Shown here piece by piece: positions 1 to 64,000 of a DNA stretch of 64,000 bases (positions are counted from its first letter, which is position 1; every line of letters starts with the position of its first letter). A program made the position numbers and the translations under genes. The DNA is from an uncultured Gammaproteobacteria bacterium. GTDB lineage: Bacteria > Pseudomonadota > Gammaproteobacteria > Eutrophobiales > Eutrophobiaceae. The notes below the pieces were generated by a model, which worked only from the letters and a program-made list of their open reading frames with translations, did not search any database and was not told the origin of the DNA. The DNA lies in assembly GCA_943788815.1 (NCBI GenBank), contig CALSRS010000001.1, forward strand, positions 900,069 to 964,068. The letters run 5' to 3'.

Positions 1-880
1 ATAATGTATTGAATGCAACGCTACGTAAAATCCCAGGCTCAGTATTAACCCAGACCCACATGGCTATTGCCGCAATCAATGCCTCAACCATAATTCCTGC
101 GGCCGCTACCAACATGCGCTGATGTTTATTTCGAAATGAAGCTGAAGATGAGGCGTCAACATACGGAACAGGCATAAAAATCAGGAACATTACCCCCATC
201 TCATGCACTTCCCCTCCCCAACGTTTAACCGCATAGGCATGACCGAACTCATGTACCAGTTTGACAATGGGATAGATTAACCAGATTAGAAAAAGATTTT
301 CCGTGGCCAGAATACGATCGGCAAGATTTTCGGTCAGTTGTGGCCAATGGTAAGCTGCCTGAGACAAAGCCCAGAGGATAAAAACCAGCCAGATCACCGC
401 CATGACCGGGTTATAAATCCATTTGCTGAACCCAGCAGTGCGGTTCAGAAAAGCTTCCGGATCAAGTAAAGGAAATTTGACGGCAAGCGGAGATTTAATG
501 ACTGACCAGAACTTGGTTTTTCTGGCCTTTTCACGTCGTTCATTTAATTCCAGAACATCAGGGGGCATATCCGTCTGAATAACATCAACACGATGTAATT
601 GGGATAAAAGTTTGATTACCTCATCCTGTGAGGGCATATCATCACCGAGTTGCTCACCGGCACAATGCCAGATATCTTCAAGTGAACGCTGTCCATTCAT
701 TAAACCAATTAACGAATATGCTTCGTCATTGAAACGATGAAATCGACCTGTAGCATCGTCTTGAATTACATACCAGACATCACCACGGTAGACATGACGG
801 TTAATCTCAACATGAGAACGTAATTTGGGTTTAAGATTGGCAACCCGATACCAGGATTCACTAAATAGTGAAACTGACAA
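1..880 (-). CDS. Peptidase M50 (site-2 protease family) membrane metalloprotease. Only the N-terminal ~293 codons are in the window; the gene continues beyond the window start. Probable TTG start at 878-880, directly after the TAA of the upstream gene.
   Basis: My own reverse-complement translation (this ORF is not in the supplied track because it has no stop in the window). It reads ...WYRVANLKPKLRSHVEINRHVYRGDVWYVIQDDATGRFHRFNDEAYSLIGLMNGQRSLEDIWHCAGEQLGDD...IWLIYPIVKLVHEFGHAYAVKRWGGEVHEMGVMFLIFMPVPYVD... The HExxH zinc motif (HEFGH, nt 236-262) lies inside a hydrophobic helix, as in M50 proteases. The ~60-aa N-terminal segment resembles a PqqD/RRE-like peptide-binding fold (…A..L..L.DG.R(S/T)L..IW…DV…L..L….VI…). 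It sits in the same frame immediately after the TAA stop at 881-883, which suggests translational coupling. Confidence 0.6.
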   Translation of the reverse strand, partial: MSVSLFSESWYRVANLKPKLRSHVEINRHVYRGDVWYVIQDDATGRFHRFNDEAYSLIGLMNGQRSLEDIWHCAGEQLGDDMPSQDEVIKLLSQLHRVDVIQTDMPPDVLELNERREKARKTKFWSVIKSPLAVKFPLLDPEAFLNRTAGFSKWIYNPVMAVIWLVFILWALSQAAYHWPQLTENLADRILATENLFLIWLIYPIVKLVHEFGHAYAVKRWGGEVHEMGVMFLIFMPVPYVDASSSASFRNKHQRMLVAAAGIMVEALIAAIAMWVWVNTEPGILRSVAFNTL

Positions 881-2707
881 TTATGGCCACCATTCCCACA
901 GTTTCAATTTAATCCACTGTTGCAGTGGATAGGTCCAGATCCAGATAAGCTTACGTTCGTCTACCTCGATCTTACCCACGCCTTCCATCCCTGGCCGCAA
1001 CTGTAAAATTGATTCACTTAAGGTCGCCTCGACACGAAAATAATTTCCGCCATCACGGGCCTCGGTTACCGGAGTAACCTGGGTAACAATAAAGTCAAAG
1101 GTATATTCAGGTAAAGAGTTAAGAATGAGACTGCCCTGCAACTGTTCTTCGATTTCAGACATTCTATGTTCATCTACCCAGAGAATGATGCGATATTTAT
1201 CAAGTGGCGCGACCTCAAACAACACCTCGCCCTGCTCTACCGCACTGCCCAATCGCTGACTCAACTCACCACTGACAACGAGACCATCGAACGGTGCAAG
1301 CAGACGGGTCCTTGATAGTTGACTTGAAATAAGTTCTAGTTGCGCATTGTTCTGCTCGAGCTGGGCCTGGATAACTTTTGCTTCGGACCGGTTCTGCTCG
1401 GCAACAGCACTCTCATACTGGCTTTGGAGTTTGGCTTGCTCACTCATAGAACCGAGTTTTTCCAAAGTCAGATCCCTGTCATCAAGGTTAGACATAATTT
1501 GCCCTTCGGTGACATGTTCTCCAGCCCTGACATTAGCAGATTCTAGATAACCATCAAATGGCGCAACAATGGCGCGGCGGATTGACGGCTCCAGGATACT
1601 GTCAGCGGCAACTCTATAAGTTCCGGTTGCAAAGTTAAAAAATACAACGAGGGTAAGCAGGCAGATGAGTGCTAGTTTTCGTCCGAGATAACCTTTACCT
1701 ATTATCCTTTGTAGTTGTTCCACAGTGGCAGTATATAAATGGAGATACCAGGATTTATCCTGCAAATATTTTGTGCGCAGGGCCTCGCCTGAGAGTGCGA
1801 CTATACTCTGAATCTGATCAACTTCATGTTCTAGAAAAGGTTTCTCGGAATCACGTTCCAGGGTAACCGCGGCAAAATATTCTTCACCTGAATGAAGTGG
1901 AATAGAAAGTAAACTGGCATTCCCATATGAGAGTGAAAATTGAGCATGCTCCCTGTCCACCAGTAATTTATTATCATGTTCACTATTGGGGTAATTGATG
2001 ATTCCACGCTGAACAACGGCTTCATCCATTACTCCAGCAAGACGACGAATCAAATTCATCTTTTTGCCAAATTGCGCACTATGAGAAAGAGCAGCTACTT
2101 CGATTTTCAAGCCTTTATTCATGCCAATACTTACTCGTTCACAATCGAACGCAGAGGTAAGTTTATTAACGAATGTCATGGAGGCACTATTAAATCCAGT
2201 TTCTGCAAGTACAGCGCCCAATAATTCCACTGCACCAGACAACCTATCAAGTTGAGTATTTTTCTCTTTGCCATCATGACGTCGCAAAAAGAGTTCTATC
2301 CAGGCACTACCCCACTGTATTTGTTCCATGATCCTGGGTAATGCTGATTGTGGTACGCGGACAGAAAGCGCGACAACACCTTTTAACTCGTTATCAAGCC
2401 GGATGGGAAAAGCTACACCATACATACCCGAACCAAGAGAATGAACAAGACCTGCGGCTTCTTCAATTGATTCCTCTAGCAGGGAAGTCAGACTAGTAGC
2501 GGGTTGGGTCTTTTCAGGCCACAGGGCCGCAGGTTGAAAACCTGATTCACCATTATCCAGAACCAATATAGCCTGACTGATGCTATCAAGCCGAATACAG
2601 ATTAATTCAAGCCAAAACTGGCAATATTCCTCATAGCTTGATGCAGCGGAAAAGTTGACCCAGACCTCACGCAAGCTGTTCTGGGTATCATCGGAATCAA
2701 TTTGCAT
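881..2707 (-). CDS. HlyD-family periplasmic adaptor (membrane fusion protein) with a ~320-aa N-terminal cytoplasmic extension predicted to contain tandem GAF-like sensor domains.
   Basis: 608-aa ORF. A single TM segment (LALICLLTLVVFFNFATGTY, aa ~325-345) is followed by a typical MFP periplasmic region. That region has a lipoyl-like hairpin (VAPFDGYLESANVRAGEHVTEGQIM…LLAPFDGLVVSGELSQRLGSAVEQGEVLFEVAP), a short coiled coil and a beta-barrel tail. The N-terminal 320 aa are hydrophilic with two alpha/beta repeats (e.g. …AILVLDNGESGF…GVVALSVR… and …ERVSIGMNKGLKIEVAAL…), consistent with GAF. The annotated ATG at 2705-2707 has no Shine-Dalgarno sequence (the upstream mRNA is CUUAUUCCUUCCUUGUU), so the true start may differ. 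Confidence 0.7.
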   Translation of the reverse strand: MQIDSDDTQNSLREVWVNFSAASSYEEYCQFWLELICIRLDSISQAILVLDNGESGFQPAALWPEKTQPATSLTSLLEESIEEAAGLVHSLGSGMYGVAFPIRLDNELKGVVALSVRVPQSALPRIMEQIQWGSAWIELFLRRHDGKEKNTQLDRLSGAVELLGAVLAETGFNSASMTFVNKLTSAFDCERVSIGMNKGLKIEVAALSHSAQFGKKMNLIRRLAGVMDEAVVQRGIINYPNSEHDNKLLVDREHAQFSLSYGNASLLSIPLHSGEEYFAAVTLERDSEKPFLEHEVDQIQSIVALSGEALRTKYLQDKSWYLHLYTATVEQLQRIIGKGYLGRKLALICLLTLVVFFNFATGTYRVAADSILEPSIRRAIVAPFDGYLESANVRAGEHVTEGQIMSNLDDRDLTLEKLGSMSEQAKLQSQYESAVAEQNRSEAKVIQAQLEQNNAQLELISSQLSRTRLLAPFDGLVVSGELSQRLGSAVEQGEVLFEVAPLDKYRIILWVDEHRMSEIEEQLQGSLILNSLPEYTFDFIVTQVTPVTEARDGGNYFRVEATLSESILQLRPGMEGVGKIEVDERKLIWIWTYPLQQWIKLKLWEWWP

Positions 2708-2816
2708 AACAAGGAAGGAATAAGATTACTGAGTTAGATTGAAACATTCAGATATAACTGAATATTTTAAACTTGCTACTAAATAACTTTATCAACTCTG
2801 ATGATAGCCACTATAG

Positions 2817-3134
2817 CTACTCTCCAGTTGTAATCCCGCTGATCTGACCATAGCGTTCTTCATATTGATCCAGGACATTACTTAGTAATATTGACAAGCG
2901 CTTGGCAGCATATGGACTGACGAGAATACGGTCTGAGAGTTCTATCGAAACTTCTTTTTGCTGTGCATTCCAGGCCTGATTGAGACCAAAAAATAATGCG
3001 ATTTCTTCCCGAGTGCTGGCAACGTTACATACATTTGCATAAGTGCTCTTCATTTGCGAATCATCCCAATTTATCTTAGGGGGAGTATTAGTAGCAGCCG
3101 GCTTACTCGCCGTTGTGGTTTTTTTAGTGACCAT
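2817..3134 (-). CDS. Small conserved hypothetical protein, DUF3467-like, translationally coupled to the giant gene.
   Basis: 105 aa. It has a good SD (AAGGA) 7-8 nt upstream of the ATG and starts only 14 nt after the giant gene's stop codon. The motifs …INWDDSQMKSTYANVCNVASTREEIALFFG… and the C-terminal …AAKRLSILLSNVLDQYEERYGQI match my recollection of the DUF3467 family. The family assignment is from memory, not from a search. Confidence 0.45.
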   Translation of the reverse strand: MVTKKTTTASKPAATNTPPKINWDDSQMKSTYANVCNVASTREEIALFFGLNQAWNAQQKEVSIELSDRILVSPYAAKRLSILLSNVLDQYEERYGQISGITTGE

Positions 3135-3148
3135 TATTTTTCCTTATA

Positions 3149-6100
3149 TTAATTTAACCTGATTCTTTTAAGTGCATTTTCCCACTCACTATGAGACACG
3201 AGCACATCATCTTCATCTCCTAAAAAACACTGACTGTTTTCATCCCAGTACCTGACTTTTCGCTGTTTATGATGCAACTTATCGATGCCTTTTTGATCTA
3301 TTCGTATATTACCTTTACGCTCGCCATTTGTCAGTTTCCAACCAGTTAATCCTGCAAGAAGAGCGGACTCTATCACTATACTATCAGAGTACTCCGCCAT
3401 ATTATCATCGGCAATAACTAAACCTTGTTGATCTTGAGCAGGTAGCATAAAGGTTGTACCTTCTGTATTAAGATCGTTCCTGTTCGCGCCAGCCGACTCA
3501 TCTTCTTGAGCATCAGTTTCTTCTTCTGGCACACCTGGCTCTGAGTCTTCAATTTCAGATGGATCCTGAATATTGGTAGTTTCTGTTGCTGTCTCGAGTT
3601 CCTGATTTTCTGTTTCATCTGGACCCTCTTGCTGAATATCAGGCCCGCCTTCTACTTCATTAAGTTGCTGATTTTCAGTTTCATCGCTATTTAACCTTGT
3701 CTCATCTACATTTATATACTCATAAGAATGCGTGTCGATAAAGCTCTGATATTCAATAATTCCTTCTCTGGAATAAATTGTCCCTGTGTCTTCATCAATT
3801 TCTTCCGGAACATCAGGCAAGTTCAGCGGGGCAAGAAGATTACCTACGGCTTCATTCTCTTCTTCCTTATTTTCATATAGTCCAGATGTGGTTGCAGCCA
3901 ATAAATCCAGAGAGCCTTGTGCAAGGTAAGTAATAGCAATTACTTCACCATCATCTTCGTTCTGAGTAAGATACGCATATTCACCAGACAATATGTCATC
4001 CGATAATACTGCATTAAATAAATCATTACCAAAGCCGCCAAACATACTGTCATTACCATCTCCACCATCGAGAACATCATCATCACCTATAAACAACTCC
4101 GTTGTTTCTGAAATAACCAGCTGGCCATTAATAAAGGTTGCCCTACCGCCGTCACCAGAAATAAAATCACTGCCTTCATCACCATATAGCTCGTCAGCTG
4201 CTGCGCCACCAATAATTACATCATCATCTTCACCACCATGGACCTCATCCTCGCCACCATTATCTGAGAAAAGACTCTCAACCATATCTAGTGTGTTGGG
4301 ATCGGAATCTGTTAAATTAAAGACAGCGATGCCAAGATCGCCAATCACTATATCCTTACCTGCGCCGGTAAATACTAATTCATTCCCCAACCCACCGATG
4401 ACAAGGTCATTACCGGCACCGCTATCGATGGTGTCATCACCAGATGTTGTCAGGTTTGTGTCCGTCGTAAAATACTCATCCGCCAGACCATTGATATAAT
4501 CGGCAATACCATTATCACCAAAGATAATGTTATCACCGTCTGCGATGGTTACCTGATCATCACCAACACCTGCAAATACCAGGTTATTTCCACCACTTAC
4601 AGAGATGATATCATCTCCGCCCAGGGCACTTAATTCGCTTTCAACCTGGACGCGTTCACCACTACTGCCATATCTGACTGTGCCATTATCACCCAAATAA
4701 ATACTGTTACCAGCGCCAGATTCTATGGTGTCGGCACCACCCCCACCGATCACAACTTTATCGCCATCGCCCATAGTTACATTATCATTACCACCTATAT
4801 TACTTTCGGTATTAAAAATAGTGCTCTTGATCCCCGCTGTCCACTGAATCTCGCCGTTATCCCCCATTACATAATCCGTACTGTCTCCGGTATCAATGTC
4901 ATCACCGCCCACACCACCAATCACCACATTTACATCCGTGGCACTGGCACCGCCCAGCGTCAGAGTGTCTGCACCACCAGCAGTGCTGGTGCTCTTCGCC
5001 ACTTCCAATATGTTATTGGCGTCATATCCAATCTCACCCTCATCACCCACCACATAACGTGTGCCCACACTGCTCAGCGTCGTCGTCACCGTGTCCTCAC
5101 CCAGTCCAGCTATTACCACCTTGTCACCACTGCCAAGGGTAATACTGTCATTGCCACCGGCCTCACCCAGATAACTCTGCATGTTAATCAACTGCTCAGA
5201 ACCCGCAGGTCCTGTATACGTCATCACACCGTTATCGCCCACAACATGGTCGGTACTCGTCGCCGCCACTACCGTAATCGTGTCGTCATCACTGCCACCA
5301 ATTACCTGGTTCACATCCCCCGACAAGGTGATCGTGTCCTGGCCACCATCAGCATTGGCCGTGCTCTTCACCGTGCGCAACGCGCCAGTCGCATAAACGA
5401 TCTCGCCGTTGTCTCCAATCACACGGTGTATGCCAGACGTCCCGGTGTCCACCGTGTCATCCGCCATACCGGCTATCACCGTCTTCGAGCCATTACCCAG
5501 GTCAATATCATCATTGCCGCCAAACGCACTGTTGAGGCTCACCATGCTATCGATAATGCCACCCGTCCACTGAATCTCGCCGTTATCCCCCATTACATAA
5601 TCCGTACTGTCTCCGGTATCAATGTCATCACCGCCCACACCACCAATCACCACATTTACATCCGTGGCACTGGCACCGCCCAGCGTCAGAGTGTCTGCAC
5701 CACCAGCAGTGCTGGTGCTCTTCGCCACTTCCAATATGTTATTGGCGTCATATCCAATCTCACCCTCATCACCCACCACATAACGTGTGCCCACACTGCT
5801 CAGCGTCGTCGTCACCGTGTCCTCACCCAGTCCAGCTATTACCACCTTGTCACCACTGCCAAGGGTAATACTGTCATTGCCACCGGCCTCACCCAGATAA
5901 CTCTGCAGGTTAATCAACTGCTCAGAACCCGCAGGTCCTGTATACGTCATCACACCGTTATCGCCCACAACATGGTCGGTACTCGTCGCCGCCACTACCG
6001 TAATCGTGTCGTCATCACTGCCACCAATTACCTGGTTCACATCCCCCGACAAGGTGATCGTGTCCTGGCCACCATCAGCATTGGCCGTGCTCTTCACCGT

Positions 6101-9100
6101 GCGCAACGCGCCAGTCGCATAAACGATCTCGCCGTTGTCTCCAATCACACGGTGTATGCCAGACGTCCCGGTGTCCACCGTGTCATCCGCCATACCGGCT
6201 ATCACCGTCTTCGAGCCATTACCCAGGTCAATATCATCATTGCCGCCAAACGCACTGTTGAGGCTCACCATGCTATCGATAATGCCACCCGTCCACTGAA
6301 TCTCGCCGTTATCCCCCATTACATAATCCGTACTGTCTCCGGTATCAATGTCATCACCGCCCACACCACCAATCACCACATTTACATCCGTGGCACTGGC
6401 ACCGCCCAGCGTCAGAGTGTCTGCACCACCAGCAGTGCTGGTGCTCTTCGCCACTTCCAATATGTTATTGGCGTCATATCCAATCTCACCCTCATCACCC
6501 ACCACATAACGTGTGCCCACACTGCTCAGCGTCGTCGTCACCGTGTCCTCACCCAGTCCAGCTATTACCACCTTGTCACCACTGCCAAGGGTAATACTGT
6601 CATTGCCACCGGCCTCACCCAGATAACTCTGCAGGTTAATCAACTGCTCAGAACCCGCAGGTCCTGTATACGTCATCACACCGTTATCGCCCACAACATG
6701 GTCGGTACTCGTCGCCGCCACTACCGTAATCGTGTCGTCATCACTGCCACCAATTACCTGGTTCACATCCCCCGACAAGGTGATCGTGTCCTGGCCACCA
6801 TCAGCATTGGCCGTGCTCTTCACCGTGCGCAACGCGCCAGTCGCATAAACGATCTCGCCGTTGTCTCCAATCACACGGTGTATGCCAGACGTCCCGGTGT
6901 CCACCGTGTCATCCGCCATACCGGCTATCACCGTCTTCGAGCCATTACCCAGGTCAATATCATCATTGCCGCCAAACGCACTGTTGAGGCTCACCATGCT
7001 ATCGATAATGCCACCCGTCCACTGAATCTCGCCGTTATCCCCCATTACATAATCCGTACTGTCTCCGGTATCAATGTCATCACCGCCCACACCACCAATC
7101 ACCACATTTACATCCGTGGCACTGGCACCGCCCAGCGTCAGAGTGTCTGCACCACCAGCAGTGCTGGTGCTCTTCGCCACTTCCAATATGTTATTGGCGT
7201 CATATCCAATCTCACCCTCATCACCCACCACATAACGTGTGCCCACACTGCTCAGCGTCGTCGTCACCGTGTCCTCACCCAGTCCAGCTATTACCACCTT
7301 GTCACCACTGCCAAGGGTAATACTGTCATTGCCACCGGCCTCACCCAGATAACTCTGCAGGTTGCTGAGTTTTTCTGCACCTGCAACACCTGAATAGGTC
7401 ACGATCCCCTGATCACCCAATATATGGTCGGTACCATTTGCACTGATGATCGTATCTATCCCGCCACCACCGAGAACGACATTATCCCCTTGACCAGCAA
7501 TGATCTGGTCATCACCCGGTAACACAGAGACCGTGGTCCTGGTCTGATACAGGACGTCTGTCAGTGTGACCTCACGGGCATCGAACACGGCTGGATTACT
7601 TTCTATGATGTGAGTGCCTGTCGTGGTGATCAGATCAACCGCACCATGGTCACCGAAAATAATATCGTTACTGAAATCAATTAACGGATCGGCATTAAGA
7701 ATTTCACCATAGAGATAGTCGTTACCATCGCCACCAAAAATAATGTCATCACCTGCATCGCCGTAGATGATATCGACACCGTCGCCGCCCTTGATAATAT
7801 CCTCATCATTCCCGCCCCGGATCCGTACCGCTAAATCTGCGGTGGAGGCATCGATAACATCGGCGCCAGCATTACCCCAGATCTGTATGCGGCGTTCTTC
7901 AATGGGTAGTAATAATAAATTATGTGCAGGCGCCAAAAGATTATCTGTGGCAGTGATAATGATATCGTCATTACCTTCATTGGCATATAACTCTGTAATG
8001 GTAATGCCGGTCATCTCAATACTGCTCACGGTAATGGTATCGTCACCCTTACCGGCCCATACCACCAGGCCATTGTTAAAATCCCCACCCGCGGCATCAT
8101 AATTAATCGTGCCAACGGCCAGACCGCTGATACTGCCGTCTGACATCTGTGCATTTTTAGCTACGGTGTTATCAAAATCACTGATAAAGAGGGCGTTATT
8201 ACCGACGCCAGCATCAATGTTCAACTCACCCTGTACACCATCGAGATTCCCGTCGGCAAGTAACTGGTTAACAAAATAACCATCGGCAGTGGAGCTAACA
8301 TGGAATTGCTCGTCACCCACACCGGTATTAATGTTGGTGACGGTATTAAGGCTAGTGGCCTGGACATTAATAGTGTCAGTTCCGCTCCCCGTGTTGATAG
8401 TAAGGGTGTCAATTCCATAATAGTTAATGCCATCAGTCCGGGTTGCCAGTTCAGTATCACCAACAATGTCATTGATATCTGTGGCCAGGATACTGTAACC
8501 GGCATATTCACCCTGGAAGGTAAAGATAAAATCATTATCGGCTTTGACTACCGAGAAGTTATCCGTCTCAGGGTAGAATTGACGGCGTTCCTGGGTATTA
8601 TTCGGATTAAACAGGTAGTTGAGTTCGTCAAACCAGGTATCTGCATCAGCGGGATTTGCCTTAAGTTGCGGGATATCGCCGGCGCTGAAAGTCACGGACC
8701 CAACCGGAATGCCGGTGTGGTCAAGGTCACCTGGTGCGTAAACTGTTAAAACTATATTTCCACTTCCTACACTGATGGTTTGTACGGTATTTAATTCTGG
8801 TGTAGTAGTACCTTCTGTCAGGTAATTCACCCTGGCCCGTGGTGCGAATGGTGTTGTATCCGATATGGTCAGGTCGCGATGCTGGGCTTCCAGGTCAGTA
8901 AAATCTACCGTGCCGGTAGTGTAATCAACAACATATGTCCTGATTCCGCTATTAATACTCAAATTAACATTAATATTTACATCGTCTTCAATCAGTAATA
9001 ATTGTGCGACCGCTACCTTCATGTCGGCATCAGAAGCGGTAGATTCCAACACAACCTGATCGGATATTGCCCCGTCATCCCCCCTGGCCAATAACACGTA

Positions 9101-12100
9101 GCTACCGTCAACATTATCAACAATCAAGTTGAACTGACTGGATGTGCTGGCACTGGTATTCAGGGTGCCAACATTCGATACATAGAATGCAGGCACTTCA
9201 AACAGTGAGTTGTCTGGATTATAGCGCGGTGCAATATCGATGATATATTTACGTTCACCGTTACCAGGGTTGGTCTGTAGCTCTACTGCTAAAGATAACC
9301 CGCTAACATTGAGCAGGGTATTTATTATATTGGCAATATCCGTTTCATTGGCATCCCACTGTACAATTGCGCTCGATCCACTTTCCGAAGCAATCTGGTA
9401 TGTCCCGCTACTGGCTTGTGTTGTCAATGTGAACTGGTTAGCAAAAGCAATAGGCTGGGCTGTGGGTATAAAGGCTGCGATCTCGGCAATATTTTTACCT
9501 GCAGATTCACCAATGAAGGAAATCTGGTATTGCTTGATTTGATCATTGAACTGATCTGGCGTAGTGATATTGATATTGGCCACAGGTTCGCCCGTCATGA
9601 TTGCCAAAGCACCAGCAATTTCACTATCGGTTGCATCCCAATTCAACAACTCATAAGTTATGCCACCGTCAGTAGATAAATGATAGGTGCCGGCTTCGGC
9701 CTGAATATTTAGCAGGAATGTCTCTGGCACGCTGGGCATATCCAGACCAGTCAGGGTGGTATCTGTCAGCCACAGGGTATTATCATTGGTATCCCCGCTG
9801 TCATTTACAATCAGAGAATTGTTACCAAAGTCATCACCGATTATGGTTAATAACGCCATAATTTGATCAACAAGCTGGCTATCACTGCTGACGGTCACGA
9901 GATTATTATCAGCAAGTGCCTGGTCAGTGCCAAGGTTGACCATGGTATGACCGGAAATCGTTTTTATATCAATGATACTGCCACCGGCACCGGTATATAT
10001 ATTTGTCGCGCCGGCATGGGTGGCTTCTATGGTCAGGGTGTCCTTGCCGCTGCCGAGGTACAGATTAAGTTCTTCCAGGTTTGCGTAGCGAATTCCACCC
10101 GGAATATCCTGACCGGCCAGCTCTATCCCGGTACCCATACCAAAACCGGTAAGGCTTTCCGCTGTCAGTATGCCAAATTCCTCAGCCGGGCTGCCGCTGT
10201 TATTAAAATTCAGTACATCAACCTGTTCTTCCTCGACCACCCTTTCATTACGATTTAGTGGGCGGTAATAGTATTCATCATTATTGCTGTCATATCCTGT
10301 TGGCCATGTGGCCGCGAGTATCACCCGGTTACCGATCACTGCCAGTATATCCACCACATCGCCGGTTATATTACGTGTGGTCTTATCAATAAAACCAAGC
10401 TCATAAGGCGCACCATTAATGCGTGGGTCAAATCCCTGGACCTCTCCGTCATCCTGATCAAAATTTGTAACCGTTTCATCGACAAACGTAGCAAATTCTG
10501 TGATTCCAGTCTTGTCAGAGTCGGTTAGAAATTCTCTCAGAACCTGGTAATTCACTGTCGTCGTTAATTCGGGCTGGGCAAGAAAAGCCTCTAACTCGGC
10601 ACGGGTAATCGTGTTTGTAGTCGGTGTCGCCAGTTCTATCTGTATACCCGCAGTTGTTAGAGTACCGTCCTTGCTTCCGGTTGTATTGCTGGACTTTTGC
10701 CCATTGACGACCGGGTTGTTGGTTTCACCCGGCAACATTACTGGATCATTGAGATCGACATAACTCGCGGCCACCGCCCCACCCTCGATACTGATAGGTC
10801 CGCGGATCTGGTTAACCCTTTGCTCTGCCGGGGCAAAAACCTGCAGGTCTCCACCATCAACCGTATTATCATCATCTGCGGTTACCGTGACTACAAAAGA
10901 TGCAGAAGATGATGGTGTTACAGGATCTGGTGTTGAAGTTGTTTGTTTCGAATTACCAGCGCCACCGTCAGTGAATGCCCTGCTGGCATCATAGGTGGGC
11001 GTATCCAAATCGGTGACTGTGATCCCATCAGCAGACTTGGTCAGCACCGCCTTGTATGTATCATCCAGCCCGGCGAGCCAGTCAGTGAAATCCGTGCCTT
11101 TATATACGCTATCGGTATTGGTTCCATCATCGATGACCTTGTAGACCTCATATCTGCTTCCTTCATCTACATCATCCCATAGTGATGGATCTGCGGAAGC
11201 TGTCGCATCTATTTCAAAACGGTTAACCTTGATATTATTTTCATAGGCAGTAAATGTCCTGATTATTCCTTCAGCACCTGCACCCGGACCGGCAATTACA
11301 CGAATATTTTTTTCCTCTATGGTCTGATTATTAAGATTTGAATTGTGCTGCTGAATGGATACATTCAAATCATATGAGGTGCCAGGAGCCACTCCCCGCC
11401 ACTGGTAGTTATAGGGACCATAGTTATAGTTAAGATTCTCTGAATTATAGTTGCCGGTATAGTTGTCCTTGGTCTGTATAAAATAATTATATTCATATAC
11501 CGTAGACTCCAGATAACCAACCTCAACGACATAGGTACCTTCAATGTTAAAGGTGTTTTCTATATATGGATCCGCCGTAGAAGTGACCTTTACTGGATTG
11601 AGCATCATACCGGGGTATGTGGCAGACTCAGGCAAACCCTGTACATTTTGAATATACGAAACGAATCCCGCACGTAACTCAGGGGGTAATTGCTCTGAAA
11701 CCGTTGATAACTGCGCCTGCAGGGCTGCACCCGTTACCCTGGTCGAAAAATCCACCATTTCATAGATGATCAAATAAGGCGTTTTGACCAGATTTTCTTT
11801 AATATCATAGTGAACGCTGGTGGTAGTTCCCAGGGGATGAATAGCTGTGGCTGCACTATCATAAGTATAGTCACCAGCATAATTTCGCACATTCTCCTTT
11901 TCTTGTTTCACGTCATCAAGATCAAAGAGTGCACCGACACCATTGGAATTCACAGAAATATTTACGATGGCGTCATTAAGACCGGAGATTGTCAATTCGC
12001 GTATATTTACCACATCCAAACTAGCCGTATAGCCGGCCGTAACCAGGTCCTGGAGCAAATCTGCGAGTACGGTATCCATACTGGGCAGGTCACCATTGAC

Positions 12101-15100
12101 AGACGATGATGCCTGCGCGCTGGCCTTCTCAACACCGTCTATGGTGACAGTCCAGACCTTGCCGCTATAGACCGATTCCGAAGAAAAGTCATGCACATAC
12201 GTATCAAAGAATTTGACATCCGGGTCTGGGTCCTTATTCAATGTGGCGACCTTGTTTTCCACAAAGTGGAGGCTATCCACATCGAAGGGGGCATTTCCCG
12301 TTGCCGTGATTAACAGGGTATTTTTAGCCGTGTCCAGCGTGAATACATACCCCGGGAAGGCCGCATCAAGATCACTGAGCAGATCGGGGTAGACAGTAGC
12401 CGGACTACCACTGGTTGCGAGGGTGATTGAAGTTGTACTACCGTCGAGTTCAAAGTCCCAGACCTCACCGGCAACAAAACTGGTTTTGATTTTGGTAATA
12501 TCAAGTTTACCAACAAAATCGTCATCATTACTTTGTGTGGCAAAATAACTGATTTCAGTTTGCTCATCGTTCACAGCATTTGCCAGGCTAAAGCTTATGG
12601 TCGGTGCTGATGACAAATCAGTGTCATTGGTATTGTAGATATATGCGCTCGATGCCGAGGATGATTTCTGAACTTCATAGTTACCGTTTGCCGAGTATGC
12701 TGTATCGATGAGATCCAGCAAATCGCTCTGGCTGGTAGCTGATGCCGATGAACCACCGATGGTGTATTGGCCCACAATCCCTGTATTACTGATGGTCAGT
12801 TTGCGTGCCTCGAACAATGACTCCTCGGTAGCGACAGTATAATCCGCACTATCAACAACTATTGGCTGAGTATTATCACTATCCGTTAGAACAAATAGGC
12901 TACTGTTATCAGTTAGTGTGTATCCCGAGGTAGCTGTAGACCACACAGACCCGTCGAAGGTAAAATCAATATTGGTGCTGCCATTAATGACGATTTTCAG
13001 TAAATCTCCATTTTGTGCAGCTGTAAAACTGGCTGGATAGGCAATATTCGCACTACCATACAAATCAATATTGGACGGAGTAATGTTACTTAGTGTCTGG
13101 TAAGTGGCCGATACAGTGGTGATGTCTGTATCGCCATTATTTGCAATTAGTCGGCCACTATTGTCCAGGTCAAAATCTACATCACTAGAGGCCCATGCAC
13201 CCGCTGCAGTAGTATCATATTCAAAGGTAACCGTGATACCTGCAGGGCTGCCAGTCGGGTAGCTCGTGGTGTTCATGTTCACGGTAACCCTATCCCCGCT
13301 GTTGGGGCTGAGACCTGTAAGATCAGAAACCAGGAAAGCGGGGGCGTTTCTTAAGGAACTTAAAGCCTCGGTAACCGATACATCATCGTATATGGCGCTA
13401 TTAACCGTAAATGTGCCTGTAGAGGTTCGGCTGATTTCAAAATCAGTCGTACTGTCGACCATCTCATAAGTCCCATTAGAAGAAGTCCAGGTTGTGCCAT
13501 CGAAGGTAAAGGTTACGACAAATACAGAGCCATCTGTGATAATTGCCTTAAGGGTATCGCCTGTGGCCGGTATTACCGCCGGGGAGGACGGATACGTAAT
13601 ATCCGCTGGATCACCGGACGCAAAATTTCCAGTTGCATCGGTTATTGTCAGAGCATGGGTATAACCAGGATTAAATACTGCATTGGCCAATACCACCGCT
13701 GCATTAATATTATTTCCGTTAACTACTTCAAACTTCGAAGCAGGAACGGTGACATGCGTCAATGTATGATCCGGGTCAGGTGTAGTCCATGTGCTACCAT
13801 TATAGGTGAACACAACGGAATTTGTATTGATCTCGACGGTAATGGTTGAACCGGTTACGGGGGTAGTCGAAGGATCATTGATGGTCGCTGCACCGTATTC
13901 TGTCGTGTCATTATGGGACTGCGTTGAAACTGTAAAGTAATCGGCTGTATTGATATCAATATCAACCACGGTACCATCCGTGGAAGTAATTTTTCCCGTT
14001 GTCTCATTAAGGGAATAAACTGCGTCGTTGCTGGACCAGGTAACCCCATCATTGGTGATGAATGTGACCGTAGCATTGGTTCCAGAGGTACCGGCATCCT
14101 GATTGGTATCAAGGCCTACCTCGACATAATCACCGATGGCCGGAGACAGTGCCAATGATGCTTCACCACCCACCACCGGAGCGTCCGTCAGGGCGGTTAT
14201 GGGTAGCACCTGCCGCAAACTGAAGCTTGATGGTGAGGCAGAAGTATCCACCAAGATATAGGTACCGTCAATTTCCAGGGGATCAGTAAAGTTGGCATCA
14301 GCCGTATATGCAGCCACAAACGATTCGGCAAAATCATTTTCCAAACCCAGGTCCGCCACGGTAAAGGTAAAACTATTACTCCCGTCACTGAATGTCCATT
14401 TTGTCCCCACAGAGGCAGCGGCCGGTACAGGTATCAATACAGCAGCAGCCTCATTAACCGTTGGCAACTCTACGTTGTCGTAATTGATATCGAGACTGTA
14501 GGTATAACCTTCGCCTGCGGGCACCGTTATTTCCAGGGTAGTGCCATTTCTGTTTGCACTGCCACCGATCAACTGTACAAGCCTGTCGATCACCTGGGTC
14601 TGGTTGGCATAAGTTGAACTGGTTGTTACTTTATGGGTAACAGGTGTTCCACCATTGTCTATGGTCAGGATCCAGTCTTCTTTATTATAGTTGACAGTGG
14701 CTGAACCAAAATCCACTTCCATCTTCTGTCCAACACCGATTTCTGCGGGTATGCCAGTTAGCGTGACTGAAGGTGTATTTGTTTGATCCTGACTGGTCCT
14801 GGTATGTTCCACCCAGACGGAGATGGCCGCCGCAGATCCCGAGTAAACCAGGTTATTACCACTCTTGCTCAAACCAATCAGGCCGTCAAATTCAGTGGCC
14901 AGATTATCCGTAGAGCTGAGTACGGTGTAGCTTTCTATAGTATTTCCAACCTGGATAAACCACTCATCTCCATTCTCAAGATTATTGAAATTATTGAAGG
15001 TAATGGTCGCATTGGTAAAAAGAATATCGCCGTTACCGTCATGATTATCAATCACTGTTGTCCTGGCAGTGACTCTGTCCGCGGGTTGCTTGACTGTCAG

Positions 15101-18100
15101 AACCGGCGCACTGGTAAAGTAAAAAGCGGTATTGGGAGCTGCAGTCAGGGTTACAACATCCCCACTTGTACTGGCCGTTATCGCTCCGGCAGTTGATGAC
15201 TCGGCATTGATTGCATTGACCAGATTTTGGGCAAGAGACACACCCGATGTAACAACGTAATCACTGATGTTGGTTGTGGTGTGGGATGTTTCCCCGGGCT
15301 TGTTTATCACCAGAGACGCACTCAGCAACTGACCATTGATAGGGTCACCGTCCATGGTTATCGCGGCAGTCTTATACCAGTTGGCCACCAGGATAGTTGA
15401 GTTCACAGCATCAAACGTGGATCCGCCGGCACTAGTCAACATGGCTGTATTAACGACAAAATTATAGCGATCCACGGTGCCATCACCGCCACCCGAAATA
15501 GTGGTATAGGGTGTGGAAGAATCAATATTTAATTCACTGGCACCTGGCGGTATATCATCTCCAATATTTCCATTGGCAAAGGTATACCAGTTGTCTGCGT
15601 CTTTATTAGCTGGAATTGTTAGATCTGCAGGGTAGTCCGGATCTTTTACCCAGTCATCAATATTACTGCCGATAATATTGTTATTTGCGTCTTCATCCTC
15701 AAGGATAGGGTCCGGTGCAAAGGCCCAGGCGTCGCGTTTATGCCCTTCTACAGAAACTTGCAGTTCATAGTCGACACCATCCGGCAATCCCAGCTTAAAT
15801 CCTTCCTTATAGTTGTAATACCAGTCATAGCTGTTCGTCACTTCAATAACATAGGTACCAACGCTATTGATTTCATATGTATTGAAATCATCGTACCAAT
15901 ACATATCATAGGTATAATCAACCGAGTTATACGTATAATCCCACGTGCTGCCACCGCTGGCATAAGGACCTGCACTTAAATAAGTAGTATCGGTACGTGC
16001 GGCGAAGCGCTGATTATAATCAGTCGCATAGTCCTGGGGACTGACCTCGATGAACTTGGTCGAATCGGTGGGGTCTACCTTGTATAACTTAAGTTGGCTA
16101 CGCCACCAGAGATCATCACCATAGGTATAGCCCTTGTCCACATCAAGATTGACCGTCACGGAATTGCTGGCATTAGTCAGCATCGTAGAATCAATCTTGA
16201 AACTATAGAAATCTGCGCTGCCTTCCAGTTCTCCACTGATGCTGATATAAGGAAACGTGTTTGGAGCAAAAATATCCGTATCTACCTCAATACCCCACTC
16301 GGAATCCTCGAGATTCTGGGCGGTGGTGATGGTGTTATTTTTTCTGCTCTCACCAATTTCAGGTAGGCCAAAGGTACCGCTGAATTCCCATTCAGACGTG
16401 GTAGCATTATAGACACCCTGATCAAGCAGCTGCCCTTCCACGTAGACAACTTCCTGGGCCTTTTCTGTGACGATGGTGCTGCCATCTGTCTCAAGGAAGA
16501 TAATATCCTGAACCTCGTTGTCACCGATCATAACGTCCACAGAGGCAATACTAATACCGCTATATTCAGGCGCCGTTGTGGTAATGCTATGGTCGATATG
16601 ACTGTAGTGAATACCTTCAACCGCTGTGTCATCCATGGCGGAGATAGTTATCTTCGCAGCATGGTTCCAGTGGTAGATGTTATTAGCTGTATTTTCCGCT
16701 GTTCCACTATTGACAAAGGTTATGGACGATGGCTGGGTACTTAATTGTGCACCGGTATTAGGATCAACATACGGGCTTATATTTACTGTTACCGGTTGCC
16801 CCAGAGGAGGTTCTTTTGACAACATTAACTCATAGCTATCGTGATCCACCGCATAATTAGTCTGCCCTGCAGCCACATCTATCTCGCCGACTACTAATTG
16901 TTCCTGGGATGGTAATACCACCACATTCGCTGTCTGCGTATCCACTACCCTGACCACAAAATTATTGACTTCCACATTGTCATATTCATCGCCATCCACT
17001 GCACCATCTTCAACAATAGTGTGCTGTATCTGGTAGGACTGTATGCCTTCTATTCCGCCATTAAATGCACCGCTATCAACGGGTGCTGTAACCGTAATAA
17101 TGCGTTCCTGATACCAGTTGGTCTTGTCAAAAAGGAAGGTTACGCCCTTTGCACTGCCATTGAGTAATATGCCTTCCGGTCTGATCAGGGTATCAGTATT
17201 CTGGCTGTCCTCTGCATCTTCAGCAAATGCTGGCTTGGCAGAGAATGAAACAACCCCCTTGGGCGGACGGGTAAGTAATACTGCATATTGCACATAGGCA
17301 TAGGCGCCGAAAACCGCACCTGCCGGGCCTGCTCCGCCTGGGTTATCTTCAAATATGGTATTACCCGTACCAATCGGAATCAGTCTGACACCGGCTTCGT
17401 CTTCATCCATAACTTGTGTGCTGAGTGTACGAATGACATCGCTGGTCAGGGTTTCATGCTCTATCAGGCTGTTATAACCCTCAAGATCGTCGGCCACGAC
17501 AGAGACTGCATCACCGTCGGGTCCATCGCCTATATTGAAGGTATCAGAACCAAGACCGCCTATGATCTGCAATTCTGCATCAGCAGGTGTACTAAAAACG
17601 AAGAAACTATCGTTACCCTCAAGCCCATCCACAATAATCTGTTCGATTCCGTCATAGGACGTATAGCGGCCGAGGCCATAAATACCCTCATCTGTTACGA
17701 CGAAGTCATCGGCGAATTCAGTACCGATTACGGTTAATGAATCAAGGCCATCGCCACCGGCGATACGGACGGGGGAATTAATGGCATAGGAAATATAATC
17801 AGCCCCGTCACCACCATTGATATTCGTAATCGGCGCCAGTGGATCATCAGGGTCTACCAGCACAAATGATCGCACAAGGAAGTTATCACTGTCCGCACCA
17901 CCCAAAAGACTAACAGTGGCCTGGTTGCTGAGTACAGTAAAACTGTCGTCCCCGATCCCACCAATCAAGGTTGCCGCGGCACTCACACCATTGGACAGAT
18001 ATCCCTGGGTAGTGAGATAGGTAAGAAAGGTATCATCAGCACTCAAGCCCGCAAAGGTATCCCGTGGGGATTGATACATCTGTCCCAGCTGGAAGATATC

Positions 18101-21100
18101 ATCACCTTCACCAGCATCAACCGTCAGCAGCACGTTGGAATCATCAAAGATGAAAGTATCATTGCCGCCATAGGTAGACAGCGATAGTCCAGCAAATCCC
18201 GAATAATCTATTCTTTGGGCAACATCATAGCGATACAACAATGCATTACGGAACAGAAAATGGTCATCAACATCCTCGATGTCTTCAGTACTGATGACCA
18301 GAGCGTTACCGGCCGAATTGGCATCCGTTGCGATGACATCATCAAGATTGATATCCCCAGTGGCGGTACCATATATTTTCAGTTGGTAGTAATCAGCATT
18401 TGCACCGCCTGAAATATACATCCCCTCGACATTACCCACCTGGGTGACGCTGATTTCATCCTGACCGGCGCCGGTCAACAAGCTAAGGGCAGCCGCCGAT
18501 GTGACGGACGTAATATTACCGGTCTGTTCCAGCGAGAGAGTAATTTGGTCAACATCACTAATACTATCAACGTCAAAACTACTTCTCGTCGCCAGAGACA
18601 TGCCTTCGATTGTCCCTGCAATAATCACATCAGCAACGGCAATACCATCGGCAAGTTCGATATCCACGGCCCGGGAAGTGCCATTGGCAGATGTAATGAT
18701 TGCAGACTGATTTATGATCAGGTCCAGAATGTCATTAAACTGACCAGTGGTTACGACATGCATTCCATCAATTGAGCCGTCCAGATTGACGTTTGCATTG
18801 AGTGACGTATCACCCAGATCAAATACTATTGATGGGCTGCTACTATCTGCTGAAGTCACTACAGCAGTACTAATCAGATCAAGATCCAGATTGCCGTTGA
18901 CGGCATCTATATTAAATCCGTTTACAATTCCCTGTAGGTTAATATCGACACTCCCACCACCAGCTCCGGTATCAATGGAAACGGTGCCCGCGTTACCCGT
19001 GTTGTCAAAATCTATCGTATCAATTCCTGTCCCGGTAACTAGCGAGATCCCATCAACATCTCCTGCTGAGAGAAAGTTGGTAACGGTAGCTCCGTTGGCA
19101 AGATTAATATCTATGGCGCGGGAGGTGCCGTTTGCAGAGGTAATGATGGCGCCCGCCTGTATGGTCAAGTCGACAAGATCGGTAAAGACCCCTGCACTAT
19201 CCAGGAAAAATCCGTCTATGGTACCGGCAAGGTTAATGTTCGCATTAACCGAGGCACTACCCAGGTCAAAGATAATTGACGGGCTGGTACTGTCCGGTGA
19301 AGTAACCATTGCATTCACCAGCATATCGAGATCCGTAACCCCGTTATCGGCATCCAACCTGAAGCCGTTCACCGCTCCCTGCAGATTAACGTCAACCCGC
19401 GCCGCACCATCGTTGGTTTCAATGGTGACAGTACCGATAGTACCGTTACTCAGCAAATCCAGTTGATCAGCACCGCTACCCGTATCAATGGAAACATTAC
19501 CCGCATTGTCATTTATGGTGACGTCAATGATATCCGCGGCTGCGCCTGTCTCAATTACAAGGTTACCCATGCCACCGGAAACTGAGATATCAATCTCATC
19601 AACGCCATTACCAGTATCAATAGTAATGTCACCCGTGCTATCAATTGTAATGTTACCATCGCTATCAATGACAGGATTCGTAATACCAATATTCACAAAA
19701 TCTTTATCATTTTCTCCATAAAATGCTAACGAACCCTTCATTGAGATAACATTGACAGTATCCTCACCATCACTGGCAAATAACGAGACTTTACCCGCAT
19801 ATGTGCTATCAATATGAAATATATCGTCACCTCCGCCTGTGTAGATAGTGATCTCATCAAGATATTTTGCCGAATCAATACTTATTTCTTCGACGAGTAT
19901 CGTTGATGCATCATCATTAATATTCAAATTGAGATTCTCTACACCAGCAAACCATATGCCAAGATCATTCAGACCAACCACCGAATCATAGACCACGGTG
20001 TATTCAGTACCCGGTTCACGGCCTATGACAACCGATGAATCAACAACAATATCGACATCTTCAATTTTGGTAATAATGATATCGGTCGGCAAGTAGAAGC
20101 CGTCCGTATCCTGTACAGTTTTAATATCGACGCTGTGGCGCTGGTTTGCACCATCATAGATAAACAGGCCGTCACTAATGGGTACCGTGATGTCGGGAGC
20201 GGTGCGTAATGTTTGTCCAAAGGCCTCTTCAATCAACTGTGTAACCTGCAAGTCGGTAAAGAAACTGGTATCAACAGGGTTGCCAACAATACCATCGGCC
20301 GGGTCGGTAATGAGAGGATCAGCCAATGCAGCGTAATAATCATGCCGTGCAGACGTCAACTTGTTTTCAACAACCAGTGCATCCAGGTAAGCGTTCCAGT
20401 TATTCACGGTAAGGTAAACCCGGTCTGACAGTAAAGCACTTGCAGGATCAAGGGCTACCTGACCATCAACGGTCACTGGCGGCGTGATAGTATCATCACT
20501 ATCATTCAGGCGTCTTACCGCGACTGCTTCAAGGGCCTGCTTACCATCACTGTCAACACCATAGTATGAGTAGGTGTAATAGGATCGTTCATAATTGTCG
20601 ATCTCGGCAACATAGGCCCTCTCCATTTTTATTGGATCGTAACCATAAGTGAAACCATCGATACGACCTGTAATGAGATTCGATGATGACTTGTTTGCCT
20701 TGTTTCCATCCTTGTATATGACGTAGTTGATCTCGCGCAGGGTACGGCTCTCACCCAAGGTATCATTGGGCGGCAGTGCCAGATCGCCAGCCATGATCTT
20801 CGCGCCCTCCTCGTAGGGATCAAATCCGGTCGTGTTTGGTCGATTGAAGAACTCTTCTACTGGCGAATCGATTGTTTCAACTTCGCCAGGGAGAGCGGTA
20901 CGATACTCGGATTCCAGCCATATTTTCTGGTTATATTGCCAGGTGGATTCCCGCGCTGCCAGCACTGGTGAGTCCTGCTTGTACACTCGCAGCGCCGTAT
21001 CGCCGGTCCAGGAAAAACCTTCGGTAGTCCGAAGATCCTGGCTGACAGAGGTTAACTCAACAAAATGCTTGAGCTCGTTCAGGCGCGTCTCAATGGTAAC

Positions 21101-24100
21101 TGCCTCGGCAAGGGGATTGGCCAGCGCAATAGAAGCATCTTTATCCAGCAACTCGAACAAGGTCACGTTATTAAGTAAGGCATCAAGCGCGTCAAGGGAG
21201 AAATCAGCTTCACTCACAAGCGTGGTATTACCGTTGAGAATTAGCCCACGGTTTACAAAATTTTGTACAGCATCAACATAAGCCCGCTCCGCATTTGTGC
21301 CGCTTTGCAGGGCGGTGTCAAGTGCGATACTCGCCGTGTTCAGTGCATTGAGTGTTGTAGAGAGCTCAAAGATATGGGTGAGGGTATCAACCTGCAGTGA
21401 CACCGTGGCATTGGCAACGGTGTTGTCAGCAAGCTGATCGAGTATACCAATTTGGCTCTCCTTATGTGCCCTGGACAACGCATCCTGGACATCGATAGGT
21501 TCGACACCACTTGGTAGCACGGGCAGCTTGCTATAATCATAAATAAAATCTCCAAGGAGCAGTGTTTGTTCCTCAATGCTAAGGTCAAATCCGCTGTTAT
21601 CGCGGGCATTGATAGTCAACTTGTCACCATCACCAAGGCCGCCTGCAATACGCACTACCCCTTCAATTTCATTCAAGTCATAGTTCTCTGGCAGGGTTTT
21701 AATTACCGTACGCTCGGGTAATTCATCGAAGCGATAGGAAGCCGCACCCTTTTCTATCATGGTGTGCTTGATACGCTCAATGTTGATCGTGTTATCAGGT
21801 GCTGGCAAATCGACTTCATAGAACAGGCTGATCACATCCCAGAACAGGTTATTGCCTGATAGCGGTTGGGCACCACCCATACTATAGGTAGGCATCCATA
21901 CACCATCCTCACCTGTTATATGTGGCAGCCAACCATTGGCAGGTACCTGGTGAGCATAAAGATCGGTAAGGAATAGATCGGGCTCATAGAAGAAACCGTT
22001 GTTCAGCCAGTTAAAATCAGCAAAACCCCAGAAACTTCCGGAAGAAGTAGTAAAGGTCTGCTCAACGCGAGGACTGAAAAGCCCGGTACCCTCTCGTACC
22101 GGCTCTGCCCGGATCATGTCACCCGCAATAGCATGGGCAATAGCGGTGTTCATATAATTGAATAAATGCCGATCCAGCGTTATGCCGCCGGCATTGAAAT
22201 TTGTGTTTGGTGCAATGGTTTGCAGCGTATCGAAATCAACCTGTGTAGGGAGAATCGGTGACCAGTCGTTGTTCAGGGCATTGTTTAATGAGCTATAGTA
22301 GGCGACGCTATAGCTGAGACCAAGGAAGCCATGATAATAGCCATAGGAATCGACAGTCTGATAATCCCAGCGGTACTGGTTAGTATTCTGCAACTGTGCC
22401 TCGAAGGTATTCAGCGATGTCAAGAATTCGTTCTTCTCACTACGCGCACTAGCACCCCAGCTACTGGGTGAATTCTTCAGGGGGACAACACGATAAGTCG
22501 ATGCCGCCAGTTCAACTGCCTGGGCATACAGTTTAAGTGCAACGGCCAGGTTTGCTTCGAGCAGGGCCCAGTGTTTCAGACCGATATCGACGTTGAGCAA
22601 GTCTGAGGCACTTATCTCAGGGGCAACCCATTTCTTATAGAAGTCACGCCAGGCTTCATCTTTATCGGTTTGTGAAAGCAGGCTGTCCAATGAGCGATAA
22701 CGATGATTAAAAAATGCGTCATTGTAAAAAGCATTCTCATCAGCGGTGAACTCGACAGCAAGGTCCTGTTCGACGGTGTACACCGCACTGGACTCGGGAT
22801 AAGTAACGGAGAAATGCCGCTCCTCGCCACCAATTATGATTTCATCATTACCGGAACCCATGTTAATCAACAAACTGAGACTGGGGTCAATTCCATAGAG
22901 ATAAACCGTATCATCACCGGAGCCGGTCAACAGCGCGAGTCGTTCAATACTATCGATATTCTCGAGCTTGAGACCGGCGCCAAAGAGATACTGGCGGTTA
23001 TCTTCGTCGGTAAAGACATAGAATTCATCGGGAAGCGCGGTACCTGCTACAACCACGGTGTCAAAACCACTACCACCATAAATCTCAACGCGGTTGTTCT
23101 CTACATAATCGATGAGGATATCTTCATCTTCCTCGGCGATGTTGTTCTCGGCATCACCGGCACCGGCGGTGATCTGGCCGCCATCAATTTCCTCGGTGGT
23201 CATGGCACCGGGGGCACCCTTGGCCTGCAACTGCGCCTTGAGGAAAAAGGTATCATCACCGGCCTCACCGAAGAGTTCAAGTTCACCAATGTTATGGTTG
23301 ACCTCAAAGTAGTCATCATTACCGCCACCAAAAAAGGCCGCGTTGAAGCTGACTCCGGGTGTAATACCGTTCTCGCCGTCAACCACTTCAACCATGAGAC
23401 CGCCAATATCGACGGTCTTGGTCTTAATCACGCGGCCGATAAGAAAATTGTCCTTGCCTTCGTCACCGGACACCACCATGGCGGCCATGCTATCGTCGGA
23501 AATAAATGTATCGTTCCCCTTACCGCCACGGATATCAATCACCTCTACGCTGCGATCATAGTAAACGCGCTGATAAACCGTAGGATCAGACACGGATATT
23601 GACTCGCGCGTCGTCGCTGCCGCATCGGCAACATCAAGCGGCGTGCTGGCCACGTTCGTGGTAACGCCAATGGCAAAAAAGTTTTCCTTGTCATCAAGCA
23701 GTGCATCATCAAGAAAAACACGCCAGGGTGACTGGCTTGTACCTGCACCGGTGACGGTTGCCACCGTAATATCGTCCAGACTCTCAAGTGCAGCTTCTAT
23801 GTCCGTAGCGTTGGATTGGTGAGAAAGACCAGAAGTACTGGTATTACCGTTGTAGGTGACCTCAAAGGCACCGGTTTCGCCCGGCAGGATATTAAATAAT
23901 TGTGTTTCGTTTGCCGGCCGCTCGAACAGGGCATCAAGATCGGGTTTACCATCCAGCAGAGACTGTGCAAGGTCTGCCGTAATACGGGTCACCGTTGCCC
24001 GGGTCACATGCAATTTAATTTCGATATCATCGCTGAGCAGGCGGAAAAAACGACCCTCGGAGTTACGCCCAACAGTGCTGGCGTCATTAATAATGATGTT

Positions 24101-27100
24101 CCAGAGCGGGCGCGGACCGCTGGTATCGAGTTCAACATCAACATCGAGATCAACATTGGGCAGGGCTTCTAGTGCAGCTTCGATCTGGGACGCTGTTGAG
24201 TTTTGATCGAGGACAGCGGTGGTTGTTTCCCCGGCATAGGTGAGAGTGAAATTACCATCAACCGCGCTCTCAATCTGCTGACGGGATCGGTCGGCATCAA
24301 GGTGCAGAGTATCATCACCATCCCCTCCCACCATCAATACCTGGTCACTATCAGCACTACCAGTTCCGGTGTCGACGATGAATACCTTCGACTGGATCGG
24401 CGGTGGGCCGACCAGGTCGCCCTGCAGAGTGACCACATAGGTATCGCTGAGTTCGGTACCATCAAGGAACGCGGTCTGGGTAAAACCCGTAACAGCAAAA
24501 TTATTATTACTGGCACCACCGAAAAGCTCAAATATCTCAAAATTGTCAAAGCCTTCCGGGATTCCCTCAATTTCATTGATGGGATCAAACTGAGTGAAAT
24601 CCAGAAGGTTCTGTTCCAGTCCGCTGATAGTCAGAGAGCTATCAGTCAGAGAGAAATTAAGATCTCGCACTTCAAGTAGTGTGTCTGTGCCCGAGATATC
24701 TATGAAGGTATCTTTGCCGGCTCCACCGGTGACTGAGTCATCACCACTACCGGAATCGATGATATCCTCACGCGCTGTACCGACGATGCGATCATTATCC
24801 GCGCCACCAATAAAAACCAGGTTGTCGGCCGCGCGGGCTGAAATGATGTCCTGGAGGGTGACCGCGAGGTCGGGGTCATCAGGGTCTTTGGGCAGGAAGC
24901 CGGCAACAATACGATCATCACCAGCGCGACCATCAATCGTTATGATGTCGTGTTCGACAGAATTGACAAGGTCATCAAGATCGATACCGCGCACCGTGAT
25001 GATGACCCTGTCGCTGTCATCAAGTGTACCGTCACTATTCAGACGGCGATGCGTGACCTGCACGGTATCGATCTGGGTCTCTGTGATGGGATTGCCATCT
25101 TCATCTATCTCGCCAGTATCGAAGACCTCATGACCCACCAGAAAATAGTCACGCTCATCAGCTGCACCGCCACCGATATTCACGGTGTCGATGGAATGGT
25201 CAGTGACATAGACCGGGTCGGCAAAAAAGTCTGTTTTGCCGGTCAGTTCAACGGTACCGTCACCATCGAGATCGGCCCAGGTCGGTTTCTCAACGAGACG
25301 TGGACCAAGACGCTCAATGGTTTGTGCCGAGGAGATATACACACTGCTCGAAGCGAGATTAGCTGTAGCGGAAAAGCTGGCGAGTATGAGATTACTGTCC
25401 AGGATCGTGGTTAATGGCTGAAATTCATTCTCACTATCAAGTTTTTCAATAACCTGGCGTGTTTCCAGGGTGTTACTGGACAGGGCCATAAATTGCCCGT
25501 AGTCGTAGGTTGCGACAACCGGATTGTCCGGGTCGAAGCCCTCGATGGAAATCTGCCAGTTCTTATTGTCCGGATCAGAATCATCTATTATCACCGTTGC
25601 ACCAGTACCCAGTGAATCGAGCTTCGCCTGGATATCTGCGCGCGTGGATACGGTTACACCTGCAAGACTAAGGCTGTTTTCTGGCAAAACGATGGTGGCA
25701 CTCTTACCCTCATAGAAAAAGCGGGCAACCTCAACGGCGGTCGGTAAGTCGATCTGCGCTACATGGAAATCAGCAGATATACTGTTAACACTATCGTTGG
25801 CACTGACAAAATTAAGCACCTGCACGAATTCAACAATATATTCATCATTAACGGCCTCGTAAGCCACGGTGACATGTTCTAGGCCCGGCAACGTTCTCAA
25901 TCTCGACTGTAAATTAGATGCCTGGATTATAGTACTGGCATCAATATCTATTGCTGACAGAGACAGGCTGGCACCGTCATAGCCAATTTCGAGACCGTCG
26001 ATGATATCCGCTGCGGCAAGCGCCTGGATGTTTGCGTTGTTATTAATAACGCGGGCAGGAACGGTTGAGCCAGGGGCCCCATTCAAAAGTGGCAGGGCAT
26101 TGGCGAAATTAACATTAAATCCTCCCGCAGCAAAACTGACACTGACATTTTCCAGCCCGGATAGCAGCCGTAGTCGGTCCTGCAGTAATTGTGACTGGTT
26201 GGTAATGTCGTTTTCATCAATATCGGCGGCACCGAGGGTGATAATACTGCCGTCGTAAGCAAATGCACTGTCGGCGACCAGTGCACTCGCAGGGACGACC
26301 TGGTCATTGAGGGACGTACCGCTCAGCAACGCCATAAAATCAGCCGCGCTGACTACCGTTAACGCCTGTTCATCGGCGCTGTCATATATAAATAGAAAGT
26401 CGGTACCATCGGCAATGACCTGCAAGGAATTGAGACCCGTGAGCGTAGCGAGCCGAATTTGTAACAGTGCCGCCTGAGCATCGCTGTCGGCAGCATTGAT
26501 ATCAGCCGCTGTCAGGATAAGACCCGCACCATCAAAGAAAAATTGCGTGCCTGCAAGTATATCCGTGCCCGCAACAGCAGTACTCGGTACAACATCAAAG
26601 TCCGGTGTCGGATCACCAAAACTGCCAAAATCATAGCTAACGGTTACTGGGTTGGTCTCATTATAATTGTTAAGGCGAATTACCCATGGCTCAGCCGGAG
26701 TGCCTGCACCCTGTACAGCTATGGTAGCCCCGGTACCAAGACTGTCGATCTGGTTCAGCAGTTGCGTTCGTATGTCCCCTTCACTTGGCGGCGGTGTGAC
26801 GTCAATAGTGACACTCTGTGTGGCTGTACTAAAGGTTGCAGTTTCGATGTTGGCCGGTAGTTCGAGCGAACCGACAACAATATCAGCAGGAATGGCAACC
26901 TCGGCAAAGGGGCCACCGGTATTGTAGAGAACATCAATGGGACCGGGGAAGGCTACAACATAAGTTGATGCCGTTGCATCATGAAATACCGTCACATCAG
27001 CGAGCAAGGGTTCATCAGCAAGTCTGATCTTCAGTAGTTGTGCCTGGTTTGCAGTGTCAATGTTATCGATATCGGCAACACCGAGAGTGATATTAGTACC

Positions 27101-30100
27101 GTTATAGGTAATCACCGTGCCATCGACTATTGCGCTTTCGTCAATTGACTGCAGGTCAAGACCTATGGTGGGATTCGCTGCGGCATTGACTGCGCCCGCA
27201 CCGGTGTTGTAACTCAACTGCTGAACAGCCGCAAAATTGACCTCATAGAAACCGGCATTATAACTCACATTAATATTGACAAGACCGGGGATACTGACAA
27301 AATCTACCCGATAATTTGAACCCAGGTCATCATAGCTAACGACAACATCACGCAGACCTGAAACGACACGTAGACGGTTCTGTATGGTCTCGGCGATGAT
27401 CTCCGGATCAGTATTCAGACTGCCGCTGCTGATAAGTGGTGCAGAAGAATTGCCAGCATAACTGAAGGTCATCGCCGCCGTGACGTTGACTTTAGGAATG
27501 ATCTGTTGCCGTGAATCTGCGCCGGTGTTGGCCGACACATTACCGGCACCATTATTATAGAATAATGAACCCGGTACCGCCGTGGCACGAAATTTATCCT
27601 CCAACAGGCCTGCCTGTATGCCGGTATCGGCATCAAGATCCGATGCCACAAGGGTAATCATGTTGTCACCATCGGAAAACTGGGTGCCGTCTACTATGGC
27701 TGCTTCAGGGATAAGCTGAGTCTGGGAGGTCTGCGCTATGGAGACAGTCAGGGCACGGACCATGTCCTGTACCTTGACAACACGCTCGAACACAAAGGGA
27801 TTACCGAACTGGTCAGTCTCCAGATCGCGAAGAACTATATTCCAGGGCGTTTCGACCGTTTCAAGGCCCGGGTCGGCGGCTACCGCATTGCGTCCATCGT
27901 TGAAACGCAACACACTGGTGACTGTATTCACGAAATCTATTTCAAAATAATTGTCTTCAATGCGGTGACGTACCGTGACAACATCGGGATTGGCCGGATC
28001 GACAAGTGGGTCGAGCACGGTTTGCAATAAACCTGCCTGAGTTTGCGGATTATTACTGATATCTGCAGCGGAAAGTGTAACGAGACTGCCTGCAAATCGG
28101 AACTGCGTACCGACTGCTATGGACCCGGCCTCGATAGCCTGCCTCTGTAATGTATTTGTAACAGTGGCACCGATATCGGCGTTGCCATCATCATAGAATA
28201 ATTGTTGTACGGTCGAGGTGCCAAGATCGATACTATAGGGATCTGTCGCACTGGAAAAACCTACAGTAAGATTACTGAGAGTAGGATCGAGCGTGCGCAG
28301 AAGAGTCTGCAACAGCCCTGCCTGAGTGTTACCGTCTGCATCAATATCCCCGGCGCCGAGAGTGACAATACTACCGTTATAACGAAATTGTGTACCCTCG
28401 ATTACGGCTGCTGTTGGCACCGTCTGTTGTGTAAGTGTGTCCTGGATAATACTGCTACCGGTGCCACTCACCCAGACATCATTGATATTACCCATACTTT
28501 CCAATGCCGCTGTAATCTCTGCGCCACTCATACCCCGGGTAATTTCAACCGACTGGCTACCATAACGAATCGCGGCATGGTCCTGCCACCCGGCGAGGAA
28601 TATTGATTGCGTTGCGAGCTCAGCACTACGCATGCTGCGCGAGAAAGACAAGTTATTGACAGCATCGCGGGGGGTGGTCTGGATAACAGTGGCACCCTGT
28701 TCAAAGCGTTCAACTCTCACGTCGAAGAAATCGCCATTAGATGTTACATCGGCTATGACAATACGTATATCCCAGACGCCGGCAGTAACGGTATTAAGCA
28801 CATCAACCCGCGTAACACCCTTAATGGATTCCAGTGCTGCCTTGAGATCAGCCTGGGTGAAGGCACCGTTGATGTCGACGCCGCTATTACCATACCAGGC
28901 TGTAACCGGTTTGCTGTTGTCTGCTGCCGTGGCGTCGAAGCGTTGAACACGCTTACCGGGCTCGGCAATGCTCGCACTGCTATGCTGTGGCGAATTGACA
29001 TTTTCAATGACTCTGAATGTGAAGCGCTTGAAGTCATTGCTACTACCGTCGGTTGGTGTCAGCGTTACAGTCCAGTCGCCATGATCGCCCGTTACTGCCA
29101 GAGTACTATTGGACAACTCCCGCACCATCACCATAGAACCGGTGGCTAATGGAAGGGAATCATAAAGTTTCACGAGCTCGGCCTCAATAGCTGCCGCGTT
29201 CATGGTGGAATCAATTACATACTCGCGCGATCCATAACCGATAATAGCCTGCTTGGCCAAACCCTCACTATCCAGGCCATTGATATCGAGCATGTCGTCA
29301 AGCACAATACGCTGCACAGAATTACCAACGGTAGACGCCGCTTGCAGTTCTCCGCCAATGGTTAAGCTGAGGATCTCATATTCTATACCGGTAACATCGG
29401 CATCATCAGGTGCAAAGATGACCTCAAACACGCCATTTGCGCCGGTGACAGAGACACTATGATCCGTCAGTACAGTCAGAATATTAAATGCATTTTCAAG
29501 CTCCGTTGCCGACATCTCATCGTCAACAGGAATAGTGGCATCGCCATAACTAACAATGCCGTTTGTGGCACCATTGAGATCGATATGCTGGATAAGATTG
29601 GCATGTGAAATGCGTGATTCATACTGGCGTGTCACCGCAAATTCAAGCAGATGATAAGCATCGCTACCATTTCTATTGGCATCATTAAACGCGAACGTCC
29701 AGGCATCGGCCGGATTAGTGCCGGCAACTATGGAAATATCATTGACACCATCAAGCTGGGTCTCCAGGGCTGTTTCAAGATCGGCTGCCAGTATCTCAAA
29801 GGTACCCGTGTCACGAGCCAGGGTGATAGTTGCCGTATTTCGGCCAAAATAAAATTCGGTACCTTCACGAACTATGGACGCTGAAAGAACCCGTGTCGCG
29901 TCATCCGTACCGCCGCTGCCGCGCTTGAGTGCCATGATACCCTTGCCTGCATCAAAGAGGATGTCCTCGGCTTCCGCCGATGGGAAGGTAACGATGAAGT
30001 CGCTGCCATCATGAGCTACCGTGACGCTTCCCAGATTAGCAATGGTACGCAGAAATATCTGTAATTTACCGGCCTGGATGTCTTCATCGTTATCGATATC

Positions 30101-33100
30101 GCTGCCCAGCAATACCACTGCCAGGTCTAGATAGCGGAACTCTACTTCAGCTGCGTTACTCGGCAACCCGATAAGCTGATGATCATTGACATCAGCGGCC
30201 GGTATGGTGGTGCCGATGGTGGTGCGTATGACAGTAGTGCTCGGGTCAAGGTTACCACCTCCTGCGGTCAGTTCCAGTTGCAGGTTATTGATACCACCGG
30301 CAAGTTGCGCGGTATTGGTAAACTCGAATGACCAGGGTTCGTCTTCAGTGGCGCTACCTGTAACAATAACTTCAGTTATATCCGCAATCCTGCTTTCAAG
30401 ACGTCCGCGGATGTCATTGGCAGCATCATCCTGTTCGATAACAATGCCCTCATCACCATACCAGAGGATCGCATCCTGACCGCTCCCAAGCTCCCAGGTG
30501 TTAATATGCAGGAGCTGGATACGATTCGCTTCAATCAGGTTTGCCGCCGTAGCTTTCTCAATCAACACAGGCTGATCGGCTGTCGCCGGGTCACCATCAT
30601 CCAGGTACAGATACTCGGCATCCGGATCATTGATGCGATAGAAACGCTGATCCACCCGCGTGTCGTCTCGCGGTGCAAGTGTTCCAATGTAGGACTGCAC
30701 ATCATAGTGATGCGCAAAACGTTTGAACTTGCCACTGGTATCGGTATTGGCTGAGATAAGGTTGATTTTCCAGGGATCTGCCAGCGTTCCGGCACCTGTT
30801 ACTATGACATCGCCAACCTGGCTCAGGCTCTCCAGCTTACTTTCAACTTCAGCGGCACTCATACCGGCGGCAATTTCAACACTGTTACCGGGAACAAGGA
30901 CATTATCAACGATGGTGTCGGGGATGCGGCCCGACTCGGTCACATTTTCATCGTAGCCATAGAACAGATTGACACGATCAAGACCGTCGGTTAGAAAAAC
31001 TTCCTGCAGGTGTTGATCGATGTTTGCAACAGAGGGATCAAAATTAGCCGCCTGGTTGACTGCAAACAATTGCGGTGCACCGTCATCTTCATATAGATAG
31101 ACGCCGTTGGCGGCAAGATCAAATCGATAAAAATAATGGCTCTCGCGCAAATCAGGATCACTGGCCACGGTTCCGTCTGGATTATCGGCCGAGACACCAT
31201 AGTTACCAGGGAAAACAGTATGTGTTCCATCAGTATCCCGTAGCGCACTCCACATTTTCGCCAGGTCTGAACCTAACTGCAATTCAACTACCTGAATATT
31301 GGTATCGAGAAGATCGGTGACATTTATACTATCGGTACCGGTGCGAGCATTAATGCGTACATTTTCGATGAGATCCAGCAGTAGCGGATTTCCGTCTACG
31401 GTCAGCCGCGCTGTGGTGTCAGTCGTTCCAGGTGCGGCATGTTCCAGTAGAATGACATTGGCACCATCAGCAGATTCCGCGATTTTGAGATCAAGCACAT
31501 CCAGATCACCTTCACCACCTGACATATCGAGCATGGCACCGGGGGCGATGGGTTCATAAAGCCAGGAAATGGTGTCATTGCCGCTACCGGCATCGACAAC
31601 AGTTGCACCGGAACCCGCATCGATAATATCGTTACCCTGTTCACCGTAGATAGTATTAAAACCGTCTCCAGCCATGATTTCATCGAAGCCGTGACCACCA
31701 CGGATAATATCATCACCAGCACCTCCATCAATGATATCACCACTGAAATTACGCACGGTGAAGTTATCATCAGTGAGTACAACCAGTGTACCAAGACCAG
31801 TCGTAGGGTCCGGCGTATTGTCGATGGGACGCCCCATCGCATCATAATGATCAAAAGGTGTACCATCTGCCTGATAGAAATTAGAGGCACGCACCTGATC
31901 ACCAGCGGCATATCCAGAGCCTTTCTTGGTTGAATAAAGGGCGATATCGGCAGTACTATCCGGTGCGTCGAATTTATCATACTCATCGCCACCATCGAGA
32001 TAATCATTACCGCCGTTGGTAATCAGAACATCGAAACCATCAAAAACGGTATTACTACCATCACCATTATCGTCTATGCCACCAATTGCACGCTCACTAC
32101 CGTCCGCACCCATAATTGTGTCGTCACCCAGACCCCCCTGAAGCAGCACGCCATCGTAAAGGGTATTGACACCCGTGACCTTGACACGATCATCCTTGAG
32201 ACCACCCTGCAACTTGTAAGGCAGCGGATTACCAACGGTTGCGGCCAGCCCCAGTAAAGAGGCATCAATATTAATATAGTCCTCTCCATCCTCGCCGAGG
32301 ATGGTGATTGATTGCATCCAGTCAACACCGTCGTTATCAACATCACCTGCCGAGATGACGACATCAGCACCATCACCCAAAGTCAAATTCAGATGATCGA
32401 TGCGTCCGTCAATTTTCTTAAAATCATAGACATCATTACCATCCGTGCCTTCGGTAAAAATGGTATCAATCTCGGACAGCTCAAAGACCTCGACTCTGAT
32501 GTTATTACTGACTATTAATACTTCGGTTTCGGATCCGGCCCGGAGAGCAGCTAACTGGTTAGCAAGGGCTTGTTCTTCAGATACCGAGGTATAGGCGGGA
32601 TCTAGATAGCCGTTCTCAATCAGGAATGCCTGGGTGAGATCATCATCAACGGCTAACACTTCAATCTTGTATTGATGTGCGGCAACATGGCCATGGTCGT
32701 TCAGATATACATTATTACTTGCATCTCGATAACTCAGTGTAAGTGTATCTGTTGTTGTATCGAGCTGGGCTATGTCAGTTGGCGCATCAAGAGTACATTC
32801 CCAATCAAAGCTCGCGATGACCTCATCGACAAAACGCTCCATAGCCTCGAACAGTGTGATGGTACTGAATCCCAGATCAATCCCGATCCAGAAAAAGGCC
32901 TCAAGGAAAACGGTTAACTCGCCTTGTACATCGAACAGGCATTCCGGACCTTGGGTGATACGTTCAAGTATTTCACCACCAAAGAACTTACCGTCACCGA
33001 CTGGTAGATCGTTGAGAATTTCTGTTTCCTTGTCGTTGAGATCAAATTCGATAGTAGCCTCGATACCACCTTTCACCCCCGCCTCAACGATGCCCCCGAT

Positions 33101-36100
33101 CCCCAAGCTGGCAATAGCGCCAAGCTGGGCGATAAGCGTAACTTCTGGCTCGTCTGAATCCGTATTTTCCTGACCATGATCGTCCAGATAGAAGCCGTTG
33201 ATAATGCGCCAGGACTCTGCAGGATCAAAATCAAGAGCCATCCACTCACTCAGACCAGTGGTATCAAAACCGAAATCAAAATTGGTATAGGCACCAATCT
33301 TGCCAAAGATACCTACGTTTAGTCCGGGAAATACCGGATAGGTAACCTCATGCTCAAATTCCAGTGCGAGATCCGGAAGGTCGTACCAGAATAGATCGGC
33401 CTCACCACGGCCAAGCACGAAATCAAGCAGTGTAAGTGGGTCCTCCAGAACCGGGATACTAAAATTCTTTGTTGGGGGACGTTTCTTGGTCTTCGTCGCG
33501 CTACTCTTGGTGGAATCGTTGTTATCGAGACCCTGCTGATCGGGGCCCTGCAGCTTTTTCTTCTGATCATCAGTGAGATTGGAATCATCCATAACCGCAC
33601 CGGCAGCATCCTCTTCCTGAATATCTGCATCCGGATCTTCAAGCGTACTTTCAGTGAGATTAAAGGTGCCAAAATTAATCTCACCAGCATCAGCCAGGTC
33701 CACCACGGTTTCCAGAAACTCGATGGTACTCTGAATAACCAATAAGACCTTGGTCATGGTATCGACCGTCTGGCCTGGCAACCGTATGCGGGCGATATCT
33801 ATAAATCGGATCGGCGGATCGGCGATACCGCCAAGGGGAAATTCCATCAATAGAATGTCAATTACCGGTTTGATCGGTTCAACAATTTCATAGATGCCTT
33901 CGAGTGTCTCCAGTAGGAAACTATCAAATAAGCTGCCAACATCCAGGGTTACATCTTCGAGAATTAACGAAGGTGAACCAACATCGATCTCAAAACCACC
34001 ATCGGTGGAAAGCATGATCTCGCCCAGTAACTGGCTGTAACGGATGGTAGCAGAGACAGACGGCAGGAATTCTGCAGCAACGGTTTCGATTTCACCAAAC
34101 AGGTTGGCTTCTGCAAACGCCGAGGCAATAAGGGCGAAATCAACGCCTTCTCCGATTTCCCAGCGACCATCTGCATTGGCATCACGGATATCAAGACCAA
34201 GATGACCGCTGAGACCAGTATTGCCAAGTGAATTGCCATTTTCATCCTCGGTATCAAAATTCATCTTCAGAAAACCCAGCGTCCCCGTCGCGGTCGAGCC
34301 AGGGACAAGACTGGCATCAACATCAAGCGCGATCTCTTCACCTGCGATATTAACGCCGCTGGTATCAACGAAGACACCGATGTCTGGTATGCCGCTCTGG
34401 CTTAGGTTACCAATACCCAGTCCGATACCCATCAGATAATCAATCCGGGTGTCTATGGCGACGTCAACATCCAGATTCAGTCCTGGGATGCCGGCTGAGA
34501 AATCAATAGGTAATTCACCATCAACCAGGACACCACCAAACTTGAGATTAAAGGTTAATAGGCCGTTTGGTGTGAAGGTGAGTTCAATATCTTCAAAGCT
34601 GGTGGGTAGGCGTACCTGTAACTTGCCATTATCATCATAGAGATAGGCTCCATCTGCATCGACAATAGGAACCACGAAGGCAAACAGGGCATCCTCGACA
34701 GTGTCCGTATCTGGATCCAGGCCAAGCGAACGGTTGAGATCATCAAAACCACTGAATAAGGCCTTACGTAACTCGTCTAGTACAGAGTCAAAAACACTGG
34801 TTACGCCGGTGTCTATCTTATCCTGCAACCACTCCCCGAGTTTTTCACCGTCGTAATCAGTACCGATTAATTCGCCAAGCACACTGGTACGCAAACCACG
34901 CAGACTATTGGCGAGATCGTCAAAGGCCTCACCGCCGATCAGGGGCAGTTCAATGGAATCAACACCATCTGCAACAAGATCAATACCATCGAAAAATCCT
35001 TCAATACCATTAAGCATGTTGACGGGATTGTCAATATAGGCAATGAAGGCCTGCACTGCATCAAAATCGAGGCTAATGTTTGGTAGAGAAAACTCGAAGT
35101 CTGTTTGAAAGTCGAAATTTTCATCAATAGAGAATTCTGCGCTAGCATATAGTGCGTTATCAGCAAAACCGTTTCCGTCGCGGTCTGTCTCAAAACCACC
35201 AAGCGGTAAGGATTTAATTGGAAAATACATTGGCAGATCCGCCATGGCACTACCAAAGGCCTCAGCCTGAAAGGCACCGTTTAACTCACTAACATCAAGA
35301 ATACCGTCACCATCGCGGTCGGCAGAAGGATCACCCAGATTGGCGTAAAATCCCAGATCTATCTGTGCTGAACCATCTACTATAAAGAGACCGAGCGGCG
35401 GTAAGTTAATCGGACCAACGGCCGGTAGATCGATTGCCAGCGTGGCATCAATATCCGGTGCTGTACCCGAAATACTTGCGGCGATACCCGTATCCTGATC
35501 AACATAGAATATTGGTTCAAAAATATCACTTAGATCAAATCCAAAACCCAGATGCAGGCTGGCATGAGCATCGACCTCAATCGGTGCTGTCAGGCTGATA
35601 TCAAGCACATCCCCTGGATTGAAGCCCAGCCATTGCTGCAGGTTTAGTTCATCGATATCAAGGTTGAGATCAAATGTACGATCCGCCAAGGGACGATCTT
35701 CAAGATCAAAAGCAAAGTCGAGATCAAAATCAAAAGCTGAATTTTCATACTTCAGCGTGACCGGGTTTAATGCCAGTGTTACGTCACCGGTCACATCCTG
35801 CAGGAATGAATTTATTTCACTGTTTAATAGCGCCTCGGCCTCTTTAATATTACGCGCAGTTTCCCGCACAGTCCGCACAGCATCTCCAATACCGCGAGCA
35901 AAGCTGACAGATCCCCCGCCTAGAAGGTCGGCGGTGCTCTTGCCAAGTAAGGCTATTTCATCATAGAGGGCGCCATTTTTTATATTAAATGTGCCCAAAT
36001 CACCCATTGAGGTGCCAGCATCATCAATCAAGTTAACATTATCTTCACTTAATGCGTTTAGTTCGCGGATAAGAACATCGTTGGCTTCCTCCACCCTGTC

Positions 36101-39100
36101 AAGACCAAAGGCGGTCGCTTCGTACACTTCCAATATCAGATCACCCGATGGACGTACCTCGCGGCCAAAATATGAGGTTCCCAAATACTCCCATTCATAC
36201 ATGCGCAACTTGCTTCCATCTTCGAGAATTACAACCTTCGATATCTGATCTCCATCAACACCGTTAACAGGGTTATAGATACCTGTAACAAACGTGGTTC
36301 CACTCGATGACCAGCGTTCGGTATAAATCTCAAGCTGGCCATTTTCGAGCTGGCCCTCGCTGTTTAATGTCCCTCCGACGATCCGACCCAGTACGTCGCG
36401 ATCCACACCCACCATCTCATCCACCAGAGTCTCCAGAGCTTCGAGGATGAGGTCGAGGGAAATCCCATTGAAGCTGAATAAATCTTCAAGACCTGAAATC
36501 TCGATAATATTCGGCAAATTCAGCAAAAAGCCTGCCAGTCCAGCATCTTCAGGTAAAGCACTTGAAGTCGCCGATATCAGTGCCGAACCATCACTCAACT
36601 CGCCAAAGGCACCGGTTGGAACAATAGGCAATAAGAGCTCTAACTCCGTATTGCCACCAAGAGATGGAAAACCGAGTAGACCACCATTGCTATCACCCGT
36701 GATAGCATCCAGTGTCAACCTCCCTGGAATACCAAGTTCAATTTCGGTATCAAAATAAGCCAGACCATCTTCAACTGCGATACCGATAGGGCCTAGACTT
36801 GCTTCAAGTGAGAAGGCCTTACGGATTTGACCGCTGACGGTATCAGAATCAATGAACTCTTCGACTAGAATTTCAGTATCCCCATCAACCAGGGTGACAT
36901 CCAATACAGTGTAAACACCTGGATTATCAAGCGAACCTGTGACATAAAAAGTATCACCAACCTGAAGGTTTACTGCAAAGCGATCGGTGCCGGTATGATT
37001 ACCGGTAACAGTAAAACTATTATTTTCGCTATCCACAGCAATAATTTCGAGGGGCGCATCACCAAAACTCAACCCTGCAGCGAAAGTGGGGTCACTTACA
37101 AAGAAAGTGCCATTATCAGACAGACCAAAACTAAAATTCAGACCCAGATCTGCACTAAATATAAACGGGTTTGATTGTTCAATCTCCAGACCAATGTCGA
37201 TCGCAGGAAAGTTAAAATCGCCCGGGAAGTCGAGCGTCAGGCCATCAAGAGAAAGGTCAATCTCCTGCCTGAAAGAGGCAAGATCGATTTCAGCGCGAAA
37301 CTCGGTAAGATTTGAGGAATCCGTCGCAGCAAGGGATATGGAACGTCCTGCCGACAATAATCTGGAATTGACCACTTGGCGGAGCTCGTCGGTATCAGGT
37401 TCAAGCACATCAATATCATTGAAGTAATTCATCACCTCATCTGCGAGGGCACCCAGATCGTCTAATATCAACTGTGTTATGGAATCCAATGCCCCATCCA
37501 GTCCAAGCAGCGACGAGATACTTTTATCGGTAAAAGGCAGATCACCGGCACTATTAATATAATCAGCGATATCGTCTCCGATATTCTCCGCCCAGTCGGA
37601 AAACTGGTCCAGGCCATGACCCAGGGCGTTTTTATCAACACCGAGTATATCAGCGGCATCCGTGGTCGTTGGCAACGCCCTGACGTCGGCGGAAACCTCG
37701 GCATTCATGATTGAGCCAACAGTGCTGATGTCGACGAGACCGAGTACATGGCCAATCTCATGGGCTGCAACGGTAAGCAGGTCAATGGTGCCATCGCCGG
37801 GGGCCGGCCCGGTGGCGGCATTGGTATGCCAACCATAGCCAGCGGCATCATCGTCTATAAAAATAACAAATTCACCACTACCATTAAGTCCGGCATGCCC
37901 GAGGATCAGGTCATCAAGAAAGTCAGGGTGAGTTTCAAAGTCAATTACTTCATAACTGATGGTATCAAGCTGGTTCAGAACCGGAGAATCTGCTGATAAC
38001 GGGCCGATGGCCCAGCTGGCAATCGCCGCATCCTTAACTTCCTGGGCGATGTCGTCACCAAGGGTCAGGGTGCTGCCCTGTAATGAAGGTCCCGGCCCAT
38101 CGGCAGCCACCTGAGGCAGGAAGAATTTTTTCTTTAATTTTTTTGCAAGCTTTTCACCGAATGAGTCCGTGCTTACCACTTCAAAATTGCCATATGCCAC
38201 TACCGAATCTGTGACTACGCCACCAACCTCAAAATAATAAATAGTTGGTGAATTGTCTCCGATGATACTGATCAGATCGCCGACCGGGTTCTCGCTAAAT
38301 AGATTGGCAATCCCGTCGACTGCCTGTCGTATTAGGGTATCCTTCGGTAATGCTGAGAAATCAAGGATATCGAGACCACCACCACTGATGACAATGTCGT
38401 GGCCCCAGCCGGATTCAAACGAGAAAACATTGCTACCATGATTACCGATAAGTAAATCATTACCTTCGCCACCACGGGCGTTTTCAATGCTGGTAAAAAT
38501 ACTGGCATCGTTCGGTGCGGGACTGAACTTAATCAATCCCGGGGCATCGGCAATCATTTTTGTACCTGCTATGATGCCGGTTGTGGTTGTGGTGAGGGCT
38601 GGTGTGACACCGTCCGTCACCAGATACCATGTTTTGCCAGCAGCGCCAATGAGGACATTGACATTGCCACTGCCAACCGCACCCAGGTCTTCAAGTTCAC
38701 TCATAAGGGTTGATGCGTTGGCATCGAATGAAATCTGTGAGGTTTTATCGGCCCCATCACTTATTGAGAAGATACCAGCATCGGCATCGATGCTGAGGAC
38801 TTCATAGACTTGTGCCAGACTGCCACCGGCATTGACGGCAATGCTGACTCCTGGCGGCACGGTGCCAATTTTACCGATAACAAGCATAATGTCCTCGGCG
38901 CTACCGATATAAGCATCCCCATCAATGCCGTTAACTGCGGCGGCAAGCCCGGAGGCTACATCCTGGGGAGTGTCTCCACTGGTAACTGTGTACATGTAAG
39001 CATTAGTGTCCACGGTCACGACCCATTCGTCACCAACGACAACAGACACCGCTGTAAGGTCGATGGTTACCGTAACGACATTGGTCCCCAGAGTCATATC

Positions 39101-42100
39101 GGCGGTATTGGGACCCAGAACCGACAACGCGGTGGCCGTCCCGCTCGGATCTGTAACCACAATCGTCGAACCGTCGGCTGCAGCAGCAAGATTAATGGTC
39201 TCCGAGGCATCAAGTTTGCGTGCCAGCTTGGCAGCGATAATTTCGAGTGTATCACTGGACTTGGCTTCATATTCGTAATCCGTCCCGCCGTAGGTGATTC
39301 GCCAAATATCACTTGCGTTTACAGTGCCGGTGAGTTGAATCGTTTCGGAGACTGCAGTTACAGTATCTATTGGAGCACTCATAACAGGTTCAATGCGCGT
39401 CTCAATCACAGGAACAACGGTCGCACCCGGTTTCACCATGACAATGCTCAGACCCTCAACCATTGCCACCACATCACCGCTCATATTTATTTCAGATGCA
39501 AGGCCGGCAAGGGTATCGGCGAGATTGACCGTGGCTACAGGATGCGTGAAGTCCTCTATATCAACCGTGATGACCCAGGTATCACCCACCACCGGTGTGC
39601 CCTGTAGCGCGATGAGTGTCGTGGAGGCGCTGTTTAGTACTGAGATAGATCCTTGTGCCCCGTCAATGCTTGCATTAGGTAAACCGCCCAGGATATTCGA
39701 GATAATTACATCGTTGTTCAAGGCTTTGGCGGTGATACCCTCCGCTGCATCAATGAGTGCGGCCAGGTCCAGCGCAAGCTGGTCGTGGGTGGGTGGTGTG
39801 GACGGGATAGTGACCTCGTAGTCGATGCCCTGGACAGTGATCTTCCAGATATCACCATTAACCAGAGTATTGGTCTGATCCAGCGTGACGACCTGAGTTT
39901 CGATAGCCTCGATGGTCGCCGAACCCGGCGACGGTCCACTTGCAAAACCATACTGAGATAGAATTGTCCCAGCAGCAAAGGTCAGACCACTGGAATCAAG
40001 AGAGATTGATTTTATCTCGGTGGTAGAATCGGTTTTGAATTGCGTGCCATCGGGCGTCTTGAAACTGATGACGAAGGTTCCGGCCTCGGTACCCGCCGTA
40101 ACCTCAACATTGAGTTCCCTGCCATCTTCAAGCATGGTGACATTATTTCCATCGACATCTTTGAAATGGGTAAATCCGCCATCAAGATTCAGTGCATTGG
40201 CGATGTTCTGACGAAGCACAGAGGCATCGGGATCAAATGAAATTACCTCCGTGGTAAGTATACGCTTGGCAATAGGTTTCCCGATAAGATCCGTCACACC
40301 CAAATATCCAGCGATCTCACTCAGGGCACCACTATCGTCTTCAAAACTGAGTTTGAACGTCCCACCGTCGGCATTCCCGATATCGACGATTTGTTTTAGA
40401 TCACCATCATCATCGAATTCATATACACCAGTTGATTCCAGTACGATGGTGGCCCCCGTGGTATTGCCCTTATAACTGATGGTATCAGCACCGCTACCAC
40501 CGTTGACCGTGTCCTGTCCACCAGCACCGATGACAAAAAGATTGGCATCCCGATTGCCAGTGATAAAATCATTTCCAGAAGTGCCAATAACATTATCCAG
40601 ACCCGAAACCGCATGTTTACGGAAAAAATCATCGGCCACGCCAGCATCACCAAAGATCTCACCGATACCTCCAAACCGATAGCCTAGGAAACCCTGCGCA
40701 AGTCCGAAGTTCTGTTTTATTCCCTGTGTCTTTCCAAGCAGGGGAATTGTGATAGAAGGAATCAGTACGCGCTCACCGGTGCTAGCATCGACGATGATAC
40801 CGGCGTCGGCACCGCCGTCGACCGTGGTATAGGCAAAGGGTGAGACAGCTTCACCATCGGGATTGACCAACCCAGAGGCATTGACTATCAAGTTTTCAAG
40901 ATTTGCAGTTGAATCGAAGGTGACCTCAAATACACCGGCGGCGATACTCAGGGGTTCCACCGCCACCGTGATGCCCGCCGCACTGAGCAGGATATCTAGT
41001 TCTGTTTTGATATTAGTAGCCGTGGTTGTTGGCGCGAGGTCAATGGCAATATTGTTGGTCGGCGGCAGGGGGGTTCCGGGATTATCGGGGTCATCGATGG
41101 TGAGGGTAAAGTTCTGACCGTGATTGGCCCCCCGCAAATCGATGACCTGCCGTTCCTTGATGATGCCGGAAGGGTCGCCATATTTAGAGTAATCCAGCAC
41201 AACTTTACCGGTGAGACCAGTGGCAGTTATGGTACCGGGCAGGGTTGCCCCGTCATGCAGGACAAAGGTATTTATCCCTTTACCACCAATAATATTTTCA
41301 ATATCGGTGGCGAACACAACACTACCGGACACCACCTCAAAAAATGGCGTGCCTGCCAGAAAATCACGGATGATCGGCAAGTCGGCGATGGTACTGTCGC
41401 GGGCGATGATAAAGGTCATGCCCACATCGAGGAAATCAGAAAGATTACTGGGCCCCGTTGCTCCCTGAAGTGCATTTACCTGGGACTGAAACTGCCCGGC
41501 AAGCGCATCCTTGTTCTGTGAGGTCACCTCGTAAATATCGAAGCGCATATTGGAGGCGATACCCGAAAAATCCAGGGTATCCTGACCATCGGTCAGATCA
41601 CCAACAAATGGGATAGGATTGGGCAGTTCAAGTACCGCACCCAAGCCCCAGAAACCATTGAATTTGTAGGTATCACCACCGCTGAGTCCAGCAAGCACAT
41701 GAACACCCGGATTAAACGGGGTATCCATTAAACTGCCCAGTTCCACCTTCAGCTTAGCTTTTAGCTCTTTTAGCAAGAGCTTTTGTGCCTCGGTTTTCAA
41801 GGCCTTAGCTACGAACGCAGCAGCCTTACCAACATCGCTCTCCGGTGGATTAGCAGTAAGCGCTCCGAATTTCGCCATCAGCTGGCCGAGCTTGGAATTC
41901 GGGTTACTCGCATCGAGTAAGGCCGTACCCTCGAAGATCTTGGTACCGCCGGTTTTGAGTTGCTTGGTCAGATAGTCAAACAGTGTCTGACCCTTGTTCA
42001 GCGTAAAGACATCACCGCCGAAAAGATTGCTGAGGATATTTCCACCGACGGCACTGAATCCACCACCATTAGCCGTTTCAAAGAGGCTGTCAATATACAG

Positions 42101-45100
42101 GTCTGAACCGACAAAGGCATTCAGGCCATATCCGAAGTTAACACCAGTTATATTTCTCAGAGTACCACTGAACCCCGACAGGGACTGGCTAACATCATTG
42201 GAAGTGATTGCCTGAATTGGTACCTGTGCACCCGCAGTATTAAATGTGATAACAAAGGGATCATTCTTGGTACCAGTGCCATCGACAGTTTCAATCAGGG
42301 GTGATTCCCCCGCAGTATTCAGGGCAAGCTTGATTGCATCCTTATCAGCGGTATGATCGAGTACCCCGGTCGCAATACCATTGATGACCAGCCGGTATTC
42401 TCCGGACTTGAGCTGATTGACCAGGTGCTGGACTTCTTTGACCGCAGTCCCACCAGCCTTGACTTCTACTGCAATGACATTGTCATTTGCCAGTGTTTGT
42501 TTTAGTGCTGCCGAATTCAATACTAATGTAGGAAAGTCTTTACCGGCATCCGTACCGGTGAAATCAAGAGTCCAGATGTTTTGACCAATAGTCTTGGTCG
42601 CAATGACTTCAAGCTTGAGCTTATCCATGAGGGCGGCCTCAAGGTCGGCCTTGGAGATATCATAGGCCAATGCATCGGTCTCACTGCCATCCATCGAGAG
42701 GGTAAAGCTGCCATGATTGGCAATAAATTTCAGTTCCTGCTTTTCGTTAGATGCGGCGATGACATCATTGAGTTTGTTATTGGTATGTGACCCGCTCGAT
42801 CCTGAACCCAGTTGTACCGTTAAGCTGCCGGCAGCTATGGGATTAACCTTCAGGGTGAAGGCCGGGTCACCGTTCAGGGCGCGGCTTAGTTTAAAACTAT
42901 TGAATGCACTGGTGGCAGAAGAACCGCCGCTAATCTGGCCAAGCTCAATTTTAATCGCCTGTAATACGCTGTCGAGATTCTGGTTCCAGGTGATATTATT
43001 GGTGGTCTTGCCGCCGTAGCCAAGGGTAAAGGTATCACCATCGGCCATGCCCGAAAAGGAAAAGACCCATGCCTCTAGTGCTGCGGGATGTCCATCCTCC
43101 AGGGTGATTATCTGCGCGATGGGTGCATTGGTAGCTCGACTTAGACCAGAAAGATTCAGACTACTAAGGCCAGCCGGAATAAAACCAGCCTTGGCTGTGT
43201 AATTGATGCGAAAGGGGTCTGTGGCCGCACCGCTACCAGTCACCTTCACAGAGTTTTGTTCAAACTTAGTTATATCAATATTATCTTTCAGCAGTTTTTC
43301 GAGTGCACTGGCAGTCACAGCAGCCGGGATATTGGCGACTGGATTACCTTCAATGGTAAGATTGAAGCTACCTATGGCGGTGTCGGTAATAATGAGATGT
43401 TGCGTAACTGAACGATTGAGGGTGTTTTGGTCGTCAAGTAGTGTGCCGAGCACTACAAGTTCGCCACCGAGCTCTTCAAATATAATGTCACCTTCCAGCT
43501 TCATGGTTGGCACATCTCGGGGCGACTGGAAAGTCACCAGGAAACGGGCGTCGGCATTTTCCCATACAACAACAGCAGCGTTCGCACCCAGGGTTTTATC
43601 ATCATTGAGCGCTGCCTGTATAGCCTCAGCAGTTTTGTCACCGTTAAAATCAATATCACGTTCTGCACGTGTGCCATCGACCTTTTTCAGATCAATATTG
43701 GTGGTGTTCCTGGTCGTGCCTGCTTGATCGACCACGGTCAACTTGAATCCGCCGGTCTTGCCTGTGACATAGATATATTGTTGTTCCTGGGTACCAGGTG
43801 TTCCGGCTACACCCTCGGTTTTGGTAATGATTTTAACCGCGGGCGCCTCCACCGTGCGCCCAACGATAATGGACGAGGCGGTAATCAGGGGCTTGGTACC
43901 AGCCGTGGTAAAGCTGATTTCATAAATGCCATCCGATGCACCGGGAGTGACCGTGATGTCACCCTCACTGATATTACTAAGGGTTTCCAGACCCTCCTTG
44001 ATTTTAGCTGCGGTGAACTCGGGATTGACGGCAATCAGCTCAATGGGGCTTGCTGTGGTCTGGCCGTCGAAGTTGAGGTTGAAGCCTCCAAAGCTGGCGC
44101 CAGTTGGCAGTATCAATCTTTGCACGGCAACGCCGCTATCACCGCGTACTGCTGTGGTGGCACCAATTGTAGACTTGTCTGGCAAAGTCAGTAGGGAGCC
44201 GGTGGAGTAAGGGATCCCTTTGACGTTCCCCTGCGGTACCTTAGAGATATCAACGGTATTGGTAACCAGCAGCTGTGGTACCTGCAGGCCGCTGGCCTCT
44301 TTAAGATTGTTGAACGTGAGTAATGCTGACGCCGGGCGGAAACCTGTTCCACCTTCGAGCGTGCCGGCATAGCTTGCTCCGCTACCCAGGGTATAGGTAT
44401 TTGCATTGCCGCCGCCTTTGATAATGGTATTGGCATCGACATTGCTAAAGGTCACTTTGTTATAATGTGTCGGTTGAGGTATGAGTTTTTTCTCTACCAA
44501 CTTACCTATTGGGGAAGCGTTCGCAAATAGACTGGAAGAATTATCTATCTTGCTGACGCTGAGGCTTGTACGCACGTCTTTGTCCAGTAATGTCACGGAT
44601 TTGCCTGCTCCACCACCGGATATTTCGAGCGCGATGATTTCATCTGTAGTGGTATCGGCCTTATCAAAGCTGACTATCCAGCGCTGGGCGGCACTGGGAC
44701 CATCTATGACCGTGACATCGAGATTTTCGCCATTGGCATATTTCAGCTTGTTAAGCTCCGCCGCTACGGTGGCGGCATCAGCATCAAAGTTAATCTGTGC
44801 GGTGGTCTGTTGTGCAGCGATCTCGACATTGAGACTAGCAGAGCCTGCAGTGACTGCGAGATTTGATGTGACACCCTTGGTGTGGAAGGTGACCCTGAAT
44901 GTACGTAGCGTTTCATCTAGAACTCGCACACTCACACCCGTCTTGACTGAGAAACTTGATACTTCTTTTTCAATCGCGCGTTCAATATTGTAGGCAGTAT
45001 CCTTAACACCACTCACAATTTTTATATCGTTGATATTCAGGGTGGCACCACCATCCGGGTCTGTCATGCTTAAATTAAAGGTGCCGGAAGTCTGGCTATT

Positions 45101-48100
45101 AAGGTTGAGTGTCAGGGTTTCAGAATCCTTATATATCAGTTGGACAGTACCACCTGAAAGATCATGATCGAGTGCCTGGACCGAGTAAACTTTAGACTCA
45201 AACTTAAAATTGAGTTCATTAGTTACATTACTGAAATCGATCTCAAGCTCATAACCTCCGGCCGAAACCAGGCTGGTATCAACGGTGATCTCTTTCGCGG
45301 GGCCAGTCTCCACACCCCAGTCATCTCCGAAGATAAAACGGTTGCTCGCATTGGCGGCGACGATGTTTTCAATATTAGCAAGACCTGATTCTTCCTTGCC
45401 ATCCTGCAAGGTGGTGACTAAACCCGGGGCCTCAACAAACTTCGAACCATCCTGTTTAAGAATTATAACCTCTGGTAGGTCTTTCAGCTCAGGGGCATTG
45501 AACTGAACATCAAACTGATTCGTCCCACTAACCGTTACCGTAACAGTGAACTTGGGATCGGAGATAAGCTTGGTCAACGTCGACAAAAACCCGTTCTTCT
45601 GACTCAACAAATCCAGCTTTTGATCAATATTTGTCCGTGTCTCCTCATCGGTGGTACCAATTTGAATGGCATCACTAATCGAACCACCGATGTCGATCTT
45701 GAACGTACCAGTGGGCGCACCGGCAAGTGAAAAATCAATACGCTGTTTCTCATTAAGTTTTCCGAGCTCGACTTCATTAGTTAAGGTCACACCGGTTGAA
45801 GTAACGGCGGCGTCAAACTCATCTTTCAGGGCGGCTGTATTGATTATCAGCAGCGGGGGAGGCTCATTAAAATTCAAAAATTCAACCAGGAACTCATTGG
45901 CATTGCCGGCCATTACGGTGATCTTGGCACCCTTCAAGGCTGATACGAATACGTTGCCGATAATGAGCTCGGTCAGGGACTTCTGAATGGTCTCGGCAAG
46001 AACATTCTTATCCTCGGAATACTGAATAGATATGCTTGGATTTCCCTGGTAGCTCAGTGTGAAGCTGCCAGAGGCACTGTTGCCGAGATTGACGTTCTGT
46101 ATCGGGTTGATCTTCTGCACATTTGGCACTTCAAGCAGATTGCTACCCGTATAGAGGCCCGAGGAATCTCCAGTCGCAGTAAAACTGCGTTGCCAGGAGT
46201 CGGTATTGGTAGGCGTAAATATACCATCACCTGTTCGTAGTGCGCCCTTATTCAGCACATGGGTCAAGGTGGTGGTGACTCCCGAAAAATCAATGGTATC
46301 GTTACCACCATTTTTACCATCAAAAATTTCGGCGGTACCCCAGTTTTCACTGATCGCATAGGTATCATCGCCATCACCACCGGTGAGTTCGTTGTCTATA
46401 CCGCCCTTGATTTCAATGCGGTCGTTGCCGGCATTTCCATAAATAATATTGCTATCGAATTCCGCAATCAGGATGTCGTCACCACCGCCGCCAAATACAA
46501 GATCATTTCCTGCGCCGGGTTCGATGGTGTCGTTGCCAGTACCGCCCTCAATGTAATCATCGTTATCTAGCCCATAGATAGAATCCTGACCTGAACCACC
46601 GAGTAATTTATCAATCCCCGTACTACCATTTAAAGTGTCATTACCAACAGAACCATCAAGAATATCCTGGGTAATGCTGGCGTTAAGTAAGTCATCACCT
46701 GAGGATCCGGTTACAGTTTGTTTGTTGTCCGTATCTGCAGTAAAGGTAATCCCGGTACCACCACCAATAACCTCATGAACTGGAGCGAGAAACTTACTGA
46801 AACCTGGTGCATCGTCTGTGGTTAAATCGATTATTGCAGCAATGTTTTCATATTCCGAATAATCAAGAATATTGAGTTGGTCGGGCGCCACCGGGGTGTT
46901 GGCCTTGACCTCTCCGCTGAGAGCATTGGCGGCTTTTATAACGTAGGTATTGACGCCTTTACCACCAACCAGATTGGCAATACCCTTGGCTTTCACAATA
47001 AACTCATAATTTTTTTGGAATGGATAACCCTCATGACGCACTACGGTTGCAGTAACCTTCACTACGCCGTCTCCTTCGAGTTCAAACCGTAGAGTATGGT
47101 CAATACCAACGTCAGAAAAATCGAGGGTACCCTTGTTCAAACCAGCTGCGGAGTCATCGATCGTGAAGACGTGTATGGGTGTCTTATCATCCGGGGGATC
47201 GGGATCGAAGTAACCCCAGTAGTCATGGAAGCGATAAATGTTGGTGCCACTACCACCCTCCAGCTTTTCGATGTTTGCCGCATCAGTGATTTTATTTATG
47301 CTGCTTCCCGTTTGTTTAACCTGAACGCCCTTAGGTCCGGCGGCAGCTGCTGAATGGTAAATATCGAATTCAAGGTTGGCAGCGACAGTAGAGAAATTCA
47401 GCAGATCGCCGGTTCCTGCATCAGGTAACTCTTTGACGGTATCGGTGCCCCAGTTAGGATCGAATCGAATCTCGTCGTTGCCGGCACCCAGTTCAAATGT
47501 CTGGGCAGAAGAACTGCCAATTGCGATATCGGAATCTTCTCCTCCATAAATATTTCCCGCATATTCAATCTTATGATAACCCTTATCAACTCGTATATCG
47601 CCAAAATCACTGGCCGAGATGTTGGTGAATTTTATAATGCCGGGGATACGTAATGGGTCTGAATTTATTACGCTGATGAGTGCGGGATGATTTGAGTCGC
47701 TGCTATCGAGAGCACCATCAGGCAAATTGATATTGAGTTTTGATGCTGACGGGAAGTCTGTAGCCTTGATCAGTTCATTTACCTGACCACCCTTTAAGAG
47801 AATAAGGTCAATATTACCGGAACCGGCTTTACCAAAATGAAGCTGATCGAGTACCGCCTCGTTGACTTTAACTGCGACCGAACCGGCAGTACCCACAGCG
47901 GCGAAGGTGTCGGTTTCATTTTTACCAATTGCGAATTGTAGAGACAGTATGTTACGGGCATCGAGTTCACCGATGCCGACTTTGTTGAGTATAACCTTGA
48001 TGTTCTGATCGGAGTCCGCCGTACTGCCAACCATGAGTGTCTCAAGTCCGCCATCGCCGGCCTTGACCACATACGTTGCAGAATTACCGTTTGTATGTTC

Positions 48101-49360: not shown

Positions 49361-49618
49361 TAACCTGAACTAATCCTGAGTATCAGCAAGCCATATAATT
49401 CGCAATTGGCGATATACCTGAGCCGAGGCTTTGTAAAACAGTTGAAATTCACGTTAACGCTGATATTCACTCAAATGTCCTTAGGTGTTTTTATCTGACT
49501 GGTTTAATGTCCAGTCATCCTTATGAATAATTATTAAAAGTTTTATTTACTATTTTTATAACAAGTTATTTGTTTTATTGAACTGGCCCACATCCATTAC
49601 GTTTTTTTATGAACAATA

Positions 49619-50959
49619 TTACCTCTCCAACATCTGGTTGATCTGTTGCAGATCATCTGGAGTCAGAATACCAACCAGCGCCTTGAGCCTGAGCCCATTC
49701 AACAAATAATCATATTTTGCTCCTGCCAGGTCTCGTTTAACGGCATATAGATCACGTTCCGCATCGAGCACACTAATGGCTGTCTGTAACCGTGCTTCAT
49801 AGGCTGCACGCCTTAGATCCAGTGTTGCCTGCTGTGCGGAAAGTGCCTGTTTCAATGCATCTATTCTCTTTACCGCTGTCTCAACACTCCAGTAAGCATC
49901 TCGGGACTGACGCCGTGACTCGCGCATGATTCGAGTCAGTTCTTGCAAGGCACTACTATGGCGGGCAATCGCTTCGCGTTTTTTTGAACTAACCGCACCG
50001 CCAGAGTACAAGGGCATTGAAAATCTCAGCAAAATCTCCTGGGTCCCAACTTCGCTACCGCCGCCAAACAGCGTTCCTTTGGTATCCTGATTGTTATAAC
50101 GTGCAACTGCATCCAGTGTCGGATAATGCCCGGCTTTCTGGCGGGTAATTTCCGTACTCGCAACCTCAACCGCATGCTGCTGGGCCACCAGTGCCGGGTT
50201 TTGTTTCATGGCAGCATCCACCCAATGCTGCTCATCTGCGGGTTCAGGACTCCGCAGGGTGATCTCTTCCTGCAAGGCATTTAAAGAGTCTGCGTCTCTC
50301 CCCACGATTTCATAAAGTGCCTCTTGAGCGTCTCTCAACAAAACCTGCGCAGCAGCATAATCCGCTTCGACAGATGCCATTCTTGCCAGGGCATCATAGG
50401 TATCAACTGAGCGACCCACCGCAGCCTGTTCCCTGCCCCTTGCCAATTCCAGTTGTTTTCCTACTGCGATGCGTTCTGCATCCAGAAAACTGATTTCATC
50501 CTCAGCTGCGAGGGCAGAAAGATAGGCCTCGGATACCCGTAGTATTAAGTCCTGCTGTGCCTGTATCAGTTTCGCATCTGCCAATTTCAATTCTTCTTTT
50601 GCCTGACCAATACGCTTATAATTGGCATACCTGAAAATTGGCTGACTGACCGACAGTGTCCACGTGGTGGTAGGAAAGCTGGTCTTACCCTGTTCAAACA
50701 CAGCATTATCACTGCGCTTGATTTTCTGGGTGGTTTCGATCCTATCCACCTCGAAAGTAGCCGTTGGTCGATAGCCAGCCCAGGCCTGGGGTATGACTTC
50801 CTGGGTTGCGGTATGATCAAAGATTGCTGTGTTTAATTTGGGATCAGCCTGAAGTGCCTCCTGGTATAACCCAAGAAGATCATCAGCATTAGCTGAAGAT
50901 AATAAAAGAATAAATAAAAGAACAATCCTGTAAGCAGGAGCAATTAAAAACCGTTCCAT
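49619..50959 (-). CDS. tolC: TolC-family outer-membrane channel protein (type I secretion outer-membrane component).
   Basis: 446 aa with an N-terminal signal peptide (LLFILLLSSANA) and the motif DDLLGLYQEALQADPKLNTA typical of TolC N-termini. Two internal repeat halves have a coiled-coil/beta pattern. The gene lies 258 bp upstream of the giant gene on the same strand. Confidence 0.85.
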   Translation of the reverse strand: MERFLIAPAYRIVLLFILLLSSANADDLLGLYQEALQADPKLNTAIFDHTATQEVIPQAWAGYRPTATFEVDRIETTQKIKRSDNAVFEQGKTSFPTTTWTLSVSQPIFRYANYKRIGQAKEELKLADAKLIQAQQDLILRVSEAYLSALAAEDEISFLDAERIAVGKQLELARGREQAAVGRSVDTYDALARMASVEADYAAAQVLLRDAQEALYEIVGRDADSLNALQEEITLRSPEPADEQHWVDAAMKQNPALVAQQHAVEVASTEITRQKAGHYPTLDAVARYNNQDTKGTLFGGGSEVGTQEILLRFSMPLYSGGAVSSKKREAIARHSSALQELTRIMRESRRQSRDAYWSVETAVKRIDALKQALSAQQATLDLRRAAYEARLQTAISVLDAERDLYAVKRDLAGAKYDYLLNGLRLKALVGILTPDDLQQINQMLER

Positions 50960-51264
50960 ATACCACTCCTATTTTTGAAATTATTTATTTTTGAACCTGA
51001 CCAGAAAAGAAGCCGATTTTTTCAAAAAAACTTACTAAAAGAATACCACAAAAAACATAAATACAGCATTAAAACAAATAAGAAGATGACCCGTAAGGCT
51101 AGAGCGTTTTTGCAACTTTTTTTTTGCATTATGCGACGCAATTTGCAACAACCAGTGTGCGCAATCGAATAGCGTATGTATCCCGTCAAAGCATATGAGA
51201 CAGAATTGAGCTGATTTCTAAGAGAGACTTCTGATAAGTTAAACTTATAAATAGGAGTCTCATT

Positions 51265-51624
51265 ATGAGCAATAATAGCGAGAAATTAGTTAAAGATATA
51301 CGTCGTCGTACCCGTAAGAAGTATTCCTCTGAAGAAAAGATCCGAATTGTACTGGAAGGGATGCGTGGAGAAGAAAGCATTGCCGAGCTGTGTCGCCGTG
51401 AAGGATTGAATCAAAACGTGTATTACCGCTGGAGTAAGGAGTTCCTGGAAGCGGGTAAACAGCGTCTGGCGGGCGATATAAAACGGGAAGCAAACTCCAC
51501 TGAAGTGACCGACCTGAAGAAAGAAAATGACCAGCTCAAACGCCTGGTGGCTGACATCATGCTGAAGAACGAGGTACTTAAAAAAAGTGTGCTTGGCTTG
51601 GAGTCGACCTGGGAAGACGAATGA
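51265..51624 (+). CDS. IS3-family transposase OrfA (HTH, leucine-zipper-like C-terminus).
   Basis: 119 aa. The protein …EEKIRIVLEGMRGEESIAELCRREGLNQNVYYRWSKEFLEAGKQRL… is characteristic of IS3/IS911 OrfA. Confidence 0.85.
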   Translation: MSNNSEKLVKDIRRRTRKKYSSEEKIRIVLEGMRGEESIAELCRREGLNQNVYYRWSKEFLEAGKQRLAGDIKREANSTEVTDLKKENDQLKRLVADIMLKNEVLKKSVLGLESTWEDE

Positions 51625-52607
51625 GTCTTTCAGCAGCTGAAAAGCTGGAAGTGATCCGCTTGGTAGAGGCGTCGGAATTACCCGTGAAACGCACTCTGGC
51701 CGAGTTAGGTGTGAGCCGCAGCAGTTTCTATCGTTGGTATCGGCAATACCTGGATGATGGTCCAGAGGGCCTGGAGCCAGATAATCGGTCCCCGAGACAG
51801 TTCTGGAATAAGATACCTGAGATGGTGAAGGAGCAGTGTCTGGAGCTCGCGTTACAGTACCCTGACAAATCGCCTCGGGAACTTGCCTGGACCATCACCG
51901 ATGAGCACAACTACTTCATCTCGGAATCCAGCGTTTATCGACTGTTAAAGCAGTACGATCTCATTACCAGTCCTGCTTATATCCTGATGCAAGCGGGTGA
52001 TTCGTTTCAGAATCCAACACGACGAGTCAACGAGCTTTGGCAGACTGACTTCACCTACTTTCGTATTGTTGGTTGGGGGTGGTATTACCTGTCCACTGTT
52101 CTAGATGATTACTCCCGCTACATCATTGCCTGGAAGTTAACAACCAGCATGGCAGCTGATGACGTGAAGCAGACGCTGGATGCGGCGATTGAGACCACGG
52201 GAGTCAACGAGATAACGGTCAAACACCGACCTCGCTTACTGAGTGATAACGGGCCTTGTTATATCTCCTCGGAATTGAAGGATTATCTGAGTAAATATCA
52301 GATGCAACACACCCGTGGCGCACCGTACCATCCCATGACACAAGGCAAGATAGAGCGATATCACCGCTCCATGAAGAACGTCGTGAAGCTGGAGCACTAT
52401 TATTATCCGTGGGAACTCGAACATGCTATCCGGCAATTTGTACAATACTACAATCATGAACGTTACCATGAGTCACTTGATAATATTACGCCGGCAGATA
52501 TGTATTTTGGCCGCTATCATGAAATTATGGATAGAAGAACCATTATCAAATACGAAACATTACAACAGAGGAGAAAGGAAAATTTAAGAATATATATAAA
52601 TCAGTGA
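51621..52607 (+). CDS. IS3-family transposase OrfB (integrase/rve DDE catalytic domain).
   Basis: 328 aa. The protein …WQTDFTYFRIVGWGWYYLSTVLDDYSRYIIAW…LLSDNGPCYISSELKDYL…HTRGAPYHPMTQGKIERYHRSMK… shows the D, D(35)E motifs of the rve domain. It is in the -1 frame relative to orfA (gacgaATGAgtc). Confidence 0.85.
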   Translation: MSLSAAEKLEVIRLVEASELPVKRTLAELGVSRSSFYRWYRQYLDDGPEGLEPDNRSPRQFWNKIPEMVKEQCLELALQYPDKSPRELAWTITDEHNYFISESSVYRLLKQYDLITSPAYILMQAGDSFQNPTRRVNELWQTDFTYFRIVGWGWYYLSTVLDDYSRYIIAWKLTTSMAADDVKQTLDAAIETTGVNEITVKHRPRLLSDNGPCYISSELKDYLSKYQMQHTRGAPYHPMTQGKIERYHRSMKNVVKLEHYYYPWELEHAIRQFVQYYNHERYHESLDNITPADMYFGRYHEIMDRRTIIKYETLQQRRKENLRIYINQ

Positions 52608-52895
52608 AACAAGACTATAATAGTTAAAAGTCTCTCTTAATATTTACGCTATTTTGTCCCAAATCTTTTGACGACTTACACTTTGACGGGATACACTTAT
52701 AAGGTTTATAGAAAGTTATTTATTGAAGGACCTTATTTGGAATTGACGGAGAGAGAGGGACTGACCCGCCCCTTGGCCCAGGCCAGCATCTCGACTGTTT
52801 CGGTCTCACCTTCTCCATGGCCTTCGCGGCACTTGCACTTCCAAATGCATTGAGATTCGTAACCCTCTTTCTCGGGTTCGAATAACTTTTTTCTT

Positions 52896-52938
52896 CCAGA
52901 TATAACAAAGGGGCTGAAAGCCCCTTTGTTATATCTGG
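52896..52938. other. Perfect 18-bp-stem hairpin overlapping the tRNA-Ser CCA end.
   Basis: ccagatataacaaagggg ctgaaag cccctttgttatatctgg. There is no U-tract after it on the minus strand (AAGAAAAAAG follows), so it is not a canonical intrinsic terminator. Confidence 0.6.
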
Positions 52939-53026
52939 CGGAGAGAGAGGGATTCGAACCCTCGATGGGCTTTTGACCCATACTCCCTTAGCAGGGGAGC
53001 GCCTTCAGCCACTCGGCCATCTCTCC
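52936..53026 (-). tRNA. tRNA-Ser (anticodon GCU), 91 nt including the encoded CCA.
   Basis: Reverse complement: GGAGAGATGGCCGAGTGGCTGAAGGCGCTCCCCTGCTAAGGGAGTATGGGTCAAAAGCCCATCGAGGGTTCGAATCCCTCTCTCTCCGCCA. It has a 7-bp acceptor stem, a D-arm, an anticodon stem CTCCC/GGGAG with loop CUGCUAA, a long variable arm, a T-arm GGTTCGAATCC and a terminal GCCA. Its position downstream of csrA matches the serV context in enterobacteria and pseudomonads. Confidence 0.9.
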
Positions 53027-53170
53027 AAATTCTTTTATAAAATATTTATTTAAAAATATCTCTTCTATTTGTGCGCTCCTTCGCGCCCTATTCCGTACAT
53101 CCATGTATTCCACCCCTTCGAGGCCGTTGTCGCTATGCTCCAACGTTCAAATCTGCTCCAGGCAGATTTG

Positions 53171-53202
53171 TCAGCCACTCGGCCATCTCTCCAAATTCTT
53201 TT
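53171..53202 (-). other. 32-bp direct duplicate of the tRNA-Ser 5' end (22 nt) plus 10 nt of its 5' leader. It is a tRNA gene fragment.
   Basis: tcagccactcggccatctctccaaattctttt occurs at 53005-53036 (inside and upstream of the intact tRNA) and again at 53171-53202. The flanking sequences differ, and the second copy does not continue into a complete tRNA. Confidence 0.7.
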
Positions 53203-53282
53203 TTATTTAATACGATACAAAAATTATATCAGCATACATCTCGAACAGATTTATAAATCACCTATAATCTAAATTGCTTGTT

Positions 53283-53480
53283 CTAATCTGCTTCGGGATT
53301 ATTTCCTTCATCGTCATTTTCGTGCTGAATTTTATCGTAGATCTCTTCGCGATGAACTGCGACATCTTTAGGTGCATTGACCCCAATACGAACCTGATTC
53401 CCTCTGATACCTAACACTGTGACATTGACATTGTCACCGATCATCAATGATTCACCTATCCTGCGTGTCAATATTAACAT
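53283..53480 (-). CDS. csrA: Carbon storage regulator CsrA (RsmA), an RNA-binding global regulator.
   Basis: 65 aa. [48 protein letters not shown] is near-identical to the canonical CsrA core and is followed by an acidic tail. Confidence 0.93.
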
Positions 53481-53654
53481 GGCTGTTAACTCCTTATTTT
53501 CCCTGGTATATCCGATTGTAACTCAATGTAAGTTCTATAATAACTATTTCATATTATAGACGCTGAATTATTTAAGCTCAGACACAGAATCTATCAGGTA
53601 ATTCCTTGAAATATCTTAACCCATATAAACCGTCAGAATATTACTTTGATTACG

Positions 53655-54887
53655 CTATTTTTCCAGAAAACCATCTTTTTCCAGACCAAATGCAGCGTGT
53701 AATGTACGCACTCCCAATTCCAGATACTTTTCATCAATGACGACAGATACCTTTATTTCCGAAGTTGAGATCACTTGTATATTAATCCCTTCATCAGCCA
53801 GGGCTTTAAACATATTGCTCGCTATTCCAGCATGGGACCGCATTCCTACGCCGACGATAGAAAGCTTTGCAATCTTGTTATCACCATTGACTTCTCGCGC
53901 GCCCGTTTCTATGGCAGTCTTATTTAAGATCGCTAATGCTTTTTCATAATCATTTCGGTGCACAGTAAATGTAAAGTCAGTTGTGCTATCTGCACCAACG
54001 TTTTGGACTATCATATCGACTTCAATATTTGCATCTGCAATTGGACCCAATATATTAAAAGCAATGCCTGGTTTATCCGGCACTCCAACAACAGTCAGTT
54101 TTGCTTCATCTCGATTATGAGCAATACCAGATATCAACGCTTGTTCCATTTCTTCATCCTCACCGGTTATCAATGTGCCTTCGCCTTTGGTAAAACTTGA
54201 TAACACTCTTAATGGCACATTATATTTATTCGCAAATTCAACGGAGCGAATTTGTAATACTTTTGATCCAAGACTCGCCATCTCCAGCATTTCTTCATAA
54301 CTAATGCGTGACATACGACGGGCATCCGCAACGATTCTGGGATCGGCCGTGTATACACCATCGACATCAGTATATATTCTGCATTCGTCTGCTTTCATTG
54401 CAGCCGCAATGGCAACAGCAGTAGTGTCGGTTCCACCTCGACCTAAGGTCGTAATATTTCCTGCACTGTCTATGCCCTGAAAACCGGCGACAACCACTAT
54501 CTGTCCATCAGTTAACGCCTGGCGAATATTTTCAGTATCGATTTTTTCAATTCTTGCTTTGTTGTGGGCGCTGTCTGTATGGATACGGATTTGACTACCC
54601 GTAAAAGACCGGGCCACACAGCCCTTTGATTGTAATGCAATACAAAGCAATGCAACGGAAACCTGTTCGCCCGTAGACATCAATACATCAAGCTCTCTGG
54701 GATCTGGATTGCCTGAGATATCTTTGGCCAAGGATATCAATCGATCGGTTTCACCCGACATGGCTGACAGAACTACAATGACCTGGTCACCCTCGCTTTG
54801 GGTCTCCAGGACCTGCTCGGTAACTGCCATGATCCGCTCGATAGAACCTACGGATGTACCACCAAATTTTTCGACAATAAGGGCCAT
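53655..54887 (-). CDS. lysC: Aspartate kinase (monofunctional, with C-terminal ACT domains).
   Basis: 410 aa. MALIVEKFGGTSVGS…VVVLSAMSGETDRLI…GRGGTDTTAVAIAAAM…YTDVDGVYTADPRIV… has the typical aspartokinase motifs. The gene sits in the conserved alaS-lysC-csrA arrangement. Confidence 0.9.
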   Translation of the reverse strand: MALIVEKFGGTSVGSIERIMAVTEQVLETQSEGDQVIVVLSAMSGETDRLISLAKDISGNPDPRELDVLMSTGEQVSVALLCIALQSKGCVARSFTGSQIRIHTDSAHNKARIEKIDTENIRQALTDGQIVVVAGFQGIDSAGNITTLGRGGTDTTAVAIAAAMKADECRIYTDVDGVYTADPRIVADARRMSRISYEEMLEMASLGSKVLQIRSVEFANKYNVPLRVLSSFTKGEGTLITGEDEEMEQALISGIAHNRDEAKLTVVGVPDKPGIAFNILGPIADANIEVDMIVQNVGADSTTDFTFTVHRNDYEKALAILNKTAIETGAREVNGDNKIAKLSIVGVGMRSHAGIASNMFKALADEGINIQVISTSEIKVSVVIDEKYLELGVRTLHAAFGLEKDGFLEK

Positions 54888-54955
54888 GTTTATGTATTAA
54901 ACATTCAAAAAGGTCGCGAATTTTAACGAATTCTGAATGGATAACAAGTATTCAT

Positions 54956-57562
54956 TCAATTTAGCTGCTGTTTTATCCAGCCAGGGACGCCTTCCAGGGC
55001 CCCGGGTAAGCCAGCAGGGTCATTTCCACCTGCCTGGGCCATGTCTGGTCGGCCTCCACCATGACCACCAACTTGTTCTGCAACAAAGTTCACTAACTCA
55101 CCTGCCTTGATTTTGTTTGTCGTATCTTTGGTCACACCTGCAACCAGGGTGATTTTATTGCCGCTGACACTAGCCAGTACTATGGCTGCTGTACCCAGTT
55201 TATTTTTTAACTGGTCCAGGGTGTCACGTAATGATTTTTGGTCAATGTCATCTAAGGATTTTGCCAGTATCTTAATACCGTCAACAACGATGGCTTCAGA
55301 TGCCAGGTCACCTCCGGCCTTACTTGCCAGGGTCGACTTAAGACGGCTAATTTCTTTTTCTTGAGTTTTGACTTTATCTAACACCTGACCAAGTTTTGTT
55401 TCAATATTTGCCTGATCAGATTTTAGTAATCCTGCCAGCGTATGTATCTTTGCTTCATTCGCTCTGACATAGCTGATGGCTGCATTACCTGTTAACGCTT
55501 CGATACGTCTGACGCCGGCGGCAATCCCCGTTTCTGTAATAATTTTAAATAGTCCAATATCACCCGCTAGATTGACATGGGTACCACCACATAACTCAAC
55601 TGAAAATTCACCCCCCATTTTGAGGACCCGCACAGTGTCACCATACTTCTCTCCGAACAAGGACATGGCGCCGGTTTTTTTTGCCTCTTCAAGTGCCATA
55701 ATTTCGGTATTTGCTCTGGTGTTCTCCAGGATTTTTTCATTAACCAAATCTTCAATCTGCATTAATTCTTCTGTGGTCAAGCCATCAGGATGAGAGAAAT
55801 CAAATCGTAACCTGGCTGCTTCGACCAATGAGCCTTTCTGCTTAACATGGTTCCCGAGCACCTGCCTAAGGGCAGCGTGTAATAGATGGGTTGCAGAGTG
55901 ATTACGAATAATATTTCGTCTGAGTTCCGCATCTACTGCTGCACAAAGTTTTTGACCAACCTTGATTTCACCGCTTTGTAGATTGCCTGTATGGACATGC
56001 GCCCCACCAAATTTTTGAGTATCGCTTACACTAAAATTAGCGTCATCGGATAATAGTCGCCCTGTATCGCCTACCTGACCACCTGACTCTGCATAAAAAG
56101 GTGTCTCTTTAAGTATAATTCCTGCCTTATCCCCTTTGTTGATACTCTCTACGGAATTTCCATTGTGGAGTATCGCAATGACTTCAGATTCTGCCTCCAG
56201 GTTTTCATAACCGACAAAATCAGATGAGTATTCAATGTTGGTATCACCTGCTGACATATCCATGTCAAACTTGCTGGCCGCACGTGCACGGTTTCTTTGG
56301 GCGTCCATTTCTTTTTCAAACCCGGTCAAGTCCATTTCAAGATTGCGCTCTCTCGCAATATCAGAGGTTAAATCTACGGGAAAACCGTAGGTATCATAGA
56401 GTTTAAAAATCACCTCTCCAGGAATTAGCTTGTCCTTCAGTGAGGAAATGGCGTCCTCCAGATGCTTCAAACCCAGATCCAGGGTTTCAGCAAACCGTTG
56501 CTCTTCGGCTAACAAGGTTTTTTCGACGAAATCTTTTTGATCCAGCAGGACTGTGCCCATATCTCCCATGGCATCGGCGAGTGAGGAAACTAATTGATAG
56601 AAAAAGGGTTCAGAAAAACCCAGCTTACTACCATGTCTGATCGCTCTTCGAATTATTCTTCTTAAAACATAGCCTCGACCCTCATTTGAGGGAACGATGC
56701 CATCAGCAATGAGAAACGCACAAGAACGTATATGGTCAGCAATGACACGTTGGGACGTCAGATCTTCACTATTTTCAAAACCCTCCAGTGACTGGATAGA
56801 CGAGATTATTTTTTTAAAAATATCAATTTCATAATTGTTATGAACACCTTGAAGTATTGCTGAAATTCTTTCCAGACCCATACCGGTATCTACTGATGGC
56901 TTGGGGATTTCAGTTAAGGTGCCATCCTTAGCGCGGTCATACTGGGTAAAGACCAGATTCCAGATCTCAATATAACGATCACCATCTGCATCCGGACTAC
57001 CGGGTGGACCACCGGGTATCTCCTCACCATGATCATAGAAAATCTCACTGCAAGGACCACATGGACCTGTATCACCCATGGCCCAGAAATTATCTGCCTC
57101 ACCGCATCGGCTGAATCGATCTTTACTCACACCAATGGAGTTCAACCAGATATCCGCTGCGTCATCATCATCTTCATAAACGGTAATCCAGAGTTTTTCT
57201 TTGGGAATTTCAAGGAAGACTGTTAAGAATTCCCAGGCAAATTCGATAGCTTCACGTTTGAAATAATCACCAAAGCTAAAGTTACCTAGCATTTCAAAAA
57301 AAGTATGATGGCGTGCGGTATAACCGACATTATCCAGATCATTGTGCTTACCACCCGCACGTATACAACGCTGTGTTGTGGTTGCTCGCGTATATGAACG
57401 TACTTCCTTACCAAGAAATAATTCTTTAAATTGAACCATCCCCGCGTTGGTGAATAACAGGGTTGGATCATTAGCAGGAATTAACGGGCTGCCTGGGACT
57501 ATCTCGTGATCTTTGTCGCGAAAATATTTCAGGAAGGCTGCTCTAACTTCGTTACTGGTCAT
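54956..57562 (-). CDS. alaS: Alanine--tRNA ligase.
   Basis: 868 aa. [29 protein letters not shown]…[10 protein letters not shown]… The class II motifs and C-terminal editing/DHHA1 regions are recognizable. The start codon abuts the recX stop (TAAATG). Confidence 0.95.
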
Positions 57563-57988
57563 TTAGTCTTCACCCTTATACAACTTTCTTATCTGCTCTG
57601 AGGTGAAGCCACGATATAGTAAAAAACGTGATTCCTTAGTCTGTCCTTTAAAATCCTTGGGTAGATTTTGTCCAAACTTTTTAACTCTCACAGAAGTTAA
57701 TGTCTCCATCCAGTTAATATCAAGCTCATCGATACAACTATTTGTCATTTCTTTATCAATACCCCGTTCACTCAACTCCATCCCTAGACGAACGGGGCCA
57801 CAACCCTTATGGATTCTGCTTCGTAGATAGGATTCAGTATACCGCTGGTCACTTTGCAGACCTTCTGCAGCCAATCGATCTAATACTTCATCGATACAAT
57901 CTGAATTAAAACTTCTGGCCCTGAGTTTTTGTCCTAATTCTTTACGGCTATGTTCGCGCCTGGCAAGAAGTCCTATGGCACATTCCAT
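57563..57988 (-). CDS. recX: Regulatory protein RecX (RecA inhibitor).
   Basis: 141 aa with an alpha-helical repeat protein pattern (…LLARREHSRKELGQKL…YLRSR…). It lies immediately downstream of recA, as in most bacteria. Confidence 0.85.
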   Translation of the reverse strand: MECAIGLLARREHSRKELGQKLRARSFNSDCIDEVLDRLAAEGLQSDQRYTESYLRSRIHKGCGPVRLGMELSERGIDKEMTNSCIDELDINWMETLTSVRVKKFGQNLPKDFKGQTKESRFLLYRGFTSEQIRKLYKGED

Positions 57989-58008
57989 GGCCTGCTTTTC
58001 ATCGCTAC

Positions 58009-59043
58009 TCAGGCTTCTGCTTCCTCTTCTTGCGACTCTACAACTTTATTCAGATCAGGCAGGACCTTCTCTCTTAATTTCGCTTCGATTTCCATCGTTA
58101 TCTGAGGATTCTCCTTGAGATAAGTTCTGACATTTTCCTTACCCTGACCTATTCTCTCGCCGTTGTAACTGTACCAGGCGCCTGATTTCTCGATAATCTC
58201 ATGCAAGGTACCAAGACTAATTATTTCACTCTCACGGGAGATACCTTCTCCGTAGAGAATATCAAACTCCACTTGCTTGAACGGCGGAGCGACCTTATTT
58301 TTCAATACCTTCACCCTGGTCTCGTTACCGACTATTTCATCACCTCGTTTAATTGCGCCGATGCGGCGTATATCCAGACGAACTGATGCGTAAAATTTCA
58401 GTGCATTACCACCGGTTGTGGTTTCTGGACTACCAAACATGACGCCGATCTTCATACGGATTTGATTGATAAAAATAACCAGGGTATTGGATCGTTTAAT
58501 ATTACCAGTCAACTTTCTTAACGCTTGTGACATTAAGCGGGCCTGTAATCCCATATGACTATCACCCATATCTCCTTCTATTTCAGCCTTGGGTGTTAAC
58601 GCTGCCACCGAATCTATAATTACCAGGTCAACTGCACTAGAGCGTACCAACATATCGGTAATTTCCAGGGCCTGTTCGCCGGTATCGGGTTGTGATATCA
58701 ATAGATCATTAATTTTCACACCCAGCTTTTCAGCATATTTTGGATCCATTGCATGTTCTGCATCGACAAATGCAGCGGTACCACCTGCCTTTTGGATCTC
58801 TGCGGCAGCATGTAATGCGAGGGTAGTTTTGCCTGAAGATTCAGGACCAAAAATCTCCACGACACGACCACGAGGGAAACCGCCTATACCCAGCGCGATA
58901 TCCAATCCTAAGGAACCTGTTGAGACTGCTTCGACGTCCTTAACAATACTGTCTTCGCTCATACGCATTATTGAGCCTTTACCAAACTGTTTTTCAATCT
59001 GGCTCAGGGCAATGTCTAATGCCTGTTTCTTTTTCTCATCCAT
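58009..59043 (-). CDS. recA: Recombinase RecA.
   Basis: 344 aa. …[21 protein letters not shown]…[48 protein letters not shown]… with Walker A and the L1/L2 loops conserved. Confidence 0.97.
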
Positions 59044-59101
59044 TGATCAAATCTCCACGTTATTGGTTTACTGAACAATCAATTATCCCACAAAAATGAC
59101 G

Positions 59102-59602
59102 TCAGGTAAGTGGCCACGTTTTAAGTACACTGTATTTAGCCCCCTGTGGCAGGGTTTTTGATTCCACCAGGCTGAATTTTGACACCTGCATGGCAAAGTC
59201 CTGAGATTCCAGGTGAATTTGGGTCTTAATTTTGCGCGCCAAGGTCATATGAGGCCGGTAAGGACGATCCTCAACAGCGATATTATTCATGACCGCCAGC
59301 TCTGATAGATTATTCACCAGAGTGATTAACTCCCCTGGAATGTTGTCGGGGGCTAGCCAGAACACCCCAGAGCGCTTGAAAGACCCGAATCGAGATAGTT
59401 TAAGGCGGAATTTTGGACATTGGATGGTGTCTGTACCACTAAGTATGGCCATAGCCAGCTCATCTTGAATATCACCTAAAAATAACAGTGTGAGATGCAG
59501 GTTTTCCGGTGGAATAACTTTACCTACATTTAGATTGCGTGAAATTGATGCTAATTTTTCACGGGTGTGGTCATCAGGCCAGATTGCATAAAAAAGCCTC
59601 AA
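59102..59602 (-). CDS. thpR: RNA 2',3'-cyclic phosphodiesterase (2H phosphoesterase, LigT/ThpR family).
   Basis: 166 aa with two H-x-T/S-x motifs (HLTLLFLG and HMTLAR) characteristic of the 2H superfamily. Confidence 0.7.
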   Translation of the reverse strand: MRLFYAIWPDDHTREKLASISRNLNVGKVIPPENLHLTLLFLGDIQDELAMAILSGTDTIQCPKFRLKLSRFGSFKRSGVFWLAPDNIPGELITLVNNLSELAVMNNIAVEDRPYRPHMTLARKIKTQIHLESQDFAMQVSKFSLVESKTLPQGAKYSVLKTWPLT

Positions 59603-59656
59603 TTTACTGATTCCCTGGATAATAAAATTTTAATACGCTTTTTCAGAGCTGCCTGA

Positions 59657-60166
59657 CTATGTATTTTGACGATCTTCCATCTTCTCCATCAGTTCGAACA
59701 CACCCTGAATTGCCATCATAATAGCCTGCTCCCTGATTGCTATTCTATCACCCGTGAAATTCATCATGGCATTTAAAACAGTATGGTTGAGTGCCGTCCA
59801 TGCAAAGCATACCGTCCCTACAGGCTTATCCATCGTTCCTCCGTCGGGTCCGGCGATACCCGTGACTGACAAACTGACCTGTGCATGGCTATTATTCAAT
59901 GCGCCTAGTGCCATTTCATTCGCCGTTTCAATACTTACCGCACCATATAACTCTAATGTCGAGGCAGATACATTTAACAGTTCCATTTTCGATTCATTGG
60001 AGTAAGTCACCATTCCCCGATCAAACCAGGCTGAACTGCCCGGCAAACTTGTCATTGCCTTTGCGACCCCACCACCTGTGCAGGATTCTGCGACGACTAT
60101 TTTCCATTTTTTGTCGATTAATATTTCAGACAGCTTATGAAGGATATAATCAGTTGAATCTTTCAT
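59657..60166 (-). CDS. pncC: CinA C-terminal domain / nicotinamide-nucleotide amidohydrolase PncC-like protein.
   Basis: 169 aa. …KIVVAESCTGGGVAKAMTSLPGSSAWFDRGMVTYSNESKMELLNV…SVTGIAGPDGG… matches the CinA C-terminal family. It occupies the usual position upstream of recA. Confidence 0.75.
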   Translation of the reverse strand: MKDSTDYILHKLSEILIDKKWKIVVAESCTGGGVAKAMTSLPGSSAWFDRGMVTYSNESKMELLNVSASTLELYGAVSIETANEMALGALNNSHAQVSLSVTGIAGPDGGTMDKPVGTVCFAWTALNHTVLNAMMNFTGDRIAIREQAIMMAIQGVFELMEKMEDRQNT

Positions 60167-60168
60167 AA

Positions 60169-60627
60169 CTACCGCCTTGCTTTGAAAAATCGTTTTAGTA
60201 ATTCGGCGCAGTCGTGATCCATCACGCCACCAATAATAGTTGCATGATGATTTAGTTTAGGATTAGAGAACAAATCCACAACACTGCCAGCGCTGCCTGC
60301 CTTGAGATCATATGCCCCAAATACAACCCGAAGAATTCTTGAATGAAAAATTGCACCTGCACACATAACACATGGCTCTAGAGTGCAGTATAAAGTGGCA
60401 TCAATCAGACGATAATTTTTAAGTTTAGATGTTGCAGATCGTATTGCCCGTATTTCTGCATGAGCGGTTGTATCAATTGATGCAATTGGCTGGTTCCATC
60501 CTTCAGAGACTAGTTCATTATTAATGACAATCAGGGCACCAACCGGAACCTCGCCATCTTCCTCAGCTCGCTTTGCAAGATTAATTGCCTGACGCATCCA
60601 GAACTCATCATCTTTCATCGGACACAA
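60169..60627 (-). CDS. tadA: tRNA-specific adenosine deaminase.
   Basis: 152 aa with the CMP/dCMP deaminase zinc motifs HAEIRAI and TLEPCVMCAGAI. Confidence 0.87.
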   Translation of the reverse strand: MCPMKDDEFWMRQAINLAKRAEEDGEVPVGALIVINNELVSEGWNQPIASIDTTAHAEIRAIRSATSKLKNYRLIDATLYCTLEPCVMCAGAIFHSRILRVVFGAYDLKAGSAGSVVDLFSNPKLNHHATIIGGVMDHDCAELLKRFFKARR

Positions 60628-60654
60628 GTGATAGGCGTGAATCTAAGCAGTTTG

Positions 60655-61647
60655 TTATTTCTTGTCAGTCAACTGAGAGGAGATATCTGACAACAAATTT
60701 TCATTCGCATTTTCTGCTGCGGCTTTAGCCGCCATAGCACGTTCTTTTATGCGTTTCATATGTTCTAGCGTTGTCGTTGAATTTGCATATTCTCTTTCTG
60801 CCTCATCAAGCTCTTCCTTAAACCCTGCAAGATCTGCTTGTAGCTTCTTGCGCAGTTCCTCTTCTTCTGCTTTTTTCTTTAGCAGGTCTTCTTCGTTGAC
60901 CTTTTGAGCGACAACAACTTTTTCTTCTTCTTTTTCTGCCTTCGCAGCTGATTCTGCGGCCAAGGCCAGTTTTTGCTGGGCAGACTTAATCTTTGTTTGC
61001 ATCTGGTCCTTTATCGCCTCACTGACAGTAACGTCTTCCTGGGCCTGTTTGACCTTTAATGCAGTAACCTCAGCTAATGCCGCTCTTTTCATTGCCTCAG
61101 CTTCTGCCTTGGCTTTGTGAATTTCCTGCATAGCGATTTGTATTTTTTTCTGTTCTTCTTCGAGCTTCATGCGCTCTTCCTTGATGCGTTGCTCTTGCTC
61201 ATCTCTGGACTGATCCTGCTTCGCCTGCATTTCCTTGACCATCAATTCCGCCTCTTCCTTGGCGGCGGTCCGGGCTGCTTCTGCAATTGCCTTTTCTTTA
61301 CGGGCTGTCTCAATTTCAATATTATTCCTGGCAACCTCCTCAGCCAGTTTTCGGCGTTCTATCTCGAGCATTTTTCTGGCTTCCAATTCGATTTTTTTCC
61401 GCATCTCCTCCTGGGCTTGTTGCTGTTTGATCGCAGCCTCTTCCATTGCCTGTTTTGCTGCTTCCATTTCCATCTTTAACTTCTGCGTATCCTGCTTGTT
61501 TTTCCTGGACTCCTCGGCTTCTTTTTCCAGACGCTCTCTGTCGACTTTCAGTTTTGCCTCTGTATCCGCCTTGAGTTGTTCAAGCTTTTCCATTTCTTCA
61601 GCATTTTTTGCGTAAACGTCCTCAATCTTTTTCCTTTCTTCTTGCAT
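60655..61647 (-). CDS. K/E/A/Q-rich coiled-coil protein. Very likely the 3' portion of a single ~833-codon gene interrupted by an in-frame TAG at 61651-61653.
   Basis: 330 aa of near-continuous heptad-like charged sequence (…EEAEESRKNKQDTQKLKMEMEAAKQAMEEAAIKQQQ…). The reading frame is continuous with the upstream ORF: the reverse complement of 61641-61665 reads GTT CAG CAA CAA GCC GAT TAG CAA ATG CAA GAA. Confidence 0.5.
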   Translation of the reverse strand: MQEERKKIEDVYAKNAEEMEKLEQLKADTEAKLKVDRERLEKEAEESRKNKQDTQKLKMEMEAAKQAMEEAAIKQQQAQEEMRKKIELEARKMLEIERRKLAEEVARNNIEIETARKEKAIAEAARTAAKEEAELMVKEMQAKQDQSRDEQEQRIKEERMKLEEEQKKIQIAMQEIHKAKAEAEAMKRAALAEVTALKVKQAQEDVTVSEAIKDQMQTKIKSAQQKLALAAESAAKAEKEEEKVVVAQKVNEEDLLKKKAEEEELRKKLQADLAGFKEELDEAEREYANSTTTLEHMKRIKERAMAAKAAAENANENLLSDISSQLTDKK

Positions 61648-61650
61648 TTG

Positions 61651-63156
61651 CTAATCGGCTTGTTGCTGAACTATCTTGAGCCTCTCTTCCTCCTGCTGAC
61701 GCATCTTCTGGACTTCCGCTTCAACCTTTACCCTCTCAGCCTTTAAGCGTTCTTTTTCTTCTTCAAGCTTTTTAGCGGTTTCCTGATTACTAATGACCGT
61801 TTGATCAGATTTTTTTGCACGTTCTATCTCCATGCGGGTCCGTGTCAGCTCCGTGTCTATCATCGTAGCCATAATCTCGGGATCCATCTCTTCATCTTCA
61901 ACACCTGAATCTTGAGTAGGCACGGGAGCCTTCACATCATGTTTAGCAGGTTCTGCCGATGATGTTGCGGCTTTTTCTCTAGAAGCTGGTTTTTGAGTAT
62001 CGGATTTGGCTGGTGGTGGTGGTTTAGGTATCTGGGTTACTTCATCATCAGGCGCAAGTTCCGGGTGATTTACCAGACCACCGTCCAGATAAAATGCGTT
62101 TATCCCTCTGTCAGTTAATAAAAATGCACCTGCCGAACTACGTCCTCCGGTATCACAGTACACTACATAATGTAGACTGGGGTCCAGCTTGTCTGCCTGC
62201 ATACGCAAGATATTCAGTGGGACATGAATTGAGCCATCTATGTGCGATCTCTCATGCTCATTTTTAAACCTTACATCAAGCCACTTACCGCCCTGGCTTA
62301 TTATCTCCTCAGCCTTTTCATTTGAAACAGCCTTGAGTGTCGAGCTCTGAATTAGGGAAACAAAGTTATCCTTGCTTAACTGGGCAACAAGACCATCTGT
62401 TTTCATTCTGATTGTGGCATTACGGACAGTTTCGGTAATCAAGGCCTCTTCACCGAATCCATCTCCCGCAGATAATTGTGCGAGTTTTAATTCCTTGGCA
62501 CCGGGTTTAGTCTGGCGCAATACATCGCATTTTCCTTCCTGGATTATATAATAATGCTCACCCGTCTCTCCCTGGGTAATAATATTGTCACCTTTTTTGT
62601 ATTCTATGGGTTCCAACAACACAAACAACTTATGCATATTTGCTGACGGCATGCTTGCAAAAATTTCTGACTGCAACATCCGAGTCATCCAGTCCACGCT
62701 TTCATTTTCATCACCATCTATAATATCAACTTCAAGGGTGGAGGTGTTGTCTCCAAGACCATCACCGAACGCATCAGCTGACTCCCCTTGCCCCTGATGC
62801 ACAACCAGTAATTTATCCAGGCTGTTCCGATCAATTCGCATGACGATAGAGTTCACTTTTGCAACACCTGTAAACTGCCGTGGTTGAAGCTGAGCCATGG
62901 GATACTTAGATCTATCAGTTGATGCCTTGATTGAACTGCTGACCTGAGCGTTTGCGACCAGATCGATTTCACCTTCTATGAGGTAAAAAGAGTAACCGTC
63001 CCTGTCTCCTTGATTAAATATCTGATCTTTCTTATTAAGTTCGATAAGGTCAGCATTTTTGATGATCTCATTTTGGACCTCGGCAGGTAATTCATTGACC
63101 GGGATCAACTGACGGATAGTCTCAGCGTATGCTTGTTTTTCTTCAGGTATGGCCAT
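61651..63156 (-). CDS. Multidomain signalling protein with two cyclic-nucleotide-binding (CAP effector-like) domains, a rhodanese domain, a Pro-rich linker and the start of a coiled coil.
   Basis: 501 aa. The cNMP-binding-like segments are …FNQGDRDGYSFYLIEGEIDL… and …ITQGETGEHYYIIQEGKCDVLR…GDGFGEEALI…R…T. The rhodanese core is …WLDVRFKNEHERSHIDGSIHVPL…YVVYCDTGGRSSAGAFLL… (catalytic Cys in CDTGGRS). A PPPP linker is followed by a K/E coiled coil. Confidence 0.7.
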   Translation of the reverse strand: MAIPEEKQAYAETIRQLIPVNELPAEVQNEIIKNADLIELNKKDQIFNQGDRDGYSFYLIEGEIDLVANAQVSSSIKASTDRSKYPMAQLQPRQFTGVAKVNSIVMRIDRNSLDKLLVVHQGQGESADAFGDGLGDNTSTLEVDIIDGDENESVDWMTRMLQSEIFASMPSANMHKLFVLLEPIEYKKGDNIITQGETGEHYYIIQEGKCDVLRQTKPGAKELKLAQLSAGDGFGEEALITETVRNATIRMKTDGLVAQLSKDNFVSLIQSSTLKAVSNEKAEEIISQGGKWLDVRFKNEHERSHIDGSIHVPLNILRMQADKLDPSLHYVVYCDTGGRSSAGAFLLTDRGINAFYLDGGLVNHPELAPDDEVTQIPKPPPPAKSDTQKPASREKAATSSAEPAKHDVKAPVPTQDSGVEDEEMDPEIMATMIDTELTRTRMEIERAKKSDQTVISNQETAKKLEEEKERLKAERVKVEAEVQKMRQQEEERLKIVQQQAD

Positions 63157-63305
63157 AAATTTACAACTTATTAGTTAAAATGAAAATTCCATTTTTCCCC
63201 CTGCATTTATTATATATAGGGCTATTTAATTATTCTTATTAAGATCAAAAATGCTACAGTATTCAAAACCGTTGGGAAACCGGTTTTCTAGTAGTATTTA
63301 ATTTT

Positions 63306-63983
63306 ATGCTTGATGAACTCCCAAAAATCGACGCGTTAATGAACCTTCCCGTATTAATATCCGGGTGCATCGGAATCATATTCGGCTGCCTCGCTATATA
63401 TTATTTGTACAAGAAGAAAATTGTAAGATGCTGTATTCAAAGCGTTTTTGCCTTGAGTTTTCTAGGCTTAAGCGTTGTGGTTATGATGCTTGCGGTAAAT
63501 CTTCATACTTATCAAAGACTTACAAAAGAAGAAGCAATTGCCACTATTCAGTTCTGGCAATCGGGACCTCAACAGTACCTTGCGGTCCTGTCATCTGAAT
63601 CTCAAGAACACGAACAAAGCTTTGTTCTTTATGGTGACGAATGGCAAATAGATGCCAGGATAGTTAAATGGACTCCACCCGCGACCCTCGCTGGACTGGA
63701 TTCCAGATATCGTCTTGAAAGATTAAGTGGTCGATACCGGGATATTAATCAGGAAAAATTTGATCAGCGTAGTGTATTTGATCTGACTGATGAACCGGGA
63801 ATCGCGTTTTGGCCTTTATTAATAAAATTACAAGCTTATCTTGACTGGATTGATACTTACTATGGCAACAGTGTGTATCTCCCCATGGCGGACGAAGCAG
63901 TGTTTCAAATTGTCCTGACCCAGTCAGGAATTATAACCAGGCCACAGAATACGCAAGCAATACTTGCTATCACAAACTGGTAA
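63306..63983 (+). CDS. Hypothetical membrane protein with two N-terminal TM helices and a soluble C-terminal domain.
   Basis: 225 aa. The hydrophobic segments are LPVLISGCIGIIFGCLAIYYLY and VFALSFLGLSVVVMMLAV. I recognize no diagnostic motif. It is divergently oriented from the cNMP/rhodanese gene. Confidence 0.45.
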   Translation: MLDELPKIDALMNLPVLISGCIGIIFGCLAIYYLYKKKIVRCCIQSVFALSFLGLSVVVMMLAVNLHTYQRLTKEEAIATIQFWQSGPQQYLAVLSSESQEHEQSFVLYGDEWQIDARIVKWTPPATLAGLDSRYRLERLSGRYRDINQEKFDQRSVFDLTDEPGIAFWPLLIKLQAYLDWIDTYYGNSVYLPMADEAVFQIVLTQSGIITRPQNTQAILAITNW

Positions 63984-64000
63984 AGCCTATGTATCAGCAA

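Follow-up and report, generated by a model that had tools for sequence, protein, structure and literature searches.

The giant gene and its putative export locus

The window, meaning the whole 64,000-nt stretch of DNA analyzed here, contains on its minus strand an ORF of 15,403 aa, flanked by genes for a putative export apparatus (Table 1). Directly upstream of the giant gene lies a gene for a TolC-family outer-membrane channel. Directly downstream is a gene for a small DUF3467 protein, followed by genes for a HlyD-type membrane-fusion protein (MFP) with an N-terminal GAF domain and for a PqqD-like/Peptidase_M50 intramembrane metalloprotease. The M50 protein (715 aa in full) has a HEFGH motif of its own and is related to RiPP leader peptidases; beyond its gene come a SecA-like ATPase and then a second MFP. 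This TolC, HlyD-GAF, M50 and SecA-like locus is conserved. No ABC transporter is encoded at the locus, either in this genome or in its relatives, its place being occupied by the M50 protease and the SecA-like ATPase, and the locus thus does not qualify as a classical ABC-type T1SS. A literature search on LEPR-XLL, DUF4347 and the M50/HlyD/SecA combination returned nothing functional, and as far as we found the locus is undescribed. The synteny recA-recX-alaS-lysC-csrA-tRNA-Ser was also seen in this genome and points to a gammaproteobacterium.

Outside the domain described below, the giant has a LEPR-XLL motif at its N-terminus, a DUF4347 domain and scattered RTX repeats, with no further Pfam matches. 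Both hallmarks of LEPR-XLL/DUF4347 giants, motif and domain, are thus present. An RTX-like calcium-binding cap precedes the domain and is conserved jointly with it in orthologues. The whole protein contains four cysteines, at aa 298, 5474, 5522 and 15378.

Table 1. Positions in the window of the giant ORF, its parts and the neighboring genes
Feature	Position	Strand	Remarks
Giant ORF, 15,403 aa	3149..49360	-	carries metzincin-like domain
LEPR-XLL motif (..FEQLEPRILLSAD..), aa 21-43	49232..49300	-	NF012209, 32.3 bits vs cut-off 17
DUF4347 domain, aa 212-360	48281..48727	-	PF14252, 165.8 bits
RTX-like calcium-binding cap, aa 3627-3670 (GGEGNDLLIGNHGSNVFSFESGWGHDIVISGGGLDILDFSA)	38351..38482	-	upstream of domain
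Whole metzincin-like module, aa 3762-3956	37493..38077	-	bounds from family HMM
Catalytic core, aa 3769-3905	37646..38056	-	model secondary structure, PF00413, Foldseek
Putative zinc-binding motif HEIGHVLGLVD	37730..37762	-	inferred ligands H3867, H3871, D3877
Met3885, Met-turn methionine (GSIMNAE)	37706..37708	-	family Met aligned with karilysin Met-turn
Post-Met-turn segment NAEVSADVRALPT, aa 3886-3898	37667..37705	-	Arg3894, Pro3897; signature L..G.RxxP
Long helix C and C-terminal extension, aa 3899-3956 (..GL.QFSDWAENIGDDIADY....LPF..)	37493..37666	-	
TolC-family outer-membrane channel	49619..50959	-	PF02321; TIGR01844, 270.9 bits vs 225
DUF3467 protein, 105 aa	2817..3134	-	
Membrane-fusion (HlyD-type) protein, N-terminal GAF domain	881..2707	-	
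PqqD-like/Peptidase_M50 intramembrane metalloprotease	1..880	-	first 293 aa; gene leaves window

A metzincin-type site in a matrixin-like fold

The earlier note on this DNA had pointed to a HExxHxxGxxD motif at aa 3867–3877, within positions 37650–37960, and had read it as a metzincin-type zinc site with Asp as the third ligand. The motif is present exactly as described. Translation of the ORF gives HEIGHVLGLVD at these residues, with the codons of H3867 and D3877 at 37760–37762 and 37730–37732, and the peptide GYGWHTNAATGPAPGDGTIDLLTVAAHEIGHVLGLVDIS was found letter for letter in the translated giant. Across all 15,403 aa, HExxH occurs just once. Given the giant's own composition (H 0.9%), 0.065 occurrences of HExxH and 0.0007 of HExxHxxGxx[HD] are expected by chance; together with the fold, these counts rule out a chance motif. 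E3868 (37757–37759) would act as general base, and G3874 is the turn glycine of the motif. The context of the third ligand is GLVDIS, and the His-Ser of matrixins (HExGHxxGxxHS) is absent.

Downstream of the motif, M3885 lies eight residues past D3877. The same spacing separates the third ligand from the Met-turn in MMPs, as in the MMP-8 sequence. In the family profile, a conserved Met aligns with the Met of the karilysin Met-turn, SALMY. The search for a Met-turn, proposed in the earlier note, was successful, and the matrixin-like zinc protease domain that the motif marks is complete and probably active.

The domain is present in a single copy of ~190 aa, with no second copy in the giant detected by BLASTP. 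The family HMM scored 174.7 bits (E = 5.5e-53) in a tiled search and 167.6 bits on the whole protein. An AF2 model of the domain built with 35 homologues reached a pLDDT of 88.6 and a pTM of 0.77. In this model the core starts with helix A (DDIAQEVKDAAIASW), followed by strands SYEVI, ILGHAGL and FVIFID, the segment DDDAAGYGW and the active-site helix B; the Met-turn and the beginning of helix C come last. Helices and strands are in the order expected of the metzincin fold. A model of a larger context (aa 3576–4446, five sequences) had a pLDDT of 46 and was left uninterpreted.

Comparisons with known families support the same assignment. Pfam PF00413 (Peptidase_M10) matched above its gathering cut-off of 24, with 31.9 bits for the excised region and 27.7 bits for a 5,000-aa segment, the alignment spanning profile positions 91–154 of 159, that is, the C-terminal 40% of the model only. 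In Foldseek searches of the PDB, the best 50 matches (50/50) were MMP or karilysin catalytic domains; the top match, 1hv5_B, had an E-value of 3.8e-6, a probability of 1.00 and a target-normalized TM score of 0.57. TM scores overall were moderate (0.41–0.58), with high rmsd. When the family profile was compared with PDB sequences, karilysin (5e-9) and many MMPs were recovered, with helix A and the Met-turn aligned. The fold and the Met-turn, whose absence the earlier note had named as evidence against its reading, are thus both in place.

The resemblance to karilysin of Tannerella forsythia extends to the active-site helix, where karilysin IDLITVAAHEIGHLLGI is near-identical to the family pattern (I/V)DL(L/I)TVAAHE(I/F)GHxLGL. 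Matrixins (M10A) share with the giant's domain a helix A with a conserved Trp as well as the Met-turn spacing. The DDDxxxxGW segment resembles HFDDDE.W of MMPs. Yet there are clear differences. Matrixins have His-Ser at the third ligand, where the giant has Asp, and they are secreted as zymogens, whereas this domain is an internal part of the 15,403-aa giant. The cysteine switch of matrixins, PRCGxPD, is absent; the cysteines nearest to the domain are those at aa 298 and 5474, and the family alignments contain no conserved N-terminal pro-segment. The structural Zn/Ca ligands of matrixins also appear not to be conserved: the family consensus has no conserved His/Asp set in the S-loop, between helices A and B, and the single S-loop His (ILGHAGL) is confined to the giant's own copy. 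As these metal-binding residues seem not to be retained, stability and activity may differ from those of MMPs.

The domain also has parts that matrixins lack. The segment that follows the Met-turn, in which Arg3894 is invariant in the family and Pro3897 nearly so, is likely to make up the S1' pocket wall. The long helical extension is common only to a subset of members, the closest homologues included.

The earlier note had named serralysins, matrixins and snapalysins as relatives, and of these only the matrixins (M10A) stand. A serralysin-type (M10B) unit, as in RTX proteases secreted by T1SS, would account for the RTX repeats of the giant, the RTX-like cap directly upstream of the domain and the TolC/MFP context, since serralysins likewise combine a metzincin unit with Ca2+-binding RTX repeats in one polypeptide exported through TolC. 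But domain order and size are unlike those of serralysins, the motif ends in VD instead of HP, and the Met-turn, SIMNA, lacks the Tyr of SxMSY. The serralysin model NF035945 matches RTX repeats only (aa 917–965; 24 bits versus 500), the listed structural neighbors are MMPs and karilysin with no serralysins, and the locus has no ABC transporter. Motif, Met-turn, family model and structural matches all contradict a serralysin-type unit, which we consider extremely improbable.

Snapalysin (M7) of Streptomyces is a small metzincin with HExxHxxGxxD, Asp as third ligand and a Met-turn (PMC3890501). The giant's domain shares the Asp-ended motif and the Met-turn, but the snapalysin model NF033628 scores 12 bits on the giant against a cut-off of 300, and snapalysin is absent from the Foldseek top matches. 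Minizincins (M94; DUF1025, Acel_2062) are intracellular and lack a Met-turn, and their HEXXHXXGXXD motif sits close to the C-terminus (PMC3890501). They too are small zincin domains with this motif; the giant's domain differs in its conserved Met-turn and its place in a putatively exported protein, and PF06262 (DUF1025) gave no match to it at E ≤ 10.

Conservation of the catalytic residues in the family

An exhaustive representative search returned 768 representative matches to the domain family at E ≤ 1e-3, and a profile search of a second database returned 516 at E ≤ 1e-5. In the latter, family members are annotated 'hypothetical' nearly throughout, and PF00413 is already annotated on about half among the matches listed. 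The search with a single sequence gave one match at E ≤ 1e-3, owing to database size. Similarly, a scan of genome contigs gave matches with a profile from a four-sequence alignment and none with the single domain as query. As the family is large and already recognizable, the find is solid rather than surprising. Members of 150–280 aa that appear to stand alone, on long contigs, start abruptly and have no signal peptide; they are therefore probably fragments and were not counted in support of autonomous enzymes.

Catalytic residues are strongly retained. HExxH is intact in 146/151 copies, and the third ligand is D in 87, H in 51 and E in four. Of these 146 copies, 135 have a Met 5–11 residues past the third ligand and 128 have the G.R pattern. 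In the 35-sequence alignment, H118, E119, G121, H122 and R145 are invariant, as is R145 in the alignment with the closest homologues. All three closest homologues have His at the position of Asp3877. Within the family, Asp and His are thus interchangeable as third ligand, as in known metzincins, so the Asp is no marker of M7 ancestry. The mixture of Asp (87) and His (51), with His in the closest orthologues, places the domain near matrixins and not near serralysins or snapalysin.

These counts bear on whether the metzincin fold might persist in a structural or ligand-binding capacity, with no catalysis. Some copies do look degenerate. Second copies in P0009, P0051 and P0120 have lost HExxH, single substitutions occur in P0087 and P0115, and the copy in the Pelomonas giant has Lys as the third-ligand residue and a 40-aa insertion; the apparently unconserved MMP structural-metal sites point the same way. 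However, most proteins with a degenerate copy have an intact one next to it, and the giant's own copy keeps all catalytic residues. HExxH in 146/151 copies, with D, H or E third in 142/146, is unexpected for a dead scaffold. A pseudo-protease is, in our judgment, quite improbable.

Recurrence in giant proteins and possible roles

Orthologue P0003 aligns collinearly to the giant across ~4,400 aa and has the domain at the matching place (aa 3759–3937). The block around the domain is the best-conserved part of this comparison, with ~40% identity against 30% elsewhere. One embedded copy each was found in giants of Dolichospermum, Sinorhizobium, Pelomonas, Pseudosulfitobacter, Mesorhizobium and Rhizobium. 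Carriers include Mesorhizobium ciceri R30, Sinorhizobium chiapasense S24 and Pseudosulfitobacter DSM 107133. Full-length hmmsearch missed the Pseudosulfitobacter copy, presumably through its length or bias filters; a tiled search with --max recovered it. Across giants, the position of the domain ranges from 25% to 98% of protein length: it lies 100–300 aa before the C-terminus in Sinorhizobium and Pseudosulfitobacter and near 80% of the length in Mesorhizobium and Rhizobium. Among seven giants traced via their export genes, three have the domain and four do not. The domain is therefore an optional cargo of LEPR-XLL/DUF4347 giants, which speaks against processing or release as a role that every giant depends on. 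Action on external substrates and optional self-shedding are the remaining possibilities.

Protease activity is tied to very large secreted RTX-type proteins in several systems, among them the MARTX cysteine protease domain, the self-processing module of FrpC and LapG with its substrate LapA. The likeness is one of function only: these modules act as Cys proteases or by Asp-Pro autocleavage, and their fold is unrelated to that of metzincins. By analogy with MARTX processing and the release of LapA by LapG, the domain could cut the giant after export, in cis or between neighbors, releasing the ~11,500-aa C-terminal part or freeing the giant from the cell surface. A single copy far from both ends, at the same position in P0003, with strongly conserved catalytic residues and no separate pro-domain, is consistent with such autoprocessing, and the positions near the C-terminus or at ~80% in other giants would fit end-clipping. 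On the other hand, the four giants that have the same export genes and lack the domain rule out a general need for processing by it, and its position is highly variable. Moreover, no conserved candidate cleavage site was identified, and the M50 protease of the locus is a better candidate for maturation. We therefore regard autoprocessing or shedding as rather unlikely.

We consider it likely that aa 3762–3956 form an autonomous metzincin of matrixin fold (M10A-like) in a slimmed bacterial form, carried as an optional payload and probably acting as an extracellular or surface-tethered zinc endopeptidase. One catalytic Zn2+ would be held by His3867, His3871 and Asp3877, with Glu3868 activating the water and Met3885 forming the Met-turn beneath the metal. 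A substrate strand would pack along the edge strand ILGHAGL and along the post-Met-turn segment with Arg3894. Latency, with no cysteine switch present, would come from the giant staying unfolded and metal-free until export, which would proceed via the TolC-dependent apparatus encoded alongside the giant gene. Folding of the domain would follow outside the cell, next to the Ca2+-binding RTX cap. There the domain would most likely act in trans, on proteins of the environment, of neighbor cells or of the matrix, or on further molecules of the giant. Action in trans is favored over action in cis, though only indirectly.

A broader reading, which we hold to be unlikely, concerns a class of LEPR-XLL giants that use a TolC-dependent export pathway of which we found no description. 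The domain would serve them either as their enzymatic payload or for self-shedding triggered by calcium/zinc. The parts of the pathway would be a RiPP-type M50 intramembrane protease, a truncated SecA-like ATPase, two MFPs and DUF3467/SapC accessory proteins, with no ABC transporter. If this were true, the protease would define a subclass of megaproteins serving as surface-tethered 'protease-on-a-stalk' weapons or matrix remodelers.

These data propose a definite, testable enzymatic function for one short stretch of the 15,403-aa giant, which otherwise has almost no Pfam matches. For mutagenesis, E3868 and H3867 offer clean targets, and the ~200-aa domain should express alone. The slimmed matrixin-like domain with Asp or His as third ligand emerges as a module that recurs in bacterial megaproteins and is strongly conserved. 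MMP relatives from bacteria, such as karilysin, are usually treated as rare, horizontally acquired curiosities. The hundreds of 50%-identity clusters of this family, in Planctomycetota, Cyanobacteriota, Pseudomonadota and others, suggest a far larger pool of MMP relatives in bacteria.

The predicted zinc site and fold of the protease domain

The earlier note had read a catalytic peptide, HEIGHVLGLVD, in the middle of the giant protein, and translation of the ORF reproduced it exactly (aa 3867–3877). HExxH occurs once in the whole protein. Histidines make up 0.9% of residues, so few matches are expected by chance: ∼0.065 for HExxH and 0.0007 for HExxHxxGxx[H/D]. A downstream Met-turn was also found. 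Met3885 lies 8 residues after Asp3877, within GSIMNAE, the same spacing from the third ligand as in vertebrate MMPs (MMP-8 sequence). No second copy of the domain was detected in the giant protein, and the surrounding sequence is non-repetitive.

Pfam matched the excised region to Peptidase_M10 (matrixin) at 31.9 bits (gathering cut-off 24), in an alignment covering only profile positions 91–154 of 159; a scan of the whole 5,000-aa segment still gave 27.7 bits. In PDB sequence searches, the single domain sequence matched karilysin and MMPs weakly, while a profile of 35 homologues matched karilysin with an E value of 5e-9, together with dozens of MMPs. The karilysin alignment included the N-terminal helix A (..AI.rW..) and placed the family's conserved Met on that of the karilysin Met-turn, SALMY. 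An AlphaFold2 model of aa 3750–3960, built on the 35-homologue alignment, had a mean pLDDT of 88.6 and a pTM of 0.77; a larger-context model around the domain had a pLDDT of 46. In the aa 3750–3960 model the elements run in metzincin order, from helix A through several strands and the active-site helix to a long helix C. All of the best 50 Foldseek PDB matches were MMP or karilysin catalytic domains, led by MMP-11 (1hv5_B; E 3.8e-6, probability 1.00, target-normalised TM 0.57). Fold similarity and Met-turn are thus both present, favoring the metzincin assignment of the earlier note. Its suggested likeness to matrixins held (Pfam, Foldseek), whereas those to serralysins and snapalysins did not (NCBIfam models).

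Relation to known proteases and conservation of the family

The domain nonetheless differs from each named family. Matrixins have His-Ser at the third ligand, where the giant protein has Asp. They also carry a cysteine switch, which is absent here, since the only four cysteines are at aa 298, 5474, 5522 and 15378. No conserved ligands for the structural Zn and Ca of MMPs are apparent in the family consensus. The serralysin type is all but excluded: the motif does not end in HP, no Tyr follows the Met-turn, and the NCBIfam serralysin model matches the giant protein solely at RTX repeats outside the domain. The snapalysin model scored 12 bits (cut-off 300). Minizincins (M94) share HEXXHXXGXXD, but are intracellular and lack a Met-turn (PMC3890501). 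Based on these differences, we class the domain as a metzincin with matrixins as nearest relatives, belonging to a Pfam-recognisable, uncharacterised bacterial subfamily.

Scanning 1.84 billion representatives exhaustively with HMMER yielded 768 matches at E ≤ 1e-3; in a set of 5.8 billion proteins, a profile search found 516 at E ≤ 1e-5. The annotation of nearly all these 516 is 'hypothetical protein', and of those listed about half have a precomputed PF00413 match. Family members share the signature DLLTVxxHExGHxLGLx[D/H], followed after 5–11 residues by [LIV]M..L..G.RxxP. Among 151 domain copies from the top matches, HExxH is intact in 146; the third ligand is Asp in 87, His in 51 and Glu in 4. 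A Met follows the third ligand within 5–11 residues in 135/146 copies, and the G.R pattern past it is seen in 128/146. W95, D111, H118, E119, G121, H122 and R145 are invariant in the 35-sequence alignment. Such strong conservation of catalytic residues argues for retained catalysis, and a dead scaffold, with the metzincin fold but no activity, is improbable. The three closest homologues (39–43% identity) have His where the giant protein has Asp. Asp and His are therefore freely exchanged inside one family, and the Asp is no mark of snapalysin ancestry. We found no biochemical study of any family member in the searchable literature. Three database proteins (P0009, P0051 and P0120) have two domain copies each, one intact and one with a degenerate zinc site (e.g. 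HELAQKL, HEIAIKL).

The giant protein and its putative export locus

At its N-terminus the giant protein has an LEPR-XLL motif (NF012209, scoring above cut-off), and DUF4347 comes next. Beyond these are a few RTX blocks and, the protease match aside, no other Pfam domains. The giants of this window and of loci L043 (from 20071), L054–L057 and L059 start with a basic stretch, then ..(F/L)E.LEPR(I/V/L/F)LLSAD.., a possible site at which the adjoining M50 protease or SecA-like ATPase recognises or cleaves the N-terminus. The motif G..GND.L.G..G.N.F.F...WG.D.I.......D.LDFS recurs many times (e.g. aa 3627–3670) and seems to punctuate boundaries of otherwise unrelated segments. Near the C-terminus is a tandem repeat of ∼3.5 copies, the first three 99.6–100% identical at the protein level; TRF gave no report of it because the period exceeds its limit. 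Repeats of this kind are prone to collapse during assembly. The giant gene of contig L045 is broken into several ORFs.

Features of the window
Feature	Position	Strand	Remark
HlyD-type membrane-fusion protein with GAF; PqqD/Peptidase_M50 membrane protease	1-2707	minus	downstream of giant gene; M50 gene incomplete, runs past edge
DUF3467		minus	downstream of giant gene
Giant ORF	3149..49360	minus	46,212 nt, 15,403 aa
Tandem repeat, 242-aa (726-nt) unit	~4960-7400	minus	aa ~13,990-14,800
HEIGHVLGLVD	37730-37762	minus	aa 3867-3877
LEPR-XLL motif	49232-49300	minus
TolC-family channel	49619-50959	minus	adjoins giant gene upstream
IS3-type element (orfA + rve integrase)	51265-52607	plus
tRNA-Ser(GCT)	52936-53026	minus
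csrA	53283-53480	minus
330-aa ORF	60655-61647		no Pfam match; adjoins next gene
501-aa protein, cNMP-binding + rhodanese domains	61651-63156	minus	near recA

P0003, a metagenomic protein of 4,425 aa, aligns collinearly with the giant protein over the latter's first ∼4,450 residues and has its domain copy at 3759–3937. Identity is highest (∼40% versus 30% elsewhere) over aa ∼3,600–4,450, a block that includes the RTX-like cap directly upstream of the domain. In contig L001 the P0003-type gene is called as 4,425 aa, and the next gene, directly behind it, encodes at least 7,432 aa; the orthologous giant gene may be split there. The P0003 sequence is also present in a Planctomycetia MAG (L002). 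This closest orthologue, protease domain included, is Planctomycetia-labelled, whereas the housekeeping synteny of the window looks gammaproteobacterial, reflecting either horizontal transfer of the giant gene or a mis-binned contig. A Dolichospermum plasmid encodes a DUF4347 protein of 8,531 aa in which the domain holds the only HExxH and has the C-terminal helical extension seen in the giant protein.

On longer contigs of the same organism the order is giant, DUF3467, HlyD/GAF, M50 (715 aa), SecA-like ATPase (660 aa) and second MFP, with a second LEPR-XLL/DUF4347 gene slightly beyond, ∼8 kb past the HlyD gene. The M50 protein resembles RiPP leader-cleaving proteases of the daptide and YydH/LiaK families (NCBIfam), and the ATPase is a below-threshold SecA match. 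No ABC transporter was found at the giant locus, in the window or on the longer contigs. The set TolC, giant, DUF3467, HlyD/GAF, PqqD/Peptidase_M50, (SapC), truncated SecA-like ATPase and second MFP makes up a conserved locus (read from the window and from L043, 10001–16767), and the same set follows a giant ORF in nine other proteobacterial loci, seven found with M50 and two with the protease domain. The locus appears to be an apparatus dedicated to exporting and maturing LEPR-XLL megaproteins, working without an ABC transporter. We found no description of such a locus in the literature, and it is a more unusual observation than the protease itself. The IS3-type element sits between the TolC gene and tRNA-Ser(GCT)-csrA-lysC-alaS-recX-recA, so the giant locus borders on both an IS and a tRNA gene, a setting common among genomic islands.

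Occurrence and role of the domain

The two loci found via the protease domain, in Pelomonas candidula and on Sinorhizobium chiapasense pA, have the export genes directly after the giant gene. To avoid ascertainment bias, we also searched plasmids with the M50 protein and read seven loci (37–42% identity). A giant ORF of 4,033–12,918 aa lies immediately upstream in all seven, with an LEPRxLLSAD N-terminus visible in five. A tiled search with the family HMM found the domain in the giants of Mesorhizobium ciceri (HEIGHVLGLPH at aa 8,594 of 10,518), Rhizobium sp. WSM1274 (HEIGHVLGLGH at aa 8,517) and Pseudosulfitobacter (HEFNHMLNSPH; aa 12,660–12,813 of 12,918), the last missed by full-length hmmsearch. 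It found none in those of Methylosinus, Pontibrevibacter, Alisedimentitalea and Thalassospira. The domain is therefore a recurrent yet optional module, present in ∼40% of giants of the export locus, always as one intact copy, 25% to 98% along the protein. In the Sinorhizobium (L050) and Pseudosulfitobacter (L054) giants, where it lies near the C-terminus, the last ∼25 residues are alike (..W....GLL.RL.SLF..) and may form a C-terminal signal or anchor; the window's giant protein ends differently, in ..SEWENALKRIRLN.

An obligatory role in maturation or self-processing is unlikely, because the domain is missing from sister giants with the same export genes, and an M50 protease is encoded at the locus itself. 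Optional self-shedding of the giant protein is the main rival and seems doubtful. These data show a complete, strongly conserved metzincin catalytic apparatus in a predicted exported megaprotein. H3867, H3871 and D3877 would hold Zn2+, with E3868 as general base and M3885 forming the Met-turn; substrate may dock on the edge strand ILGHAGL and the segment bearing Arg3894. The domain would become active only once the unfolded chain has been exported and folds beside the Ca2+-binding cap. We favor the view that it is an extracellular endopeptidase, borne by the giant protein and predicted to act in trans.
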